Shown here: in pieces, positions 1 to 64,000 of the stretch
Numbering within the stretch: the stretch's first letter is position 1
Layout: the number at the start of each line of letters is the position of its first letter
Origin: Prorocentrum cordatum
Lineage: Eukaryota
Assembly: GCA_963575745.1 (NCBI GenBank)
Contig: CAUYUJ010000225.1
Location: forward strand, 124,001-188,000
DNA: 64,000 bases
Direction of reading: 5' to 3'
Notes under the pieces: model-generated
What the model saw: the letters and a program-made list of their open reading frames with translations, nothing else
The model's database searches: none
What the model was told of the DNA's origin: nothing
Program-made: the position numbers and the translations under genes

Positions 1-242
1 CTAGCACGGCAGTTGCTTCGTTTGTTGTATGTGTGTGCCTTGTGTGTTTGTGGCTTCCCACCGCCAGCATACACGATGCATGTGTACATCGCCCACACGG
101 CGACGACGGCGACTGCGGCGACGACAGCAACGACGAAGACGACGAAGACGACGCTGATGGCGACAACGACGACGACGACGACGACAACGATGAGCGGAGC
201 GCTTTCGGCCCGCCCCCCGCTAGGCCCGTATACCCACACACA

Positions 243-249
<7 letters not shown>

Positions 250-279
<30 letters not shown>
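250..279. repeat. (TA)n microsatellite
   Basis: Direct reading of the sequence. Confidence 0.95.
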
Positions 280-281
<2 letters not shown>

Positions 282-2232
282 TCGTACGCACCTCTCCGAG
301 GGAGTAGAGCTCAAAGCCGATTAATTGAAGGCGGCGTCCGCGATTTTTCTGGCCGTTTCGCTGGGGGCATCTTCGAAATTCTGAAAATCGGTGGCACCCA
401 TCACGCAGATCGCGACGGAAGGGTCCAAAAACACATGGGGATTTCAACATTCGAACATAAAATCTTCAAAAACACATTGTATTTTCAATGATTTTGACCC
501 TGGTCCTCAGAGAATGGCGATTTCGCCTGAGACATCCTCCCAAAATCGAGCCCCCACGTACCTTCTGGTACCCCAGACCCCACCTCGGAGTTTCTTGACA
601 GCCTCCTCGAAACTCCTGGGGTTTTCTGTGCCTTCTGGTACCCCAGACCCCGCCTCGGAGCCTCCTGGGGGTCTCCTGGAACCGCCTGGGGCCTCCTGCG
701 GCCTCCTGGAGCCTCTTGGGGTCTCTTGGAGCCCCCTGGGGCCTTGTGGGGCGTCCTGAAGCCGCCTGGGGCCTCCTTGGGCCTGATAACTACATGCGCA
801 CGCAGAGACACAAATCACACCCAACACATCACACGCTAGACAAAAATAACACACACACACACACACGCACACACACACACAGACACACAGACACACAGAC
901 ACACATACACACACACAACACCTGCAACGCACAGAAAACACGCACAACACAGAGCACACATCACGCACATTTTTTTGTCTGCGGGGCGAGAGCGAAACTC
1001 CTCTGCTAAAAGCTAGGCGGGCGACGCGCAGCTTTAATCAAGGAGACAGGGCACAGGAAGGCGGGGCTTCAGGTGGCCAGAGCAGGTGGAGCCCGGGATG
1101 CAGGCGGTGCCGAAGAGCTTGCGCGGGAAGAAATACGCCGCTGACGAGAACCGGGGGCGAAAACCCGGAAGGCGAAATAGATGGTGTAGCAGTCAGCGGC
1201 GCGTCGCGAGCACCAACATCAAGCACAGCGGGGGAGGACGCGCCACTTGACCAGGTCGACGCCCAGGAAGGAGAAGAACACCAAGAATGCGATGAGCAAC
1301 GTTGTGCCACCGGATGATGCGGAGGAGGCCCAGGAAAAAGAAGAACACCACGAAGGCGAGGTGCATCGTTGTGCCACCGGGTGATGTGGAAGAAGCCCTG
1401 GGTGGTAGTCCAATCCACGACAAGGTAGTAGCCTGCTTGAGGTGCGGCCACGGACGAGGGGGCCGTACATGACCGACAGGGTGTCGGTGGAGTGCAGGGA
1501 GAAAACCAGCCCTGCACCGTCAGCGCGTGGAGACGGGCAGCAACCACACACGATGCACTGACATCTGCATGCCGAGGGCCGGGCCTGAGCCGCGCAGCGC
1601 CATGGCGAGCGGGGCCGCCGAGGCGGCAAGGTGCAGCGCCCAGCACCGGGCCGAAGCCGCGCAGCGCCGGGCGCTGCCGCCATGGGAGGGTGGGAAGGGA
1701 GCGGGGGGGGAAGAAGCCAACAGGGAGGAGAAAGGCCGGCGCGCCACGCCAGCCGTCGTCGTGCCAGCCCGCGCCGTAAGTGCTCACGTGGGGGGACTGG
1801 GTCCCGATGGGTACAGGTAGGACACACGGTCCCAGAACATGTTAAAGACAGGTGAAGGGGGGGGAGCAGGTACAGTCGGAGACCAGGCGGATCAGCAAGC
1901 GGTCGCTGCGCGTGGGCCGTGCACGTCACAAGTGCTGCGGGGGTACTGGTAGGGGGGGAAAGGAAGACACGCGCTCCCAAGTCAGGTGAATAGGGTGGGG
2001 GAAGGGAGCACAGATGGTGGGGGTGGCCAGTGGTGGGTAGGACCTTGACCTTGCCGCAAGTTGCGGGAGCGTAGGAAGGCAGTCGCGTCGCGCGAGCAGG
2101 GGGACACACGGTCCCAAGCCAGGTGAAGAGGGAGGGGGAAGGGGGAACAGGTGGTGGGCGTGGCCAGCAGTGGGTAGGACCAGGACTTGGCGCACGTTGC
2201 TGGGAGCATGGAAGCGCCCGCGGCGTGCTGTG

Positions 2233-5200
2233 TCAGCAAGGGGAGGCCCGGTCGCCGGCTGGGCAGCGCCTAGTGCGCTTTCCGGTCCAGTTGTCGTTGT
2301 ACCCAGAGCTGCGTGCCCGGTCGTCTCCGCGCCCATCACCTTTGGCGACCTTTCTTTTCCTCTGGGCGCCCTGGCACAGAGCCTTCTCACGATCCCTGTC
2401 CACGTGGACGCCGGTGTTGCGAGACCACGCCTCCACGTGATGGTTGCCGGTGTCCATGTCTTCCAGGAATTTGTCGATTATCCAGCGTTGCCAGCGGTTC
2501 GGGTCGAAAGCGACCTGGTCTTTGGATTTGCCCTTGCCCTGCTCCTTACACATATGCCTGCGCCACGAGTGCCAGGCTGCGTTGAAGTGGTATCATCCTT
2601 CTGCCTGCAGGCGTGTGATTCATGTCTCGTGTGGGCGGCGCTGCCAGCCGACGCGGAAGATTGTCCCTGGGCGGCTGGGGTCAGGGTGGTGGCGGTCATC
2701 CCTGTGGTAAGAGCTGCGCGGTTCTGGCTGGCGCCAGGGGGTGCTCCCTGTGCCCCTGCCACTGTCGTGGTCCTGATCCCAGTAGCGCTCCCTGGTTATG
2801 TCCCAGTCGTTGGCGTCGTGCTTGCGCCACGGTGCCCCCGCTGCGCCCTTGTTGCGGTCGCGGTCGCGGTCGCGGTCGCCCTCCCCAGCGCGGGTCGGGT
2901 CGCTAGTCTCTCTGGACGCGCGCCTTGCCGCAGTCTCGCACGACTCTCAGGCGACTGGCTCCCGCGCCCTGCCGCGCAAGTGCTCTAGCTCGTGCGCAGG
3001 GAGGGGGGTGAGTGCTGGGCGTCGGTCTTCCGGGCCTTTGGACCTGGTCCGCGCGCGCAGCGCCCGGCTGTCGGCAGCGGCCGCCAGGAGCGCGCCGGCA
3101 GGCTGGGTCTGGTAGGTACTGCTTGAATCGCGCTCGGGACTGCTGCGTCGTTCGCCACGAGGACTCGTCTTGGCTTGGCCCTCCTCGACTGTGTCGGAGT
3201 CTGAGGATGAGGAGACCGTGTGGACCGTGCTTAGGGCCTCTGCGAGGCTCAGCTTCTTCTCTTGTTCCTGGTCGTCGTTGGTCAAGTCGGGGTCCTCCTC
3301 CTTAGGGGGCACAAGGGGCGCAGGTTCGTAGGTGGGATCTTGTGTGTCTGCACGCGGCGCGCAAGGTTCGAGCTTGGAGTCGGCCTGCGCCCTTCTGGGG
3401 ACGTCACTTTGTCGCCCCCGATGTCGGCGCCGAGCCTGGGACTGGCGGGGGCCGCTGGTGCCTGCGCCCCGTGCACCTCGCTGTGGGTTCTGCCCAGGAA
3501 GGCTGCTGCCCGGGGCGCTGCGTCTCCGCGGAGGACGTTCGCGCGTAGCGTCCTGGCACTGGTGCCCCATGCGTCCAGCCACTCGCTGCCGATCTGGACG
3601 AACAGGGTCCGCCCGTCCTGTTCGCGGGCCAAGACGTTGAGGACAGGTCCGAATACCGCTCCGTCCAGGGGCCGCGTCGACAGGGGCTCGTTGCTCTCCG
3701 CCGTGCTGAACCATCTGGCGCGGGGGCGGTGTCGCCCCTGATGACCGCGTAGTCGCCGCCCTGGATGCACGGGCTGCCCGTTGCGAGCGGGCAACAGGAG
3801 CCCGTGATGGGCGTGTCCGGGACTCGCCCTTGCTGCCGCTCGCGGCTGCTGGGTTCCGCGCACTTTCCGGGGGGTTCACCGCGCCGACGGCCGGTGGCGC
3901 CCCGACGGACTTGGTAGCTGTAGGTCTTGTGGCGGGCGGGGCCAGCGCCGGCTGGTCGCCGCGCGGAGTGGGCGGGAGTGAGTCGCCACCGTGAGTGGGC
4001 GGGCAGGGTGTCAGGCGCCTTTCCTTGGCGGGTCTTGGGCACTCAGCCTGGTTGGAGGCGTGGTCGGGGCGCGCGCCCGCTCGGGGGGCGGTGTGCTGCC
4101 GGGGCTCGCTGCTGGACGTGTGCCCGGTGGTTGGCTGGGCTGAAGCCGTGGCGCTGGGGTCTGCGTGCCTGGCCCCACGGCTGCGCGCCTCCTCGTCACC
4201 TTCGTCCCTGATCTGTGCCGCCACTTTCGCGTGCGTCTCCCCGTCCGCCGGCTGCCGCTCCCAGGCGAGGTGTTGCCGCTTGTCCTTGGGAGGTGGCGGG
4301 AGTGAGTTGTGGAGGCGCTCGTGGTAGATGCGCGCCTCCTCGTCCCAGGCAGCAGCACGTCGCTGCACTTCCTCCTGGTTGGGGCGTGCTGCGACTTCTG
4401 GCGACGAGGCGGGGATGCCCGGTAGTCTGGCTCCAACGCCAGGGTACACGTCAGGGCCATACCTTTCGAGTGCCTGCTTCACTGCTGACGGGGCCATGTC
4501 CCATTGGTGGGCCAAGCACCCCTTGCAGCACCAGCCCGCGTGCCAGCGCTTTGCCAGGAACGTCTCCCTCATTAGTTGCATGGGTGGGAGCCCGTGGACC
4601 AGGCCAAAGCCGGCGCGGAGTCCTCCTGTGTCAGCGGCGTGCCCATGCATGCCAGGGTAAGCCTGCCCTGGTCCCCATTCGTGCCCCTCTATGCCCGGGG
4701 GGCAGCCGTCGCATCGCCAGATGCCGACATTCTTCTCGTGGAAGTGGGAGATCAGGCGATCGTCATTCGCGTTGCTGGCTGGGGGGGTGGTTCCAACATT
4801 AAGAGAACTCAGGTCGCCTTCCAGCGGGGCCAGCAGCTGGTCCAGGGGTGTTGGGGCCGTGGGTGTTCACGTCGGACACAGTCCCGGCAGGGCGCGCGTT
4901 GTGCGCACAGGCATGTCGTCGGGGCGGTCGTTGATCCAGTCCTTGAAGTCCACGTCGTCTGGAATGGGCTGTCGCTCTGCCATGGCCTTCGTGGTCCAGC
5001 AGAAGATGCGCAGCAGGGTGGGGTCCCTTCCTTGGTAGTACTCCGTCAGCCTGTTGACCGTGCTGGTTTGGCGGATCCGCTTGCTGACGTAGGCGCCTTT
5101 GTCGTGCTTGAAAGGGCCGCGTAGGCGCCCTTGGCAATAGAAATCGGCCTTGTTCTGCTCCTTCGCCCACCGGGTCTCGGTCGTCGATCCGCGGGGGCCC

Positions 5201-8200
5201 TAGCGTCACTCCAGGGCGTGGCCCGGGCGGGGCGGGCGCGTCCAGGTGCAGGCGCGTGTGTGAATGCCGTCCACCTATCCAGGTGACGCTGCTTGTCTGC
5301 TTAGTCGGGTCGTCGGCGGGGCATGGCGAGGCCGATGTCGGACCCAAGCGCGCCAACGTAGAGTGCGCATGCGGCGCGCTCCTGGAACGCCAGGGCTGAC
5401 AGGTCGGCGGTAGACGCGGTGCCTTCGATGACCGCGAGGGTGGCCTGGAGTGGGAATTTCCTAGCCACGAAGTCCTTTCAGGCCGCGGGGCAGTTCGCAC
5501 TCTCGGCCCGGGGGTGGCGGCGGGCGACCATGACTAAGCGGGATACCGCGGTGATCAGGAGCTCCAGCGCCGAGTGCAGCTGCTTGAAGTGCTTCCACTG
5601 TAGTCCGAACGGTGCGCCTAGCTGGTCGCGAGCAGTCTGGTCGCGCGGGCGGTGCGGCTCGCACAAGCCAAGGATGGCCTCGATCACGTCTCCAATGCCC
5701 TCGGCGCCCCCGGACGGATACAGGCAGGTGCGCGATTCGCGTTGCATGGGCAGGGACAAGGCGAGGAGGATCCTGGCCTGGATGGCGCCCAGAGTCGCGC
5801 CGGTGCTGTCCAGGAGGCCGTTGAGAACTGTGGCCTGGCGCCCCTTCGGGCCCATGTCGCAGAAGGCTTGAAATACTGGCGGTGTGGGTGGCTCCTTGTG
5901 TCCTTGTGCCTTCGGCACTTGCAGGTGGATGGCTGCCAGCATTTGGGTCTGCGCCTGGGGGCGTCTGCGGGGATGCAGGCTTCCTTAACGTGCCACGCTG
6001 TCGGCATATTCGGTCGGTCCCTTCGGGGCGGGATCAGGCTGGGGCCGACTGCGCGTGCGTTGTCGTCGTCCGCGACTCCGAGTCCTATAGCCCACATGAT
6101 GGTCGCGAAGACCGCCGCGTAGACCAAGTTGCCGGCGTCCAGTCCTACAAGTGCAGAGCAGAAAAAGAGGTACCCGTTCATGCTCCATCCTTCCCGTCCT
6201 GTAGGCCGGGGTCTGTTGGCTGATCCGAAACGCCGTGCCGGTGCGGATGCAGCCCGAGGCACCATAGTAGGCAGGGTCCGAATGCTGGGCAGCCTGGTAG
6301 TCTCGCCGCTGCAGCGTTGACGTCGTCCTCCAGGTCCTTCCAGTTTTGGTCGGCAGGGAGCGGTAGGTCGGCGCGCGCCGAGAATCCAGCCTGTTGAGCC
6401 TGACGGGCCTCGATCACTTCCTTCTCCTTTCGTCTGCGTTCGGCTTCCGCCAACGGCCGGGCCTTCTCCTCTGGGTTGGCGGTCTCGGGGATGTCCTCCT
6501 CTAAAACCTTTGAGTCAGCCGTGGACTGGCGCGGGGATCCGCCCCGGTTGATGTGGAATTCGAAAGCGAGGTCTGCCTTCTGGGCCCAGGTGCTCAGGTG
6601 ATGGAATGCAGCGTCTGTGGCCGTGCGGAACATCCTTGCGCCCGCGGTCATGATAAGGTTGCATTGTTGGCGCGTCAGCCCCACGTCGACGCGGTGCTGG
6701 TCGTCCACGTGGCCCCAATTAAGGATGGAGTTGGCCCGGGTGGTCATTCGGATGACGACGGAGGCCTCTTGCCCCTGGGCGGCGTCGATGGCGGCGACGC
6801 GGATCGCCTCGCTTTCCAGGAGGTCTGGAAACAGGTTTGCGATGCCACTGAAGCGTTCGCTCAGGCCGTTTGCCGCCGTGGCGCGATTGATCTACGTCCC
6901 TCCTGTGGGCCCCTGCCCCGCCCCCGTTGGCGCAGGGGGCCGGGGCCGCCCGTGTTCGTCTCGGATCCTTCCCCTTGCGCCGCCCGCGAGCAGCGTCTGA
7001 TGTCGTGGGCCGTGCAGTGGTTGCCTGCCAGCGCGGGGGTCAGCTGGAGCTTGTACGCCGACAGTGCGAGGATGGTGCTGTTGGTCCTTCTTACCCATGG
7101 TACGAGGGCCTTCACAAGGGCAACCACTGCGCGCGCTTCGTGGGTGTTGGCGCAGCCGCCCTAGATCGTGGACTGAACCTCTTGCGAGGGGATGTGAGCA
7201 AGTATGGAGCGATGCCGATCGTAGACGGCGCCGCCGATTCCCTTCGGGGCCATGCACGCTGCGTTGCTCTGGAATCCGCCTGCGGCGTCGATCAGGGAGT
7301 CGTCGGGCTCGTAGTTGCCGTCCTCGTTCCTTGCTGCTTCGTCTTCTTGGTCGGTCAACGGTCGTGCGAGTGGCCACCCCAGTCCTTCGGCGCATGGTCG
7401 CTGTAGCGTGGGGTCCAGGATGGCGGAAACCAGCCTGCCCCTGTGGAACGTGAGCGAAGGCCATGCGAGCAGGGGCGGATGGATCCGATAGCACCCCTCC
7501 AGAGTGACGCTGCACTCGGGGATGTTCCCTATGGCTGCCACGTACTTGGCGAGAATGGACATTCCTAGCCCCCAGCGCAGTGCCTGCTGGGATTTGACCG
7601 TCGGGCACAGCTGCCGCTCGTCGCCGAAGAGGACCGTTCTGGCACCGCATCTGACAGCGTGGTTCAAGGACATGATGGCCATGGGCTCGGACGTTTGTCC
7701 TGCCTCGTCGAGGAGACATCTGGGGAACTTCTTGTCCCAGAGGTCGGCCCCCGCCTCGCGCGTGGCCAAACTAAATTTTGCCTCTGTCGCGACTCCCTCT
7801 CGGAACTTGCGGAACCAGCTCGCGTGCCCCGTGGTGACCTCGCCCTCCGATATGGCGTGCACATAGGCGTACTTGGCGGCGGGGGTGGTCGTGCCACGCT
7901 GCCCTTGACCTTGTCCTCATGTGCGAGTCGCGCGGCCATGCGCGGGAACGGGTCTTTGTTGGCTGGGTTCAGGTTCTTTCCAATTTGCTCTGCTGCCAGG
8001 TTGTCCATGGATCCGCCGGTGCCGCCAAAACACCCCACGCCCCGCCCTGGGGCGAGGCGCGACATGTAGGCGTCCGCCACGCAGGCCGCGACCTTGGTCT
8101 TCCCGGTTCCGGGAGGCCCGTGGCACAAGGGAAGGAGAGAGTTCTGGGTCGCAAGCACGCAGCGTCGTTGGGCGTCGCTGGCGCGGTGCAGGTTACAGAT

Positions 8201-9199
8201 GTGCTCCAGGTGTTCCTCCTTAGGAGCCGGCAACAGTCGTTGTAAGACGCTCCCCGGGAAATCCTCCGCCTGCTGAGCCGTCAGTGCGGGTGTGCCCGTG
8301 CGCGGGTTGGCGCTGGGTTGGTCGGGGTCGTCGATAGCGCGCTCCAGTGTTACCGAGGCCTGCGCCAGCAAGAGATCTGCCGCTTCGCCCTGAGCCGGCG
8401 CGGCCCGGGCCCCGGCCTTGCCGTCGCAGTCCTCGCGCCGAAAAACGAACGCCCAAACGATGGGCGGGAGGGCAGTGCCCCAGAGGGCCGCCCTATCGCA
8501 CCCGACTGAAAATAATTCCCGTATCGCCGCGTTGACCCTGTTGAATTGGGCCTTCCTCGGGGTGCGATCGACCGTGTAGTATTGTTGGCCCGGGCTTGGC
8601 GTTGGAACTGTGCCGTCGTTGTCGTGAAAGGGTCCGTTCCTCCTGGCGTTGTAGTGGGCCAGCGCGATTCCCGCGGGGCAGCTCCGGTCTGCGCCCGAGA
8701 CCCCGGCGCCGGGGGCGGGAGGCCAGACGCGGGTCATCTCTGCCAAGAAACCCACCGTTGGCGAGGACTTGGAGATTAGGAAGGGGTTCGGGGTGCCTGC
8801 CGTCACGTCGCGCTCTGTCCACTCCATGGCCCACTTCGTGTCCCAAACCAGCAGGTAGTACTCGCTTTGGCCCTGTTGTTGTCCTTTGAGCCGCTCTTGC
8901 CGGTGGTGCCTACTCAGGATCTCCTGGCACTGCTCGTTCGGCTGGAAACAAGTGAGGATCTGCACGTTCTTGCTAGCGATGACTTGCCAGGACGTGGTGG
9001 AGCCGTCGTTGGGCGGCTCCACGTCCGCGTGGAACTCGGTGAAGAAGACCCTCCTTAGCAGCTAAAGAGCTCGGGCAAGGAGCTAAAGTTTAGTTCCTCG
9101 CCGTGTAGTTGCAGCCGTCGAGCCCAGTCGGTCGGCGGCGGGACTGCCCCTGGGACTGGTCCTGGGCAGGGGCGCGCTGCCGAGCCGCTTGGGGGCCAT
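2233..9199 (-). pseudogene. Large multidomain protein (~2300 aa if repaired), broken by frameshifts and stops: Upf1-like helicase, RNase III-like motif, Cys-rich and unknown domains
   Basis: Likely start ATG GCC CCC AAG CGG (MAPKR) at 9199. Protein-like segments continue across ORFs 7664..9022, 7161..7862, 6861..7127, 6178..6747, 5684..6265, 5478..5942, 2947..4650, 3282..3863 and 2233..2553. Confidence 0.65.
6600..8190 (-). pseudogene. Superfamily 1 helicase domain, Upf1/DNA2/NAM7-like (AAA_11/AAA_12 type)
   Basis: Motifs in the correct order: Q-motif SDAQRRCV, I HGPPGTGKT (~8096-8119), II LLDEAGQ, III LFGDERQLCP, IV LEGCYRIHP, then NTHEARAVV and LSAYKLQ, V SIDAAQGQEA, VI HRVDVGLTR. Several frameshifts separate them. 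Confidence 0.92.
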
Positions 9200-9764
9200 G
9201 TACCAAGGGGCGCGCACATCACACGCACAACACTCACACTCCCGGGGCCTCCTGGGGCCTCTTTCGGTATCCAAGTCGGGCCTCCTCTGAGGTTTCCTGG
9301 GGGCCCCTGGCACGCGCGTCGCAGGGCGCGGCAACCCCACTTGCGCCCGAGCGCGACCTCGATCTGAGATTCTCCTGCGTTCACCTCCTGCCTCTTCCCC
9401 TCTCTCAAGCGCGCCCTGGCGGCGCCGCCCCAGCTTCTCCTTCTCCATCTCCGATCCTGCAGTCATGGTGTCTTCCTGCTTCAAACGCCCTTTCATTTTT
9501 TGATATGAACCTGGGCACACACGTGCCACTTGCATATATAGCTCGCCCCCCCCCCCCCCCCCCCGCGCCTCCAAACGACGGACTGGGTGGGTGGGTGGGG
9601 GGGGGGCATCCTCCGCATCTTCCTCCTCTCCCCATCCTCATCTCCTGATCTCCTCATCTTATCTCTTCTCCCCCCTCCTGCTCCATTGAGTCTAACTGAC
9701 TTGCGAGCGCATGGGGCCTCCGACGAGCAAACGCTGGGAGCGCGCGGCAGGGGCTGGCCTTGAC

Positions 9765-10650
9765 AGCGCTGTGTTTTCCAGCTTGTCCAGCTTTTCCTAG
9801 AGACTGCCCCGGTGAAAAGCGCTGCGTTTTCCAACTCTTCCAGCTTTCATCGCAACGAAACCATTGAAAAACGCTGTGCTGTCCAGATTTTCGAGCTCCT
9901 CTCAGTTGAAAGACGTTGTATTTTCAAGCTTTCCAGCTTTTCCCAGAGATTGCCCCGTTGAAGAAGGTTGTGTTTACTAGCTTTTCCAACTTTTCCCAGA
10001 GACCCCCCCGTTGAAAAAAAACGCTGTGTTTTCCAGCTTTAGCAGGGCAATGCGCGGGAGAAGCTAGAAAAATCTCGAAAAGCAGGAACACACAGCGTTT
10101 TTCAATGGGGTAGTCTCTGGGAAAAACAGGAAAGGCAGGAACAGCTGGGCAATGCAACCTTTTCCCACGGGGTCGTCTCTGGGAAAAATGGAAAAGCAGG
10201 AGAAGCTGGAAAGCACAACGTTTTTCAATGGGGTCGTCTCTGGGAAAAAAGGGAAAAGCAGGACAAGCAGGAAGACACAGCGTTTTCCAATTGGGCAATC
10301 TCTGGGAAAAGCTTGACAAACTTGAAAGCACAGCGTTTTTTTTCCAACATGGTAATATCTGGGGAAAGCTGGAAGAGCAGGAACAACAATGTGTTTCAAT
10401 GGGGTATCTGGGAAACGCTGGAAAAGCAAAATAAGCTGAAATCACACAGCGTTTTTCAGCGGGGTAGTCTCTGGGAAAAGCTGGAAAAGCAGGAAAAGCT
10501 TGAAACGCAAACGTTTTTCAATGCGGTAATCTCTGGGGGAGGCTGGGAAAACAAACGAAGCAGGAAAACGCAGGAGCATGAAACCATGGCGTTTTCAATG
10601 GTTTAGCTGTGGCGAAAGCTGGAGACGCTGGAGAAGCTGGAAAACATAAC
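9765..10650. repeat. Two head-to-head arrays of a ~55-65 bp degenerate minisatellite
   Basis: The unit ACAGCGTTTTTCAATGGGGTAGTCTCTGGGAAAAGCTGGAAAAGCAGG repeats in 10060-10650. Its reverse complement (TTTTCCAGCTTTTCCCAGAGAC...TTGAAAAACGCTGT) repeats in 9765-10040. Confidence 0.85.
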
Positions 10651-10723
<73 letters not shown>

Positions 10724-10829
10724 TGTGTGGGGGGGGGGGGGGGGGGGGCTCATGGAAAAGCTGGGGGAGGAGGGAGGAGGAGGAGGAGGGGGGGGGGGAG
10801 GAGGAGGAGGAGGAGGATCGAGGCGGATG

Positions 10830-13800
10830 ATGCCCGCGGGGTAAGGCAACTGCGCCGATCCACAAGTACTCCCGCGCGCGCCCCCGCGCGCGCCCTCGCC
10901 TCGGCGCGGTCGCGCGCCCGAGGCCGTCAGGCAGGCCTCGGCCTCACCTCGTGCAGCCCTCAGCAGCCTCGCCACCTTGGCGGCCATGCCTGGCGAGCAG
11001 CTTCTCTCCCGCGCGCGGCGCCTCGGCCTCGGCCGCGCGCCGCCGCCGCCCGCAGCCCCTGCTTCGCTTCGAGCAGCAAGGCCACCTGCAAGCGGCTGGG
11101 GCCCCTCCGGCATCCTGGCCTCCTCGGCCGCACTTCCGCCTCCCACGGCCCCTGCTTCGCATCGAGCAGCAGAGCCACCTGCAGGCGGCTGGTGCACCTC
11201 CTGCGCCCTGGCAACCTTGGCCTCACGCTGCCGCGGCGGCGCCGCGCTGCACGCGCGCCTGCTGCGCCTCTGGGGCGCGCCCCCTGCCTTGCCGCCCTCG
11301 GGCGGCTCTCCTCTCGTGGTCTCCAGCAGCGCGTCCACGTCGACTTCCTCCGCGCCGCTGGTCTGCACCTTGCTCACTCCTCCTGGATCACCTGCTTCGA
11401 CCATCCCCTGCGAGCTGCCTCCTTCATCATGTGCAGGCAGGTATGCAGCCGTAGCCTCCTGCACACCCGCGCCCGCTCCTGCCGCCGCGGCGCTGGCCTC
11501 CGCTGCCTGGTCTGCCCGTCCGCCAGCCACCTCCGCGTCAAGCAGCTCCCCGCAGAAGTCGTCGAGGCGCGCGATGACGAATGGGACCACCCTCGCTGTG
11601 CGGGGCGCGAGCCCCCGCTGCAGCTTGGCCACCACCGCGCTGCCCGACGCGGAAGGCGGCATCTTGCACTCTCCGCTGAAACCGCATACCCTGGCGGCTC
11701 CCGCGATCCCGCAGAGGCGGCAGGCGACCAGCGGCATCCTGCGCTCCAGCTGCTCATCCACGGTGGGGCGGATGACCACCAGGTCGTGGGCGGTGAGCCC
11801 CTGCTGCCTCAGCCTCCTGTTGGCCTTCGCCGCGTCCGCCACGATGGAGCCTGGGCACTCGCCCACTCTCTCCTCCGACCTGCAGACTTCGCACCACCTG
11901 GGCTGCCCAGGCAGCCCGCGCCAGGTGCAAGCCACCTGCGCTGCTGCTGTGCGCCTCTCAGGAAGAGCCCGCTGCTGCTTCACCTTGCCGTGCGTGGTGT
12001 CGCTGCCGTCAACCCAGGTGCCCACAGCCGAACACCACAAGGCGACCCTGTCCACGAGGCCTCGGCTTTGCGCAAGGCGCAGGCGCTCCTGGCCAGGCAG
12101 GCGCCCAGCATCGGCTGCCGCCTTGGCCGCGCGGTCGGCCAATCGATTGCCGTGCCAGTCACGGTGCGACACCTTCCCAGCCGCCACTTGCTGCCTCGCG
12201 CTGTGGCTGGGCATCCACCTCAGTTGCACCTCGCCGCCCAGCCCTCCACGTTCATCCAGCAGCGCCCAGGCCTGCCTCCACAGGTGCGCCCAAGAATGAT
12301 CACTGGCCGTCGTACGCGCGCGCCCCGCCTGGTAGGAGCCGTCGAACACGTACTTCGAGTCCACAACCAGCACAGTGTCACCGTGCCCGTACCTCTGGGC
12401 CATGATCACTGCCGTGAGCTCGCTGCCGTTGATGTCGACGTACGGGCCAACCACCTGTCCAGCGACCGACGCCCTGTACACATCCTCACCCTGCATCAGC
12501 GCGACGGCACTCCAGCCCGCCGCCGTGAACTCACCGTAGTCCGCCTCGAACACCGAGCCGTCCAGGAAGAGCTCCCCAGCTGGCAGAACGCCCTCCTCAT
12601 GTTCGCCCTTCCAGCATACCAGGTCGCTGGCCTGAGGCTTGCGCACCCCCCCCGGCACTGGCCACAGGCACCTCCCCAGCAGCAACTGGATCCCAGGCTG
12701 CTGCCATCTCCTCCTGAGGTCTTCGAGGTCTGGGGGAAGGGCCAGCACCTCTCGCAAGCTAGCACAGTCACAATGCCTGTGCACCAGGGTGCCCTCCAAA
12801 CCGCACCTTAGACACCCCGCGCAGTTGGCCAGCCCTTTCTCCGCCTTCCGTGCCTGCGTCCACTGCCCGTTGACGATCAGGGACCGCAAGTACGCCATCT
12901 CGCGCTGCGTGAGCCGCGCCTTGACTTTGCCAGCCCCTCCTCCCTGCAGCCCCTCGGGGTGGAGCACTCTCCCTGTGGTGGTCAGCCTCACCAGCGGCTC
13001 GAGCTCCCCGCCTGCTGCCAGGTGGCTGCACCCTGGGTGCTTGCTGACTTGCCTCCACTGCCACCTCAGCACCGCTCGCATGACCAGCTTACGCACGACC
13101 CACGGCGCTACGTCGAAAGGCGCGATGGTGTTGCCGTCGTCCATGACCCAGCCGTTGGCTTCTTGCACCTCCCACCCGATTCTCCGCAGCGACATCACCG
13201 TCGCAGCGCATGGCCCCTGCACGTGAGCCCAGGTGGTTGCCCTTTTGTCCTGCAGACCGCGGACAACCATGTGGAAGGGGCACCCAGTTCTCCCACACCG
13301 CCCGCAGCAGCATCATCACGGGCATGCAGGTCGCGTCGATGTTCGGGTCGAGCCCAGGCTGAAGCATCAGCCCCAGCGACCTGCTCTTGCTGGCCGTGGT
13401 GTTGGAGACCGCCACGAACGACATAGTCCTGGCGCGGTCCAGCTCACCCATCGCGCACCCCGTGATGGCCGTGCCGTAGCCGATGCTAGGGTGCAGCCCC
13501 GTCTTCACAACCCTCTTAGCTGCGATCCTCTTGGCCTTCACCACCTTCAGCACCTTGAACTTCCTCAGCCTTTGCCCCGCCTGCTGGTAGCGGCCCTCGC
13601 GCACCGCGCGCCCTAGCCTCTTGCCCCCGCTGAAGTCACCCCCCAGGTTATGCTCCTGCCGCACCGCCAGCACCCCCAGCGGCTTGCGCAGCCTCTTCTC
13701 CAGCTCCTGCCTCGCCTCAGGGAAGTTGGCGAGGGCTCTGGACTTCTTGACCGCGACCGCCAGGTCCACCTCGCTGAGCAAGACCTTGAAGTGCCCTGGC

Positions 13801-16173
13801 CGCTGCCGTGATGTCCCCGACGACGCGCTGCATGCCCCCAACCCTCCTGATGATGATGTCATCTACGACCACCGAGAGGGCCACCGTGGGCACCAACGCC
13901 TGCAGCCTGTCCAGCGGCTCCAGCAGCAACATCTTGAGCATGAGCGTTGCCAAGCAATCTCCTGGCAGCACAGCCTGCTCCGTGTAGATGGCGTCGCTGA
14001 CCGCTTCGTCGCGCGCCAGCCACCTGGCACCTGGCCGACCTGTACAGACTGACCTGGAGCTTGAGCTGCCACAAGGGGAACCCCGTCTTCGTCGCTGCAC
14101 GAATGAGGTGCCCGTGCTGCACCTGCTCGAACGCCTTGAGCAAGTCCAGGAGCACCAGCGCGGCGACCCAGCTGGAGGCGTCGCCAGTCTCACGCCCTTT
14201 GGCCGTGGCCCACTCGCACTTCACCGCCTGCTGCCAGACCGCCCTCTGGCAGCCCTTCCCTCTGGACGCCCAGAAGAAAGGCCGATCGTTCCTGCTCTTC
14301 CACTCGACTGCCGCTGGCCTGCGCCGCCTCGTCTGGATCCTCGCGAGCACGTGGGCGATGGCCACCGGCCTCACTCCTCCTAGCCTCTTGGCCAGGAAGA
14401 CGATATTGTTGTTCAGCTGCGGCCACTCCGCCGCCATCTCTACGGCCATCACGACGTCGATGAGCGTCTCGAGGCCCTCGTCACTCAGCTCCAGGAACTG
14501 CCGCGGCTTGACTGCCTCGAAACCCGCCGCGGTGCCCTTCCTGAACGAGCGCAGCACCGCCTTCATCTCCTCCACTGTCCGCCTGCCAGGCCTCACACCC
14601 AGATCGCCTGGCCATGCCGGCTCCTCATGGGCGCACTGCACCCTCCAAAGCTTGCCCCATTATTGCTCGAGGGCGTCCAGCTCCTGGCAGAGGCTGTGGG
14701 GGCCTGCCGCGGAGCTGCAGTCGCTGCCTTGCCAGCCGACAGCCACTCTCGTGACTGCATGCTGCCCTCCCGCTCCTCCCTTCAGCTGCTTGTCGACCCA
14801 TTCGTCGAACTGCCTGCCGCGCTCGTCGGTGTCACGCCTGGCGAGCTGACTGGCGCGCACCTTGGCCAGCCTGGCCAGGGTCAATAGGGCCACGGGGTCC
14901 CAGCTCGCAAGCCCTGCATGCTGCAGCACCCTCAGCCACCTGCCCGCCTCTGTGCTGTCATGCTTGCCTCCCAGCTCACTCTCGGCCTGCTCTTGCCACA
15001 GCCTGACCCTCTGAGGCGCCAGCTCCGCCAACCTGGGCAGGAAGCCGAGCGCATCAATCCGACCTCGGGGCGCTTGTGCCCTCGCCGCAGCCTCCAACGT
15101 GTTTGCCACCCTGGCCATCCACGCTGCTTCAGGCGTGTGCCTCGGCGCCCGCGGCTCCTGGATCCCGCTGCGTTGCACCCTCTTGGTGGAGAAGCCCTGC
15201 GCCCTGCCCGCGTACCTGTCCCTCTGGTCCTCCAGCTGGTACACGTCCAGCCACTCCTCCTCAGCGCACTCCAGGAAGGTGGCGAAGGCAGCGGTGGGCG
15301 CGTCCTTGGCGCGAGTGCCCTCGCACTCCAACTCGCCTGCACCGCCGCCTCTCCTCCAGCACCTCCTCGCGCCTCCACGGGAGGCGGGCGGCCTGTCTTC
15401 CCCAGAGGCTGGGGGGCCTCGCGCATGCTCCTTCAGCCGCTTCAACCTGAAATGGACTACCCGCGATTACATACGGTGCCTGGCTCGGATGCATGCTGCC
15501 AGTCCCAGCATGGGGAGCAGCTCCTGGGCATCCTTCATGCCCCCGCTGCTCCGCCACCTCCTCCTCCTCCTCGGGACGGCGGCACCGTGCTGGATGCACC
15601 GTGCTGGATGCCAGTCGGCACCGTGCTGGATGCAGCACTTGCTTAGGTTGCGTCCAGAGGCTGCTGCGGCCAGCGTGGGCGGGGGCGGCAGCGCGCTACC
15701 GAGGGGGCCCCACCTTGCCCTCTGGCCCTCCAGTGGTTTTCCGAGGATGCGATTGGCTATGGCAGCGCCTCGGGGCCACCGCCTTCCCTCCGCACGCTGC
15801 TGCTGGCCAGAGTCACCAGTCCAGTCCTCCTCCTGTGGTATTTCGAGGATGCCGTTGGCAGCGCCTCGGGGCCGCCACCTTCCCACTTCGCTTGGCCTCC
15901 AGCTGGCGGCGGCGCCGCCCTCCCGCGGCCTTGTCTGCTGGCTCACCGCGACGACCAGCGCGTGTGCCACTGCTGAGTGCCTCGCGCCTTTCTCAGCCTC
16001 ATGTGGTTTTTGTTCGAGGATGCCCTTGGCAGCGCCTCGGGGCCACCACCTTCCCTCTTCTGGTGGTCGCCCATCAGCCTCGGCGCCACCCATCTGCGGC
16101 CTCGCCTTCTGGCCTTCGGCTCCGACCAGCCCGCGCTCTGCCTCTTCGCGGCCAGCGCCTGCCTCCCCCTCGA

Positions 16174-16216
<43 letters not shown>

Positions 16217-17253
16217 TTTATTCTTTTTCCGAGGATGCCCTCGGCAGCGCCGCGGGGCCACCACCTTCCCTCTGCGCGCTCCTCCATGCGCGCCACCTCT
16301 GCCTCTTGTTTTTTTTTTTTTTTTTCGAGGATGCCCTCGGCAGCGCCTCGGGGCCACCGCCTTCCCTTCGCACTCCTGCGGTCCTCAGCCTCGTCGCCCT
16401 CCTCTAGCGCCCTCGGCTCACCAGCAGCTGCTGCCAGGCCTACTGTTAGCTGCTCCCTCACGCGCTTCCTCGCCCGCACCCAGCTTCTGCGGTGATCCCT
16501 TGCACAGCATCCGTGCGGCCTTGCCTCAGGAAGCGCCCGAGGCCTCTGCACCACCCCCATGGCGCCCTCCATCTTCTGCTTGGCGACTTCGGCGATGACT
16601 GGCGCGTGCGGTTACACAGGCGAACCCGCCACCACCTGAGCTCCCTGCGCGAGCAGCCCGCGCGACACAAGGAAGTAGTCGATGATCCGCCCTGACGCCA
16701 TGCAGGTGGGCCCCGCGGGTCTGACCACGGACGCGTCGAAGAGCGCCAGCACGCCGCCTGCCTGCAGCTCGTCATCACTGAGATTCCAATCCCCGCCGAT
16801 CACGTACTCTCTGCGGCAATGCCTGAGCCTCCTCGCCAACAATTTGAGGCTCGACATGTTGCTGAGGTTGAGGCCCTCCCCCGCCTCCAGGTACAGGTTG
16901 GCAATCAGAAAGCCGCCGCCACAGATGCCCGAGACCCAGTGCACGTGTACTCTGCCGTCCACCAACACCGCCGCCTGGTGGTCCTGGACCTCCGCCATCC
17001 CGTGGCAACGTCACACCATGGTGATGGGCCCCCCAGTGCTGAGCCCACCTGACTCAGACCTCAACGCTGGCGAACTCCTTGCCCGCCATCCTTGACCACG
17101 GAGTTGAGCCTCAGCATCTCCGCTCCTCCCCTCTAGCAGCCTGGTCTCCTGCACCAGGATGGCGTCGCAGCTCTGCACCTCCTTCACCATCAAGCACTTG
17201 CCCAGGCTGCTGAACGCGTTGACATTGACCGTGCAGATCCTCCAGACGCCCAT
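10830..17253 (-). pseudogene. LINE ORF2: apurinic endonuclease, reverse transcriptase, RNase H (frameshifts and stops)
   Basis: APE: RICTVNVN, ILVQETR, IGGDWN, IDYFLVS. RT: FLAKRLGGVRPVAI, LDLLKAFEQVQH, VLPGDCLA, VVVDD. RNase H: LFLDGS, NGSELTAV, VVDSKYV, WMPSH, GNRLADRAAK. Confidence 0.92.
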
Positions 17254-17260
17254 CCCATCG

Positions 17261-18394
17261 CTAGGACTCTGAGTCCTTCTCCTCCTCCCCCGTGCGCATC
17301 TTCTTGGCATCATTTATGAGCGCCTCAGCCGCCTTCCTCTTGCCAGGGTCCACGAACTGCTCCTCCAGCTCCTTCCAAGCCTGCTGCACCTCAGGGGATG
17401 GCTGCAGCGGCCGAGGCTCCGCCTCAGCAGCCGACCTTGCCACAGCCCCAGCCCTCGCGGGTGCAGCAGCGCCAGCTCCCGCAGGAGGCGGCTGCACAGG
17501 ATCTGGCACCGCAGCACCCTCTCCTGCCGCCTTGCTCTTCCACTCGAACAGCTTCTCGACCGCCTCAGGCAGCTTGACGAACCCCCCGCAGAACACTGGG
17601 TTGGCCGCCACCCCGCTGGACTTGGCCCAGCCCGCGAGCGTCGCCATGACCTCCTGCAGGGAGGCAGGGGTGGCGGACGCTGCCGTCGCCACCTCGGCTG
17701 CCACGGCGGTCCCCGCCAACCTGGCACTCTGAGCTGCCAGCGCCTCGCGCGCTCTGGCGGCTGCCTCGGCCAGCTCCTGCCGCAGCTGCTGCAGCTTCTC
17801 CGTGAGGTCCGCCGTCTCGTTGATGGCCGCCCTCGCCTTCGCCTTGGCCAACTCCAGCATGTGCCCAGTCCGCTTGACCTTCTGCGCCTTCTCGTCAGCC
17901 AGCAGCTGGGCGGCTTTGACGGCCTTATCCTTGGACAGGTCGTCACCCAGCCCTTCGCGCACCAGCCGCCTGGCCTGCTGGAGCTCGCTCCTGATCTTCG
18001 CACTGAACAGCTTGGTCGCGATGGCGAACTGCCCATCTGACATGCTGACGAGCTCACGACGCTCATCGTCGTTGAGCACCACTCCCGCAGCACGCTGACC
18101 TCCTTCACCGCACTCATCGCCTCGCCACCGCGGCGCACGGGTCGCAGGCGCGCCAGCCCCAGCACGTCCACCACGCCCGCCACCGCCAGCGCCAGCAGGA
18201 GCACCGCCACGACCTTGAGCCCCTTGCGGCAGGAAGCTGCCCAGGACCCTCTGCGACGGCTTGCCTCCACCCTGGCACGCGTGGCGACAGCGCACTCGCT
18301 CGGCGAAGTTGTAGTAGCTGCGCTCCTGGCACACCCATCCCAGGGGCCCGCCTGAGCGACCTCCCCCGCGCCCTTGCCCCGCGCCGCGCCCCAT
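17261..18394 (-). CDS. LINE ORF1 (nucleic-acid binding; RanBP2-like zinc finger + coiled coil)
   Basis: Open ~377-aa ORF directly upstream of ORF2. It has an RGG-rich N-terminus, WVCQERSYYNFAERVRCRHAC (degenerate W-x-C...N-x6-C zinc finger) and an A/E/K/Q-rich helical stretch. Confidence 0.75.
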   Translation of the reverse strand: MGRGAGQGRGGGRSGGPLGWVCQERSYYNFAERVRCRHACQGGGKPSQRVLGSFLPQGAQGRGGAPAGAGGGGRGGRAGAGAPATRAPRWRGDECGEGGQRAAGVVLNDDERRELVSMSDGQFAIATKLFSAKIRSELQQARRLVREGLGDDLSKDKAVKAAQLLADEKAQKVKRTGHMLELAKAKARAAINETADLTEKLQQLRQELAEAAARAREALAAQSARLAGTAVAAEVATAASATPASLQEVMATLAGWAKSSGVAANPVFCGGFVKLPEAVEKLFEWKSKAAGEGAAVPDPVQPPPAGAGAAAPARAGAVARSAAEAEPRPLQPSPEVQQAWKELEEQFVDPGKRKAAEALINDAKKMRTGEEEKDSES

Positions 18395-18498
18395 CGCGCG
18401 CAAGACACTGGAGGAGACGCGCCCGACTGCCAGAGCGCAAAGACTCTTGCCTGCCGCGGACTAGCGGCATCCGTTCGACCCCCTCGGGAACCTGGCAC

Positions 18499-18520
18499 CT
18501 TGAGCCAAAATGGCTGCGGA
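18499..18520 (-). other. Dinoflagellate spliced-leader (DinoSL) copy at LINE 5' end
   Basis: The minus strand reads TCCGCAGCCATTTTGGCTCAAG versus the DinoSL consensus DCCGTAGCCATTTTGGCTCAAG (21/22). Confidence 0.95.
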
Positions 18521-18749
18521 GGAGGATCGAGGCGGAGGAGGACGACGACGACGACGAGCAAGCGATAAGTGAAGGCTTTGTGATATTTGTGGTTTGGGGG
18601 TGCTGGAGGGGGGGGGGGGGGGGCGACCATATATGTGTATATGTATGTATGTATGTATGTCTGTATGTCTGTCTGCCTGTATGTATGTACGTACGTGTGT
18701 GTACATATATGTGTGTATATTCGTGTGTATGTCTAGATGTATATATATA

Positions 18750-21700
18750 CAAGATGTTAAGGCTCGCTGCGCTTCGCCTTCTAATCTTGACCCTTGCACC
18801 CACGATGTTTCTGGGCGCGGGCGAGAACCTTTTTGTTCAATGAGGTGCGTGGGAAATGCGCGAGCGGAGGCGAGGCGAAGCGAGTGCGCGGTAACGCCCG
18901 GGCTCATCGGAGAGATGATGTGTCGACGGGGCTGTGCCGTCGCCGGCGCTTGCAACCCAGGTAGCGTAGTCGACGTCGCGGTGTGGTCGGTGGTTCACCT
19001 GCAAAGCGTAAGTAGTGAAAAGCTCCCATGTAGCAGATGTCCGAACACTGTCGTTGACGATAGAGTCCCGCGTGCCTCCTTTCACAACAGGAGGAATCTG
19101 GCGGAAATCCCCATAGCAGACGAAAGCCTTGTTCTTCCAGATGGTAGTGTGGTGCTGTTGAATGTGGCCCAATAGTTTGAGGGCGCTCTCCCACGCAGGT
19201 CGTTTAGCATTTGGCCATTCATCCCATTGGAGCACAGACGCCGCGGCGAGGGCACCGGCACCTTTGGAGCTCATCGGCAGAGAGCAAGTGAGGACGTCCT
19301 CGTCAGGCACCGGAGTCTTGCAGAAAGAGTGCGCCGTGGCGCCGAATGGGAATTGCAGGGCCGCGACTCCTTTTGGCCATGTTGACGACTCCCTGTCCAC
19401 TCCCCAAAGCAGCGTGAGTGATGGAACTGGTGACGGTGGATTTGCCTCTGCCAGCGGGGCCGTGGGCGAAAAAATACTTTTCGGCCCCGGCGCGGATGGG
19501 CGCGATTATCGATTTGACGGCGTCGGTCTGACTCGGATCCTTTGAAAGGTATTGTAGATGGTCTTCGCGCGGGATTGCGCTTCTTGCGGGGGAAATGGCG
19601 CCGCAGAGGTGTCTGGTGCTGGGGATGGTTGAGACCGTGCAGGTTTGTCTTCTTCCAGCGTGAACGATTTGCCAGTGCACCGGCACGAGAGGCGCAAAGC
19701 GTCGCACGCAGCTTTGCGGGCGTAATCGAGAGTGAGCCCGCGATCGCGGAAATCACCGAGGAGATGCTTCTCGAACTTGTTGCACAGCGTCACGGCGCGC
19801 GCGTCCTGCTCGAGCAACGCGACGAAGGCGAACCGTAGTTGAGCGGCAGTGTATCGAAGCTCGTCTAACTCCTGGAGCACCCGCGCGGGTTCGTCAGCTG
19901 TCGCAAAATACCCGGTCGCCACAAGGGCTTGCTCATAAGTGGGGTACCTCCGGCCGGCGTGGGTTTTGCAGTCGGCGAAGCTTGGTTTTGGGTAGTTCAA
20001 CAGTATGTGTCTGAGGTAAAACACCAGAACACCTCTCTCTGTTCGGGGCACTTCATTTCCTGCCTGCATATAGGATGTTCGCCCCGTTGCTTCTCGTAGA
20101 CGAAGTGGGTCCGACCTGGGGGGGCAGCGTCGAGCACGGGCGCCAGGGCCCCGTCCGGCGGGGGGGTCGCCGAAGGCGCCGCAGCCCGTGGGAAGAGGTC
20201 GGGAAAGTGGTGCTGCAAGGCTTGCGGGCAAGATTTGGCCACCATGAAGCGCTCGAAATATTCGCAGTACTTCGTGGAGAGGTGCGGCTCGAACTTGGGC
20301 CGGTGGAATTAGCGTTGCAAAAACGAAATAGACGATTGTACGGCGTCCTCTTCTTGTCCGGCGGCATAGGTGATCCAATCTTCGTCATCGCAATGCACTG
20401 GTGGACAAACCACATGAGGGATGCGTTCATACATAGTGTAGCCAAACATGCGCCACGCGCATTCCGTGGCACAAATATAACGGCCACGCTGCTATTATTT
20501 GATCTCGTCTTTGTTGCCAGTGTCCTCCTGGAGCTCATACTTGACAAAGTCTGGTCCTTTGAACGGGGACTTGTAAAGGTATTGGAACAGGTTGACGGAC
20601 CCTGCGAATTTGACATTGGCGTGTCCGTCTCACAGCAGGAGGATGGTGGGGTTGTATTTCACGATCAGCCGGTTGCAGCAGGCAGATCGTTTGCCGTAAG
20701 ATGCGGTCCCAGACGCGCAATTGGGGCAGTCACCGCCACAATGTCTGCGGCGGTGATGTGGATACCCTCGCTCGTCAAAGTACGCGTCGTCTTGGAATGG
20801 CCACGGGCGCCATTTGATGCACTCCTGAGATGGGTCGTCGGTGCGGCACGAATGGTTGCACGAGTGTATCATGTGTTGAAGGACGAGTGCGCGGACAGGA
20901 CCGTCTGGTGGAAGTTCGCATGAGACGAAGGTGTCCACGGCTTCGGGCGTAGTTGGCGGCGTTGTCAGGGCTATGGCAACGTGAGAACGGGGCAGCCCTC
21001 TGCGCTGATATTCAATACCCTGATGACGCACCTGCGGTCTCCACAGAACTCACGCTTGAGGTGCGCCATCGTCTTCTCCAATCGAGCGCGGAATACGCGG
21101 ACCACGATGTCTGGGCGGTCTGCTGCTGTCTGGCCCGGATGCAGAGTGGCAGTGGTCTCGGGCCAGTATGGGTTGCACGTCAACGTGATGAAGAAGGTTG
21201 GCGGGCCTTTTCGCCGAGCAAGCCCCAGGGAGTCCATTCGGAGCTTGCGTAGGTGGCGGGGGGACCCGGGCACGCTCGAAAACAAATATGCACTCGTGCC
21301 AGGGAGGGGCGCGTCATTGGCGAGGGCCTCGCACATGTCTTCTCGTTTGGAAGTTCGTTGAGCCTGTGCTCTGCGAAGAAGTCCGAGCCTCTCATCCTCC
21401 ATCATGCAGTGCATGTTCACGAGCCACTCGTTCACGAGCCGCCCACGTAAATTCATGCGCGGGCTTCGTAGGAGGTGTTAACGGTGCCACCACATCTGTG
21501 TGAGGCGCTGCCCCGCGTTCGCGAGCATGTCGGCGCTCCGTCCGCGGCCGCCGCGGGGAAACCAGAGCGGGTAACTCAAGGGCTCGTAGAGCGCGCTCAG
21601 CGGGTTCATGTATTGCGGCGTGGGACACGAGTTCCTTCGGAATACGACAGACCGGGGCGACGCGTCCACGCGGGGTGTTTCATGGACAATCGCAGCGAGC

Positions 21701-22831
21701 TCGTCGATGCCATCGTCCCACTGGAGCTCGACCGCCACGGCGGCGCCGCGTACTGACGGGGCCGACAAGCGTCAAAGCTCTTTCGCATAGCCATTGTGCG
21801 GAAGGATACGTGTCTCCAGTCGCCGAAGCAACTTTAGGTCCACATTGTGCGCAGTGGCGTTCGTGGCGCGCTCCCGAGGGTCGACGACAATGTAGCGTGG
21901 AGGCGCAGTGTCAGCACAGCTCCAAATCCGCCGGTACATCGTGCCAGGGACTCGGATATTGGAAGGCCGCAGCTCGCTACTGAATCGCAACTCCCGTTCC
22001 GAAGTAGTGCTTTGAATCTCGTGCACGGCGAAAGAGAACAGACTATTGCAGCGCCTGCTGATGGCTGAGAACCCCGTCGATCCGAGGTGCATTGGAAATC
22101 GCGTCGTGTATTGGGCGTCCCTATTCGTCCTTGTACAGCCACGTAGTGCCGAACGTTTTCATGAGAGCGCCTGCAGGGGGCTTGTAGTACTTTGTGAAAT
22201 CCACGTAATGCTTCCCGGCGCCGCAGCAGAAACCATCGCCTTCGCAGCGGGACAGCTTTGTGGAGCAATGGGTGCATGTGTGCGTCATGGCACCCAAATC
22301 GATTCGGGAAAAGGCGCCCTCCGGGCGTCCTAGTGGACAGCAGTGTCGGCATATCTTCTGGTTGCGGGCGTGCCACCTGGGAGCAAAATCGCCCAGCGGC
22401 AATGTTTCTCCGCATCGAGCACAGACACAAAATGAAGCCGGCTGCGCAACACATGCCTTGCAAATTCTCTCGGTTCTGTGTCGTTGTCGAACTGCGAAGT
22501 CCTCGGGGGAGAGCTCCTCGTGACAGCGAGTACAGGGCAAGGCCACCGCAGGTCTGTTTTGGAGGGCGGCGCATGCTCTGCAAATCGTTGTGGCTTTGTG
22601 TAGCTGAGTGGGTGTGAAAGAGTCGCGCGGAAGGTCGGTCGTGCACACCAAGCACGTGAAATATGCCCGTGTGGCGCATGATTTGCAAGTCTTCGTGGCT
22701 TTGTGTAGCTGGGTAGGTGTGAGCGAGTCGCGCAGCAGGTCGGCCTCGCAGACAGAGCACGTAAAGCATGTTGCCAGCTTGGGGCCCATGGCGCAAAGCA
22801 AATGATCACGGTGTACATGTGCCCATCCCAA
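18750..22831 (-). mobile_element. Helitron remnant (RepHel pseudogene: Zn-finger region, HUH Rep, partial Pif1 helicase)
   Basis: N-terminal CxxC...CC (THTCTHC...FCCGAGK). Rep motifs: GPPTFFITLTCNPYWPE, EYQRRGLPRSH, YLYKSPFKGPD. Pif1 motifs: HGPAGRGKST, QWDEWP, GDFRQIPPVV, LQVNHR. Multiple frameshifts. The 5' boundary is uncertain. Confidence 0.9.
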
Positions 22832-23099
22832 GAATGGGAGATCTACGCACTTCGAGCCAACGCGTCGGAGTGTACTGAAAATGAAGCAACATGGTGGAAG
22901 GGGAAGCAGGAGAAGCGGAGGATGTTGAGGACGAGGTGGGAGGGCTTGAAGGAAAGGTGAGGATCATGTTTTAGTTCCCAGGGTCGCTGAAGGAAGAGTA
23001 TAAGAAGGCGGTGACGGGGGAGAGAGGAGAGGAGGAGGAGGACCAGGAGAGTGCGGCGGGGGAGAAAGGTGGACAGAGGGAGGAGAAGGAGGACGAGGA

Positions 23100-24850
23100 G
23101 AGGGAGAAAGAGGAGACAAAGGAGGTGGGCTCCTGAGACGAGAGGGACACTGCGCATCAAATTGTGGTTCCCCAAACCCTGAAGCCTGTCGTGGGAGCTC
23201 TTTGGGGCCCCCTGGGTGTGTCTTGTGGCGCCTTTGTGTCTTTGGGGAGCTTGGATATGAGTCTCAGATCTGGGGCCCTTCAGAAGGCAGCGGAGAAGGA
23301 AGACAGCGAACTACAGGAGAGAGAGGAGCAGGAGGAGGAAGAGCAAGAGGAAGCCTTGTCGTAGGCCCGTGGTGGGGTCTTCTTGGACCGTCCAGGAGTC
23401 TCGTGGGTTCTTCTGGGGAGCTGGTGATAACAGTCTGGGGTCTGGGGTGTGTTTTAGTTCTCGCGAGTGTTCCGTGGGCTCCTGAGACGAAAGGAGAACT
23501 GCGCATCAAATTGTGGTTCCCCGGACCTTGGAAGCCTATCGTGGGCCCTCTTCGGGGCCCCCTTGGTCTGTCTTGGCCCCCCTGGTTGCTTTTGGGGAGC
23601 TTGTGATAACAGTCTGTGGTCGGGGGCTTTTGACGAGGCAGCGGAGGAGGAAGACAACGAGCTACAGGAGGAGCAAGAGGAGCAGGAGGATAAAGAGCCA
23701 GAGGAGGAGGAGCAGCAGAGGGAGGTGGGGAGGAGATTTCCGAAGAATTGGTGTCGAGAGTTAGGTTGGAACCTTCTTGGACTTTCTTGGGGATGTCTTC
23801 AGAGCCTCGAAGGAGCAGGAGGAGGAGGATCAGGAGAAAACCTCCTGAGAAAATGAGTATCAGTTTTCGTATCCCGGAGTCGGTGGAGGCAAATGAGGAG
23901 AGGGCGATGGAGGAGGAGGAGGAGGAGGAGGAGGAGGACGAGGAGGAGAGTGAAGGCGACGAGTTCGAGGGAAGAAGGAGGTTGAGGAGGGGGTGAGGGG
24001 CAGAGAGGGGGAAACGGAGGAGGAGGAGGTGGAGAAGGACGAGACATGGGCTGTCGGACGTCCGAGTAGGTCATGCCGAGAGTTATCTTGGAACCCTCTT
24101 GGGCTCTAGTGGGGATGTCTGCAGGGCCTCATGTGCCGTCTCATGTGCCGTCTTGGGGCGAGCTTGAGAAGAACTAGGGGCGATGGGGGGGGCCGCTCAG
24201 GTCAATCAGAGTGTAATGAATTTGACGGCTCTAAGACTGAATGGAGCTCCTGTTGGTGCTTTTGTATACCATCGGAGGGCCTTCTTGGGCTGTCCTGCGG
24301 CCCTCGTGGGCTGTCTGGTGGGGCTTGGGCCGTCCTGGGGCCGTGTTGGGGCTCTCTCGGGCCCTCTCTGAAGCATCCCGTGGCTCTGTTGGGGCCCTCT
24401 TGGATGTCTTTTAGGGGTCTTTTGGGCGCTCACTGGCTTTCTTGGCGCTTTATTGGCCCATCTTGGGGCCCCATTGGGCCGCCTGGAGGCCATCTCGGGG
24501 CGACCTCGGAAGCTCGCAGACCATTCTTCGGCCGTTCGTGGCCAGAAAAAGCGAGAAGCACAGAGTCGTTCAAAAACCAATGGAAAATTAAGGTGTTTGG
24601 CCTGCTGAGGCCGTATTGGAGGTCTTTGCGGGGGCATCCTGGGCCGTCTTGAGCCCATGTTTAATCCTGTTGGAGCACTCTGGGGCCGTCTTGGGGCCTC
24701 TTGGGCCTTGCAGAGGACGTCTCGGAAGTGCCTTCTGCTGTCTTGGGCTCCCGATGTAGGCCTCGTGTCGCTCTCTTCGGGATATTTTGGGCCGTCTCGA
24801 AGCATTGTGGGGCTCTCTTGAGGGCCTGTGGGGTTCATGTGGGGTCCATG
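23100..24850. repeat. Degenerate GGGGCCCTCTTG-type interspersed repeat with (GAG)n tracts and a ~350-bp internal duplication
   Basis: gggctcctgagacg...ctgcgcatcaaattgtggttcccc occurs at ~23127 and ~23476. Related motifs occur at ~580-790 and, inverted, at ~63600-64000. Confidence 0.65.
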
Positions 24851-24914
24851 TGGGGGGGGGGTCGGTGACATGCCGGGTTTTTCCTTGTAATTTGATGGGT
24901 AGAAGGAATATATG

Positions 24915-25064
24915 CATGTATGTATGTATGTATGTATGTATGTATGTATGTATGTATGTATGTATGTATGTGTGTATGTGTGTATGCATATATGTATGTA
25001 TGTTTGTATGTATGTATGTATGTATGTATGTATGTACATATACACACATATACATATTTACATA

Positions 25065-25118
<54 letters not shown>
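24915..25118. repeat. (TATG)n followed by (TA)n microsatellite
   Basis: Direct reading of the sequence. Confidence 0.95.
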
Positions 25119-25119
<1 letters not shown>

Positions 25120-25689
25120 CCACGCGCGCTTCGCGCGCGCTTAGGTTCTGTCGCAACCCGTGGCGCTGTGATGACACGAAGGTCGGGCTTGCGGACGACC
25201 CGCGGCCAGAGAAGAGCTGCGGTCGTCACGGGCAGGTTATGGGATGTCGCAGGCGTCCTCGGATTGGCCTTAAGGCTGTTTAGGCGCTGTCCTGAAGGGA
25301 GAGGGGGGGCAGGGTGTCTTTGGCCTCAGCTGCGCTGTCCAGGATTGCCAGAAAAGGTGTCACGACGCGCAAGTCTTGGCTTGCGGTCTCGTCGGGAAGA
25401 GGGCACTGACTGGCTTGCGGATGCAATGTCGAGGCCGTAATGTATAATGATCTTTGGGTGACCTCATATATGTCATTGGATTGGCGTTGGCGCTGTGTTG
25501 GGGAAACGGGAGCTTTGTAACACGTAAAAGCATTATATTCAAATGTGTTTGCACGATGTGATGTGCTTTCCTTTTTTTTCCTGTGGTCCCCCTTCCCTTT
25601 GCTAGCGATGGCCACCGCCGCGCGCAATTTGCAGGGTGGGCCAGCGCCGCGCCCAGGCCTCTCTCCGGCGCGCAGGAGCAGGAGCCACG

Positions 25690-28600
25690 TCAATCCGCCC
25701 GTAGCCAAATGAACAGGTCGCCCTCAGGAGACCGCTCCACGCGCAGCTCGGCGTCGCGGAACGTCGTGAGCATGGCGACGCCCCCGGGCGGGGCGGCCTG
25801 GGCCACGGGCAGGGGCAGTGCCGGCAGGCCCGGCGTGCTCGACTGGAGCGCGCCGCTGAGAAAAGCAATGCTCACGACGACGTCCGAGACCGGCGTCGCG
25901 GACGCCTCGAGGAGCACCCGGGCGCCGCCGGGGACGAACGGCGGCGCGAGCGCCAGGGCGGCCAGCAGCCCGGCGCCCCGCGGGGCGAGCTCCACGGCGT
26001 AGGAGGCCTTCGCCGGCCTGCCGGGCAGGGCGACCTGAAGGAGGAGGAGGAGGAGGAGGAGGAGGAGGAAGAGGAGAGGAGGAGGAGGAGGGAGGAGGAG
26101 GAGAGGAGGAGGGGAGGAGGAGAGGGGAGGAGGTGGAGGAGGCGGAGGAGGGAGCGACCTGGGAGTGCCACTCCTGGGTCACCTCGCCGCACTCCAGCAG
26201 CGGCAGCGAGCCGAGCCGGGGCAGCACCGCAGCGTCCGACCACAGCAGGCGCCACCTCCCCACCAAGGAGCTCGCGATCTGGGGTTCCGCGCCGCCGGAC
26301 CTCCCGGCATCGACGGGGCCCAGCGCCTCAAGCTCGCACACGCACGCCATGACCTCGGCCTGGCACTCGTCCGACACGGCCCCGAGGCCGCGGTTGAGCC
26401 CCGCCGCGCACCGCAGCAGCCGCTCCCGCAGCGCGAAGCGGGCGCCCGACAGCATCCCTGGGTACCAAGGCGTGCCTGGCTCGCCACGGACGAACCGGCT
26501 CACCTGGGACACGAGGGCGCCGATGGAGTCCTCAGGGGGGGGTATTTTTTTGTTCCCCCTCGTGTTTCCCCCCCCCCCCCCCCCCTCGGGGGGGAGGTCT
26601 TTATTTGTTTTTCCCTCGGAGATTTTTTCCCCTCTCAGAGTCTATGTTTTTTTCCCTCGGGTATGTTTTTGTTTCCCTCGGGTCTTTTTTACCCCCCCCC
26701 TCTCGGGTGGGGGGCCGGCAGGGCTGGGGGAGGACAAGGGCCTCGAGGCTGTTTTCCCCTCTCCGGGGGGGGTCGCGAAGGGCGAACCGGGGAGGCCTAG
26801 GGGTGTCATGGCGTCGGGGTGTTAGGGGCTTCGGGTCTCAGGGTCTCGGGGTATGAGGGCCTTTGGGTCTTAGGGCTGAGGGTGTAGGGTCATAGGGTAT
26901 TAGGGTCTTAAGGTCTTAGGGCCCTTGGGTGTTAGGCTCTGAGGATTTGTGGGTATGAAAGTATCAGAGTCTGACTGCGTTGTGGTCTTAGGGTGTTAAG
27001 GCATCGAGGTATTCGGGTATGCACGTATTCGGGTATCAACCCCTTAGGGTATGAGGGCGTTCGGATCTTCGGGTCTTCAGATGTCTGGCCTCAAGGTCTT
27101 ATGTTGCTTGGGCTTTAAAGCCATCGGGCGATAGGGTATCATGATATTGCTGTGTGTTGTGCGTTCGCGTGCTAGGGCCTTAGAGTATTGGTGTATCAGG
27201 GTATTACGGTATTCGGTATCATCAGGGTCTCAGGGTGTTCGGGAATTATCAGTGCATCAGGGCACTAGGGTGTTAGGGTATGGTGGTATGCGGGTATGAA
27301 GGTACTCGCGTGTTAAGGTATTCGACAATTGATATGTTAGGGCCTCAGGGTATTAGGGCATTCGTGTATTAGGGTGTTCGCGTGGTAGTGTATTCAAGTA
27401 TTACGGTGTTCGGGTGTTCAGGTGTTCGGGCATGAAGGTATTAAGGTTTCAGGAGTTAGGGTACTAGGGTATCAGGGTAGGGGATGATGGTGTTAAACCA
27501 TCAGGGTATTAGGGTCTTAGGGTTTTGAGGTATTAGGGTAGTAGGGCTCTAAAGTGTCAGGGTCTTGGGGTCGAAAGGTCTTAGGGTCTTAGGGTCTTAC
27601 GGCATGGAGGTGTTAGGGTATGAAAATATTAGGGTCTGTGGGTCTTAATGTGCTGGTGTATGGTGGCATCCGGGTGATATGGTATGATGGTATGAAGGTA
27701 TTCATGTGTTAGGGTATTAAGGTATTCGGGCATTAAGGCATTAGGGTGTTAGGTTTTGGGGTATGAGGGCCTTCGGGTGTTTGGGTGTTAGGGCTTGAGC
27801 GCATTAGGGTCTTAGGGTGTTAAGGTCTTACGGCTCTAGGGTGCTAGGGTCTTCGGGTCTTAGGGTCGTTGGGTGCTAGGGTCCTATGGTCGCTCGTCTT
27901 ATGGAATTGAGGTATTAAGGTCGTCGGGTATTATGGGACTAAGGGCTTCAAGGTATTACTGCGTTGTGGTACTAGGGTGTTAAGTGCATTCTGGTATTGT
28001 GGTATTGGTGGTATCATGGTATTCGGGTACTATGGTGTTAGGGCATCGCGGAATTAGGGCCTTAGGGTGTTAGGGTCTTGGGGCTCTAGGGTGTTAGGGT
28101 CTGAGGGTTTTTGGGTGTGAGGGCCAGCCTTATGATATTTAGATACTAATTTGTTCGGGTATTAGCGCATTGTGGTATTAAGGTGTTAGGGTCTTATAAT
28201 ATTAGGGCATTCGGGTATTTGGGTGTTAGGGTCTTAGGGTGTTAAGGTGGTAAGGGTCCTCAGGTTTTAAGGTGTTAGAGTCTTAGGGCCTTCGTAATTT
28301 AGAGTGTTAGGGTGTCCGGGTGGTAGGGTCTTAGGGTGTCAGGGTCTTAGGGCCTTAGGGTCTTAGGTGGCACTTTAGGGTCTTAGGGTCTTCGGGACTT
28401 GAGGTGTTCCGGTGTTAAGGCCATAGGGTATCAGGGTATTCGGGTCTTAGGGTGTTAATGTCTGAGGGTAATCTGGTACTAGGGTCTTGAGGTCTTAGTC
28501 TGAGGGTCTTAATGTGTTATGGCCTTGGACACTCGGTTCTTAGGGTCTTAAGGTTTCAAGGTTTTACGGCGTTGTGGTACTAGGGTGTTAAGGCATTGTG

Positions 28601-30468
28601 GTAGTATGGCATTGGTGGTATCATGGTAGTAAGGTATTATGGTGTTAGAGCATCACGGTATTAGGGCCTTACGGTGTTAGGGTGTTGGGGCTCTAGGGCT
28701 CTAGGGTGTTAGGGTGTTGGGGTCTGAGGTTTTTTGGGGGTGAGGGTCACATTCAGGCATTCGGGTATTAGGGTGTTAAGCTATTACGGCCTTTGGGTGT
28801 TAAGGTGGTAAGGGTCCTGAGGTGTCAAAGCGTCAGGGTATTATGGCCTTTGGGCCTTACGGTGTTAGGGTGTCCGGGTGGTAGGGTCTTAGGGTGGTAG
28901 GGTCCTAGGGCCTTAATTTCTTGGGGTGTTAGGTTCTCAGGGTCCCATGGTTTTAAGAGATTAGGGTCTTGTGGATTTGGCACTTTAGAGACTTACAACC
29001 CCGTGCGAAAAGCAACTGGGGTTTTCGTGCACACCTCCCCCCCCCCCCCACCCCCCAATTTCAATGTTCAACGCGGGGTCGATTTTTTTTTTTTTTCGAA
29101 CTTCGCTGGTCGCACGATGAAAATTGAAATTCGGGGGCCGGGGGGCTCACCAAACCCCAGTTGCTTTTCGCACGGGGTTGTAGGATCTTATGGTCTTAGG
29201 GTGTTCGGGCCTTAAGGTCGTCGGGTCTTGAAGCGTTCCGGTGTTAGGGCCGTAGGGTATCAGGACCTTAAGGTCTTAGGGTGTTGATGTCTTAGGGTAA
29301 GATGGTACTAGGATCTTGGGGTCTTCGAGTCTGAGGGCCTTAGGGTGTTTTGGTCTTAGGGTATTCGGTTCCTACGCCCTCAGGGCTTCAAAGTGTTCCC
29401 GAGTTGTTGTACTAGGGGGTTAAGGCATTGTGGTAGTATGGTATTGGTGGTATCATGATAATATGGTATTCTGGTGTTCAGCCATCACGGCATTGGGGCC
29501 CTCGTGTGTTAGGGTCTTGGGGCTCTACGGTGTTAGGGTCAGAGGGTCTTAGGGGGGTTGGGTGTGAGGGCTTTGTGGTACTGGTGTATTGAGTCATTCG
29601 GGTTTTAAGGTGCTAGCGCATTGTGGCATTAAAGTGTTAGGTTCTTATAAGGTGAGGGCATTCGTGTCTTAGGTTGTTAGGGTATTACGGCCTTTGAGTG
29701 TTAAGGTGGTAAGGGTCCTGAGGTGTTAAGGTGCTAAGAGTATTAGACCTTTGGGCCTTACGGTGTTAGGGTGTCCGGGTGGTAGGGTGTTAAGGTATGA
29801 GGATATTAGCGTGTTAGGTTCTCAGGGTCCTATGGTTTTAGGATGTTAGGGTCTTATGGGTTTTGCGCTTTAGGGTCTCAGAGTCTTACGGTCTTAGGGT
29901 GTTCGGGCCTTAAGGTCTTCGGGTCTTGAAGCGTTCCGGTGTCAGGGCCGTAGGGCATCAGGGCCTTAGGGTGTTGATGTCTTAGGGTAAGAATGGTACT
30001 AGGGTCTTGGCGTCTTAGAATCTGAGGATGTTATGGTCTTGAGGTATTAAGTTCATAGGGTCTTAGGGTGTTGGGGCATTATATCATCATAGTACTCAGG
30101 CATTCGAGGATTAGGGTCTTAGATTGTTTTGGTCTTAGGGTCTTCGGATCATGGGGTATTAGGACCTTTTGGCCTTAAGGCCTTAGGGTGTTATGGTCTT
30201 AGGGTACCAGGGTCTGGGGGTCTTAGGGTTTGTAGGTGTTCTGATCTTTGGGTGTTTTTTCCGCGTGGGAGCGCGCAAAGGGTCCGAATGATCACCATCA
30301 CCGAATCATCATCATCGTCATCATCATCATCATCATCGTCATCATCATCACCATCATCATCATCACCATCATCACCACTATCACCATCATCCTCAGCATC
30401 ATCATGGTCGACGGCATCGTTATGACATCACCATCATCATCCTAATCATCATCCTCATCATCATCGTT

Positions 30469-30511
<43 letters not shown>

Positions 30512-31078
30512 ACACCATTCTCAATTATTATGTTGTTCACCCCTCGCGAGAACGGCATCCGCTGCCCCCTCGAACGAAAGCCGCCGAGCATGCTGGACTG
30601 GCGCGGTGACGGGACTTTCCGCAGGCAGCTCGAGACTTACACATCCGCTACACGGATGGAAGGCGGATCTTTCCAAGACGGGGCTTTGGACTGAGTGGCA
30701 GGCCGATGGGGCGTTACCTTTGAAGGGAGCGCTTCCCGCAATGCAAATGGAACGTTTGCATGAGGATTCTACGGAAGGGTCTTGGGACAGGAGGGTATTG
30801 CAGAATCCTTGATGCATCCTGGGTTTACTCTGATCCTTCTCCTCCTCCTTCCCCGCCTCCTCTCTCATTTCTTTCGCCCTCTATTTCCCTCCATCCTCAT
30901 CCTAGCTCACACTCCCTAGCTCCAAGCCCGTGGTCCCTACGTATGGCTCCTGGCTCCTGCCGATGCTCAGGCTACAGCGTCTGTTCCTGTGACCTGTCAA
31001 TGTTGCTGTTACTGCTACTCGCACTGATGCAGTTCCTCCTCCTCCTCCATCATCATCATCAGCATCATCATCATCGCA

Positions 31079-31130
<52 letters not shown>

Positions 31131-31140
31131 CCATCACCAC

Positions 31141-31187
<47 letters not shown>

Positions 31188-31191
31188 CCAC

Positions 31192-31228
<37 letters not shown>

Positions 31229-31299
31229 GTCGCCATCATCATCGCCACGACCACCATCATTATCATCATCACCACCACCATCATCATCATCACCCCCAC

Positions 31300-31337
<38 letters not shown>

Positions 31338-31560
31338 CCATCATCACCATCATCACCCTCACCATCACCATCATCGTCATCATCATAATCAGCATCATGG
31401 TTTCCATTATCATTATCACCGTCCTCATAATCATCATCATGGTCATCATCATCCTCGTCGTCCTTATCAGCATCAGCATCAGCATCAGCATCAGCATCAG
31501 CATCATAATCAGCATCACCATCACCATCACCATCACCATCACCATCACCATCACCATCAC

Positions 31561-31598
<38 letters not shown>

Positions 31599-31650
31599 CC
31601 ATCATCATCATCAGCATCAGCATCAGCATCAGCATCAGCATCAGCATCAG

Positions 31651-31687
<37 letters not shown>

Positions 31688-33580
31688 TTCATCATCACCA
31701 TCAACACCATCATGTTCATGCGCTGGCAGCACAATATGTGCTGGAAGCGAGACGGCACGTTCTGGCGCTGCCTGGCCTCCCCCCCTGGGGGGGCCCACCT
31801 GGGACCCCCCCGGCGATAGCCCCAGGCAATTCCTCCCCCTCCCATGGCCCCTCTCTGGGGCCTTCCTTGCACCCCCCCGCCCTGTCCCCTGCCCCCCCCC
31901 CCTCCCGAGGAACAAAAAAAAAAAGCTAGAGGGGGAAAAAAAAAAAACGCCTCCGAGGGGGAACAAAAACAGCTTCGACGCCCCTGGGCCCCTCCCCTGG
32001 CCCCCCCCCCGAGAGGGAAACAAAAACGACTCGAGGGACCCCCAAAAAGCCTCCGAGGAGGAACAAAAACAACAGACTCGATGCCCCCAGGCCGCCCCCC
32101 ACCGCCGAGGGAACAAAAAAAAAGACAAGCCCGAGTCCTCACTGCCGCCGAGGCCGTTGGGGAGGTCCAGGGGCGTGGTGTGCCCGCCCTCCAGCCGCGC
32201 CCGTTCCACCGTCGCGCCCTCCGGCGCCGCTGGCGGCATCGGGGCCTCCAGCTCCGGCTCCGCCGGTTCGGTCTCGGCGTCCAGCTCGAAGTCCACAGAC
32301 TCGCCCCACCAGCCCAGCTCGCTCAGCTCGCCCCACTCCTCGTCGCCCCAGTTGTCCTCGCCGTACGCCTCCTCGAACGCTGCCTCCATGGCCTGGTCGA
32401 GCGCCTCGTCCAGGGCCGAGCGGCCCGCACCCTCCTGCGTCGGGAGCGGGAGCTCCTCGCACTCGAAGGTGGACAGGAACCAGGGCGTCTCGTCCAGCGC
32501 GTCGTCCGCGAACTCGACGAGCAGTGTGCGCGGGGCCAGCGCGTCGACCCTGCGCAGCCGCCGGGCCAGCTCCCGGCGCGAGGGCCGGAACACGCGCCGG
32601 CCCACCGCGAAGTCGCCGAGCGACAGCGCCGCCTGCGCCAGGAGCCTCGCCGCGTCCCGCGCTGCCGCCGCGGTGCCCGGGCTGGCCCCGCGCGCCCCCA
32701 GCAGGCCGCGGGCGGCGGCCTCGAGCCCGCCCGCCAGGCGGCGCTCGCCGAGGAGCCTGCGCGCCACCAGGCGGGCCAGCTCCGCCGCTGGCGCCACGGG
32801 CCACGGCGGCGGCGCTGGGATGGCGGCTGGGATGACGTCGGAGATGGGCCGCTGGTTGAGGCCCAGGAGCACGTTGCCCGTGCACGTCCGGCGCTCCGCG
32901 AGGAGGAGCACGAGCGCCCCGCCCAGCGAGTGGCCGACGCAGTACAGCGGCAGTCCTGTCAGCCGGACGCCCCTGCGGCCCGCCAGCTCCAGCACTGCCG
33001 CGTCCAGCGCGTCCGCCGCTTGAGCGGCGCTCTCCTCCAAGTCGGACGTGACCTTGTAGGGAGTCGCCACGACGGCCGCCGAGGACTCCGCCGCCAGCCC
33101 CTCCAGGAAGCTGCGGTAGAACAGCGCTGGCGCCGCCCCTGCGCCGGCTGCCCCCACGAAGTGGACCAGGGCGGACGGCGGCCCGCGGGGCAGCAGCACG
33201 CTGCAGCCCCCCGCCGTCTGCCACGCGGGCTCGTCCTTGGCTGCGGGGACCTCCTCGGCCCACTCGTCCTCCTCGCCGCCCTCCTCCCGGAGGCCCCCGC
33301 TCGGCTGGGGCCCGCTCTGCCCGGGCCCCAGGGCGGCGCGGGCAGCCCCGGAGGGCCCGCGGCGGCCGCCGCTGCGGCCCGCGCGCCGCGCAGGCGCAGC
33401 GCCGCGGCGCCCGCAGCGCGGCGCGCGGGCGATGCCGGCCCCGAAGGCGAGCGCGCTTGTGGCGGCCACCGCGCCCGCCGCGGCCGCCGCGGCCGAGGCG
33501 CCGCGCCGCTCGGCGGCGGGGCATCCCGCAAGCGGGCCGCCTCCGTGGGCACGCGGCGCCGGCGCGTGCGGCAGCATCAT
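25690..33580 (-). CDS. Spliced gene, ~719 aa: DUF1350-type alpha/beta hydrolase fused to a PAP/fibrillin domain, probably plastid-targeted. Exons 33580-32138, 26530-26159, 26034-25690
   Basis: Exon 1 carries DUF1350-like motifs (LVHFVGAAGAGAAPALFYRSFLEGL, VATPY, LPLYCVGHSLG, LLVEFADDALDET, LEGGHTTP). Exons 2-3 carry fibrillin motifs (LLRCAAGLNRGL, LVGRWRLLWS, LTTFRDAELRVERSPEGDLFIW). Exon lengths are 1443, 372 and 345 bp, and the exons join in phase 0 without stops. Confidence 0.82.
26035..26158 (-). other. Intron 2 (124 bp, GT-AG), CCT-rich, bounded by an 8-bp direct repeat
   Basis: Donor CCCAG|GTCGC and acceptor TTCAG|GTCGC. Removal joins WHSQ to VALPGRPAKASYAVELAP in frame. Confidence 0.88.
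26795..30240 (+). repeat. Degenerate telomere-like satellite (TTAGGGTC/TTAGGGTG/TTAGGGTA octamers) with higher-order periodicity
   Basis: Hundreds of TTAGGGTN-like units. The marker gttgtggtactagggtgttaag or close variants recur at ~26980, ~27963, ~28571 and ~29403. Confidence 0.9.
28996..29180. mobile_element. 185-bp MITE, Tc1/mariner-type (TA TSD)
   Basis: Perfect 29-bp TIR CAACCCCGTGCGAAAAGCAACTGGGGTTT, with TA at 28994-28995 and 29181-29182. Confidence 0.93.
30290..30515. repeat. (CAT)n microsatellite
   Basis: Direct reading of the sequence. Confidence 0.95.
31048..31712. repeat. (CAT)n/(CATCAG)n/(CATCAC)n compound microsatellite
   Basis: Direct reading of the sequence. Confidence 0.95.
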
Positions 33581-33649
33581 CGCCGGCGCGTGCGGCCGTG
33601 GCGCTGCCCGGGGGGCTGCCTGCGGGGAGCCCTCGCTGCGGGCGCTGCG

Positions 33650-33659
33650 CTTGAGCCAA
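33650..33659 (-). other. Truncated spliced-leader relic upstream of the DUF1350-fibrillin gene
   Basis: TTGGCTCAAG equals the last 10 nt of DinoSL. It lies ~70 nt upstream of the ATG, exactly where low-complexity DNA changes to GC-rich genic sequence. Confidence 0.7.
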
Positions 33660-36404
33660 TTTCCCTGGGGATATTCGTGGAGAGGAGTGGGGAAACGTGG
33701 AGTACGGGGACGAATGCGGAAAGGTTGGGACGAGTATGGGGGCATGAAAAGGAGATTGGTGGCGAGAATTTTGATTGGGTGGGAAGGAGCAGGAACAGAG
33801 GAGCGGAGTGGAGTGGAGTGGAGTTGACTGGAAAGTAACTGAAATTGATTGTGGAGGAGTGGAAGACGGGAGGGATTGTGGGTTGGATAATCGAAAAGAG
33901 CGCAAAATAATGCGGAAGTATAGGGGTGGGGAGGGGTGGAGAGGAGTGGGGAGGAATGGAATGGACTGTGCAGGAATGGGGAAGAGTGGAGTGGAGTGGA
34001 ATGGTGAGGAGGGAAGAAGTGCATAGAAGTGGGGATGAGTGAAGTTGGGTGGAATAGGGCGGGGAAGAATGGGGAGGAGACGGAGTACAGTGAAAGAGAA
34101 CGCACGCGCTATCACACAGACTGGTTGCACACATGCATGCAGGGCACGATCGAAGACGAAGAGGGCGGGTATCGAGTGTTTGGGATGCACATGTTCAACG
34201 GAACTCGAGCATAGGAAAGCGAACAAGTGTAAGATGATTGGTGTTGCTGGTGTTGTGAGCCTGGGACCAGGGGCAAAATATGAGGCTCAAGACTTTCCCT
34301 GCTAGGCTGCGAGCCGCGGGAGGAGCACTTTCATTGAAAAGTGCAAGGCGCACTGGAGAGGGGGATCAACAACACATATTCTTTAGACATGAGAACTCAA
34401 TAACGCAGCACCAGCAGCAGCAACACCACACACCAACAACTACACCAGCAGCAGCAGCAGCCCCAACAACAACACCAACAGCAGCAGCAGCAACACCAAC
34501 ACCAACAACACCAACAACAGCACCATCAGCAACGACAACAACAACAATCATGTTAAGACTGTTCGCACTTATGTGCTCGCGTACCATTCAACACAATGTC
34601 TTTCTTGTCTGCGACGTGTATTTCGTGCAGCACCTCAGGCAGGGGAAGAGAGGACGGATGGAAGGAAGGGACAAGGGGGAGAGAGGAGGATGGAGCACGA
34701 GAGAGAGAGAGAGTAGCAGGAGGGGGGCTAGGAGCAGAACACACGTGGCAAAACCAGATGGGCAGATCGAGCGGATAGACCCTAACAGGCGGGCTTAGGT
34801 GGCCAGGTCGAGCAGGCGGGTTGCTGAAGCGTGCGTCCTGCATGAATCGGGAGGAAGCCTTGAGCGACAGCGCGATTCCAAAATAAATCTGGTGAGGATA
34901 TCCAAAGCGCAAGCGTGATTCATGAGTGTCGAGGGCGCGGCGCCTGAATCAATTGCGAGGAAGGTCCCAAGCGACAGCGCGATTCCTGAGTGTCGAAAGC
35001 GCGACGCTGAATAAATTGCGAGGAAATAACAGGCGAGAGCGTGATTCTGCGAAAACGCTGTAAGGAAATCCTTAGCGAGAGCGAGAGTCTTCAATGCATT
35101 GCATGGAAGGATCAGGCGGGAGCAGATGTTGTTGTAAACCGGAGGCCAGGGGCGCAGTTTGAGCAGGAAGATCTTCTTCGGTAAAAACACAGCGGGCCCC
35201 GGGAGGAGCACCTCAATCGAACAAAAACACGTATGTTACGCGAATGCGTGAGTCCTGCGCAAATCGCCAGGAAGTCTCGGGCGAGAGCGCGATTCCCAAG
35301 TAAAGTACGAAAGGGGCCCCAAGCGAGAGCACGATTCCTGAATAGCGAGGGCGTGGCGCCTGAATGCATTGCGAGGAAGTCACAAGCGAGACCGCGATCC
35401 TTGGATAAATTGCAAGGGGATCCCTAGCGAGAGCGGGGGTCATCAGCAAATTGCGAAAAAGTATCAGGCGGGAGCCGCTGTTGTTGTAGTCCGGGGGCCA
35501 TGGCCGCAGTTTTAGCAGGAAGATTTCCCCCTGCAGCAAAAAAAAGGTGCGAGCCCCAGGAGGGGCATTTCAATCGAACAAACACATGTGTTACCAGAGG
35601 GGGGATCAACAACAGTAACTATTCTTCAATCGTGAGAAGTCAACAAAGACAACGACACCAACAACGACAACCACAACAACATCAGCAGCACCACCACCAA
35701 CAACAACAACACCAGGTGCAACAACAAACACAACAACACCAACAATAACAACACCAACAACAACAACACATACAGCACTTACCACAACAACACCAACAAC
35801 AGCAATACCACCAACAACAATACTTACAACAACAATAACAACATCAATAACAACACCAATAACACCAACAACCCGGTTACTGCTGTTCCATCTTACCTGC
35901 TCGAATGTCATCCAACGTGTATTTCCCAAACCCTCGATACCCGCCTCTTTCGTTTTCGATCGTACCCCTTTTGGGGGGTATATCTTTCTTCCCTGCAGGC
36001 CGGGCCCCGGCAAGCGGCGGGGCGGCCGCGGACCGTCGGCCTGGCCAGCGGCAGCGCTGATCGGCAGCGGCCCGACCCCAACAAGGACGGACAGGGGACC
36101 GACCGCGACGACGACGACGACGACGACGAGCGAAAGCGAGAGCGAGAGCGGGGCCACGAATGGCAGGAAGGGTACTCAGGAATCGCGATCTCGCTTGGGA
36201 CGTCCTCACAATTAACTAAGGAATCGCTCTCTCGGGGTTCTGAAGCCGCGCTCTCGCTGGAGACGTGCTTGCAATTTCCTCCAGAATCGCGTTTTCGCAT
36301 TGGAATTTCCTGCCATTTACTCAAGCGCCGCGCTCCCGACACTCAGGCATCCAGGAGTCGCGCTCACGCTTAAGACTCTTTCACAGCTTACTTAGGATTC
36401 GGGA

Positions 36405-36930
36405 TCTCGCTGCCCTCCGTGGCCACGTTGCAGCCCTTCGTGGCCCCCTCGCTGCCCTTCATGGGCCCGTTGCTGCACTTCGTGGGCCCGTTGCAGCCCG
36501 TCGTGGCCCCCTCGCTGCCCTTCGTGGCCCCATCACTGCCCTTTCGTGGCCCCCGCTCGTTCGCGCCCGTCGCGGCTCCATATATGTATGCCCTTCGTGG
36601 CCCCGCTGTCGCCCTTCGTGGCTACCTCGCTGCCTCTCGCTGCCCTCAGTGGCCCCGTCCTTGCCCTCTGCGGCCCAGTATACGCATGTCCTTCGTGGCC
36701 CCCGCTCCTTCGTGCCCGTCGTGGCCCCATATCCATGCCCTTCTTGGTCCCGCTGTCGCACTATGTGGCCCCCCCGCTGCCCTACGTGGCCCCGTTGCTA
36801 CCCTCAGTTGCCCCGTCCTTGCCCTCTGTGGCCCCGCATTATCTGCCCTTCGTGGCCCCCCGCTCGTTCGCGCCCTTCGTTGCCCCATGCGCATGCCCTT
36901 CGTGTCCCCGCTGTCGCCCTTCGTGGCCCG
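36405..36930 (-). repeat. ~20-21 bp minisatellite (GGGGCCACGAAGGGCAGCGA), reverse orientation
   Basis: Repeated cccttcgtggcccc units. Confidence 0.9.
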
Positions 36931-37471
36931 AGGAAGTCTCAGGCGGGAGTGTGGGTCCTGGCTAAATCGTGAGGAAGTCTTAATCGGGAGCCGTTGTGGT
37001 TGTTGTTGTAACCCTGGCGCCACGGGCATAGTTTGAGCCTAGTGCGTGTTATTGATTTTTTGTTTTTAAAGCAAGGATGCGCGCCCCGGGGGAAGCACCT
37101 CAATCGAAAAAAACACAGTGGTCACCGGAAGGGGGGGGGCCAACAATAATCAGTCTTCAATAATGAGAATTCAACAACCATCATTTTAAGACTGTTCGCC
37201 ATTATCAGCTCGAGGGTCGTTCAACGTGTGTTTCCAAACCTTCGATACCCGCCCTCTTCGTCTTCGATCGTACCCCTTTTGGGGGGGTATATCTTTCTTC
37301 CTTGCAGGCCGGGCCCCGGCAAGCGGCGGGGCGGCCGCGGACCGTCGGCCTGGCTAATGGCAGCGCTGGTCGGCGGCAGCCCGACTCCAAGAGGGACGGA
37401 CAGGGGACCGACCACGACGACGACGACGACGACGGCGACGAAGACGACGACGAGCGAAAGCGAGAGCGAGA

Positions 37472-38322
37472 GCGGGGCCACGAAGTACAGGAAGGGGGTC
37501 ACGAAGGGCGACAGCGGGGCCACGAAGGACATGCGTATGGGGCCAGGAAGGGCGCGAACAGGCGGGGGGCCACGAAGGGCAGATAATGCGGGGCCACAGA
37601 AGGCAACGACGGGGCCACTGAGGGAAGCAACGGGGCCACGTAGGGCAGCAAGGGGGTCACGAAGTGTGACAGCAGTGCCACGAAGGGCGTGCATATGGGG
37701 CCACGACGGGCGCGAACGAGCAGAGCCACGAAGGGCATACGTATATGGGGCCGCAGAGGGCAAGGACGGGGCCACTGAGGGCAGCAACGGGGCACGAAGG
37801 GCAGCGAGGGGGCTACGAACGGCGCCAGCAGGGCCACAAGGCGCATGCATATGGGGCCACGACGGGCGCGAACGAGCGGGTCCACGAAGGGCATACATAT
37901 ATGGGGCCACGATGGGCAGCAGAGGGGCCAACGGGGCCACGAAGGGCAGCGAGGGGGCCACGAAGGGGCGCAACGGAGCCACGAAGGGCAGCAGAGGGGG
38001 CCACGAAGGGCTGCAATGGGGCCACGAAGGGCAGCGAGGGTGCCACGAAGGGCTGCAACGGGGCCACAAAGGGCAGTAGGGGGGCCACGAACAATGGGGC
38101 CACGAAGGGCAGCGAGGGGGCCACGAAGGGCTGCAACAGGGCCACGAAGAGCAGCGAGGGGGCCACGAAGGGCTGCAACGGGTCTGCGAAGGGCAGCGAG
38201 GGGGCCACGAAGGGCTGCAACGGGGCCAAGAAGGGCGACAAAAGGGGCCACGAAGGACTGCAACGGGTCTGCGAAGGGCAGCGAAGGGGCCACGAAGGGT
38301 TGCAACGGGGCCACGAAGGGTA
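37472..38322 (+). repeat. Same ~20-21 bp minisatellite, forward orientation
   Basis: Repeated ggggccacgaaggg units. Confidence 0.9.
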
Positions 38323-39239
38323 GCGAGATCCAGATTCCCAAGTAAGCTGTGAGAGAGTCCGAAGCGTGAGCGCGACTCATGGGTGCCTGAAAGTCGGGAG
38401 CGCGGCGCTTGAGTAAATTGCAAGGAATTCCAACGCAAGAGCGCGATTCCCTGGTAAATTGCAAACGAATTTCCAGCGAAAGCGCGACTTCAGAGCGCCG
38501 AGAAAGCGATTCCAACTTGTCAGGAGGTCGCAAGCGAAAGCGCGATTCTCAATTCTCGCTCTCGCGCGGGACTTCCTCACAATTCATGTGCGCATCGCGC
38601 TCTCGCGTGGGACTTCCTTATACTTTACCCAGACGATGCGCCCTCGGCGCTCAGGAATCACGCTCTCGCTTTGGTTTTTCATGCGATTTACTTGGGAATC
38701 GCGCTATCGCTCGAAACTTCCTCGCGATTCATGCAGGACCCCACGCTTCAGCAACCCGCCTGCTCGACCTGGTCGCCTGGGCCCGCCTTCCCGACCTGCC
38801 CGCTATGGGTCTGCCCACCCGATCTGCCCGTCTGGTTATATCACTTGTTTTCTGCTCCTTGCCCTCCTCCTGCTGACTGCTCTCGTGCTCCATTCTTCTC
38901 CCTCCCCCTTCCACCCGTCCTCTCTTCCCTTGTCTTAGGGGCTGCACTAAATGCCCGTGGCAGGTAAGAGTACGATCGAAGACGACGAGGGCGGGTACCG
39001 AGAGTTCGGGACATGTGTATGGACTGGCACGTGAGCAGATTGGGGCGAAACAAATTATAATGATTGCTGTTGGTGTTGTTAAAATGCGGGGGCCAACAAC
39101 GTAGTTTGAGCCTAGGGACTTTCCCTGATAAAAACAAGGTGCGAGCCCTGGGGGAAGCACTCCAATGAAAAAACACGATGGTCACCGGAGGGGGGATCAA
39201 CAATCATTTTTCTTCAATCGTAAGAGTTCAGCTCCCTCC

Positions 39240-39317
39240 ACAACCACCAACAACACCAACAACCCCAGCAACAACAACAACAACAACAACAACCACAGCA
39301 CCAACAAAAACAGCAAC

Positions 39318-39349
<32 letters not shown>

Positions 39350-39383
39350 CCCCAAGACCAAGACCAACACCAACACCAACACT

Positions 39384-39415
<32 letters not shown>

Positions 39416-39416
39416 G

Positions 39417-39475
<59 letters not shown>

Positions 39476-39485
39476 CGACAACAAT
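39240..39485. repeat. (AAC)n microsatellite
   Basis: Direct reading of the sequence. Confidence 0.95.
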
Positions 39486-39809
39486 CCGCACCGCAGAACC
39501 CCGCTTCAGCCACGCGCCCAGGGACAGTGACTGACCGTTCGCCCCCCTCACTCTGAAAAAGAGAGCACACGCACGCCTCTAAGGGGCCCCGGAAACGGCA
39601 GGGCCGTTTTTTCATCGTTTCCGAAAAAGTGTCTCTTGAAAACGCAAGCGGCCCCAAAACGGCGACTGGAAACGGCAACAAGAACGGCTCCAGGATCAAC
39701 TGCGACGGGACCGGCACAAAAAACGGCACGCCTGCACTTTAAGTCGGGCATGTCCCCCTACAGGGGGATTTTCGACGAAAAATAAAACATAGGCAAAAAA
39801 GTGCCAATA

Positions 39810-40096
39810 CCGTACGTCGACGAAATGTTGCACCACTTTTGCCGCGCATTGTCAGCTGTATTGCATTGCTCCTCCCCCCCCTCCCCCTGATCTTAACATT
39901 GGGCACACGGCAAAGGTCCCTTGGCGCCCCCCCCAGGGCTCGCGACAGAATGTTGCACCACCGAGCCGCTTCGGTGAACCCGGGACCGCAGACGATGTTA
40001 AGATTGGGGGAGGGGGGGGTGGAAGCGAACATCCATTGCAAAATCGGCTTCCTTTCTTGACACCACCAGGTGGTGCAACATCTTGTCGATGTACCG
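39810..40096. mobile_element. ~290-bp MITE, copy 1 (TA TSD)
   Basis: Imperfect TIR CCGTACGTCGACGAAATGTTGCACCAC / GTGGTGCAACATCTTGTCGATGTACCG, TA on both sides. Second copy at 50589-50879. Confidence 0.88.
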
Positions 40097-40469
40097 TATG
40101 GTCAAACAGAAACCCAACCCTGAAATCCGCCGAAGTTTCTTGGCCCAGGGTTGGGTTTCTTGGCCCAGGGTTGGGTTGAGATGGCGGCGACCAGCCCCGC
40201 CGAACGCAAGCTGAAGAAACCCAGGGAACCCTGACGAAACAGAGGGTGTTTCTTGACATGCGTCCCCACTGTAAGAAATACGCAAAAAAAAAGCTCCCAA
40301 ATGGTCAAACCATTCCGAAAAAATAGCCCTACGCTTTCGGAGCTCCGCGCGGATCTCCCGGATCGGCGCCGGGCTCTCCCCTCCTCCTCAGCGCGCGGGG
40401 CGCGCCACGGGCGGCGCCAGAGGCACCCCCAGGGGGGCCCCAGCGCCGACCCAGGACATCCTCGGGGGC

Positions 40470-40757
40470 TTCCTGCTCCTCCTCCTCCTGCTCCTCCTGC
40501 TCCTCCTCCTCCTCCTCCTCCTCCTCCTCCTCCTCCTCCTCCTCCTCCTCCTGCTCCTCCCCCTCCCCCTCCCCCTCCCCCTCCCCCTCCCCCTCCCCCT
40601 CCTCCTCCTCCTCCTCCTCCTCCTCCTCCTCCTCCTCCTCCTCCTCCTCCTCCTCCTCCTCCTCCTCCTCCTCCTCCTCCTCCTCCTCCTCTCCTCCTCC
40701 TCCCTCCTCCTCCTTCCTCCTCCTCCTCCTCCTCCTCCTCCTCCTCCTCCCTCTCCT
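40470..40757. repeat. (CCT)n microsatellite
   Basis: Direct reading of the sequence. Confidence 0.95.
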
Positions 40758-41279
40758 GATTCCAACTCCCTTCTTCCCCCAGCGACTGCGAGAGCACGTA
40801 GCCAGAGCGCTCGGCCGAACTGTGCTCCTTGTCAGACATACTGGGGAACCTCATTGGGCTTCTTGGGGGCTCTTCGGAGCGTCTGGCCCCGACCCTCCCA
40901 GCACCTCTGGCTGCCACCTTCATCATGCAGATTTTCCTCCCGGGTCGGCGGCACCGGCCGTAGGGCTTTCTCACAAATGGCGGACAACGGAGAGCCTATG
41001 TTTATGTCGTTGTGCTCTTCTTCGGAAGAGGGGGCCCTGGGACTCGCCGCCCAAGGCCGTGGCTCTTGGGCGCGACGGGGGGGGGGCGTGCGGGGGGGGA
41101 AGCTATGAAGGGGGGAAGTCAGGAAGGGATTTGATAAATCCGACCTTGCAAGTTCTTCGTGACCTACCTCCGCTTTCCCTCTGCTCCACTTGCTGCTGCT
41201 GCTGCCGCACAATATCCGCCTTTTCCTCCTCCTCATCCTGCTCCTCCTCCTCCTCCTCCTCCTCCGCGTCTTCTTATGA

Positions 41280-41292
41280 TCATCATCATCCA

Positions 41293-41366
<74 letters not shown>

Positions 41367-41440
41367 CCATCAGCAGGAGCAACATCGGCAGCACCAGCAG
41401 CATCGTCGTCGTTATCATCATGAACAGGATTTCCCCCCCC

Positions 41441-41538
<98 letters not shown>
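41280..41538. repeat. (CAT)n and (CA)n microsatellites
   Basis: Direct reading of the sequence. Confidence 0.95.
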
Positions 41539-41539
<1 letters not shown>

Positions 41540-41835
41540 CGCGTGCGAGCGTTCGTTGTCGTCTGCCCAGTCAGTCCTCTCCCCCCTCCTCCAGCACACA
41601 GGCGACGGGCCCTGGTCTTGTTCCTCCACCCTCGGGCGCCGCACGGGCCCCGGAGCCCTCTGCGGGCCCTGGGGCGATTACACGTACATTATTTTTAGGT
41701 CGCAGCGCGGCAGAGGCCATCCGCACGCGCCTCCAAGTGAAACCGGGGCACGGAGTCGCGAATTCACCCGCATGCGGGAGGAAAAGGAGGAGGAGGAGGA
41801 GGAGGACGAGGAGGAAGAGGAGGAGGAGGAGGAGG

Positions 41836-44800
41836 TAAGCCGGTCGGTCGGTCGCTGCTTCGGGCCTCGGGTCGACAAGGATCAACCACCACTAGACACA
41901 TCAAGGGATTCGATATGTACGACCTGCAGTGCGCGCTGGACTTCACAAATCAAGGCGTGCCCTCCCGTGGGAGCCCCGAATTGTCTTCGCTCTACCATCT
42001 GCGGCGAGACTCGAGAAATTTGATTTGCTCTGGTAAGCTGAACTTCGAACATCGTTATACATCAGCTGTGCTTCTACGTTGCTGCATTCTGATATGCTGT
42101 GCATGTATGCTGCTAGCGCTGGCACCACGTCGCGGACAAGAGGGGCAAACATTTACACTGCCAAGGAGGGGAGGGACAGCACGGTTCGACGCAGGAACAA
42201 AACCATCGGGACCATGCTTGGGGCAACCCCAGCAATGGACCGATTGCTCATTGTCTCCGATGGTAAATGCGCCTGAGACTCTGCTGCGTGGGCGGGGGAG
42301 AACGGAAAAACAATTCTCATTCACCTGGCGGCGCCTGCCGCTCTCTCCTCCGCCGGCGGTCCCGCGCGGGCCGCCGTTCGCGCCCCGGGCGCCCGCGTCC
42401 GCCTCCGATTCGCACCCCGCAGCCGCGCTGCCCTGCGCCGCAGCTGCAAGCGTACAGCCGTTCCTGGCGGCCCTTGGGGCCGACTCCTGGCTTGATCTCC
42501 GAGCCCAGCTGCTCGGCGCACATCGGGCAGCTCTTCTCGACCCCCACCTCGTTGATGCACGGCGCGATATTCGCGCTGCCCCCCTGGTGGCACTGCGAGA
42601 CGCGGGAGCCCCTGATGAGGAAAGCCGAGTCCTGGATCGCCATGGGCTCCAGACGCGTCCAGATCTCGAGCCAGGCGCCCTCGTTGCGCATGCCGACTCT
42701 GTCGCCTGCGTCCTTGATCGCGCGAGCGACCTCGAGGGACGCCCGAACGCAGGCGGGCCCCATGATCAGCTCGGGCGCCCCGTGCAGGTCGGGGCCCGCG
42801 CGGCGCTGGCCCCGCAGCTTCTGCGCCCCCAGCGCGCAGGCATTCCCCGCGGTGAAGCCCGCGACCGCCAGCGGCGAGCCCTCGCCCAGGATGAGCGCGT
42901 GGTAGGTCGTCGCAAAGAGCCGGCGAGCGCTGCAGCTGTTGCCCAGCGCTGCACGAGCGAGCGCACGGGGCCAGCCGCAGCGCCATCTGCATCTCCATGG
43001 CAGGCAGCTTGTCGAGCGCGTCCTGGGGGGGCCCGTAGGTCTTCGCGATCTCGCCCTGGGCCCCCGAGCGGCCGCCCTGCTGCCAACTTGGCGCGGCGAC
43101 GCCCCTCGGGGCTGCCTGCGATGGCGCGGCGGCGCCGCGTGCATCGCTGCTGCGGCCTCCCCCCGCGCTGCGGCGAGCGCGAGCCCCGCGGGCGGCGCCC
43201 GCGGAGCCATCGCGGCCGCCGCGCACTGGCGCGGCTCGGCGGCCGCGGGGGCGAGAGCAGCCCTTGACGCCCTGCAGCGCCTGCGGGCTCAGGCGAAAGG
43301 CCGCGGCGGCCATCGCCGCCCGCGGGGGCGCGCCTGGGCGCGGGCCCAGGTGCGCGACGCCCGAGCAAGTGCGCGCGCAGAGCTGCGAAGACCTAAGGGC
43401 TCCCCAGCAGAACGGGCGAACTCCAAAGATGAAGAACCAATGGGCAGAGCTGACGCCGCGATCGAGGCCAGGGGGCGCGTCGGGGACTGGGGCCCCTCGA
43501 CCTCGCGCCAGTCGGGGGGCCTCTGGATGGGGCAGCGCCGAGCCCAACAGGCGGCGACGGCGCGTTCCTGGGCTATCTGTCGAGGCCTGAAAGCCCTGGC
43601 ACAGAAGACGCATTGGTTGGTGACATCTATGGGGTGGATGATGGAGCGACAGCCGTGGCTATACTTTCTCAAAAGCTTCTGACGCGCGGTCGGCGCTAGG
43701 CGAGTCGCAAACTCGCGCCCGCGCGGAGCACCCATCAGCGCCCAGCAGCTCGCAGCGCCACGGCGCCGTCGGCGGCACGGGGGGGGGCCCTCAGCAGCGG
43801 ACGGCGGCAGCCAGCCAGGCGGCGGAATCGCAGCCGCGCGTGCCTGCGCCCGCATCGGCCCGAGATTCAGCGCCAAGTAAGTCTCGCGGAGCACCTCGCT
43901 AGGGAACAACGCAATGACGCTGGGCGCTCCTAGCAGCGTCTGCAGGTCCTCGCGCAGCTCGGCGGCCTCCGCGGTCTCCAGCAAAGACTCTGCATCGGCC
44001 ACGAACCGCAGCGCGCGCGAGTTGGCGTCCTTGGAGACCGATCCGTCGGAGTTGAACGTGGGCGCGGGTTCCAGCGGCAGCTCGCCGAAGACCGCGGCGA
44101 GCCCCCGAGGGCGCTGGTCAGGGCGGCGAAGCCACCGTTGATACTGACGAAGGCGCGGGGCGCAACGCTCCACCTCTGCAGGCGCCAGGCCGAGCCGCTT
44201 CAGCACCGCTGCGTCAGCTGTCGCCTTGTAGCGCAGTAGGGGCTTGCCGTAATCGTCCAGCAGCCGTTCCCCGTCGTCGCTGAGGATCGGGATCTTCTGG
44301 CAGGCTGCCCCAGCGAGCACGCGGCGGCCCAGGTTGTCGAGCGCGCTGTCGACCTGCAGCTGCTGCGCCGCGCTGAGCGCTGGGACGTCCAGGCCGCTCA
44401 GCGCCGCCTCCTGCGCCGCGGGGCCGAACGCGATCCGCGTGAGGCACCAGACGCGGCTGCGGGCCCAGGAGCGCCCCATGCTAGAATATCACCTACGGGC
44501 AGCTTGCAGATGTCGACGAAGCTCGGTCTGCGCACTGCCCGCTATATACGTCTGGAAACCGAAGGACACGTTGTCGCGATGCACGACGCCAGCAATGGCC
44601 TCGGCGCCGCTGAACAGTTGTCGAGCCTCATGCTGTGAGCCAGGACCGACGAAGCAGGGCGATACCGAACTCTTAGACGGATTGCGCGTGTAGCCATAGG
44701 GTTGCAGAGCACGCTTCAGCTCGCGGTGCGAATGCCGCGAGACGAGGCCCGCGTTCCTGGCCGAGATGACGACGCTCGCGCGGTCGGCGCCGTCCGCGTA

Positions 44801-47500
44801 GATCCGCGTGCCAAGCGGGGCTGCTGCCTCGAGGCGTGAGCGTCAGGCCGTGCGAATCATCTCGCTCGGCCAGATCGTCGCGTCGATGTCGGCTCGCGGG
44901 GCCGGTGGAAGACGCGGCCGGCGCTTCCAGTCATCGCGAGAGGACAGCGCGTCGGGCAGATCGTAGGTAGCCCAAGCGGCAGCACGCGCGCAGCGAAGCC
45001 AAGCCGCGATGGGGTCGCGGAAGGCCCTCGCGAAGAGCAGCACCGCGGGCGCGTCGTCCATGAAGGCGCCGCACTGGTCGTGCACGTCCCGGTTGCCGTC
45101 TGAGCCCGCGACGCGGAAGGCGCCGAGCTCGCGCCGCTGGTGGAAGTGGACCTGCCACCCAGGCCGCGCCGCGGCCACGACCGCGTGGCGACGGGCCCCC
45201 AGGTCGGAGGGACCGAAAGCGTTGCTCATATCTTCTTTGGCGGCGAGGCTGATGCCGAGGCGGCGCAGACGACCAAGACGCCCTTCTTGACACAGGAGCG
45301 CCCCTTCGCGGCACCGCCCCCGCTGGTAGCCGCGCCCCCGCGGAGGCGGGAGGCCCGGTGGTGCGCGCTCTAGCTGCGCTTTGCGCCGTGCCGCCCCAGC
45401 GCGGCAGAGGCCGCGGGCGGCTCGCTTCGCCTGGAACTCGGTCTTGCCATTGTTTTTGTCGAGCGCCGCGGTGGCAGCTCGGTGCCAGATTAGTGGGGCG
45501 CGCTTCGCGCGCCTGATGTTGGCCAGGATGGTCTTCGGGGCCGGCTCGGCAACGGGCGTGTCAAGCACGTCGACGTCGCGGCCGAGCCCGCGGCGATCTC
45601 CCATCAGACGATGTCGCGGTTGGAGAGCGACGCGTGGTTCCCCTCGCGCCTGGGAGGGGCGAACATTCATTGACACTGTCTCGGTGTTCATCATGAGCGT
45701 CATCTTCGTCAACATGGCGACTTGGGCGGCGTCGTCGTCGGCCATCATGCCGACGCCGTGGTTCTAGTGCGAGTCGAAGTACCTGCGTGGGAACGCTGCG
45801 AGGCGGCGCCGCCCGACGTCGAGGGGCCTTCGAGCTGGCCCCGATCAGGTTATCGAGGTCCTCGCGGGCAAGGCCCAAGTGGTCATGCTCAAACATCGGG
45901 GCCTGCGGTGGGGCCTCCAAGTGCTGCTGGCGATGCTCCTCGAAGTCGATCGGCATTGCGCCCGGGCCGCCCTCTGCGCCCGCCCGGGCGAGGTGCTGCG
46001 CGATCTCGGCGCGCCTGGGGGCGAAGCTGTTCCCGGCGCTGTAACGTAGCCCGCGGGGGCCCCTGCGCTGGGTGGCCAGCTGGCGATTCAGATGCCACGC
46101 CTCCGCCGAAATCCCGCTTCTGCCGAGCCTCGCGCGCGTCGGCGACGAGCATCTCCACCTGGGCATCCACTTGCGCGCGTCGACGGGCGCGCGGGCGTCG
46201 CGACGCCCGCGCCAAGGCGAGCGCCATCTCGGTCGAGTCGCAGCCAGCCTCGCAGAGGTCGCGGCGGCCCGACAGGAGCTGGAGCCGCTCGGCGCGAAGC
46301 CGCTGCGCACGCGGGCGCGCTGGTGCTCGGCCCGCAAAGTGCTTCTGCGCCGCCGTGGACAGCTGCTCCACCCAGCGCCCCCGAGCGGAATCGGGGGCGC
46401 TGGCGTCGCACAGCTCGTAAAAATAATCGGGATGCTTGGCGCAGGCCTCCCCCAGCTCGCGGGCGATGACCGCGGCGCCAGTGCCGCGCTGCAGTACCTG
46501 CCCGAGGCGATGGAAATCATATTCAATCTCAGGCCACGTCGGAGGCGCCTGCAGCGTGAATCTGATGTGGACCAGGGTCGGGACATGGTCCTGGAGGCCA
46601 GGGCGCGGGGTCAGCTTCAGGCGCAAGTTGGCGCTCTTGAGCGGCAGGACCGTCCGCGCCGAGAGCGCCCGCGACGACAAAATAGCCGCGTGGTCAATAT
46701 GGGAAGCGATTTTCACACCGTGCGTGGAAGGTCGGGCCGATGTCAAAGTCACTGGTGACCACCCGCATGGAGAAGCGCTCAAGGATCTCGAGCAGTGCGT
46801 CGGCGGCGCAGTGCTTCGCCTGGCGTCCGCGCGGGCCGAGCGCGTCCGAGATGCGAATCCGGAAAAAAAAAACTGCAGACCTCCCTCGAGCCCAGGTCAT
46901 GGTCTTCTCGATCCAATCGCAGATGGCGTCGACCGTGGTACGCATGGCGCGGCGTGCCAGCAGGCGCAGACTCCGTCGCTTGCCGTCGGCTCGATGGTCG
47001 CGGGGAGAAGTGCGCCATGGGAACGAGGATGTCGAATCTGCCGCCCCGGAGGCGCGCCAGAGCGACGCGCCCTCTCAACATCGCTGGTACAGGAGGAGTT
47101 TCCACCACATGGGGAGAACAACGGAATAATGGCGCAGCCGCAGCTGTTATTTGTGTGAGGGCTGGGAGTCCATCCTGAACGCAAGGCCGTGTGGAAGGGC
47201 AACCCTTTCGAACTGTATCCAAATATCATGCCCGCTCTCCTGTGACACTAAAGCAGATCAGATCAACATAGCGACACTCGGCCGATATATCACAAAGTCG
47301 CTCCCCAGCGCTCGCGTTCTGAGTTTTCCAGTGAATACGCTTCATGCGGCCAAAGAAACTCCAGCAACACCAGAACGGCCACCCCGCCAGGAACCGCCAT
47401 CTCGACGCGGGAGGAGGGCGCGCCATGCGGGGCGCGAGGTATGAATGCGCACCCCTCTGCGCTGCCACCCCTAAATCGCCGTCCTCGGGCCCGAGGGGAT
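41836..47500 (-). mobile_element. Decayed non-LTR retrotransposon (APE-RT pol followed by a second ORF)
   Basis: APE-like start MKRIHWKTQN...VDLICFSVT (47345), then HIDHAAI and QDHVP. RT-like segments: APLIWHRAATAALDKNNGK, EDMSNAF, DQCGAFMDD, IYADG (~44789-44800). C-terminal NQCVFC. Bounded by (GAG)n tracts. Confidence 0.78.
42317..43313 (-). pseudogene. Unknown protein downstream of LINE pol (frameshifted)
   Basis: ATG GCC GCC at 43313, with protein-like segments DALDKLPAMEMQMALRL, FATTYHALILGEGSPL, LHGAPELIMG and GSEIKPGVGPKGRQERL. Confidence 0.5.
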
Positions 47501-47503
47501 AGA

Positions 47504-47537
<34 letters not shown>

Positions 47538-50500
47538 GGAGGTGGGGGAGGAGAAAGAGGAGGATGAGAAGGAGGAGGAGGAGGAGGAGAGGCGAAGCGA
47601 GGGAGGCACCCGCGGAAAGGGGCGACTCGGGCGCGAGGGCCCTCTCACGCACCGGGGCTGCGGCGAGCGGGCGGGGGCGGCCTTGGCTGAAGGGAGGCCC
47701 GTGGCAGCCGTCACGGGGCGGCATCGCGATGCACCCGGGGGTGGGGGAGCAGCCGCAATGCGCGGCAACATGCACGACTCCAGGGGGGTCCAGGATCCGC
47801 TCCCATCACTGGACAAACATGGCTACGATGTCAAACAGCACCTGCTGCGCAAAACCGACAGCGGCCAATGTCGGGCAGGGCGACTTGTGGACGGACAACG
47901 CCCGCGGAGACACCGACAGCGAGCCCTGTTCGAAACGGACAAGAACTGCTGTCGGTCTCTGTCCTCATTCGCTCATTCCTTCCGCACTGATGTCGATCGT
48001 ACCGAATCGTAGGCTCCTGGCCGGCCCTTCCCGTCGGTGGTGAGGCCGGAGGGGCCCCGTGGCCGCCCCTCGGCCGCGGTCCTGGCTTGCTCCGTGACGG
48101 GGATCAGCTGCTCGGCGAGTGGCTGCAGCGACGTCAACACGTCCGCCTCGATCGCTGCTGCTAGGTTTTGCCCTCAGCCCCTCGAGAATCGAGGAGGGAG
48201 ATGTTTAGACGCTTCCGGGAAGTGGTTGAACGCTTCCGTCTTTCTTTCCACGCGACAATTCGAAGCAAGCCTGACGCCCCTCACGTTACCTCTCGAAGCG
48301 TGGCGCCGAGGATGTGTGAAACCTGAGGGAGAACCAGAGCGGAGAATGGCGAGGAGAGGGAAAGCGGAACAAGGAACGTTTTTGCCCCCCTTAGGATGGG
48401 ACGCGCAGGGACATACTAATACTATATGTCTTCCTTGGAGGCGCGCGTCCGACCCGAACATATAGTATACCTATCTTGCAGTACGTCGTCTCCCGAGCGG
48501 TGTGGCCAGAAAGCGTCCGCCACGGCGCATCTACTGCAAGATTTCTCGGTGCGCGCCGCGACCCCGAGGGCGCGACGCACATGTAGTATAAGCATGTTGG
48601 GGTGGCGCCGACAGGAAGCTCTGGAAGCCTCTGGGGTTTCTGGGGGGCCTGGGAGGGAGGAGGGAGGAGGGAGGAGGAAGGAGGGAGGAGGGAGGAGGCA
48701 ACCTCTGGGGGGGAAGGGCTGGGTGCGGAACTGAAGCTCGCGAGCCCGCGCCTCTGTCGCCCTCCTCGCTTCTTGCCCTGGGGTCGCCGGCTCACGAAGG
48801 CTGCCGCCGGCGGGGGAGCGCCTCTCAGACGACTCGGCACGGGTGGCAGGCCGCTGCGCCAGTCGTGCCAGACAGGGAGAGAGCGGGGAGCGAGGAGCGA
48901 AGCGAAGCGAACGCCGAAGTCGTGCGCCCTCCGCCCCGGAAGGCCCCCGCCCGTGCCCACTGAGGCATGGCGTGGAGGCCGTGGACTCGAAGATTGTACG
49001 GAGCGGAAAAAACTGAAAGTGAGGGAAGCGGCTCGGGCAGGCCATGGGCTGCCGCCAATGCGAAGCGCGCTGCGAAGCAAGGCCCAGGGCAACGAGGCTG
49101 CAGGTGCGCTCGAGAGGGTTACACACGACGCCACCTCCTCCCCGAGACCTCCGACGTTGCGCTTGTTTTCGCGGCGCGGGCCCCTGGAGCTCTCGACCGC
49201 GTCCCCAAGACTTTCCTTCCTCCTCCTCCTCCTCCTCTCCTCCTCCCCCTCCTCCTCCTCCCCCTCCCTCCTCCCTCCCCTCCTCCTCCCTCCTCCTCCT
49301 CCCTCCTCCTCCTCCTTCCTCCTCCTCCTCCTCCTCCTCCTCCTCCTCCTCCTCCTCCTCCTCCTCCTCGCGGGGAAATATCCGCCGTCTGCCTGCTCGC
49401 GGGGCATGGCGGTGTAGTGGATACATCACGTCCGCAACCGTGCCCCTGGCACTCTGAGGTGTGGTATGATGCCAGGTGCTGACTGGTGTTTCTGGTCTGA
49501 TCTTCTGAGGGAGCCCCCATTCATCGCACTCCCGGGCATGCATTCGCGCCCCCCCCCCCCCCGCCAAGACGATTGAGCCTCGCTTCCGGGGCCAAGATCC
49601 TTCGTACGAAACTATGGAGCTGCGCTCCCGAAGCCACGACCTCCAATAAAAACCATGGGTCCGTGCACCCGAGGCCATGATGACACTTAAAAGCAACACA
49701 TCCGACATCCCAAGTTTCCGAGACGGCCACACATAATGGTTCCCCATGTGTCTGTGGACATTGAAAGAATTGGGCGTCTTCACTTTTCTTGGCTGCCGTC
49801 AGCTCCAGTCAGCCCCAGGGTCCTCCAATGTGGCCCCTGGACATCTCAAGAGGGCCACTCAAATTGCCCAATCATCTTCCAAGACGGCCTGAATACAGCC
49901 CGGAAAAAGGCCCCTGGACGCCCAGGATGGTCCCTAAGAGAGCCCCAAGCTGGCCCAAGAAAGCCTCCGAAGGGACCCAAGATGTCGTCAGAGGGCCCAG
50001 GCGCCCACCTCGGACACCGGCGGCGGCTCCCCAAGGTTGCACCCTGTCCGCCGAAGAAGATAGGCCCGTTCGCGACGCAGGGGCAACGAGCAGGGGAACC
50101 AGAAGACACCAGAAGAGCGGAGGCCTGGACATGAGCATCAACACCAACACAGGGGTTTGCCACCTGGACCAGGGGAAGGCTGTCCCGGACGTTGGTGCTG
50201 GTGGTCACCTCTCGGCCACCCCGGAAGGCCGGCTCTTACCACCATCGCCGATACCATCCTCCCGCGGTGGGGACACGCCGCCGATGCTGGTGTTGGTGTC
50301 AACCTCGAGGTCTCCGAAGAAAGGTGGCGGGAGGGGGGAGGAGGAGGAGGAGGAGGAGGAGGAGGAGGAGGAGGAGGAGGAGGAGGAGGAGGAGGAGGAG
50401 GAGGAGGAGGAGGAGAGGGAGGCACGCTGCCGCAGACCTACAGCGTGAGTGGACCTCTAGCGCCCACATCGCTGAGGACGGCGTGTGCCCAGAAGCCGGC

Positions 50501-50588
50501 CAGGGCAGCGGAGCCGCCGCTGGGAGAAGGGTGGAGAAAGGGGTGGAGCGGGAGAGGGGAGTGAGCGAACAAGCAAGGGAGAGGCATA

Positions 50589-50879
50589 CCGTACGTCGAC
50601 GAAATGTTGCACCACTTTTGCCGCGCAGTGTCAGCTGCATTGCATTGCTCCTCCCCCCCCCCTCCCCCTGATCTTAATATTGGGCACATGGCAAAGGTCC
50701 CTTGGCGCCCCCCCCAGGGCTCGCGACAGAATGTTGCACCACCGAGCCGTTTCGATGAACCCGGGACCGCAGCCAATGTTAAGATTGGGGGGAATGGGGG
50801 GGTGGAAGCGAACATCCGTTGCAACATCGGCTTGCTTTCTTGACACCACCAGGTGGTGCAACATTTTGTCGATGTACCG
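50589..50879. mobile_element. ~290-bp MITE, copy 2 (TA TSD)
   Basis: Colinear with 39810-40096, with the same TIRs, TA on both sides and unrelated flanks. Confidence 0.88.
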
Positions 50880-52865
50880 TAGACACAGCCGTCTTCGAAG
50901 TGTGCGTGGATCGACGATGCCTGCAGCAGCGACGGCGGGCTGGACACGGAAGGTGAGACGTCGACACCAGCAGGTTTCCGTACCCTCTAGGCGGACATGA
51001 CAGGTGTCATTCAGATGCAGATAAACGTCTTGCGTCGAGGCTTTGCTTGACCTGGCACTTCTCAACTCGCCTTGGTATAGTGTCAGGATTCCAAGACGGA
51101 GGAGGACGAGGAATACACGCAGCAGAATGCGTGTACCCGTTATGCATGGAATGATCGACGCCCTGGGACTGTTAGACGTGAAATGGGACGCGAATGGGTT
51201 CCGACAAGAGCGCTCGAATCGAGGGCTCCGCCGTTTCCACAGCGGTCCGCAAAGAGAGCGGTGACCACTGACGGGGCATGCAGCAAACGCTGCCGCAGGG
51301 AGGGGGAGAGGGAGGCGAGGACACAGAGGGAGGGGATATCACATCAGGCACAACCCATCGACGCGACGCGCAAGGGGATCCCCGCCACTGCGGGGAGGTG
51401 GTGCCGAGCTCGGGTCGGCCGATTACAGTACCATGCTTGTACACCCGCGCTGCTGCGCGGCGTCAAATTGCAAACGTATCCCTTGCGCGATCTTGAAACG
51501 CAATGGGCTGGACGTGACAATCAATGGACTGGACTAAACATAAGAGGGAGAGTGCGGGAATGAAGGAAGGAGGGACACACTATCACCTGTTAATCTTCCG
51601 CGTCGCTGTCGCCAACGGCTACGCGCTCGTGGTAGGTACCATCCCGTCGACCTCAAACTCTGTCTACTGACCTCGGGGCTCTGGAACTGGCTACAGGCGC
51701 TCTGAGAAAATGGCACGCGCACTTTTTAAACGTGGAAAAAAGCACGGCGCTGCTTGCAATTATGCTCATTATTGTTCCATCCACGAGACCGGCGGCCAAG
51801 CCTCTCCGATGCACCACCCTGCCCTGAACGCCGCACTGGTGAACATTGAATGCAATGTCGCCACTTTTGTGTAACACGCGGAATTGTGCCAATTGTGAAA
51901 GTCCAGGCAAGCATCCAGAACCCCTTAAAATACTTACAATGGGAAGCTGCGGGCCCGACCTATCCACAACGCTTAGATCGACGACGTCGTAGCAGACGAC
52001 GCCGTATTGGAGACGATTCTGAGACGCGCGCTTGGGCTGTACGTGGATTTGCTTGCTGGGCCTGGGCTGATCGCAGTCACAGCATAGGTGAAATGGTCAT
52101 GCTGTCGCCCTCGATGCTGACCATGATGTCGCCCACAAGTGGCTAAACTCAGATAATGGTTCGGTTGGTTCTGAGATCTGTCCGAGTAGAGGGCAGGGAA
52201 GGAGGAGGGGATGGAGAGAGGGGGAGGGGAGGGAATGCCGGGCGGGTGACAGGACGCCGAAGAGCGGGTAGCTATCACAAATCTAAAACACATTCGCCCT
52301 GGTGAATTTGTTGGCTGGTGATACATGTGTTTTCAAGGGTCGCAAAGCAATTCACGGTCACCAGCGGAACAAAAATAACAAAATGCTGGGCAGATGCCGA
52401 GGCACGTGCCGATGCCCTTGAAAAGGTCAAGAGAGCTTCGCAAGTATGTTCAAAAGCAGGAAACCTGCTAGACGTGTGTTGTCACATGCGTTGAAACAAT
52501 AGACGAAGGTGTCCATGACGCACTGCACTGGGAGGAGCCGCTGGCCATGACCGAGATATACAGCAACGGGCACCCAAATATACAAAACCAGTGCTGTATA
52601 GTAGAGTACGTTTTCACAGTGGCAGATGGTGATCTTCTTTGGCCAGCCCACGCCCCATATGACGACAGCAGACACCCACCAAAACTGCACTCGTGTGAGG
52701 AGAGCCCCTTCGACACAGAAGTTCCATTGGGCATCCACGCGCACACACACACACACCTCCGCCTCCTGCCCGTTCTCATCCTTCTCCCCTTCCCTTACCC
52801 CCCCCGTCAATTGTCCTCCGCCTCCTCCTCCTCCACCTCCCTCCGCCTCCTCCTCCTCCTCCTCC

Positions 52866-55054
52866 TTTTTGCTCGAGACAGCCTTCCCACCACACTCCAT
52901 GAGCAAAGCGGGCGTTCGTGGTTAACCCACGCGAGAAGAAAAGCCAAACCCATATGGGCTGGCTCAAAACAGGGCCTCGCCGCTGAGGAGGTCCCCCCAG
53001 TCAGAAACGAGATCCCCAGGAATCCAGGCCTGAGAAATGCGGCCCTGGGGTCCGCGGGGCCATGGTAGCTGTCCTTTGAGCAGCAGTTTGACTTGTCTCG
53101 GCTTTGGGTTGGTACATCCGCCCACCAGGTCTTTTGCTTGGCGGCCCGTGGTGTAAGATCCACAGCGACGGCAGAAGTCACAACCTTGGCCAGACTGAAA
53201 CACACGCGCAATCCTGAGATCGTGAGCGGGCGAGGGAGGGACAGGAGGGGCAATGAGGGCACGGATGGTGGTGGGGATTGGCCCGCATTCGGACAGGTCC
53301 GCACGACGGCCATTCTTGAAATAACGTTCACCCACCGCACACCGTGGGCTAACAGGCAGCCTTTGACTGGTCGGGAAAGTTTGACTCTACTCAGGTCACC
53401 GAAAAGATCACGAGCCTTGGGCCACGCTTGAAGCACAGTTATCATGGCACAAGCCACCGCAAAGAAACCTTCGCGCGCTTCCGTGACCTTGGCAACGTCT
53501 ACGGCCGAGGAAAAAGCCCCCGCACTCTCTTTGGCAAAAACATCCGCCCAGGTATTCCCTCGGGTTTTCCAAGCGGCTTGATTCGTATCGGCCTCACTCA
53601 GATGGGCTTTCACCTTATGGGTCGACCAACTTTTTGCCCCCGCGATCTTTATGCGCCGCCAGTGGCCCGCCTGGGCCGTCTTCTTCTGGGTCCCACGGGC
53701 CACGCCCTGGGCTCCCCAAACCACCGCAGCGCAATCCAGGTAAAAATGCTGGTCCTCTGAGCTGGCCTCAATATGCTCTACCATATTCATCAGGGCATGG
53801 TGTTCTGTGAGGACGGCGGTCTGCGGCAGGCTGCTGGGGATACTCCCTCGCATTCCTCTAACCAGATTGCCCTCCTCATCCGTCTCGATGGCAGACCAGC
53901 CTCCCCTGGCGAGCAACTCACACTTGGGCTCCACCACCGACCCATCGCCGAAAACGATGGCCCCACTCTGAAACATGAACGGGTCGGTCGGCCCGTCAGC
54001 GTTGAAATAGAGCACCTGGTCCTCGGTCGGTCCTGGCACTTCTAACTCTGGTGTCGGTAACCATAGTGCGGAATAGAAAGGGTCCTCTTCGCCTGCCCTC
54101 ACAGCGGCCTCAACTATCGTAGGGTCAAAGCCCGCTCTCAGAGGTCCGCCGTGGGGGAAGCTCCACGCTCGGTGCCACGTCGTGTCCAAGGCAGGGCAGA
54201 ACCTGCACTTGGGCGAGGTGGCAAACCCCCATCGGTGCAGCGAAGAGGCCGTCGTATATGCTCTACAAAAAAGCTTCCTGGCGATGTCTTTTCCCTGGGC
54301 GTTCAGACCCTTCGATTTCAGCAACAACTGGATAGGCTCGGTCCAGAGGCCCCTCATCTTGATGTCCAGGGCCCTGGGGTGGTTTTCCCGATCCAGTAAA
54401 CGCAACATAGTATCGTCCAGGAGCTTCTTCTTCTTCAAATCCTGAATGAAAATCTTCTGCACTAGCGTAGGTGGGGAGTCGGTGAGCCGAACCTCAGCAC
54501 CATCCCGTGATGTAAAAGAAGCTGGCCCTGTATACGCCCACCCCGCTTCGACTCCCCACAAGAGCGCGTCAAGGATGGGGTGTGTGCCTCTACGCCTCCA
54601 TCCCTGTGATACAGGCATGGCCGCCAGCCTCTGCAGGCAGCCGTGGCAGGCCTTCGACAACTGGCCTGCCGACAGGCCATCGGCCGCTCGAATGTCATCA
54701 TCTCCCGCCTCCCACCATTCCCATGCATACCGTACCACCGTGTCACCAGCGTGCAGGATGGGGTCCTTGGAGGGGGAGGTGGCCCAGATCAGGTCTATGG
54801 AGGCTCCAGGGCTCCAGATGCCTAGCGCCTTGGCCCCCAATACTCGCAACCTGTGCACATCCTTGGCCGACAAGGCAACCACGTCACTGCCGTACGTGAT
54901 GCTCGGCTTCTGGCCCATGAAAAAACAACTTGGCTTTGGCTCCAGCTTTACCACGCATCCCCTTGATTTTTGGCATTCTCCTGAGGGCCTTGGCCCATCG
55001 GGCCCTGCGTTTCAACAATCGGCCAGGGGTCCCAGACGGCAGAGTCTTGGTAGT
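52866..55054 (-). mobile_element. 5'-truncated LINE (post-RT region + RNase H)
   Basis: ORF 52807..54954 has KCRFCPALDTTWHRAW, VFGDGSV, TAVLTEHHAL, YLDCAAVV, HKVKAH and GNTWADVFAK. It is colinear with the 3' half of the LINE at 10828-18520. There is a short A5 tail at 52866-52870 and (CCT)n on both flanks. Confidence 0.88.
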
Positions 55055-55277
55055 CTCCTCCTCCTCCTCCTCCTCCCTCCTCCTCCTCCTCCTCCTCCTC
55101 CTCCTCCTCCTCGTCCTCCTCGTCCTCCTCGTCCTCCTCGTCCTCCTCGTCCTCCGCGTCCTCCTCGTCCTCCTCGTCCTCCTCGTCCTCCTCGTCCTCC
55201 GCGTCCTCCTCGTCCTCGTCGTCCTCTTCGTCCTCCACGTCCTCCTCCTCCTCGTCCTCGTCGTCCTCCTCCTCCTG
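55055..55277. repeat. (CCT)n/(CGTCCTCCT)n microsatellite
   Basis: Direct reading of the sequence. Confidence 0.93.
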
Positions 55278-56527
55278 CCCGCCCGCCCGAACAATCGTGG
55301 CGACCTCCTTCAGCGATGCCGCGTCCGTCCCCGACGGACCCCGCAAGGCGGCCCTCAGGGAACGGACTCGCCTGAGGCAGCTGAAGGATGCGGAGACCTA
55401 GTGGGGGTAGGAGTGCCCTGTCGCGGGCTCAGGGCGGAGTGTTGGGAGCCCCGTCCCTGAGTAACAAATCCCACTCTGATGGGCACCCCTCCCTTATTTC
55501 TTTCACCTCTCCTCCCCTCGGAGGAAGAGGACCAGTTCAGCTTCATCCAGCTTCATCCGAAACAGAACACAAAAAACCTCGTCCTCCTCGTCCACCTCGT
55601 CCTCCTCGCCCTCGTCCTCCTCCTCCACCTCCTCCTCCTCCTCCTCCTCCCTGCCACTCCCTGCCACTCCCTCGCTACTCCTCCCCCTCCCCGATCCTCC
55701 CTCCTCCCGCCCCCTGACGCCCCCGACGCCCCCGCCTCGAAGTCGGCCGCGGCGTTCCCCCAGCGCAGCGCCTTCGATTTGACGACTGGGTAGGGCTCGG
55801 GCCAGATCTCCTCGGCCGCCCCCCCCGCGGGGCCCCGGCGGGTGGGCGAGGCCGGCCCTGCCGGCCCAAGGAGCACGGGGCCCTCGCCAACGTGCGACGC
55901 GAAAACGAGTTGTGTTTGTCTGTGTGTGTGTGTGTGTGCGTGCGTGCGTGCATGCGTGCGTGTGTGTGTGTGCTTGTTTTTTTGATATAGAACTAAGTTT
56001 ATCAGCATATATATACATATACATACATATTAGTTTTTCTACGCGAAAGCGATGGTCTGCTGCAGATGCGGTCGAGAAAGCTTGCTCGTGTCGCCGCGGC
56101 GGCCCTGGCGACAAGATGTGCCTCGCAATCGGAAAGCATGCCGCTCCGCTCCACGGGGGGGTAGCCTGGGAAACGCTCGGGACGCTGACGCTTGGCAACG
56201 GGATGTGGATAGCGTGTTGCGCCGAAGCGTGGTTGGCCAGAACTGGAGGAGCGACACTCTAAGCCAAAGCTTCCAACCGTAAGCCCAGAGATCGCTGGCG
56301 CAACGGCCGATGCGATGGACCGCTGGACCGAGCTCTTGGTGCTAGCTCGCCTCGACACCTCGCTGGCGATTGACCCCCCTCGGTAGCGAGCGGAACGCGC
56401 GAGGGACGGTGCCGGAAGCGCCGCCAGGGGAGTACAGCGCCGATCCAAGAAATCCGCACGGATCTCAGAACAACTATGCTTGTACATGTTTCCTGTCTGT
56501 GATGAATAGTGACAAGTAGTTGCATTA

Positions 56528-56529
<2 letters not shown>

Positions 56530-56625
<96 letters not shown>

Positions 56626-56672
56626 ATAGTAATAGCAGTAGCAGTAGCAGTAGCAGTAGCAGTAGCAGTAGC

Positions 56673-56719
<47 letters not shown>

Positions 56720-56721
56720 CT

Positions 56722-56779
<58 letters not shown>

Positions 56780-56797
56780 CAATGACAGTCGTAGTAA

Positions 56798-56839
<42 letters not shown>

Positions 56840-57027
56840 GGTAGGTTAGTAGGTAGGTAGGTAACATTAGTAGTAGTAGTAGTAGTAGTAGAAGAAGAAG
56901 AAGAAGTAGTAGTGGAAAAAGTAGAATTAGTAGTAGTAGTAGCAGTGGTAGTCGTAGTCGTCGTCGTCGTAGTCGAAGTAGTTGTAGTAGTAAAGATATT
57001 ACAGTAGTACTAGTAGTAGTAGTCGTC

Positions 57028-57061
<34 letters not shown>

Positions 57062-57762
57062 TAGTAGTCGTAGTAGTAGCAGTAGTAGTAGTAGTAGCAG
57101 TGATAGTAGTAGTAGTAGTTGTCGTAGCAGTAGTAGTCGTCGTCGTCGTCGCATTAGTAGTGGTGGTGCGAATAGTAGTTGTAGTAGGAGTAGTAGTCGT
57201 AGTCGTAGTAGTAGTAGAAATAGGATTAGCAGTAGTAGTAGAAGTAGTAGTGGATGAAGTAGTAATAACAGTGGTTGTAGTATCAGTAATAGTAGTAGTT
57301 GTTGTACTAATAGTATTGATAGTCGTAGTAGTAATACTACGAGGACTAACAATAGTAATTATTACTAGTGCTAATAGTAGTAGTGTTAGTAGGAGTAGTA
57401 GTCGTCGTCGCATTAATAGTGGTGGTGGTAGTAGTAGTAGTACTAGGATAGTAGTCGTAGTAGTAGTCGTAGTAATCTTACTAGCACTAGTAGTAGTAGT
57501 GGTAATAATAATAGTAGTAGTAGTAATAGTAGTAGTAGTATTGGATGTAGTAGTAGTAGCAGTAGTAGTAAGAGTGGTAGTAGTAGTGGTAATAGTACTA
57601 GTACTAATGGTGGTCGTAATAGAAGTAGTAGTAGAAGAAGTAGTAGCACTATCATCCGTACTAATCGTAGTAGTAGTAGTAGTAACGATTGCACGAATAG
57701 TAAGATACGTGTTCGTAGTAGTAGTAATAGTCGCAGCCGTAGTAGTAGTAAGAGTAGTAGTC

Positions 57763-57802
<40 letters not shown>

Positions 57803-58384
57803 TAGTAGTCGTAGTAGTAGTAGTAGGGATCGAAGTAGTCGTAGTCGTAGTAATGGTGGTAGCAGTAGCGATCGTAGTAGGAGTAGTGATCGTAGTCCTA
57901 GTCGTATTCGTATTCGTAGTAGTGGTAGTAGTAATAGCCGTCGTCGTAGTAGTAGTAGTCGTCATGATGGTAGTAGCAGGGATAGTAGTAGTAATAGTAG
58001 TGGAATAAGAAACATAACAAGTACAATTATAACTAGCAGCCGTAGTCGTAGTAGACAAGGGTAGTGGTGGTGGTGGTAGTGGTAATAATATTACTAGTCG
58101 TAGCAGTGATGGTGATCGCACTAGTAGGAGCAGGAGTCGGAGGAGTGGTAGCAGTAGTAGCAGAAGTAGTCGTAGTAATGCCATGGTCATAGTAGTACAG
58201 GTGGTAGTAGAAGTGGTTGTAGTAGTAGAAGTAAAAGTAGAACTAGTAGTAGTAGTGTTAGTAGCAGTAGTGATATCCGTAGTAGAAGCATGTAGTATGT
58301 AGCAGTAGTTGTAGTAGTGGTAATAGTAGTAGTAGTAGTAGTAGCAGTAGTAGTAGTAGTAGTCGTAGTAGTAGTAGTAGTAGC

Positions 58385-58415
<31 letters not shown>

Positions 58416-58744
58416 CCCGTAGCAGCCCTAGTCATAGCGGCACTATCACAGCACAGCACTCGCACACATTGTTGTTAGTGGTAGTACAAGAATAAGAAGA
58501 CATATACGTAGCAGTCGCCGTAGTAATACAAATGGTGATACTTGTACTGGCATTAGCAAACGTAGTAAGAGTAGTGCTAGTCGTACCCGTAGTGGTATTA
58601 GTAATGGTACTAATGGTGGTGGTACTAGTAGTGGCAGTAGTGGTAGCAGTCGTAGTCGTAGTAGTAGTAGTAGTAGTAGTAGTAGAAGTAGTAGTAGTAG
58701 CAGTATAAGTCGTAGTAATGGTGGTCACTGCCGTACAAGTAGAG

Positions 58745-58782
<38 letters not shown>

Positions 58783-58944
58783 CGTAGTCGTAGGAATAGC
58801 AGTAGTAGCCGTAGCATTCGCAATAGAAACCGTTGTCGTAGTAGTAGTAGTTGTAGTAGTAGTAGTAGTAGTCGTAGTAGCAGCAGTAGTAGTAGTAGTA
58901 GTAGTAGTAGTAATCGAAGTAGTAGTAGTAGTAGTAGTAGTAGC

Positions 58945-58988
<44 letters not shown>

Positions 58989-59150
58989 TGGTAGTAGTAG
59001 TAGTTGTAGTTAGTAGTGGTAGTCGTAGTAATAGTCGTACTAGTAGTTGTTGTTGCAGTTGCCGTAATAGTCATAGTCATGGTGGCGGTATCACAGCACA
59101 ACACTAGCACATAATGCTGGTAGTAGTCGTGGTGGTGGCCGTAGTTGAAG
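56530..59150. repeat. Long degenerate (GTA)n microsatellite
   Basis: Direct reading of the sequence. Confidence 0.95.
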
Positions 59151-59634
59151 TAACGAGAAGAAACCGAACGAGCGCCATACATGGGGACAAAGCCACCACT
59201 GCCACCGTCGCATTCCGACCCGGACAATATGGTGTTGGTGGTTGTAGCGCTGGTGGTTGTGGCAACTGCAGAAACACCCATACCAACAAAAGCAGAAACA
59301 ACTCGCAACGGCAATGGTCGGAAGTGAGCACGGTGCTTCTCACCCGTCACCCCCCTAGTGCCACTAGTCGCGTACCAGGCTGGAGGTATTGCTTCTGCTG
59401 TGCCAATCGTCGCTGTGAAAAGCTGATGTTGGCTTAGATCCAACAATACTTGTGCTAGGCTTGTGGTCGTGTCGACCGTAGTTGTCCTGGCAATAAGCTA
59501 CCCATAACTGGTCGTAGTGCAAGTCGTAGTGTGCTAGCGTGTGGTATTGCTTCTGCTGCGAACGCTCCATGTCAACCGCACTCTCCTGATCTGCATCATC
59601 CCACCACGGCCGCTGCGATGACTGACGATACGCC

Positions 59635-59785
59635 CATTACTGCGACTACTACGACTAATCACTTCTACCACTACTACTCCTGCGGCTCCTACTCCTACTA
59701 GGACTAGGGCTACGACTGCTACTACTACCACTACTACTACTACTGCTACTACTACAACTGCTACAACTACCACTGCCATTACTGT

Positions 59786-59830
<45 letters not shown>

Positions 59831-60159
59831 CGCTACTACTCATAGAGCGATTTCGGCTACGACTACGACTACAACGACTACTGCGACTACTACCACTACT
59901 ACTGCTACTGCTTCTACTGCTACTGCTACTACTACTACTACTACTACTCTTACTATTACGATTACTACTCCTCTTGCTATTAGTTTTAGTACTACTACTA
60001 CTACTGCTGCCACTGCTGCTGCTACTACTACTACTACAACTACTACTACTACGACTACGGTTACTACCACTACTACTGCTGCAGCTACTACTACTACTAC
60101 TACTACCAATACTACTATCACTGCTACTACTACTACCATGTACTACTCCTACGACTACG

Positions 60160-60192
<33 letters not shown>

Positions 60193-60424
60193 GCTACTAC
60201 TTCTGCTACTACCACTACTACTACGACTACAACGACGACTACTACTACTACTACCACTACCACTACCACTACTGCTACTGCTACTACTACTACTACTACT
60301 GCTACTACTACTACTGCTACTACTACTACCACTTCTACTACTACTACTACTGCTGCTACTACTACTGCTACTACTACTACTACTACTACTATTACTACGA
60401 CTACTACTACTACGGCTACGGCTG

Positions 60425-60523
<99 letters not shown>

Positions 60524-60676
60524 ATAATAATAATAATCATAATAATACTACGGCTACTACTACTACTACTACTACTACTACTATTACTGCTACTACTACT
60601 ACTACTACTAATACCACTACTACTGCTGCTGCTACTACTACTACTACTACTGCTACTGATACCACTACTACTACTA

Positions 60677-60709
<33 letters not shown>

Positions 60710-60856
60710 GCACTACTACTACGACTATTACTACTACTACTACCACCACCACTACGACTACTACAACTACTACTACTACTACTTCTACTACTACTACTAC
60801 TATACTAGTACTATTACGACTACTACGACTACTACGACTACTACTACTACAACTAT

Positions 60857-60895
<39 letters not shown>

Positions 60896-61031
60896 GACTA
60901 CGACTACTACTACCACTGCTACTACTACTACTACTACTGCTACGACGACTACTACTACTACTACCACTACTACTGCCACTACTACTACTGCCACTACTAC
61001 TACTACTACTATACTACTTACCACTTACTAG

Positions 61032-61072
<41 letters not shown>

Positions 61073-61564
61073 CCGCTTTATACTAATTACTACTACTACT
61101 ACTACCACTACTACCATACTACTACTACCACTACTACTACTACACTGCTACTACTAATTACTACTACTAATACTAGTACTCGTACTAGTACTAGTGTACT
61201 AGTACACGACTCACACTACGACCTACTGACTACTAGCTACACTACTACTTACTACGACTACGACTACGGATACGACTACGACTACGGCTTGACACGACCA
61301 CGACGACGTACTAATACTCAAACTACTACTACTGCTACTGACGAATTACGACGACTACTACTACTACACGAGCGGGCTACGACTACTACTGACCCACTTC
61401 TACTACTACTACTACTACTATACTACAACGACTACGACGAAAGCGGGGCGGGTCTCATTAAAACGAGACTGCTATCTATACCTGGATTGACTTACGACGA
61501 CGACAGGAGACGGCTACGACTGGACGACGCCGTGCTAACTACGGACTACATTACTACTACTACG

Positions 61565-61602
<38 letters not shown>

Positions 61603-61640
61603 CACTACTACTACTACCACTACTACTGCTAATGTTACGA
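59635..61640. repeat. Long degenerate (CTA)n microsatellite, reverse complement of the preceding array
   Basis: Direct reading of the sequence. Confidence 0.95.
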
Positions 61641-62039
61641 TTTAAAATACTACGGCGCCCACTACTTCCAACATGTCTGCTACTTCAACTACTACACCTG
61701 GTACCACTGCTACGACAACCACCACCGCGCCCATTTCCGCCACAACCGCCACGACCACCTCTGATCCTGACAGGGTTGTGCTGGTGGAGAGATGGCAGCG
61801 ATAATGGTTGAGGTGGTGGCGCCATCAAGTTTACGATTGTCAATTCCTAGTGCATGCCGGTCGGTTTCCCTATTCCAGATCCAGAAGCCACTCCCTCTAA
61901 TTGGGTTCCAGTGGAAATCAGCTTGGAATTATCTGAATATGGTTCCTGCTGCATCCCTGTTGAACTCCGAGTGGGCCCCCATGAAATTCTAATTGAAATC
62001 ATCCGAGCCAGGGGTCTGCTCCATTCCTACGGTTTTGCG

Positions 62040-63270
62040 TTGAACAATGTGCTCTGGTTGTTCGGGTGATCACGTTTCGTACACCCACAGCAGCAAAACA
62101 CATACAAGCCAAACCAAGCAGATAAAGCATACACAGCCGTCAAGCATTGCGGCAAGACGGTGGGTTTCGGCGTTCTCCTCCCCAGCGCCGCTCCCCCCCC
62201 CCGGGGGGACGTCCCATCTGGGCGCGGGGGAGGCGAGAAACCAAAAAAAGCATTCAAATTAACCAGAACCGAATGAACACCAGGAAAATCAGAGCACCCA
62301 GGCAACAAATCAACGAAACGCCGACCCCGATTGTTTTCATTGCTCCCCTTTTCGAAAACCCGTCGTGGCCTTGGTGTCGCTGTTTTTGTGTTGCCTGGGT
62401 GCTCTGGTTTCCATAGTGTTCCTTCTGTGTTGGTTGACTTTTCTGTCTATGTTGGTTTTCGGCGTCCTCTCCTCCCCAGCGCCGCATCCCCCCCCCCCTC
62501 CGAGGGAGGCGCCCCAGCTGGGCGCTGGTGGCGCCAGAAACCGACAAAAACATGAGAGTCAACCAACACATAACGACAACCATGCAATTCACAGCCCTCC
62601 ACGCAACAAATCAACGAAGCCCAGGCCCCGACTGGCTTTTTACTCAACAGCAAAGCGAACATTTAGGGTATTCAGTGTTCCCCTTTCGAAAGCAAATCGG
62701 GGCCTTGGTTTCGGTGTTTTGTTTTGCCCTGGGTGCTCTGGTTTTCCTGGTTTTCCGTATGTGGTGGTTGGTCGTCCTGTTTTTGTTTGGTTTCGGCGTC
62801 CTCTCCTCCCCAGCGCCGCCTCCACCTCCCCCGCCCCAGGGGGACACACCAACTGGGCGCTGTGGGCGCCAGGAGCTAACACAAACCGTGAAAGCAATCA
62901 AGACATAAGGAACAGCAGGAAATTCAGAGACCCCGCGCAAAACAGCAACGAAACCCATGCCCCGACTTGCTGTTCCTTAGTGAACCAAGCAGCCCCCAAG
63001 GTGTTTCAATGTTTTCCTTTCGAAAACCTGTCGGGGCATCGTTTCGTTGTTTTTTGTTGTGCCTGGGCACTCTGGTTTTCATGGTTTTCCGTATGTTCTG
63101 GCTGACTTTCCTGAATTTGTTGGTTTTCTGCGTCCACTCCTCCCCCAGCGCCGCCTTCCTCCCCCACGCCCCCCAGGGAGACGCCTCAGCTGGGCGCGGG
63201 GGGCGCCAGAAACCAACAAACACAGAACACTCAACCAACACACAACGAACACCAGGAATATTGGAGCCCC
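62040..63270. repeat. ~4 tandem ~290-335 bp units with internal inverted repeats
   Basis: ggtttcggcgtcctctcctccccagcgccgc or variants at ~62162, 62453, 62789 and 63122. Palindrome centres TTTCGAAA at ~62350, 62684 and 63018. Confidence 0.8.
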
Positions 63271-64000
63271 CAAGGGAAGAGAGAGAGAGAGAGAAAGAGA
63301 TCTATAGAGAGCGAAAGAGATAGATGTACGGTAGTTCAGATAGAACAAAGACGAACACACGGTTTTGACGGAACGGAAAATAAGAACACCAAATCGTCAA
63401 AGCCACTTCGCTTACCGCCATGCCCACTACCCCTGGGTCTGGGCGGGGGGGGGTCGCGGATCGTTGGAGCGTCCAAGGTGGCGTCGGCGAGGAAGCCCAA
63501 ACCATTGATTTTAGTAAGATGTTGCGTACAGTTTTGCCTCCTGGGGGGCAACGCCAATTAAAAAGCTCCTCTCCTTTGGTCGATCTCCTCCGAGATGGTC
63601 CAAGAGGTCCCCCAGAGGCACCCAAGACGCCCCAAAAGGCCTCGGAGAGAAAGCCGACATCATCTCCTCCAAGATGGCCCCCGAGGCTTCCAATGATGCC
63701 GCAAGAGGGCGCCAAGAGGTGCCCAGGAGGCCCCAAGAGACCTGCAAGAGGCCCCCAAGATGACCCCAATGGGGCCCTCCCAAGAAATCACCAAGAAGCC
63801 CCAAGAGGCTCCCTCAGAGGCACCCAAGACGCCCCAAGAGGCCTCGGCGAGAAACCCGAAATCGTTGATTGTATGAAGGGTTTGCCTACAGTTTGGCCTC
63901 CTGGGGGGGCTCTAAGTAAGGAGCCCCCCTCCTTTGATCGATCTCTCTCAAGATGGCCCCAAGATGGCCCCCGAGGCTCCCAAGGGTGCCCCAAGACGGC

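What the first reader, a model, noticed from the sequence alone, without database searches (positions are those of the whole stretch)
970..9214. RT-less, poly(A)-tailed retroposed unit encoding a giant Upf1-like RNA helicase protein
Seen: ~7 kb of intronless coding sequence starting MAPKR, with all SF1 Upf1-type helicase motifs. It is followed by >4 kb of unrecognised domains, a ~1.2-kb repeat-containing 3' region, an A7 tail and a 13-15 bp flanking duplication that differs by one AC unit. Known: core dinoflagellate genes are usually intron-rich, and Upf1-like helicases (Upf1, MOV10/Armitage/SDE3, nidovirus nsp13) act in RNA surveillance, silencing and viral replication. Inference: this is either a processed copy of an uncharacterised RNA-surveillance gene, or a member of an undescribed family of non-autonomous protein-coding retroelements mobilised in trans by LINEs.
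Basis: partly seen in the sequence, partly recalled or inferred. Interest (0 to 1): 0.85.

Follow-up and report, generated by a model that had tools for sequence, protein, structure and literature searches.

The report
Dead copy of giant helicase gene
This stretch is a broken, front-truncated copy of a very large RNA-helicase gene that exists in many decaying copies in a dinoflagellate-type genome, probably pasted in through an RNA intermediate, so it is a genomic fossil and not a working gene or a proven new kind of mobile element.

Summary
The helicase is real. On the minus strand, window 9205->2236 runs in step, without intron-sized gaps, with residues ~272-2945 of an intact 2945-aa protein (P0004, metagenome). 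That protein has an N-terminal Zn-finger-like region, an Upf1-like SF1 helicase and ~1800 aa of unknown domains.

The window copy is not an open frame. It has 6 frame changes and 7 clear in-frame stops. About 450 residues of P0004 have no counterpart, and the conserved ~270 N-terminal codons are absent. The 'MAPKR' start lies in the wrong frame.

The family is multi-copy. 2-17 diverged contigs of run X1 cover single positions. 4 of 5 close protein relatives carry lesions at conserved helicase positions.

The A7 run and the 15-nt flanking repeat exist. However, the repeat lies in TG-rich low complexity, and 13 of 84 TG-rich 40-mers match as well.

A separate LINE lies just upstream on the same strand (DinoSL relic, APE, RT, RNase H). 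Its exact 19-nt target duplication shows what a clear insertion looks like here.

Verdict: a dead, 5'-truncated retrocopy-like pseudogene of an undescribed giant helicase family. RNA-mediated origin is likely but unproven; the 'new retroelement' reading is unproven.

The parts
2236..9205 (-). Degenerate coding region. It runs in step with residues ~272-2945 of the intact 2945-aa relative P0004. It has 6 frame changes, near 9093-9056, 7895-7890, 6918-6879, 6229-6154, 5906-5900 and 5232-5184. Clear in-frame stops lie at 7161-7163, 5478-5480, 5301-5303, 4867-4869, 2947-2949, 2620-2622 and 2593-2595.
   Evidence: tblastn of P0004 and P0155 against the window; stop codons read directly
8150..9205 (-). 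Family-specific domain that precedes the helicase (RRVFFTEF at 9055-9032). It is shared with P0004, P0152, P0008 and the P. cordatum protein P0155. A ~38-nt insertion at 9093-9056 carries two TAGs. The MAPKR ATG at 9199 is out of the homologous frame.
6500..8150 (-). Upf1-like SF1 helicase core in three reading frames. Motif I is at 8119-8096, motif II (DEAGQ) at 7715-7695, motif III at 7628-7608, motif IV at 7493-7476 and motif V at 6789-6766. Motif VI at 6684-6664 reads TRQQ where P0004 has TRAR. A TAG stop lies at 7161-7163.
   Evidence: Pfam AAA_11/AAA_12; PDB best match Nam7/Upf1
3937..6500 (-). Post-helicase region with no known family. It holds a conserved all-helical-looking block (GWSMNGY at 6190-6170, GDVIEAILG at 5693-5667) and two Cys-rich modules. 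The first has lost its cysteines (5142-5122); the second is kept (4716-4696 and 4530-4510).
   Evidence: no Pfam, NCBIfam or PHROG family
2236..3936 (-). Low-complexity Pro/Arg/Ala-rich stretch and the conserved Trp-rich C-terminal motif (2592-2380), ending at the stop 2233-2235. P0004 residues 1984-2431 have no counterpart between 3937 and 3729.
977..2232 (-). 1.26-kb non-coding tail with tandem repeats (1966-2214, 137 nt x1.8; 1261-1398, 67 nt x2.1). It is also multi-copy in run X1: 4-16 contigs at the listed positions 1068-1892 and 2 at 2208.
970..976 (-). A7 run, the candidate remnant of a poly(A) tail
   Evidence: the frequency of such runs is given
955..969 (-). 3' copy of the TG-rich 15-nt direct repeat. 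It is the start of a ~165-nt TG-rich microsatellite tract (806-969).
9215..9229 (-). 5' copy of the TG-rich 15-nt direct repeat, inside a ~27-nt TG patch. Homology to the family ends within about 10-25 nt of it.
10809..18536 (-). Context, not part of the unit: a separate degenerate LINE bounded by an exact 19-nt target-site duplication (18536-18518 and 10827-10809). It starts with a relic dinoflagellate spliced leader (18517-18499). It carries an APE endonuclease (17313-16385), an RT (about 14659-13862, weak) and RNase H (about 12568-12112). It has no poly(A) at its 3' end.

Best explanation
Window 970-9229 (minus strand) is a dead, 5'-truncated, intron-free copy of one member of a multi-copy family. 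The family is lineage-restricted and encodes proteins of about 2900 aa: an N-terminal Zn-finger-like region, a family-specific domain, an Upf1-like SF1 helicase, and about 1800 aa of unknown domains.

Most likely (inferred), an mRNA of a family member was reverse-transcribed by LINE machinery acting in trans. Synthesis stopped about 270 codons short of the 5' end, and the cDNA was integrated into a TG-rich microsatellite inside satellite DNA. That would leave a short A run and a TG-rich duplication.

Since then the copy has decayed by frameshifts, stop codons, a 38-nt insertion and loss of about 450 residues' worth of sequence. It encodes nothing today.

Shown: the homology, the disablements, the truncation and the multi-copy state. 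Inferred: the RNA intermediate and the LINE involvement. The confidence given is for the whole statement; that the locus is a disabled copy of this family is near certain (about 0.95), and the RNA-mediated origin is at about even odds.
For: Family and collinearity:
- An exhaustive HMMER search with the 251-aa motif II-IV piece gave 1889 hits at E<=1e-3. Five of these were at E<=1e-30: four short fragments at 68-78% identity and the 2945-aa P0004 at 46%.
- tblastn of P0004 covers window 9058->2302 in 7 collinear pieces without intron-sized gaps.

Dead copy:
- Frames run -1, -3, -2, -1, -3, -2, -2, plus one more change upstream.
- There are 7 clear in-frame stops.
- Motif VI has lost its Arg, and the first Cys module has lost its cysteines.
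- The close relative P0001 reads straight through the 7895-7890 frameshift site.

5' truncation:
- P0152 and P0004 share the first ~310 residues (28.9% identity over 13-980 against 2-951).
- No part of the window matches those residues. The best match has E 0.054 and covers residues 314-330 only.
- Homology in the window starts between 9205 and 9162.

Multi-copy and decaying:
- 3034 X1 contigs lie on window 1-11000 at >=80% likeness. 2-17 contigs cover each listed position inside the unit, against 2 at 10949.
- 4 of 5 relatives at >=67% identity carry lesions at conserved helicase positions.

Retrocopy-like ends:
- A7 lies at 976-970, 1.26 kb after the conserved stop.
- The 15-nt flank repeat scores above 99.6% of random 40-mers.

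Setting:
- A LINE with APE, RT and RNase H, an exact 19-nt TSD and a DinoSL relic lies 1.6 kb upstream, so this genome has the machinery.
- In Prorocentrum cordatum, which holds a 56-68% identical relative, mean exon length is 240 bp and 83.7% of genes have introns (PMC10666404, passages). A 6.9-kb intron-free coding stretch is therefore atypical for an ordinary gene there.
- Retroposition is described as widespread in dinoflagellates (PMC12014239, passages).
Against: - The flank repeat is not distinguishable from low complexity: 13 of 84 TG-rich 40-mers of the window score as high. An unbiased search of both flanks found nothing better.
- A7 is short. The 64-kb window holds 18 runs of 7 or more A or T.
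- The one clear LINE insertion in the window has a 19-nt exact TSD and no poly(A). That element gives no sign of using poly(A) tails.
- There is no relic spliced leader at the 5' end. Truncation would remove one, so this is neutral to mildly negative.
- The intact relative P0004 is itself one uninterrupted ORF on its contig. The family may be intron-free at the DNA level, which would remove 'no introns' as evidence for an RNA step.
- No empty site, no copy ends and no parent gene could be examined, because no genome is held.
- Some frameshifts could be assembly errors. Only 12 of the 49 indel rows were shown.
Confidence: 0.55

Rival explanations
1. DNA-level duplicate. The copy is a fragment of an intron-free gene family spread by segmental or tandem duplication or by non-homologous repair. 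It was cut at its 5' side by rearrangement in repeat-rich DNA. The A7 run and the TG-rich flank similarity are chance.
For: - The TSD is not above the TG-rich background (13 of 84) and A7 runs are common.
- Both flanks are high-copy satellite and microsatellite DNA, where rearrangements are expected.
- The intact relative is also one uninterrupted ORF.
- Dinoflagellate families are known for tandem and segmental duplication (PMC11453091, passages).
Against: - Homology ends within about 10-25 nt of the TG patch at the 5' side, and the A run directly abuts the matching TG repeat at the 3' side.
- There is no second copy or partial copy within the 64-kb window, so it is not a local tandem array.
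Confidence: 0.27
2. Dedicated protein-coding non-autonomous retroelement. The ~10-kb helicase unit is itself a selfish element that multiplies through LINE machinery, and this is one dead, truncated member.
For: - Many copies at 80-99% likeness exist in X1.
- Close relatives are mostly decayed (4 of 5), as in transposon families.
- It is intron-free and the 3' tail is also multi-copy.
- Summed contig depth rises towards the 3' end (23, 166, 315 in bins 1836-2202, 1469-1835 and 1102-1468). The tool warns that this is no copy number.
Against: - No mobility domain was found in the 2945-aa protein.
- The 3' end is not shared with the neighbouring LINE.
- Multi-copy decaying retrocopies of ordinary genes are commonplace in dinoflagellates (PMC12014239 passages).
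- Only one intact relative cluster exists among 5.8 billion clusters.
- Nothing distinguishes it from a much-retrocopied host gene.
Confidence: 0.12
3. A working gene whose apparent breaks are short introns, assembly indel errors or RNA editing.
For: - Helicase motifs I-V are still readable.
- Long-read assemblies of GC-rich genomes carry indel errors.
- The gene model of the relative P0155 skips segments as if they were introns.
Against: - The 7 stop codons are substitutions, not indels.
- The conserved N-terminal ~270 codons are absent from the 55 kb upstream.
- About 450 residues of the relative are missing.
- Frame changes fall inside conserved blocks without room for introns.
- No listed X1 indel lies at a frame-change site (12 of 49 rows seen).
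Confidence: 0.03
4. Remnant of an integrated virus or of an undescribed DNA transposon that carries an SF1 helicase.
For: - The ORF is giant and intron-free, with an SF1 helicase and unknown domains.
- There are weak cross-hits to Viral_helicase1 (E 0.014) and to a PHROG of unknown function (7.5e-18, over the helicase core only).
Against: - No relative turned up in IMG/VR contigs.
- No capsid, polymerase, Rep or transposase family was found.
- No terminal inverted repeats were found at the ends.
- The helicase is nearest cellular Upf1/Nam7; coronavirus nsp13 scores only E 0.45.
Confidence: 0.03

Closest known systems
Upf1/Nam7 and the Upf1-like SF1B RNA/DNA helicases (Sen1/SETX, IGHMBP2, DNA2, ZNFX1, Aquarius, nidovirus nsp13)
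   Same: - The AAA_11 + AAA_12 helicase core has motifs I-VI.
- For P0004 the best solved relatives are Nam7/Upf1 (E 3e-21), then a '5'-3' RNA helicase-like protein' (3e-19), Sen1 (3.5e-14), IGHMBP2 (6e-10) and DNA2 (3e-7).
   Different: - No Upf1 zinc-knuckle (CH) domain or any other Pfam family lies outside the core.
- About 600 aa of family-specific N-terminal sequence and about 1800 aa of unknown C-terminal sequence are shared by none of the 153 other retrieved helicases.
- ZNFX1, Aquarius and nsp13 match only at E 0.1-0.5.
- The window copy is a pseudogene.
Dinoflagellate retrogenes and retrocopies tagged by relic DinoSL (Slamovits and Keeling 2008, recalled; Song et al. 2017, seen as a search listing and citation; PMC12014239, passages)
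   Same: An intron-free copy of a multi-copy gene in a genome that carries LINEs and relic spliced leaders, dead on arrival or decayed.
   Different: The defining 5' DinoSL relic is absent here. The copy is 5'-truncated, so the tag could not have been kept.
LINE-1-type processed pseudogenes of mammals (recalled textbook features: no introns, 5' truncation, poly(A), 7-20 bp TSD)
   Same: No introns relative to the protein, 5' truncation, an A run at the 3' end and a 15-nt flanking direct repeat.
   Different: - The tail is only 7 A.
- The duplication is imperfect and sits in low complexity.
- The only LINE seen nearby ends without poly(A).
Helitrons/Helentrons, the known helicase-carrying eukaryotic transposons (recalled)
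   Same: Multi-copy units that encode a large SF1 helicase protein.
   Different: Helitron helicases are Pif1-type and fused to a Rep/HUH nuclease. Neither family was hit in P0004 or in the window.

Membership tests
Upf1-like SF1B helicase superfamily (Pfam AAA_11 + AAA_12) | Both RecA-like halves with motifs I, Ia, II, III, IV, V and VI | tested here: met
   AAA_11 scores E 4.7e-9 and AAA_12 E 1.3e-10 in window pieces. In the relative P0004 they score 1.4e-14 and 1.4e-25. In the window copy motif VI has lost its Arg and the core is split over three frames with a TAG.
Upf1 orthologue (NMD factor) | N-terminal Cys/His-rich CH domain that binds Upf2 (feature recalled) | tested here: not met
   No Upf1 zinc-binding family was found in P0004 at E<=0.1, nor in the window pieces. 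The N-terminal 600 aa are family-specific.
Processed pseudogene / retrocopy | Collinear with the mature coding sequence, with no introns | tested here: met
   7 collinear tblastn pieces over 9058->2302 show no intron-sized gap. Caveat: it is unknown whether any family member has introns.
Processed pseudogene / retrocopy | Poly(A) tail at the 3' end | tested here: inconclusive
   There is only A7, at 976-970. The 64-kb window holds 9 A-runs and 9 T-runs of 7 or more.
Processed pseudogene / retrocopy | Target-site duplication flanking the insert | tested here: inconclusive
   The 15-nt TG-rich repeats differ by one TG unit. They score above 99.6% of random 40-mers, but 13 of 84 TG-rich 40-mers score as high. 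There is no better candidate.
Processed pseudogene / retrocopy | An intron-bearing or otherwise identifiable parent gene elsewhere | not testable with these tools
   No genome is held. The protein searches show only one intact relative cluster, of unknown gene structure.
Dinoflagellate retrogene (DinoSL-tagged) | Relic spliced leader directly upstream | tested here: not met
   The only DinoSL match in the window is at 18499-18514 and belongs to the LINE. There is none at 9200-9300.
Autonomous non-LTR retrotransposon (LINE) | Reverse transcriptase and endonuclease inside the unit | tested here: not met
   No RT or endonuclease family was found in 13 minus-strand pieces, in 10 plus-strand ORFs or in P0004. 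The LINE upstream is closed off by its own 19-nt TSD.
Non-autonomous retroelement partnered with a LINE (SINE-like logic) | 3' end shared with the partner LINE, and many copies with a common 3' end | tested here: inconclusive
   There is no similarity between 977-1200 and the neighbouring LINE's 3' end (self-BLAST; sequences). Copy ends in the genome could not be examined.
Helitron | Rep/HUH nuclease fused to a Pif1-type helicase | tested here: not met
   Neither family appears among the Pfam hits of P0004 or of the window pieces.

The most novel reading that the evidence does not exclude
The ~10-kb intron-free unit is not a much-copied host gene but a selfish, protein-coding retroposon family of dinoflagellates. 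On this reading, a ~2900-aa Zn-finger/Upf1-like RNA helicase gene multiplies through LINE reverse transcriptases. It leaves dozens of 5'-truncated, decaying copies, and the helicase possibly acts on its own RNA or against host RNA surveillance.
Probability: 0.12. Interest if true: 0.7.

Novelty: new member of a known kind. Interest (0 to 1): 0.33.

Why it matters
The locus itself is an ordinary genomic fossil. Retrocopy-like pseudogenes are expected in dinoflagellate genomes, where retroposition is described as rampant.

Two things carry some value. First, the analysis uncovers an apparently undescribed family of giant Upf1-like helicase proteins. Their ~600-aa N-terminal and ~1800-aa C-terminal parts match no Pfam, NCBIfam or PHROG family, and no solved structure by sequence. 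The family is found so far only in this genome, in Prorocentrum cordatum, in one EukProt data set and in a few marine metagenome contigs. It is present as a swarm of decaying copies around very few intact ones. No paper on it turned up in four full-text searches, none of which was aimed at the family itself. Whether that swarm is a retrocopied RNA-surveillance gene or a selfish element can be tested on the whole genome.

Second, the neighbouring LINE offers a clean positive control for how retrotransposition looks in this genome. It has a relic spliced leader at its very 5' end and a perfect 19-nt target duplication. It also suggests that LINE transcripts themselves are trans-spliced.

Tried and rejected
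- The search for homologous proteins with the 465-aa N-terminal frame, 'longer': none.
- The same tool with P0004 residues 1130-1990, 'near': only P0004 itself.
- JGI metagenome contigs, two scans (P0004; alignment A1): pattern matches, but none confirmed.
- IMG/VR contigs: none.
- Sequencing runs: 3 listed and no RNA holder listed. X2 laid 0 contigs, and X3 laid 28 on low complexity only. Nothing can be said on expression.
- Joints 9262->686 and 9263->674 in X1 (table 5c): both ends lie in the same 10-nt satellite. I read them as repeat noise, not as a tandem or circular junction.
- Structure prediction of the pre-helicase domain (window 8150-9055 with 4 relatives) and of the post-helicase block (part of P0004 with two window pieces): mean pLDDT 36.8 and 36.4. 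These are unusable, so no fold search was run.
- ESM Atlas with window 5481-5900: no usable hit.
- An RNase III-like reading of the GDV(I/L)EA(I/V)LG motif (resemblance recalled): not supported by Pfam on the window pieces or on P0004.
- NCBIfam and PHROGs on P0004: helicase core only.
- Rfam on window 1-20000: nothing.
- Bacterial promoter/terminator scan of 800-2400: irrelevant for a eukaryote and empty.
- Earlier findings of this scan: nothing on this genome or sequence. The two items returned are unrelated.
- Idea that the helicase is the 3' part of the upstream LINE: rejected, because the LINE is closed by its own 19-nt TSD at 10827-10809 and 1.6 kb of satellite lies between.
- A named helicase tree (Upf1, MOV10, SETX, IGHMBP2, ZNFX1): not built, because no named reference sequences could be fetched. 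PDB E-value ranking was used instead.

Full report
**What is in the sequence.** The feature lies on the minus strand. There is no 7-kb open frame. Between 970 and 9214 the longest stop-to-stop frames are 639 aa (2947-4866) and 465 aa (7664-9061). The DNA is 60-68% G+C, so long empty frames occur on both strands. Pfam finds the two halves of an Upf1-type SF1 helicase, but in different frames: AAA_11 in 7664-9061 (E 8.8e-4) and 7161-7916 (4.7e-9), and AAA_12 in 6178-6891 (1.3e-10). The other 10 of 13 pieces had no family. All seven motifs can be located. The best solved relatives of the pieces are Nam7/Upf1.

**A full-length relative defines the gene.** I ran an exhaustive HMMER search of 1.84 billion representatives with the 251-aa motif II-IV piece. 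It gave 1889 hits at E<=1e-3, 72 at <=1e-10 and 5 at <=1e-30. Four of the top five are short fragments at 68-78% identity, labelled in EukProt as 'Pyramimonas sp. CCMP1952'. The fifth is P0004, an intact 2945-aa protein from a 12.6-kb metagenome contig. It has a 99.66% identical twin on a 19.2-kb contig.

tblastn of P0004 maps onto the window in seven collinear pieces:

| P0004 residues | Window | Frame |
|---|---|---|
| 311-728 | 9058-7790 | -1 |
| 705-1016 | 7886-6918 | -3 |
| 1035-1276 | 6879-6154 | -2 |
| 1249-1356 | 6229-5906 | -1 |
| 1356-1603 | 5900-5184 | -3 |
| 1579-1984 | 5232-3937 | -2 |
| 2431-2919 | 3729-2302 | -2 |

There is no intron-sized gap, so 'intronless' holds. P0004 residues 1984-2431 have no counterpart. 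The conserved C-terminal Trp-rich motif (2592-2380) and a stop at 2233-2235 mark the end of the coding region.

**The copy is dead.**
- The path changes frame five times within the P0004 map, and once more at 9093-9056. There a ~38-nt insertion with two TAGs separates 9132-9094 from 9055 onward. The first stretch matches the N-terminus of the P. cordatum protein P0155.
- One search lists ten in-frame stops in the seven pieces. Three are in frame-change overlap zones. Seven are clear: 7161-3 (TAG), 5478-80, 5301-3, 4867-9 (TGA), 2947-9, 2620-2 and 2593-5.
- Motif VI reads TRQQ where P0004 has TRAR, and the first Cys-rich module has lost its cysteines.
- The close fragment P0001 reads straight through the 7895-7890 site, so the shift there is a lesion of this copy.
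- The 'MAPKR' ATG (9199-9197) sits in a frame that is not the homologous one.

**The copy is truncated at its 5' end.** P0152 (1038 aa) and P0004 share their first ~310 residues, including a CxxC...HxxxxxH motif (28.9% identity over 13-980 against 2-951). That region is therefore part of the family. Nothing in the 64-kb window matches it: the best hit, E 0.054, covers only residues 314-330. Homology in the window begins between 9205 and 9162 (a GPVPGA motif shared with P0152 lies at 9162-9145). That is directly inside the TG-rich patch at 9215-9241. About 270 codons plus the 5' UTR are missing.

**The ends.**
- The A7 run (976-970) lies 1.26 kb after the stop. The tail in between holds two tandem repeats.
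- The 15-nt repeats (9229-9215 and 969-955) are real. However, the 3' one is the start of a ~165-nt TG microsatellite tract.
- A local alignment of the two 40-nt flanks scores 26. That score is reached by 0.4% of 5000 random 40-mers, but by 13 of 84 TG-rich 40-mers of the window.
- The 5' patch also matches two other places in the 3' tract: a 13-mer at 950 and a 12-mer at 836.
- Runs of 7 or more A or T occur 18 times in 64 kb.
- Both outer flanks carry the same 10-nt satellite.

The ends are therefore compatible with insertion into a TG tract, with a short duplication and a worn tail. They do not prove it.

**A positive control next door.**
- An exact 16-nt spliced-leader match lies at 18514-18499 on the same strand. 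It extends to 21 of the 22 letters of the leader as I recall it.
- It begins a degenerate LINE. The APE endonuclease spans 17313-16385 (Exo_endo_phos profile positions 2-216 of 225, E 3.4e-4, with two stops read as X). There is a weak RVT_1 hit (E 0.017) and RNase H (E 1.6e-6).
- The element is bounded by an exact 19-nt direct repeat with sharp edges at 18536-18518 and 10827-10809. It ends without poly(A).
- The ~70-nt A run at 10722-10652 lies outside that duplication.

Three things follow. The helicase unit is indeed RT-less and is a separate insertion. Retrotransposition machinery exists in this genome. A clear target duplication here looks much better than the one claimed for the helicase unit.

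**Copy number.**
- No genome is held.
- Of three public runs, X1 (DNA?, contigs) held 18% of the sampled words.
- At >=80% likeness, 3034 of its contigs lay on window 1-11000: 195 at >=99%, 438 at 95-99%, 1129 at 90-95% and 1272 below 90%.
- At the 40 listed variable positions (of 1597), 2-17 different contigs covered single sites inside the unit. Examples are 17 at 5063, 14 at 6411, 13 at 7270, 10 at 8751, 9 at 1227 and 7 at 1888. Only 2 covered the site at 10949.
- Part of the total comes from the satellite flanks, and summed depth is not a copy number.
- Even so, the coding region and its 3' tail are clearly multi-copy, with old and young copies.
- Of five protein relatives at >=67% identity, four carry lesions at conserved positions: DEAGQ changed to DEASP or GEAGQ, a ~70-residue gap over motifs II-III, and a lost residue followed by a divergent end. 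The gap could also be a gene-model artefact.

**What the family is.** In P0004, only helicase families hit in Pfam, NCBIfam and PHROGs. By PDB sequence search it is nearest Nam7/Upf1 (3e-21). Next come Sen1, IGHMBP2 and DNA2, while ZNFX1, Aquarius and nsp13 are marginal. None of the 153 other retrieved proteins shares sequence lying wholly outside the helicase core (0 of 246 HSPs). Only P0152, P0008 and P0155 share the pre-helicase domain. Two structure predictions failed for lack of alignment depth (pLDDT 36.8 and 36.4), and the Atlas gave nothing. The function of the intact protein is therefore inferred only from the core: an ATP-driven 5'-3' RNA (or DNA) helicase of the Upf1 group with a possible nucleic-acid-binding Zn finger. 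No mobility domain was recognised.

**Interpretation.** It is near certain that this locus is a non-functional, 5'-truncated copy of a multi-copy giant helicase family. An RNA-mediated origin is the best single explanation, at about even odds. Three observations point that way:
- the coding stretch is intron-free;
- the truncation ends exactly at a TG patch that matches the sequence following the 3' A run;
- the genome setting fits. A P. cordatum relative exists. In that species mean exon length is 240 bp and 83.7% of genes have introns (PMC10666404, passages). Retroposition is called widespread in dinoflagellates (PMC12014239, passages; PMC11453091, passages).

Four points count against it. 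The tail and the duplication are weak. No DinoSL relic is present. The family may be intron-free at the DNA level. No empty site could be examined. The bolder reading, a dedicated protein-coding retroelement, is not excluded, but nothing sets it apart from a much-retrocopied host gene.

**Novelty.** The locus is a new member of a known kind (retrocopy-like pseudogene). The gene family behind it appears undescribed. Four full-text searches returned no paper on such a family: dinoflagellate + retroposition + spliced leader + helicase, P. cordatum genome terms, Upf1-like helicase + transposable element and DinoSL + retrotransposon. None of them was aimed at the family itself, and supplements were not read.

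Noticed in passing
window 10809-18536 (minus strand): A degenerate LINE (APE, weak RT, RNase H) begins with a relic dinoflagellate spliced leader (18517-18499). It is flanked by an exact, sharply bounded 19-nt target-site duplication and ends without poly(A). This implies that a trans-spliced LINE transcript was copied full length.
   Followed up: partly
window 10652-10722 (minus strand): A run of about 70 A follows a C-run and CT-rich low complexity, just outside the LINE's target duplication. It may be the tail of an older retroposed element into which the LINE inserted.
   Followed up: no
window 9767-10656: A satellite of ~60-nt units (TTTTCCAGC...CATTGAAAAACG type) lies in direct orientation at 10060-10656 and in inverted orientation at 9767-10040, forming a long imperfect palindrome.
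   Followed up: no
window 650-784 and 9240-9262: A 10-nt satellite (GCCTCCTGGG on the plus strand) lies on both outer flanks of the helicase unit. It has very high summed depth in run X1 (6152 in bin 368-734).
   Followed up: partly
window 39806-39930 and 50585-50710: A dispersed direct repeat shares runs of exact 19-mers about 10.8 kb apart. Its nature is unknown.
   Followed up: no
window 30270-31600, 40350-40820, 56400-61650: There are very long imperfect trinucleotide arrays (CAT, CTC, TAC types). Arms at 57.4-58.2 kb and 60.0-60.9 kb are 70-75% complementary over 550-725 nt.
   Followed up: no
proteins P0001, P0002, P0003, P0005: The closest protein fragments (68-78% identity) are labelled as a green alga (Pyramimonas sp. 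CCMP1952) in EukProt. Yet the window carries a dinoflagellate spliced leader, and the next relative is from Prorocentrum cordatum. The label may reflect contamination or mislabelling of that data set; this was not examined.
   Followed up: no

What the first reader, a model, noticed from the sequence alone, without database searches (positions are those of the whole stretch)
5478..6190. Possible RNase III-like domain directly after the SF1 helicase
Seen: GIGDVIEAILG (GDVIEAILG at 5667-5693) resembles the second RNase III catalytic motif (D-x-x-E-A-x-x-G), within a region that reads as mostly helical. The first motif (ERLEFLGD) is not clearly present; GLDAGNLVY is at best a degenerate candidate. 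Known: Dicers pair RNase III with an SF2 helicase, not SF1. Inference: an SF1 helicase-RNase III fusion would be a new dsRNA-processing or silencing-suppressor architecture.
Basis: inference. Interest (0 to 1): 0.7.

Follow-up and report, generated by a model that had tools for sequence, protein, structure and literature searches.

The report
Helicase fused to RNase III-like domain
A broken copy of a repeated, probably jumping gene carries an RNA-unwinding motor joined in one protein to a conserved helical domain that looks like half of the double-stranded-RNA cutter RNase III, a pairing that may help the element dodge RNA silencing but whose fold and activity are still unproven.

Summary
Both motifs are real: GDVIEAILG at 5667-5693 and GLDAGNLVY at 6119-6145, minus strand, in different frames. 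Window 9058-2302 is a decayed copy of one long gene. An intact 2,945-aa relative (P0005) is collinear with it and holds an Upf1-like SF1 helicase and both motifs in one polypeptide, so the fusion is real. In the family the second-motif Glu is invariant (19 of 19) and the Asp is kept in 15 of 17. The first motif is D-A-[GS]-N-x-V-Y in 3 of 3, so the catalytic E41 and D45 equivalents are missing. The RNase III fold is plausible but unproven. Pfam gives no hit, hhalign gives P=0.007, and two low-confidence models gave no significant fold match. The copy is multi-copy, cut off at its 5' end inside the gene, and ends in a short A run, like a truncated LINE insertion. Best reading: the cargo gene of a giant LINE, whose helicase and weak or non-catalytic RNase III-like domain handle the element's double-stranded RNA against silencing. 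It is not a Dicer. I found no such architecture in print; this scan noted it once before.

The parts
970..9213 (-). Whole inserted copy (about 8.2 kb) of a multi-copy element, truncated at its 5' end inside the gene
   Evidence: 2,925 contigs of run X1, mostly under 99% alike, cover all 30 bins of 300-9700; summed depth is 22-308 in the bins from 1242 to 9091, 1,236 in 928-1241 and 0.5 in 9406-9700. Ends inferred.
9214..9229 (.). Candidate target-site duplication, right copy (CACATCACACGCACA)
   Evidence: Differs from the left copy by a 2-base indel; weak on its own (score tied 3rd-4th of 1,064 bins, CA-rich sequence).
954..976 (.). Candidate target-site duplication, left copy (CACATCACGCACA, 957-969), next to a 7-base T run (970-976) that is an A tail on the minus strand
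6570..9058 (-). Upf1-like SF1B helicase region, broken: GPPGTGKT 8119-8096, DEAGQ 7709-7695, GDERQL 7625-7608, YRIHP 7490-7476, IDAAQGQE 6789-6766, RVDVGLTRQQ 6693-6664
   Evidence: Pfam AAA_11 E=4.7e-9 and AAA_12 E=1.3e-10; collinear with P0005 311-1150; P0005's best PDB hits are yeast and human Upf1, E=3e-21.
6200..6570 (-). Conserved linker between the helicase and the domain, same frame as helicase motifs V-VI
   Evidence: tblastn of P0005 1035-1276 to 6879-6154, 43% identity.
6119..6145 (-). GLDAGNLVY: candidate degenerate first RNase III motif; Asn (codon at 6130-6128) stands where D45 would be
   Evidence: GLDAGNMVY in P0005 and GTDASNHVY in P0015; PSSM support weak.
5906..6090 (-). Pro/Cys-rich insertion of about 65 residues between the two motifs, absent from P0015
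   Evidence: N-to-E spacing 146 in P0005 and 82 in P0015; alignments A1, A3.
5667..5693 (-). GDVIEAILG: second RNase III-like motif; Asp codon 5690-5688, Glu codon 5681-5679
   Evidence: E in 19 of 19 and D in 15 of 17 aligned rows that cover it.
5325..6200 (-). Whole conserved helical domain (RNase III-like core plus a C-terminal helical extension with conserved C, H, E and AHHH), broken by two frameshifts and one stop
   Evidence: phmmer: 24 relatives at E<=0.001; 47-48% identity to P0005 1249-1547.
3937..5232 (-). Downstream Cys-rich module of the same gene, no known family
   Evidence: 31% identity to P0005 1579-1984 and 26% to P0008 165-556; no Pfam hit.
2233..3936 (-). Low-complexity C-terminal part of the gene, homologous to the end of P0005
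   Evidence: tblastn pieces to P0005 2412-2919.

Best explanation
This is a dead, 5'-truncated retro-copy of a long cargo gene, most likely the extra 3' ORF of a giant LINE in a dinoflagellate-type genome. SHOWN: the intact form is one protein of about 2,950 aa with an N-terminal C2H2-like motif, an Upf1-like SF1 helicase, the conserved helical domain and a Cys-rich module. INFERRED (about 0.55-0.6): the domain is a divergent RNase III / Mini-III-like fold. INFERRED: it keeps the second-motif Asp and Glu but has Asn for D45 and no E41, so it would bind double-stranded RNA as a dimer and cut it weakly or not at all. INFERRED mechanism: the protein loads on the element's long RNA, the RNase III-like domain engages duplex segments, and the helicase unwinds or strips them using ATP. 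This denies host Dicer its substrate and protects the transcript from silencing.
For: Fusion and collinearity. Helicase class. Acid conservation. hhalign puts GDxxEA on RNase III D114/E117, score 23.4, reached by 0 of 60 block-shuffled controls. Against Mini-III it places both motifs in register, but weakly (P=0.04; 3 of 60 shuffles reach it). Spacing in the compact relative P0015 is 82, against 79-83 in 81 Mini-III and 70-73 in 111 RNase III sequences. Gly at +15 from the first-motif D is seen in 64 of 112 Mini-III windows and in all 3 family sequences. Both motifs lie on predicted helices. Multi-copy with higher depth at the 3' end; A run and candidate TSD. Precedents: LINE-borne SF1 helicase as silencing suppressor (PMC5563155, abstract and section 10); non-catalytic RNase III paralogues with zinc fingers (PMC9508840, passages).
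Against: No RNase III hit in Pfam for the window ORFs, for 12 proteins or for 23 of 23 alignment members, nor in PDB sequences. My own RNase III and Mini-III HMMs give at most 4.3 bits. hhalign probability is only 1-5%. First-motif PSSM scores are negative: rank 44 of 2,921 in P0005 and 79 of 1,166 in P0015 with the Mini-III matrix. Only 3 sequences cover the first motif. Only 1 of 24 hits holds helicase and domain together. The hits were found with a query that contains the motif, so conservation is partly circular, and six other columns are as invariant as the Glu. This copy has no reverse transcriptase; the link to a LINE rests on end features and on unchecked earlier notes. No function was tested.
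Confidence: 0.4

Rival explanations
1. The domain is an active RNase III-type nuclease with a rewired site, in which the conserved first-motif Asp (three residues before the Asn) or the invariant Glu of REPR replaces the lost acids. Helicase and nuclease together destroy double-stranded RNA or siRNA, as viral RNase III suppressors do, or process the element's own RNA.
For: E invariant 19 of 19, D 15 of 17, E of REPR 17 of 17; D-A-[GS]-N kept in 3 of 3. Viral RNase III suppressors need catalytic activity (PMC4352025, abstract).
Against: The signature E and D are catalytic in RNase III and are kept even in the divergent Entamoeba enzyme (PMC5357909, passages); here they are L/A and N. Two of 17 rows have G for the second-motif D.
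Confidence: 0.18
2. The domain is a real conserved helical module of another or new fold, perhaps metal-binding through its conserved C, H, E and HHH. GDxxEA is a helix-start motif that resembles RNase III by chance. The protein is then an Upf1-like RNP-remodelling helicase with unknown accessory domains.
For: No library hit; hhalign support comes mostly from one motif; first-motif PSSM scores are negative; the best-predicted part of both models is the helices after the motif.
Against: Two motif-like segments in the right order at Mini-III spacing, with both acids conserved; 0 of 60 shuffles reach the RNase III score.
Confidence: 0.35
3. The gene is a host gene family spread as retrocopies or carried by a non-LINE element, not a LINE cargo ORF; its role would be host RNA surveillance rather than counter-defence.
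For: No RT, transposase or integrase in 970-9213. The adjacent LINE-like element at 10828-18518 has its own 18-bp flanking repeat and is a separate insertion.
Against: Intronless, collinear with an uninterrupted 2,945-aa ORF, many diverged copies. Earlier notes, which I could not check, report such a gene behind an RT in 26-kb LINEs of this genome.
Confidence: 0.15

Closest known systems
Mini-III / class 1 RNase III domain (PF00636)
   Same: Helical; D-x-x-E-A-x-x-G second motif; G-x-x-V-Y first-motif shape with Gly at +15; motif spacing 82 in the compact relative versus 79-83 in Mini-III.
   Different: No ERLEFLGD; N for D45 and no E41. Mini-III has T or S, not D, three before the Glu (79 of 79). 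A 65-aa insertion in this subfamily, a long helical extension, no dsRBD by Pfam, and embedded in a 2,945-aa protein.
Dicer
   Same: A helicase upstream of an RNase III-like region in one chain.
   Different: SF1B helicase instead of the SF2 type (Dicer's SF2 helicase is recalled knowledge). One candidate domain, not two. No PAZ, DUF283 or dsRBD hit. First catalytic motif degenerate.
Insect TRAS and Jockey LINEs with an SF1 helicase (PMC5563155; abstract and section 10 read)
   Same: Retroelement-borne SF1 helicase, proposed and in one case reported to suppress RNA silencing.
   Different: Those helicases are of RNA-virus origin and sit inside ORF1 or ORF2. This one is closest to cellular Upf1, lies in its own ORF and is followed by the RNase III-like domain.
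Non-catalytic RNase III paralogues KREPB4-10 of trypanosome editosomes (PMC9508840; passages read)
   Same: A zinc finger plus an RNase III motif lacking key catalytic residues, acting through dimerisation and RNA binding.
   Different: Small mitochondrial subunits without a helicase. No homology was tested; the likeness is one of design only.
Viral RNase III silencing suppressors CSR3 and PPR3 (PMC4352025; abstract read)
   Same: A selfish element encoding an RNase III against RNAi.
   Different: Canonical, catalytically active class 1 enzymes, not fused to a helicase.
SymbioLINE-Dnmt (PMC5890265; passages read)
   Same: Dinoflagellate LINEs carrying a captured enzyme as a separate ORF.
   Different: The cargo is a DNA methyltransferase in ORF1; the word 'helicase' occurs 0 times in the main text. 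Supplements not read.

Membership tests
RNase III domain | Signature ERLEFLGD with catalytic E and D | tested here: not met
   GLDAGN, GLDAGN and GTDASN in window, P0005 and P0015: N at the D position and L/L/G-type residues around the E position. Signature as given in PMC5357909.
RNase III domain | Second acidic pair D-x-x-E (D114/E117) | tested here: met
   D 15 of 17, E 19 of 19; aligned to D114/E117 by hhalign.
RNase III domain | Significant profile similarity to known members | tested here: inconclusive
   No Pfam hit; hhalign P=0.007, probability 5%; 0 of 60 shuffles reach the score. Family alignment is shallow.
RNase III domain | All-alpha RNase III fold with both motifs brought together | tested here: inconclusive
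   Model 1 pLDDT 51, pTM 0.37. Model 2: 10-residue blocks over 91-210 score 53-88, but the first-motif helix scores 28-54. No significant match in six fold searches.
RNase III domain | Dimer formation through the signature helix | not tested
   The complex predictor was not available.
RNase III domain | Metal-dependent dsRNA cleavage | not testable with these tools
   Needs a bench assay.
Mini-III | Motif spacing of about 80 residues | tested here: met
   82 in P0015 versus 79-83 in 81 sequences; 146 in P0005 because of an insertion.
Mini-III | Small stand-alone protein with LAYxGDAVY | tested here: not met
   Embedded in a 2,945-aa protein; D replaced by N.
Dicer | SF2 helicase, PAZ and two RNase III domains (recalled definition) | tested here: not met
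   Pfam on P0005 finds only SF1-type helicase families at E<0.02.
Upf1-like SF1B helicase | Motifs I, II, III, V, VI and AAA_11/AAA_12 match | tested here: met
   All found in P0005 and, in broken frames, in the window; nearest solved structures are Upf1.
LINE (non-LTR retrotransposon) | Endonuclease-RT ORF in the same element | tested here: inconclusive
   Absent from this copy, which breaks off inside the gene near P0005 residue 300; no genome was held. Earlier notes report it in other copies; unchecked.
LINE (non-LTR retrotransposon) | 5' truncation, 3' tail and target-site duplication | tested here: inconclusive
   7-base A run, imperfect 13/15-base repeat in CA-rich DNA, higher depth near the 3' end. 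Each is weak alone.

The most novel reading that the evidence does not exclude
Giant dinoflagellate LINEs encode a dedicated anti-RNAi protein, an 'anti-Dicer': a zinc finger, an Upf1-type helicase and an RNase III-fold domain with a rewired active site in one chain, which unwinds and either destroys or hides the element's double-stranded RNA. It would be an SF1 helicase-RNase III architecture and a transposon-encoded RNase III-fold counter-defence, neither of which I found in print.
Probability: 0.3. Interest if true: 0.8.

Novelty: new variant of a known kind. Interest (0 to 1): 0.55.

Why it matters
Whatever its fold, this is a conserved domain family absent from Pfam, fused to a cellular-type Upf1 helicase in a repeated element. 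If it is RNase III-like, it gives a helicase-RNase III design outside the Dicer line and a testable case of a transposon carrying virus-style counter-silencing machinery in dinoflagellates. The intact relative P0005 and the compact relative P0015 give ready constructs. The score is held down because the fold is unproven, this copy is dead, the fusion is intact in one relative only, and the scan has noted the same gene type before.

Tried and rejected
Word-index protein searches found nothing; one search covered only 30-34-aa proteins and is uninformative. ESM Atlas gave no usable hit. No related loci in metagenome contigs or viral contigs. No RNA holder listed. Runs X2 and X3 laid 0 and 28 records. 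Fold searches listed no significant RNase III. Human Dicer (rank 6, E=1.1) and Entamoeba RNase III (rank 26, E=2.8) appear among the Foldseek rows for the second model, but the rows are not significant and give no ranges, so I do not count them. Both VIA runs on the 1,190-aa model were filled by C-terminal coils and barely test the domain. NCBIfam and PHROGs gave nothing relevant for the domain. Rejected: my early idea that a 1-base deletion at 6298 in two contigs restores the frame; P0005 shows the helicase frame continues through 6298. Rejected: that the LINE-like element at 10828-18518 is the parent; it has its own flanking repeat. Rejected: my recollection that the Entamoeba enzyme has Asn in the first motif; it has all four acids. 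Paper searches for this architecture returned 0 papers; one search returned only the insect LINE paper.

Full report
Observation. The minus strand at 5667-5693 reads GDVIEAILG and 6119-6148 reads VGLDAGNLVY. No ERLEFLGD appears in the three minus frames of 900-9300. Upstream lie broken pieces of an SF1 helicase: Pfam AAA_11 (E=4.7e-9) and AAA_12 (E=1.3e-10), with motifs I to VI between 8119 and 6664. None of the 17 ORFs scanned hit an RNase III family at E<=1. The window is GC-rich, repeat-rich eukaryotic DNA. That it is a dinoflagellate is my inference from its look and from earlier notes; no call of mine established the organism, and no genome was held.

The gene. A phmmer search with frame -3 of 6299-5223, read with X at three stops, found 24 relatives at E<=0.001 among 1.84 billion representatives. 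P0005 is an unbroken 2,945-aa protein. It aligns collinearly with window 9058-2302 over residues 311-2919, in pieces of 23-48% identity. It carries GPPGTGKS (629), DEAGQ (765), RINVGITRAR (1097), GLDAGNMVY (1278) and GDVLEA (1425). Its nearest solved structures are yeast and human Upf1 (E=3e-21). So the window holds a decayed copy of one gene in which an Upf1-like helicase is followed, about 170 residues after motif VI, by the domain in question. The true frames are -2 to about 6200, -1 over 6229-5906 and -3 over 5900-5325. P0005 also has a C-x2-C-x8-H-x5-H motif at 44-62, which I read by eye as a matrin-like zinc finger (recalled pattern; Pfam did not detect it); the window copy lacks that part. 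Only 1 of the 24 hits contains both helicase and domain. P0008 starts inside the domain and shares the downstream Cys-rich module. P0015 has the domain at its N-terminus with unrelated sequence after it. The other 21 hits are fragments of 64-191 aa.

Conservation. Alignment A1 has 21 of the 24 hits plus two window pieces. I left out P0010, P0020 and P0023, which are largely off-frame products of close copies. Among 139 columns with at least 10 residues, the Glu of the motif is one of seven invariant ones (19 of 19) and the Asp is kept in 15 of 17; the two exceptions have Gly. The caveat is that the hits were found with a query containing this motif. The first motif is covered by only three sequences and reads D-A-[GS]-N-x-V-Y in all.

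Is it RNase III? I built reference sets from tool-fetched loci: 116 RNase III and 115 Mini-III segments. These were retrieved by first-motif patterns, so that motif is fixed by construction. hhalign placed GDxxEA on D114/E117 with score 23.4, P=0.007, probability 5%. None of 60 block-shuffled controls reached it (maximum 18.4) and the reversed profile scored 9.1. Against Mini-III both motifs fell in register but weakly (P=0.04; 3 of 60 shuffles reached the score). The distance from first-motif D/N to the second-motif E is 70-73 in RNase III, 79-83 in Mini-III, 82 in P0015, and 146 in P0005, which has an insertion of about 65 residues. A Gly at +15 is shared by 64 of 112 Mini-III windows and all three family sequences. 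Against: PSSM scores for the first motif are negative and rank only 44 of 2,921 (P0005) and 79 of 1,166 (P0015) with the Mini-III matrix, and 543 and 50 with the RNase III matrix. The second motif ranks 2 of 2,928 and 7 of 1,173 with the RNase III matrix, at scores of -0.9 and -10.2. HMMs from my sets gave at most 4.3 bits. Pfam, NCBIfam, PHROGs and PDB sequence searches found no RNase III.

Structure. AlphaFold2 on the P0005 domain gave pLDDT 51 and pTM 0.37. On whole P0015 the blocks over residues 91-210 scored 53-88, but the first-motif helix only 28-54. Both models are helical and put both motifs on helices. Six fold searches gave no significant RNase III match; those on the long model barely tested the domain. 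The fold test is inconclusive, not negative. I put the RNase III-like fold at about 0.55-0.6.

Catalysis. RNase III uses the signature E and D plus D114 and E117, and even the divergent Entamoeba enzyme keeps all four (PMC5357909, passages; PMC4521922, passages). Here the second pair is kept and the first is not. If the fold holds, the plain reading is a weak or non-catalytic RNase III, as with the KREPB paralogues that lack key catalytic residues (PMC9508840, passages). A rewired active site using the conserved first-motif Asp or the invariant Glu of REPR is not excluded.

Context. Run X1 lays 2,925 contigs on 300-9700, of which 195 are 99% alike or more and 1,205 under 90%, with cover in all 30 bins. 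Summed depth is 22-308 through the body, 1,236 at 928-1241, 1,038 at 9092-9405 and 0.5 beyond 9405. This shows a family of diverged copies; the tool warns that depth is not a copy number, and X1 may be the source strain. Homology to P0005 stops near its residue 300, and I found no convincing match further up. At 970-976 there is a 7-base A run on the minus strand, next to CACATCACGCACA, and CACATCACACGCACA lies at 9215-9229. That pair is weak statistically (tied 3rd-4th of 1,064 bins) but sits where the ends are expected. Together these fit a 5'-truncated LINE-type insertion of about 8.2 kb. The LINE-like element further right is separate: it has its own 18-base repeat at 10810-10827 and 18519-18536. 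Earlier notes on this genome describe 26-kb LINEs with an Upf1-type third ORF, one with a probable RNase III fold. I could not check the link to an RT, and a repeat of the idea is not independent evidence.

Mechanism. Shown: one protein with an Upf1-like helicase, this domain and a Cys-rich module. Inferred: it binds the element's RNA, engages duplex segments through the RNase III-like domain and unwinds them with ATP, which starves host Dicer of substrate. Insect LINE helicases have been proposed to work this way (PMC5563155, abstract and section 10), and viruses use RNase III against RNAi (PMC4352025, abstract). Overall confidence 0.4. Rivals: an unrelated fold (0.35), an active rewired nuclease (0.18) and a host gene family (0.15); the last can overlap the others.

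Novelty. Searches for dinoflagellate + transposon + UPF1 + RNase III, RNase III + SF1 helicase + fusion + domain architecture and RNase III domain + UPF1-like + fused + Dicer each returned 0 papers, in a library limited to open-access PMC and bioRxiv. PMC5890265 (passages) does not mention a helicase; its supplements were not read and could bear on this. Searches were seen as listings only. It is not a Dicer and should not be filed as a canonical RNase III, since the signature test failed. It is best called a new variant of retroelement-borne helicase cargo with an RNase III-like domain of unproven fold. Interest 0.55.

Noticed in passing
window 10828-18518 (-): LINE-like element flanked by an exact 18-base direct repeat (10810-10827 and 18519-18536), with a Pfam RNase H hit at E=1.6e-6. 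Pfam found no RT in the broken ORFs tested.
   Followed up: partly
window 18840-22963 (-): Decayed Helitron-like element: PIF1 (E=9e-24), Helitron_like_N (E=6e-29) and, at its N-terminal end, a Stc1 domain hit (PF12898, E=4.8e-8). Stc1 links RNAi to chromatin in fission yeast (recalled); here it may be just a Cys-rich finger.
   Followed up: no
window 3937-5232 (-); P0005 1579-1984; P0008 165-556: Conserved Cys-rich module after the RNase III-like domain (YCQG, CxxC pairs, GLPP) with no Pfam family.
   Followed up: partly
P0015 residues 45-250: A compact version of the domain without the 65-residue insertion and without a helicase in the same predicted protein; the best construct for structure work.
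   Followed up: partly
window 9760-10660: Array of degenerate repeats of about 58 bases in both orientations, between this element and the LINE-like element.
   Followed up: no
window 26790-30260: About 3.5 kb of degenerate TTAGGG-like repeats, resembling an interstitial telomere-type array.
   Followed up: no
window 39807-40098 and 50586-50881: A 296-base direct repeat, 94% identical and about 10.8 kb apart; could be an LTR pair or two SINE copies. No Pfam hit of note in the ORFs tested between them.
   Followed up: no
window 25727-26641 (-): PAP_fibrillin hit (E=8e-7), probably host gene exons.
   Followed up: no

What the first reader, a model, noticed from the sequence alone, without database searches (positions are those of the whole stretch)
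10809..18536. Full-length LINE whose 5' end is the complete dinoflagellate spliced leader
Seen: the element starts with a 22-nt SL (one mismatch) directly abutting the TSD. The TSD is 16 bp plus a 3-bp GGA overlap with the SL start. A 104-nt UTR, ORF1 and ORF2 follow. Known: DinoSL is trans-spliced onto nuclear mRNAs, and SL relics are documented in retroposed host genes. Inference: the LINE RNA itself was SL trans-spliced and copied to the cap. The element may therefore need no internal promoter, relying on host read-through transcription, with the terminal AG of the genomic SL acting as the next trans-splice acceptor. That would give a self-renewing 5' end.
Basis: partly seen in the sequence, partly recalled or inferred. 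Interest (0 to 1): 0.85.

Follow-up and report, generated by a model that had tools for sequence, protein, structure and literature searches.

The report
LINE copy starting with spliced leader
A copy of a dinoflagellate jumping gene (a LINE) begins exactly with the 22-base leader that these cells splice onto their messenger RNAs, which suggests the element's own RNA carried that leader and was copied back into DNA right to its tip.

Summary
A 22-nt DinoSL with one mismatch (18499-18520) lies just inside a perfect 19-nt target-site duplication (10809-10827 = 18518-18536), overlapping it by 3 nt. A 104-nt UTR follows, then an intact 377-aa ORF1, then an ORF2 with endonuclease, reverse transcriptase and RNase H.

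The copy is full-length but not coding-intact. ORF2 has 3 in-frame stops inside homologous segments, 4 frame changes, and a 1.09-kb repeat block.

Best reading (about 0.7): an SL-trans-spliced LINE mRNA was reverse-transcribed to its 5' end and integrated by target-primed reverse transcription. One other DNA data set holds the family in many copies. Two of its contigs carry SL plus the same first 13 UTR bases and then a diverged UTR. This is a weak hint that the junction is not a one-off.

The "no promoter, self-renewing through the terminal AG" idea is untested. The first AG after a pyrimidine-rich flank is the SL-internal AG, and the UTR holds no older SL relic.

No genome, RNA run or family DNA could be obtained, so the family-wide test remains open. 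Six literature searches found no description of this arrangement. Trypanosomatid LINEs do the opposite. Interest is moderate.

The parts
18518..18536 (.). Target-site duplication, the copy at the element's 5' side. Its last 3 nt (18518-18520) overlap the first 3 nt of the SL.
   Evidence: Identical 19-mer at 10809-10827 (D7).
18499..18520 (-). DNA-encoded dinoflagellate spliced leader, 22 nt (TCCGCAGCCATTTTGGCTCAAG), with one mismatch (T>C at position 5). It forms the first bases of the element.
   Evidence: the only match in the window, 0 of 100 shuffles; sequence.
18395..18498 (-). 5' UTR, 104 nt, beginning GTGCCAGGTTCCC. It contains no decayed older SL relic and folds no better than shuffles.
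   Evidence: z +0.25 to +1.3; score 12 against a shuffle mean of 11.9.
17261..18394 (-). ORF1, 377 aa, intact. It has a Gly/Arg-rich N-terminus and an Ala/Glu/Lys-rich middle region. It matches no Pfam family. It is multi-copy in another data set.
   Evidence: overlapping X1 contigs with 10-25 differences over 17586-18325.
16390..17253 (-). ORF2 N-terminus: an apurinic-type (EEP) endonuclease domain with two in-frame stops (17013-17011, 16614-16612).
   Evidence: tblastn of P0005 aa 1-273, 36% identity. Pfam Exo_endo_phos E 0.0057 here, 4.2e-8 in relative P0156. Family profile against ExoIII 1.4e-4.
15302..16389 (-). A ~1.09-kb block absent from the relative. It holds five copies of a ~45-nt G+C-rich motif containing the hairpin CCGAGG-GCAT-CCTCGG, each followed by an A-rich run, plus a (TA)n tract. 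Either a secondary insertion or expansion, or a family-specific linker.
   Evidence: (D2, D4, D6).
13278..15301 (-). ORF2 linker and reverse transcriptase, in three frames, with one stop (14662-14660). The catalytic VVVDDII motif lies near 13858-13866.
   Evidence: tblastn of P0005 aa 260-914, 40-46% identity. RVT_1 E 0.017 here; 3.1e-10 in relative P0020. Profile against L1 ORF2p 1.9e-5 and R2 2.2e-5.
11612..13234 (-). ORF2 C-terminal part: a Cys/His motif, RNase H (about 12113-12571) and a Cys-rich tail.
   Evidence: Pfam RNase_H E 7.6e-7, 29.8 bits, above the 25.8-bit cut-off. tblastn of P0005 and P0004, 35-50% identity.
10828..11611 (-). 3' region with a 93-nt tandem duplication (11036-11221). 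It ends ...GGGCATCA with no poly(A).
   Evidence: (D5).
10809..10827 (.). Target-site duplication, the copy at the element's 3' side.
   Evidence: D7.

Best explanation
This is a 7.7-kb copy of an endonuclease-type non-LTR retrotransposon (LINE) in a dinoflagellate nuclear genome (60% G+C). Its layout is ORF1, then ORF2 with endonuclease, reverse transcriptase and RNase H.

The RNA template was a LINE messenger that had received the 22-nt DinoSL by trans-splicing, as nuclear mRNAs of these organisms do. The element's endonuclease nicked a (GGA)n/(CGA)n target. Reverse transcription ran from the 3' end (...GGGCATCA, not a poly(A) tail) to the first base of the SL. The cDNA end was joined to the target through 3 nt of microhomology (TCC), leaving a 16-19-nt target-site duplication.

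The copy later decayed: 3 stops, several frame changes, one SL substitution and a 1.09-kb repeat block.

Shown: the SL, the TSD, the domain order, the decay, and the multi-copy family elsewhere.
Inferred: trans-splicing of the template, target-primed reverse transcription, and microhomology joining.
For: The SL is unique in the window and not a chance match. It lies inside a perfect 19-nt TSD and is directly followed by the UTR and intact ORF1.

ORF2 aligns over aa 1-1463 of the 1479-aa relative P0005, in the order endonuclease, RT, RNase H. Domain identities come from Pfam on the window and on relatives and from a family profile against solved structures: L1 ORF2p 1.9e-5, R2 2.2e-5, RNase H 4e-5, ExoIII 1.4e-4. 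No long terminal repeats were found.

The protein family is large: 773 representative clusters at E<=1e-3 and 183 at <=1e-10.

In coded DNA run X1, 542 contigs lie on 16420-18600 at 80% identity or more, split 16/193/216/117 in the bands >=99, 95-99, 90-95 and <90%. They include overlapping variants of ORF1 and contigs across the ORF1/ORF2 junction. ORF1 and the UTR therefore belong to the repeat.

Two X1 contigs match from 18486 into the SL. Their unmatched 23 nt align to the window's next UTR bases at 16 of 23 positions (score 8 against 2.8 +/- 1.25; 0.34% of 5000 shuffles reach it).

Published passages state that a DNA-encoded DinoSL is the accepted mark of retroposed mRNAs.
Against: Only one copy could be read base by base. 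No other full-length copy, no transcript and no SL-RNA gene of this organism was available.

The base pair after the SL is GT, which is also what follows the SL exon in SL-RNA genes (PMC6616646 passage). The first part of the 'UTR' could therefore be SL-RNA intron.

The two X1 contigs could equally be SL-RNA genes. The read laying tables were truncated (613 pieces and 68 loose ends not shown), and no piece bridging UTR and SL was listed.

The copy is coding-defective, so it says nothing about whether SL-bearing copies are competent.
Confidence: 0.72

Rival explanations
1. Chimera with unspliced SL RNA. At the end of reverse transcription the enzyme switched from the 5' end of the LINE RNA to an SL RNA (exon plus intron), as L1 does with U6 snRNA. 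On this reading the SL and roughly the next 30-40 nt are SL-RNA sequence, and the true LINE 5' end lies further in.
For: GT follows the SL, and SL-gene introns start GU or GC (PMC6616646 passage). SL plus the same 13 nt recurs in another data set, as a multi-copy SL gene would.
Against: The SL plus next 38 nt, and the SL plus whole UTR, fold no better than shuffles (z +1.31 and +0.86). GT has a 1 in 16 chance expectation. Template-switch chimeras are rare compared with SL-capped mRNAs (general knowledge, recalled). The Fugacium SL-gene sequences that could be read show no similar intron, but that is another genus. No SL-RNA gene lies in the window.
Confidence: 0.1
2. The family has no internal promoter and is transcribed by read-through in unidirectional gene arrays. 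Its 5' end is regenerated each cycle by trans-splicing at the terminal AG of the genomic SL relic, so every competent copy starts with exactly one SL.
For: There is a single complete SL with no relic behind it. The same SL/UTR junction appears in a diverged copy elsewhere. The element has the same orientation as all 6 Pfam-supported neighbouring ORFs and as a Helitron Rep/helicase just upstream. The upstream flank is 78% pyrimidine and AG-free for 55 nt. Song et al. 2017 proposed that the SL relic's TTT(T/G) acts as a portable core promoter for retrogenes (passages).
Against: The first AG after the pyrimidine tract is the SL-internal one (18515-14), not the terminal one (18500-18499). Published relics are the 15-nt CCATTTTGGCTCAAG type, produced by that internal AG. 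A master copy with its own upstream acceptor would also give identical SL/UTR junctions in all daughters, with no self-renewal. Same-strand orientation has a 1 in 2 chance expectation. No transcript data were available.
Confidence: 0.15
3. The SL is not part of the insert. A LINE landed next to a pre-existing SL relic of a host retrogene, or the match and repeat are coincidental.
For: The flank is low-complexity (GGA)n, which makes short direct repeats more likely (a third 77% copy at 10763-10784).
Against: The 19-nt repeat includes 10 nt that are not low-complexity, and it brackets the SL on the inside. There is no SL gene or retrogene sequence outside the TSD. The SL is unique in 64 kb.
Confidence: 0.03

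Closest known systems
DinoSL-relic retrocopies ('recycled cDNAs', retrogenes) of dinoflagellates (Slamovits & Keeling 2008, as cited in PMC6050394; Song et al. 2017, PMC5585692; passages read)
   Same: A DNA-encoded DinoSL at the 5' end of a sequence that passed through an mRNA intermediate. The AGs inside the SL are potential acceptors for the next round.
   Different: The cargo is the retrotransposon itself, not a host gene. The SL is complete (22 nt), abuts a TSD, and has no truncated relic. TSDs and the mediating enzyme are not described in the passages read. Those papers call the mediator unknown or favour Ty1/copia.
Endonuclease-type LINEs with RNase H (I, Tad1, Ingi and L1-like architectures, named from memory); the nearest solved structures are human L1 ORF2p and R2 protein
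   Same: ORF1 plus an ORF2 with EEP endonuclease, RT, a Cys/His motif and RNase H. A variable-length TSD and no LTRs.
   Different: No poly(A) or simple-repeat tail. The 5' end is a host spliced leader rather than a promoter-bearing UTR. The clade was not determined here, because no LINE-clade reference set was available.
L1Tc, ingi and RIME of trypanosomatids with the Pr77 internal promoter (PMC1874656, abstract and passages read)
   Same: LINEs living in a genome where mRNAs are made by SL trans-splicing of long precursor transcripts.
   Different: Those elements make unspliced transcripts that start at +1 and lack the SL, which the authors argue preserves the full length. Here the template evidently carried the SL. 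No Pr77-like element was tested.
SL-gene-specific LINEs (SLACS, CZAR, CRE, NeSL-1; recalled, not from a call)
   Same: A LINE physically adjacent to spliced-leader sequence.
   Different: Those insert into the SL exon of SL-RNA genes, using a restriction-like endonuclease. Here the whole SL lies inside the TSD, the target is a (GGA)n/(CGA)n tract, and the endonuclease is EEP-type.
U6/L1-type chimeric retrocopies made by template switching (recalled)
   Same: A small nuclear RNA sequence fused to the 5' end of a LINE-made cDNA, inside one TSD.
   Different: That model would require the SL-RNA intron after the SL. This could not be checked, so it remains the main rival.
Cer1 (Ty3-type) of C. elegans (PMC3315495, passages read)
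   Same: A retroelement RNA that can receive a spliced leader (SL1).
   Different: Only the short spliced 2.4-kb mRNA is trans-spliced. The 8-kb genomic RNA that is packaged is not, so the SL is not copied into DNA.

Membership tests
Non-LTR retrotransposon (LINE), endonuclease (APE/EEP) type | Reverse transcriptase of the LINE type | tested here: met
   tblastn to P0005 at 40-46% identity, with the VVVDDII motif. RVT_1 is only E 0.017 in the window but 3.1e-10 and 2.5e-7 in relatives P0020 and P0038. The family profile hits L1 ORF2p at 1.9e-5 and R2 at 2.2e-5.
Non-LTR retrotransposon (LINE), endonuclease (APE/EEP) type | EEP-fold endonuclease N-terminal to the RT | tested here: met
   P0005 aa 1-273 aligns to 17229-16390. 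Exo_endo_phos is E 0.0057 in the window, below the cut-off, and 4.2e-8 in P0156, above it. ExoIII 1.4e-4 by profile.
Non-LTR retrotransposon (LINE), endonuclease (APE/EEP) type | Flanking target-site duplication and no long terminal repeats | tested here: met
   A 19-nt perfect TSD. No long terminal direct repeat appears among the 20 largest of 40 repeat families.
Non-LTR retrotransposon (LINE), endonuclease (APE/EEP) type | 3' poly(A) or short tandem-repeat tail (present in many clades, not all) | tested here: not met
   The element ends ...CCGCGGGCATCA directly before the TSD. This is not a universal LINE feature.
Non-LTR retrotransposon (LINE), endonuclease (APE/EEP) type | Dispersed multi-copy family | tested here: met
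   There is no second copy in the window. However, 542 contigs at 80-99+% identity lie on the 5' 2.2 kb in coded run X1, and there are 773 related protein clusters.
DinoSL-relic retrocopy | DNA-encoded DinoSL at the 5' end of the retroposed unit | tested here: met
   21 of 22 nt match, at the first base inside the TSD.
DinoSL-relic retrocopy | Transcript evidence of a fresh SL upstream of the relic | not testable with these tools
   No RNA run, genome or transcriptome of the source could be obtained.
SL-gene-specific LINE (SLACS/CZAR/NeSL type) | Insertion inside the SL exon of an SL-RNA gene, with SL gene sequence on both sides | tested here: not met
   The whole SL lies inside the TSD. The flanks are (GGA)n/(CGA)n, and there is no second SL piece in the window.
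snRNA/LINE template-switch chimera | The full small RNA, including the SL-RNA intron, precedes the LINE 5' end | tested here: inconclusive
   GT follows the SL. The fold is not distinctive. No SL-RNA gene of this organism was available, and the readable Fugacium sequences differ.
Trypanosomatid-type LINE with internal 5' promoter (Pr77) | Transcripts start at +1 and lack the SL | tested here: not met
   The DNA copy itself begins with the SL, so its template carried one. Promoter activity was not testable.

The most novel reading that the evidence does not exclude
In dinoflagellates, at least one LINE lineage uses spliced-leader trans-splicing to make its 5' end. The SL is copied into every full-length insertion. 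It brings a TTT(T/G) core-promoter-like motif and ready AG acceptors, so a new copy landing in a transcribed, same-strand array can be expressed without an internal promoter. This is the opposite of the solution taken by trypanosomatid LINEs. The same enzyme, which demonstrably copies an SL-capped RNA to its first base and leaves 16-19-nt TSDs, would then be the long-sought engine behind the thousands of DinoSL-tagged retrogenes.
Probability: 0.3. Interest if true: 0.8.

Novelty: new variant of a known kind. Interest (0 to 1): 0.55.

Why it matters
Dinoflagellate genomes carry thousands of genes marked by DNA-encoded spliced leaders. Yet the papers read here say the enzyme that makes them is unknown, or guess at Ty1/copia (PMC5585692, PMC6050394). 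A LINE copy with a complete SL, a clean TSD and microhomology at the 5' junction shows what an insertion made by LINE-type target-primed reverse transcription from an SL-capped RNA looks like. That gives a signature (TSD length, nick site, no poly(A)) that can be looked for at retrogenes.

It also raises a testable contrast with trypanosomatids, whose LINEs avoid trans-splicing to keep their 5' promoter. If the SL is the regular 5' end of this family, it would be a LINE whose expression module is supplied by the host's RNA processing.

Tried and rejected
Whole genome: none is held for this window.

Second copy in the window: none by blastn. The only other LINE trace is a 3' relic at 53326-54915(-).

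Sequencing runs: one DNA holder with 0.14 of the words, and no RNA holder listed. This is no evidence on expression.

Read laying: X2 had nothing laid. X3 covered only the SL and flank bins. No bridging piece over the UTR/SL junction was listed for X1, and the tables were truncated, so it is not decisive.

Family DNA from public collections:
- The search for related loci in metagenome contigs with ORF1 and with an RT alignment: none.
- Viral contigs with P0003, P0005 and A3: none.
- Genome contigs with A3: none.

Junction pattern GGCTCAAGGTGCCAGGTTCC: one chance hit in a bacterial MAG contig with no SL upstream, and 0 in viral contigs.

Exact DinoSL in viral contigs: 119 stretches, mostly AT-rich, with no relative of this LINE's proteins in them. 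L048 and L050 ORFs had no Pfam hit.

ORF1: no Pfam family, no homologue by word search, and nothing in the protein atlas.

Other negative checks:
- Rfam on 18300-18620: only a sub-threshold miRNA match.
- Older SL relic inside the UTR: rejected (63% of shuffles score as well).
- Special fold of the SL/UTR: rejected.
- Similarity between the LINE 3' tail and the internal 1.09-kb block: rejected (13% of shuffles reach the score).
- Earlier findings of this scan: nothing.

Papers: Zhang 2007 and 2009 on SL-RNA genes are not held. The supplements of PMC12014239 and PMC5585692 could not be read. They may list RT-encoding SL-tagged genes, which would bear on novelty.

Full report
OBSERVATION

The element lies on the minus strand. 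CCGCAGCCATTTTGGCTCAAG at 18499-18519(-) is the only match to the DinoSL core with up to 3 mismatches in the 64-kb window, and none of 100 dinucleotide shuffles gave a match. With the T at 18520 it is the full 22 nt. It has one substitution, T>C at position 5.

GGAGGAGGATCGAGGCGGA is identical at 10809-10827 and 18518-18536, and the bases just outside differ.

The UTR is 104 nt (18498-18395). ORF1 (18394-17264, 377 aa) is open. The window has 60% G+C.

WHAT IT IS

Pfam on the raw frames gave only RNase_H above threshold (E 7.6e-7) and a weak RVT_1 (E 0.017). A word-based search then found a 1479-aa relative, P0005. It aligns to the element in five pieces:
- aa 1-273 (endonuclease) to 17229-16390
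- aa 260-666 to 15301-14030
- aa 666-745 (with VVVDDII) to 14025-13786
- aa 748-914 to 13778-13278
- aa 931-1463 (Cys/His motif, RNase H, Cys-rich tail) to 13234-11612

The pieces lie in frames -2, -1, -2, -3, -1. They contain stops at 17013-11, 16614-12 and 14662-60. About 1,088 nt (16390-15301) have no counterpart. That block is five copies of a hairpin-containing motif with A-rich tails, plus (TA)n.

ORF2 starts at ATG 17253, 7 nt after the ORF1 stop.

Relatives carry Exo_endo_phos, RVT_1 and RNase_H above Pfam cut-offs. A profile of nine relatives hits L1 ORF2p, R2 protein, retroviral RNase H and exonuclease III among solved structures. An exhaustive search with 560 residues of the window gave 773 clusters at E<=1e-3, many of 1300-2300 aa. 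The ten clusters looked up come from ENA, Logan, JGI/IMG and NCBI assemblies.

The element is therefore an endonuclease-type LINE with RNase H. It is full-length in extent but coding-defective. It has no poly(A) and no LTRs.

With 3 stops and several frame changes, a divergence of a few percent is my rough estimate. That is compatible with a still-perfect 2 x 19-nt TSD and one SL substitution. Some frame changes could also be assembly errors, since long homopolymers nearby suggest long-read data. This last point is inference.

OTHER COPIES

There are none in the window apart from a distant 3' relic at 53326-54915. No genome is held.

One coded DNA run (X1) held 0.14 of the sampled words. Laid at 80% identity on 16420-18600, it gave 542 contigs, split 16/193/216/117 in the bands >=99, 95-99, 90-95 and <90%. 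Overlapping ORF1 variants differ by 10-25 letters, and some contigs cross the ORF1/ORF2 junction. ORF1 and the UTR therefore belong to a multi-copy family in that organism.

Two X1 contigs match from 18486 upward, covering 13 UTR bases and running into the SL. They then diverge. Their 23 unmatched bases align to the window's next UTR bases at 16 of 23 positions (score 8; shuffles 2.8 +/- 1.25; 0.34% reach it).

This is a weak hint that a diverged copy has the same SL/UTR junction. The tables were truncated, and the same pattern would be produced by an SL-RNA gene with a related intron.

CONTEXT

Of 89 ORFs of 200 aa or more outside the element, 6 have Pfam hits above the curated cut-off, and all 6 are on the minus strand:
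- AAA_12, 6181-6891
- AAA_11, 7164-7916
- PIF1, 18840-19505
- Stc1, 22124-22963
- PAP_fibrillin, 25727-26641
- DUF1350, 30905-34108

Helitron_like_N at 20974-21477(-) (E 6.4e-29) together with the PIF1 ORF indicates a Helitron Rep/helicase just upstream of the LINE on the same strand.

The 50 nt upstream of the SL-internal AG are 78% pyrimidine, against a 95th percentile of 70% for the window. No AG occurs between 18570 and 18516. The first AG is the internal one (18515-14) and the second is the terminal one (18500-18499).

MECHANISM

The simplest account is as follows. A LINE mRNA was trans-spliced with DinoSL. The element's machinery nicked the target (plus strand ...GCGGA|GGAGG...) and reverse-transcribed from ...GGGCAUCA to the first SL base. 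The 5' junction formed through TCC microhomology, giving a 16-19-nt TSD.

The SL, TSD, domain order and decay are shown. Trans-splicing of the template and target-primed reverse transcription are inferred from the anatomy and from the established meaning of DNA-encoded DinoSL (passages in PMC7245778, PMC5585692, PMC6050394 and PMC12014239).

RIVALS

(a) A template switch onto unspliced SL RNA. GT follows the SL, as in SL genes. However, the region folds no better than shuffles, and no SL-RNA gene of this organism could be compared. Zhang 2007 and 2009 are not held, and the Fugacium sequences differ. I give this 0.1.

It fits the single SL without a relic, the shared junction, the orientation, and Song et al.'s proposal that the SL relic's TTT(T/G) is a portable core promoter. 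But the first AG after the pyrimidine tract is the internal one, which published relics also point to. A master copy with its own acceptor explains identical junctions equally well. I give this 0.15.

(c) An SL belonging to the target, or a coincidence: 0.03.

LITERATURE

Six full-text searches were run. Passages were read in eleven papers, and for one of them a supplementary note as well. None describes a LINE whose 5' terminus is the DinoSL, or TSDs at SL-tagged retrocopies.

The nearest statements are:
- GO term 'RNA-dependent DNA replication' is enriched among DinoSL-tagged genes, read by the authors as retrotransposons driving retroposition. The mediator is called unknown (PMC5585692).
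- A preference for Ty1/copia as mediator (PMC6050394).
- Symbiodiniaceae LINEs are described as ancient remnants (PMC8045281 and PMC10235124).

RT-encoding genes with SL relics have therefore probably been seen in bulk without being described. The supplements that might show this could not be read.

In trypanosomatids, L1Tc and ingi transcripts are unspliced and start at an internal promoter, argued to preserve full length (PMC1874656). In C. elegans Cer1, only a subgenomic mRNA receives SL1 (PMC3315495).

VERDICT

The promoter-less and self-renewing extension is open.

It is a new variant of two known things: endonuclease-type LINEs and DinoSL-tagged retrocopies. Interest is moderate. It is expected in hindsight, apparently undescribed, and useful as a concrete signature for asking whether LINEs make dinoflagellate retrogenes.

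Noticed in passing
window 18840-19505(-) and 20974-21477(-): A PIF1-like helicase (E 9.4e-24) and a Helitron_like_N domain (E 6.4e-29) lie on the same strand just upstream of the LINE. This looks like a Helitron Rep/helicase gene, and the LINE inserted about 300 nt beyond the PIF1-matching ORF.
   Followed up: partly
window 15302-16389(-): Inside ORF2 there are five copies of a ~45-nt motif, GGGAAGG(T/C)GGTGGCCCCGAGGCGCTGCC(G/A)AGGGCATCCTCG. Each contains a CCGAGG/CCTCGG hairpin followed by an A-rich run, and a (TA)n tract is also present. The block is absent from the relative P0005. It is not similar to the LINE's own 3' end. Its origin is unknown.
   Followed up: partly
window 53326-54915(-): A second, distant LINE relic (24-30% identity to family proteins, RT/RNase H part only), on the same strand. 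No SL lies near it.
   Followed up: partly
window 6181-34108: All six ORFs with Pfam hits above cut-off (AAA_12, AAA_11, PIF1, Stc1, PAP_fibrillin, DUF1350) lie on the minus strand. This is consistent with a unidirectional gene array.
   Followed up: no
window 10652-10800 and 18606-18750: The insertion site is embedded in extreme simple sequence: about 70 T, (GT)n, about 20 G and (GGA)n on one side, and (CGA)n, a G run and (TATG)n/(TG)n on the other.
   Followed up: no
loci L002-L120 (IMG/VR viral contigs): The exact 21-nt DinoSL occurs in 119 stretches of 'viral' contigs. About 100 of the loci have roughly 20% G+C, and most come from giant-virus MAG bins. Some contigs have many SL copies. L025 has three SLs 50 nt apart at the border between AT-rich DNA and a GC-richer stretch. 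L068 (5319 nt) ends in the SL, like an SL-capped transcript. None of them encodes this LINE family.
   Followed up: partly
locus L001 (genome contigs): The 20-nt SL/UTR junction string occurs once in a 69% G+C actinobacterial MAG contig with no SL upstream. This is a chance match.
   Followed up: yes
window 18313-18363(-), ORF1 aa 11-27: The ORF1 N-terminus reads GGRSGGPLGWVCQERSYYNFAERVRCRHAC. By eye it resembles a RanBP2-type zinc finger with its second Cys replaced by Arg. There is no Pfam support.
   Followed up: no

What the first reader, a model, noticed from the sequence alone, without database searches (positions are those of the whole stretch)
26526..32141. 5.6-kb transposon that becomes a seamless GA-AG intron using its own 9-bp TSD
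Seen: on the gene strand both junctions read TGAG|GACTC. Splicing from AG|GA in the first TSD copy to AG|G in the second removes 26531-32137 (5607 bp) and restores the frame exactly. The enclosed DNA has TIRs. Known: dinoflagellates use GT, GC and GA donors, introner elements are reported in this group, and 9-bp TSDs are typical of Mutator-like elements. Inference: intron gain in which both splice sites come from the duplicated target, here with an unusually large, satellite-filled element.
Basis: partly seen in the sequence, partly recalled or inferred. Interest (0 to 1): 0.85.

Follow-up and report, generated by a model that had tools for sequence, protein, structure and literature searches.

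The report
Transposon-made GA-AG intron in dinoflagellate gene
A 5.6-kb jumping-gene remnant sits in a protein-coding exon of a dinoflagellate gene and is missing from the mature message exactly at its duplicated target site, a clean example of a way of making new introns that is already described for this group.

Summary
GAGTCCTCA occurs at 26526-26534 and 32133-32141. It flanks a 5,598-bp non-coding element with degenerate terminal inverted regions of about 220-260 bp, an 8-mer satellite and (GAT)n arrays.

The host gene, on the minus strand, encodes a DUF1350-fibrillin fusion protein. Transcript contigs from 3 of 4 laid runs, one of them a poly(A) RNA library, join 26525 to 32133. That skips 5,607 bp with 9 bases of ambiguity, shows 0 mismatches, and leaves no depth inside the element. 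Only one register inside the repeat gives an AG acceptor: GA...AG|G, removing 26531-32137 in phase 0.

A 633-aa orthologue with the same fusion aligns straight across the junction, with a 1-residue length difference. A relic DinoSL at 18499-18519 marks the genome as dinoflagellate.

Both splice sites recruited from an AGGH target duplication are described for Polarella glacialis classes 13 and 14 and for Florenciella. GA donors and kilobase introns are ordinary in high-GC dinoflagellates.

Not shown: that the RNA comes from a genome carrying the insertion, that the element belongs to a multi-copy family, or that it is Mutator-like.

Verdict: a new member of a known kind, of moderate interest.

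The parts
32133..32141 (-). Gene-5' copy of the 9-bp target-site duplication (TGAG|GACTC on the gene strand). TGAG ends exon 1; GACTC starts the intron and supplies the GA donor.
   Evidence: joint with 9 ambiguous bases
26526..26534 (-). Gene-3' copy of the 9-bp target-site duplication. TGAG ends the intron and supplies the AG acceptor; GACTC starts exon 2.
26531..32137 (-). Inferred spliceosomal intron, 5,607 nt, GA...AG followed by G, phase 0
   Evidence: skips 5607, both = 9, in X1, X15 and X5. This is the only register with an AG acceptor (sequence).
26535..32132 (.). Inserted non-autonomous TIR element, 5,598 bp. No Pfam-recognisable ORF.
26535..26760 (.). Left terminal inverted region with repeated T-run + GTTCCC(C)TCGG motifs. 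On the gene strand its C-run gives a pyrimidine tract just upstream of the AG.
   Evidence: (D19, I5, I12, I16, I22)
31870..32132 (.). Right terminal inverted region carrying the same motif array in inverted orientation
   Evidence: (D17, D18)
26800..30260 (.). Degenerate 8-mer satellite (GGGTCTTA / TTAGGGTN on the + strand). In this window it is confined to the element.
   Evidence: 20 of 20 matches lie inside the element
28994..29182 (.). 189-bp hairpin with perfect 31-nt arms, probably a nested small foldback or MITE
   Evidence: (I1), (DNA fold z = -11.4)
30284..30511 (.). (ATC)n-type microsatellite
31048..31713 (.). (CATCAT)n microsatellite, 111 units
32138..33580 (-). Coding part of exon 1 (ATG at 33580). 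N-terminal presequence-like region plus a DUF1350 alpha/beta-hydrolase-like domain (GHSLGG).
   Evidence: (PF07082, E 2.5e-20)
26159..26530 (-). Exon 2, the start of the PAP_fibrillin domain
   Evidence: (PF04755, E 1.8e-7)
26035..26158 (-). Intron 2, 124 nt, GT...AG, made of (CCT)n and itself flanked by an 8-bp direct repeat CAGGTCGC
25690..26034 (-). Exon 3 coding part, up to the TGA stop

Best explanation
A non-autonomous DNA transposon inserted into the coding exon of a dinoflagellate gene for a DUF1350-fibrillin fusion protein and duplicated 9 bp of target (TGAGGACTC on the gene strand). It has long, degenerate terminal inverted regions and is now swollen to 5.6 kb by an 8-mer satellite, microsatellites and a nested hairpin.

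The duplicated target happens to contain AG|GA. The upstream copy therefore offers a dinoflagellate-type GA donor, and the downstream copy offers an AG acceptor followed by G. The spliceosome removes 26531-32137, leaving exactly one copy of the target in the mRNA, so the protein is unchanged.

The element itself supplies a C-run pyrimidine tract just upstream of the AG. Its inverted ends can pair in the pre-mRNA, which may bring the two splice sites together.

Shown: the TSD, the TIRs, the absence of the 5,607 bp from poly(A) RNA, frame restoration and orthologue continuity. Inferred: that the RNA is made from this insertion-bearing locus, that splicing uses the GA/AG register, and any role for the pyrimidine tract or end-pairing.
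For: TSD and junctions.

TIRs: and (score 63 against shuffles 19.65 +/- 2.69, max 36). The terminal motif TTGTTYCCYCTCG has 3 of 3 window matches in the two ends, with 0.23 expected.

RNA: the joint 26525->32133 (skips 5607, both = 9) appears in one contig each of X1 (2,095 nt), X15 (816 nt, poly(A) RNA) and X5 (1,939 nt), that is 3 of 4 runs. Every listed piece has 0 other letters and 0 gaps. The same contigs also skip intron 2, so they are mRNA. Depth is 0 in all 14 bins from 26735 to 30752 and in the bin 25300-25586 for these three runs, so DNA carry-over is not visible.

Strand: the thin raw reads of X23 over the exons are almost all 'first mate on +', as expected for a minus-strand RNA in a stranded library.

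Protein: the spliced CDS is 2,160 nt, giving 719 aa with no internal stop. It is identical to orthologue P0003 at 268 of 596 aligned columns and runs continuously across both junctions. P0003 residues 6-373 match exon 1 and residues 380-504 match exon 2. P0003 carries the same two Pfam domains.

Taxon: relic DinoSL, 20 of 21 bases, 0 expected by chance; the SL sequence was checked in PMC6050394.

Splice-site plausibility: dinoflagellate donors are GT, GC or GA, the acceptor is AG followed by G, and GA is enriched among new introns (preprint 10.1101/2020.10.14.339549, parts 1-2 read; PMC10666404 passages).

Likelihood: only 225 of 2,152 9-mers (10.5%) of this CDS contain AGGH in sense. A random disruptive insertion would seldom carry usable sites.

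End-pairing: cofold gain of -55.8 kcal/mol against -25.3 +/- 7.5 in 40 shuffles, best shuffle -49.3.
Against: No run on record as DNA was available, and the whole genome is not held. It is therefore not shown that the cells that made the RNA carry the insertion, nor that the gene is single-copy.

No read or contig crossing an exon-element boundary (unspliced precursor) was listed. The raw-read run X23 was too thin (about 1x over the exons) to show the joint at all.

The cut register cannot be read from the RNA, because 9 bases are ambiguous. GA...AG is chosen because it is the only register with an AG acceptor.

No second copy of the element was found: none in the window, and none in the metagenome or viral collections with one 20-nt motif. 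No transposase was found. The element's status as a transposon therefore rests on the TSD plus the TIRs.

The end-pairing excess is modest; one shuffle reached -49.3.
Confidence: 0.75

Rival explanations
1. This locus is a gene copy killed by the insertion. The perfectly joined mRNA comes from an insertion-free paralogue, allele or strain with identical exons.
For: Dinoflagellate genes are often multi-copy (established knowledge). The runs that show the joint are transcript assemblies or an environmental metatranscriptome, and their genomes were not examined. No unspliced precursor was seen.
Against: The three contigs show 0 differences from this locus over 2,095, 1,939 and 816 nt. Meanwhile the element's TIRs (72-85%) and satellites (about 60-70% between units) look old. 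A long-dead copy should have drifted from the live one. The TSD holds AG|GA in the sense orientation, which only 10.5% of sites in this CDS would offer. Only one copy of the gene lies in the 64-kb window.
Confidence: 0.15
2. The 5.6 kb is not a transposon but filler DNA or satellite captured during repair of a staggered double-strand break, which also leaves a short duplication. It is spliced as above.
For: No transposase, no second copy, imperfect termini. The neighbouring 124-nt intron 2 has an 8-bp flanking repeat but no TIR.
Against: The two ends carry the same motif array in inverted orientation, well beyond shuffles. Break repair does not predict this.
Confidence: 0.05
3. An older intron existed here and was later invaded and enlarged by the element, so the element did not create the intron.
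For: This is a common fate of introns. Two earlier notes of this scan on other genomes reached that verdict for palindrome-filled introns.
Against: The duplication straddles the exon-intron boundaries: half of each copy is exonic, and one full copy remains in the mRNA. An element landing inside an old intron would have both TSD copies wholly intronic. No intron sequence lies outside the element apart from the TSD bases.
Confidence: 0.03
4. The joint is an artefact: reverse-transcriptase template switching, or assembly collapse, at the 9-bp repeat.
For: Direct repeats with non-GT-AG ends are the classic signature of RT template switching (established knowledge).
Against: The same joint is the only form in 3 runs from 3 studies. 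Depth inside the element is 0, so the supposed unspliced template is not there. The orthologue protein agrees with the joined form.
Confidence: 0.02

Closest known systems
Polarella glacialis introner-like elements, classes 14 and 13 (Roy et al., preprint 10.1101/2020.10.14.339549; published Curr Biol 2023, not read)
   Same: [quoted passage not shown] The mRNA is left unchanged. Strong phase-0 bias; here the intron is phase 0.
   Different: Those classes have 4-nt TSDs. Here the TSD is 9 nt with AGGA in the middle. No 9-nt class and no 'Mutator' appears in the preprint text. Those are abundant families, whereas this is a single copy in hand. The sizes of those elements were not seen in the parts read.
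P. glacialis ILE classes 3, 6, 8 and 10 (8-nt TSD) and Aureococcus/Micromonas introners (Huff et al. 2016, recalled)
   Same: Long (8-nt) TSDs that supply splice-site bases. Class 3 can splice in several registers relative to the TSD.
   Different: Most of these carry one splice site within the element. This element carries neither.
Florenciella sp. introners (Gozashti et al. 2022, PMC9860276, Fig. 2E legend)
   Same: [quoted passage not shown]
   Different: A stramenopile host and a different element. Details were not read.
IE+ introns of Prorocentrum cordatum and introners of Amoebophrya (PMC10666404, PMC7789003, passages)
   Same: Dinoflagellate introns with inverted repeats at both ends and direct repeats over the exon-intron boundaries. 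P. cordatum has long introns (mean 4,709 bp), 23.8% GA donors and high GC. Hairpin pairing of the intron ends has been proposed to join the exon boundaries.
   Different: Those were defined with 3-5-nt direct repeats and 8-20-nt inverted repeats. Here the direct repeat is 9 nt and the inverted regions are about 220-260 nt and degenerate.
Non-autonomous Mutator-like elements (MULEs)
   Same: A 9-bp TSD and long (about 200 bp) TIRs are the classical Mutator hallmarks (established knowledge, recalled).
   Different: No MURA-type transposase, no family-specific terminal motif and no second copy were found, so membership is unproven.

Membership tests
Spliceosomal intron (dinoflagellate type) | Precisely absent from mature poly(A) RNA | tested here: met
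   the joint that skips 5,607 bp is seen in 3 of 4 runs, including the poly(A) RNA run X15, with depth 0 inside. Caveat: the genomes of the RNA sources were not seen.
Spliceosomal intron (dinoflagellate type) | G[T/C/A] donor and AG acceptor followed by G | tested here: met
   Sequence: one of the 10 registers gives GA...AG|G. Norms taken.
Spliceosomal intron (dinoflagellate type) | Unspliced precursor or lariat from the same locus | tested here: inconclusive
   no boundary-crossing read or contig was listed. Raw reads were about 1x, and 230 pieces and 152 loose ends were not shown.
TIR DNA transposon | Target-site duplication flanking the element | tested here: met
   Exact 9-bp repeat
TIR DNA transposon | Terminal inverted repeats | tested here: met
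   Imperfect: only the terminal GGG is shared at the very tips, then T-run + GTTCCC..TCG.
TIR DNA transposon | Transposase, or further copies showing mobility | tested here: not met
   Pfam found nothing in 6 of 6 element ORFs. There is no other copy in the window and none in 2 collections searched with one 20-nt motif. The genome is not held. The element is at best non-autonomous.
Introner / introner-like element family | Many similar copies forming introns of unrelated genes | not testable with these tools
   No genome is held. The window has a single copy.
Introner / introner-like element family | Insertion creates the intron, with splice sites from the TSD or element ends and the mRNA unchanged | tested here: met
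Mutator superfamily (MULE) | 9-11-bp TSD and long TIRs | tested here: met
   9 bp; inverted regions of about 220-260 nt. The criterion itself is recalled, not taken from a call.
Mutator superfamily (MULE) | MURA-type (MULE) transposase, or similarity to a known MULE | tested here: not met
   no Pfam family. No similarity search against a TE library was possible.

The most novel reading that the evidence does not exclude
The element is one copy of a still unrecognised Mutator-like (9-bp TSD, long-TIR) introner family of a high-GC, Prorocentrum-like dinoflagellate. Its kilobase-scale, satellite-laden copies survive in exons because the host's relaxed GH donor and AG|G acceptor rule lets about one target in ten supply both splice sites. 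On this reading such insertions, rather than later growth of short introns, would be a main source of the very long introns of these genomes. The neighbouring 124-nt intron, with its own 8-bp boundary repeat, would be a second and older trace of the same process.
Probability: 0.25. Interest if true: 0.55.

Novelty: new member of a known kind. Interest (0 to 1): 0.4.

Why it matters
How new spliceosomal introns arise is an old question, and dinoflagellates are the richest known field of ongoing intron gain.

This locus is a very clean single case. The insertion scars (TSD, TIRs), the RNA and an orthologue all agree that a 5.6-kb insertion in a coding exon is harmless because the duplicated target itself supplies a GA donor and an AG acceptor.

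It adds a 9-bp-TSD, long-TIR element type and a kilobase size to the published catalogue, which lists TSDs of 3, 4, 5 and 8 nt in the text read. It does not change the picture.

Tried and rejected
- Whole-genome search for more copies: no genome is held.
- Public collections: the last 29 nt of exon 1 gave 0 hits in metagenome contigs. A 20-nt TIR motif gave 0 hits in metagenome and viral contigs. These were exact-match scans with one motif each, so they are weak negatives.
- Earlier notes of this scan: nothing for this genome, by sequence, or with all words.
- Coding capacity of the element: 6 of 6 ORFs had no Pfam hit at E <= 0.1.
- Rfam at gathering threshold and tRNA scans of the window found 0 hits.
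- Pfam on 20 long ORFs of the window, tried to place the organism, gave only a weak AAA_11 hit and an RNase_H hit. The ESM Atlas on P0003 gave only DUF1350 and fibrillin clusters at scores of 0.79-0.84, with no taxon.
- Haptophyte (Emiliania-like) origin was considered because of the GC content and satellites. Passages of PMC4028052 report 56% GC-AG junctions and one RT-PCR-verified GA junction there. I dropped this in favour of a dinoflagellate after finding the relic DinoSL.
- Raw reads of X23: about 1x over the exons and no joint. The pile-ups at 26568-26587 and 29037-29056 are poly-C reads and are uninformative.
- Two other large inverted satellite structures (36.1-38.7 kb and 56.5-61.4 kb) were checked for the same termini or a flanking duplication. 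They lack the motif, and no shared 9-mer lies at the ends of the second.
- 'Introner' + 'Mutator' in the paper library: 3 papers, none about Mutator-type introners judging by title and abstract (listing only). 'Mutator' and 'MULE' occur 0 times in the main text of PMC12130899. Its Dataset S2, which classifies introner families, was not opened and may bear on this.
Full report
**1. What is in the sequence**

On the + strand the 9-mer GAGTCCTCA stands at 26526-26534 and again at 32133-32141. The bases on either side differ, so the repeat is exactly 9 bp, and the start-to-start distance is 5,607 bp.

Between the copies lie 5,598 bp (26535-32132) that differ in composition from the flanks: about 50% GC against 66-75%, with a GC-skew reversal near 30.2 kb.

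The two ends are related in inverted orientation. The repeat finder lists arms of 26 nt at 85%, 19 nt at 95%, and 16 nt and 15 nt at 100%. A local alignment of the left 266 nt with the reverse complement of the right 283 nt scores 63. The 200 shuffles averaged 19.65 +/- 2.69 (max 36), the direct-orientation control scored 28 and the reversed-only control 26.

The ends consist of repeated T-run + GTTCCC(C)TCGG motifs. The pattern TTGTTYCCYCTCG (up to 1 mismatch) occurs 3 times in the 64-kb window, all in these ends, against 0.23 expected. At the very tips only GGG is shared.

The interior holds:
- a degenerate 8-mer satellite (TTAGGGTN-like) over about 26.8-30.25 kb; 20 of 20 window matches to a 15-nt double unit lie inside the element;
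- (ATC)n at 30305-30511 and 111 units of CATCAT at 31048-31713;
- a 189-bp hairpin with perfect 31-nt arms at 28994-29182.

Six of six ORFs tested from the element gave no Pfam hit.

**2. The host gene**

The gene is on the minus strand.
- Exon 1 (coding 33580-32138) carries a DUF1350 domain (PF07082, E 2.5e-20).
- Exon 2 (26530-26159) begins a PAP_fibrillin domain (PF04755, E 1.8e-7).
- Exon 3 (26034-25690) completes the fibrillin domain.

On the gene strand both junctions read TGAG|GACTC. Taking out 26531-32137 joins codon GAG to codon GAC in phase 0.

The spliced CDS is 2,160 nt, giving 719 aa with no internal stop.

The protein search returned 2 proteins with E <= 1e-3 among the 8,000 candidates scored. 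The better one, P0003 (633 aa, E 3.9e-64), has the same two Pfam domains.
- P0003 residues 6-373 align with exon 1 up to ...PLDLP (42% identity, E 1e-42).
- P0003 residues 380-504 align with exon 2 from its first residue (54% identity, E 5e-39).
- Six residues of P0003 face seven of the window between the two blocks.
- In a global alignment 268 of 596 columns are identical, with no break at either junction.

The protein therefore needs nothing from the 5.6 kb.

**3. RNA**

Twenty-four runs were listed for exon 1. Twenty hold part of it, 16 hold at least half of the sampled words, and 6 are on record as RNA, from 10 studies.

I laid 4 runs on 25300-33900. One contig in each of X1 (2,095 nt), X5 (1,939 nt) and X15 (816 nt; a poly(A) metatranscriptomic library) joins 26525 to 32133. 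This is reported as 'skips 5607' with 9 bases that fit either side. Every listed piece has 0 other letters and 0 gaps.

The same contigs also skip a second short intron, so X1 and X5, whose kind is not on record, are transcript assemblies.

In these three runs depth is 0 in all 14 bins from 26735 to 30752 and in the flanking bin 25300-25586. DNA carry-over is therefore not apparent, and the element's interior is not in the RNA. The non-zero bins at 30753-31039 and 31614-31900 fall in low-complexity stretches.

The fourth run, X23 (raw RNA reads), covers the exons at about 1x and shows no joint. Its exon reads are nearly all 'first mate on +', as expected for a minus-strand transcript in a stranded library. 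Its pile-ups at 26568-26587 and 29037-29056 are poly-C reads.

**4. Which register**

The RNA cannot say where within the 9 bases the cut lies. Of the 10 possible registers, read directly, only one ends the excised piece in AG.

This fits dinoflagellate rules. Donors are GT, GC or GA, the acceptor is AG followed by G, and GA is commoner among recently gained introns (preprint 10.1101/2020.10.14.339549, parts 1-2 of 4 read). P. cordatum is reported with 23.8% GA donors, 79.7% AGG acceptors and a mean intron length of 4,709 bp (PMC10666404, passages).

**5. Which organism**

No genome is held. The window contains TCCGCAGCCATTTTGGCTCAAG at 18499-18519 on the minus strand, which matches 20 of 21 bases of the dinoflagellate spliced leader. 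None is expected by chance.

I first typed the motif from memory, then confirmed it in PMC6050394, which also explains that DNA-encoded DinoSL relics mark retrogenes.

Together with about 60% GC overall, about 70-75% GC in exons and abundant satellites, this points to a high-GC dinoflagellate. A Prorocentrum-like identity is an inference and is not shown. I considered a haptophyte origin and dropped it.

**6. Mechanism and what is inferred**

Best reading (confidence 0.75): a non-autonomous TIR transposon landed in the exon and duplicated 9 bp. Because the target contained AGGA in sense orientation, the upstream copy gives the GA donor and the downstream copy the AG acceptor, so the insertion is spliced out without trace.

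Only 225 of 2,152 9-mers (10.5%) of this CDS contain AGGH in sense orientation. The presence of usable sites therefore favours 'spliced intron' over 'random disruption' by roughly ten to one (my inference).

On the gene strand the element's terminal C-run lies directly upstream of the AG (...TACCCCCCCCTGAG|G) and could serve as a pyrimidine tract.

The first and last 260 nt of the intron can pair. The cofold gain is -55.8 kcal/mol against -25.3 +/- 7.5 in 40 dinucleotide shuffles (best -49.3). The duplex energy is -239.4 against -203.8 +/- 11.9. This is a modest excess. Any role in bringing the splice sites together, as proposed for Amoebophrya introners (PMC7789003 passages), is inference.

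**7. Rivals**

(a) The mRNA comes from an insertion-free copy, allele or strain, and this locus is dead (0.15). I could not exclude this, because there was no DNA run, no genome and no unspliced read. Against it: the exons here are identical to the mRNA contigs over up to 2,095 nt, while the element looks old and degenerate, and the TSD carries correctly oriented sites.

(b) Filler DNA from break repair rather than a transposon (0.05). The inverted motif arrays at both ends argue against this.

(c) An old intron later invaded by the element (0.03). The duplication straddles the exon boundaries, and one full copy stays in the mRNA.

(d) An RT template-switch or assembly artefact (0.02). The same sole form appears in 3 runs from 3 studies, no template is seen inside the element, and the orthologue agrees with the joined form.

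**8. Comparison with what is known**

The mechanism is published. In P. glacialis, class 14 introner-like elements recruit both splice sites from a 4-nt AGGH duplication. Class 13 does so in one of its two modes, class 12 uses NAGGH, and class 3 (8-nt TSD) makes introns in five registers on either strand.

P. cordatum introns are reported as long and enriched in introner elements. Autonomous-size elements such as Copia also make introns (PMC12130899 passages).

What differs here is the 9-nt duplication and the long degenerate TIRs, the classical Mutator signature (recalled). Neither '9 nt' nor 'Mutator' occurs in the preprint, and 'Mutator' and 'MULE' are absent from the main text of PMC12130899. 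Its supplementary classification table was not opened.

Membership of an introner family needs many copies and could not be tested. Membership of Mutator fails on the transposase test and is otherwise only suggestive.

**9. Verdict**

This is a new member of a known kind. Interest is 0.4: a textbook-clean example with independent RNA and orthologue support, but neither the mechanism, the GA donor nor the size would surprise a specialist in dinoflagellate genomes.

Noticed in passing
window 26035-26158 (minus strand), repeats at 26154-26161 and 26030-26037: The next intron of the same gene (124 nt, GT...AG, almost pure (CCT)n) is also flanked by a direct repeat, the 8-mer CAGGTCGC, which straddles both splice sites. 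It has no TIR. It may be an older insertion scar or a different route to the same architecture.
   Followed up: partly
window 18499-18519 (minus strand): Relic dinoflagellate spliced leader (20 of 21 bases, with T in the degenerate position before it), encoded in the DNA upstream of an ORF-rich stretch. This is the mark of a retroposed gene and the best clue to the organism.
   Followed up: partly
window 28994-29182: A 189-bp hairpin with perfect 31-nt arms (TACAACCCCGTGCG...), a poly-C/poly-G core and an A/T run, lying inside the 8-mer satellite. The DNA fold gives z = -11.4. It is probably a nested foldback or MITE. No other copy is in the window.
   Followed up: partly
window about 36100-38700: A large palindrome. 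Unique flanks (about 36250-36420 against 38320-38520) and 21-nt satellite arrays (36407-36929 against 37466-38327) are mirror images of each other. It is a foldback-type element unrelated to the one studied.
   Followed up: partly
window 56529-61435: About 2.5 kb of (AGT)n facing about 1.8 kb of (ACT)n, with inverted arms up to 725 nt at 70-74% and the same GC-skew flip as in the studied element. It lacks the studied element's terminal motif, and no shared 9-mer lies at its flanks.
   Followed up: partly
window 25690-33580 (minus strand) and protein P0003: The gene fuses a DUF1350 alpha/beta-hydrolase-like domain (GHSLGG) to a PAP_fibrillin domain behind a presequence-like N-terminus. The same fusion occurs in a protein that is 45% identical and comes from another organism, so the fusion is conserved.
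   Followed up: partly
window 10598-13312 (minus strand): A 905-aa open frame with an RNase H domain (E 1.6e-6), possibly part of a retroelement. 62-nt tandem repeats lie next to it at 10077-10555.
   Followed up: no
window 30902-32137 (minus strand): If the intron were retained, the exon 1 frame would stay open for a further 1,236 nt into the element (a low-complexity D/G-rich tail) before a stop. Long open frames here are therefore no sign of coding.
   Followed up: no
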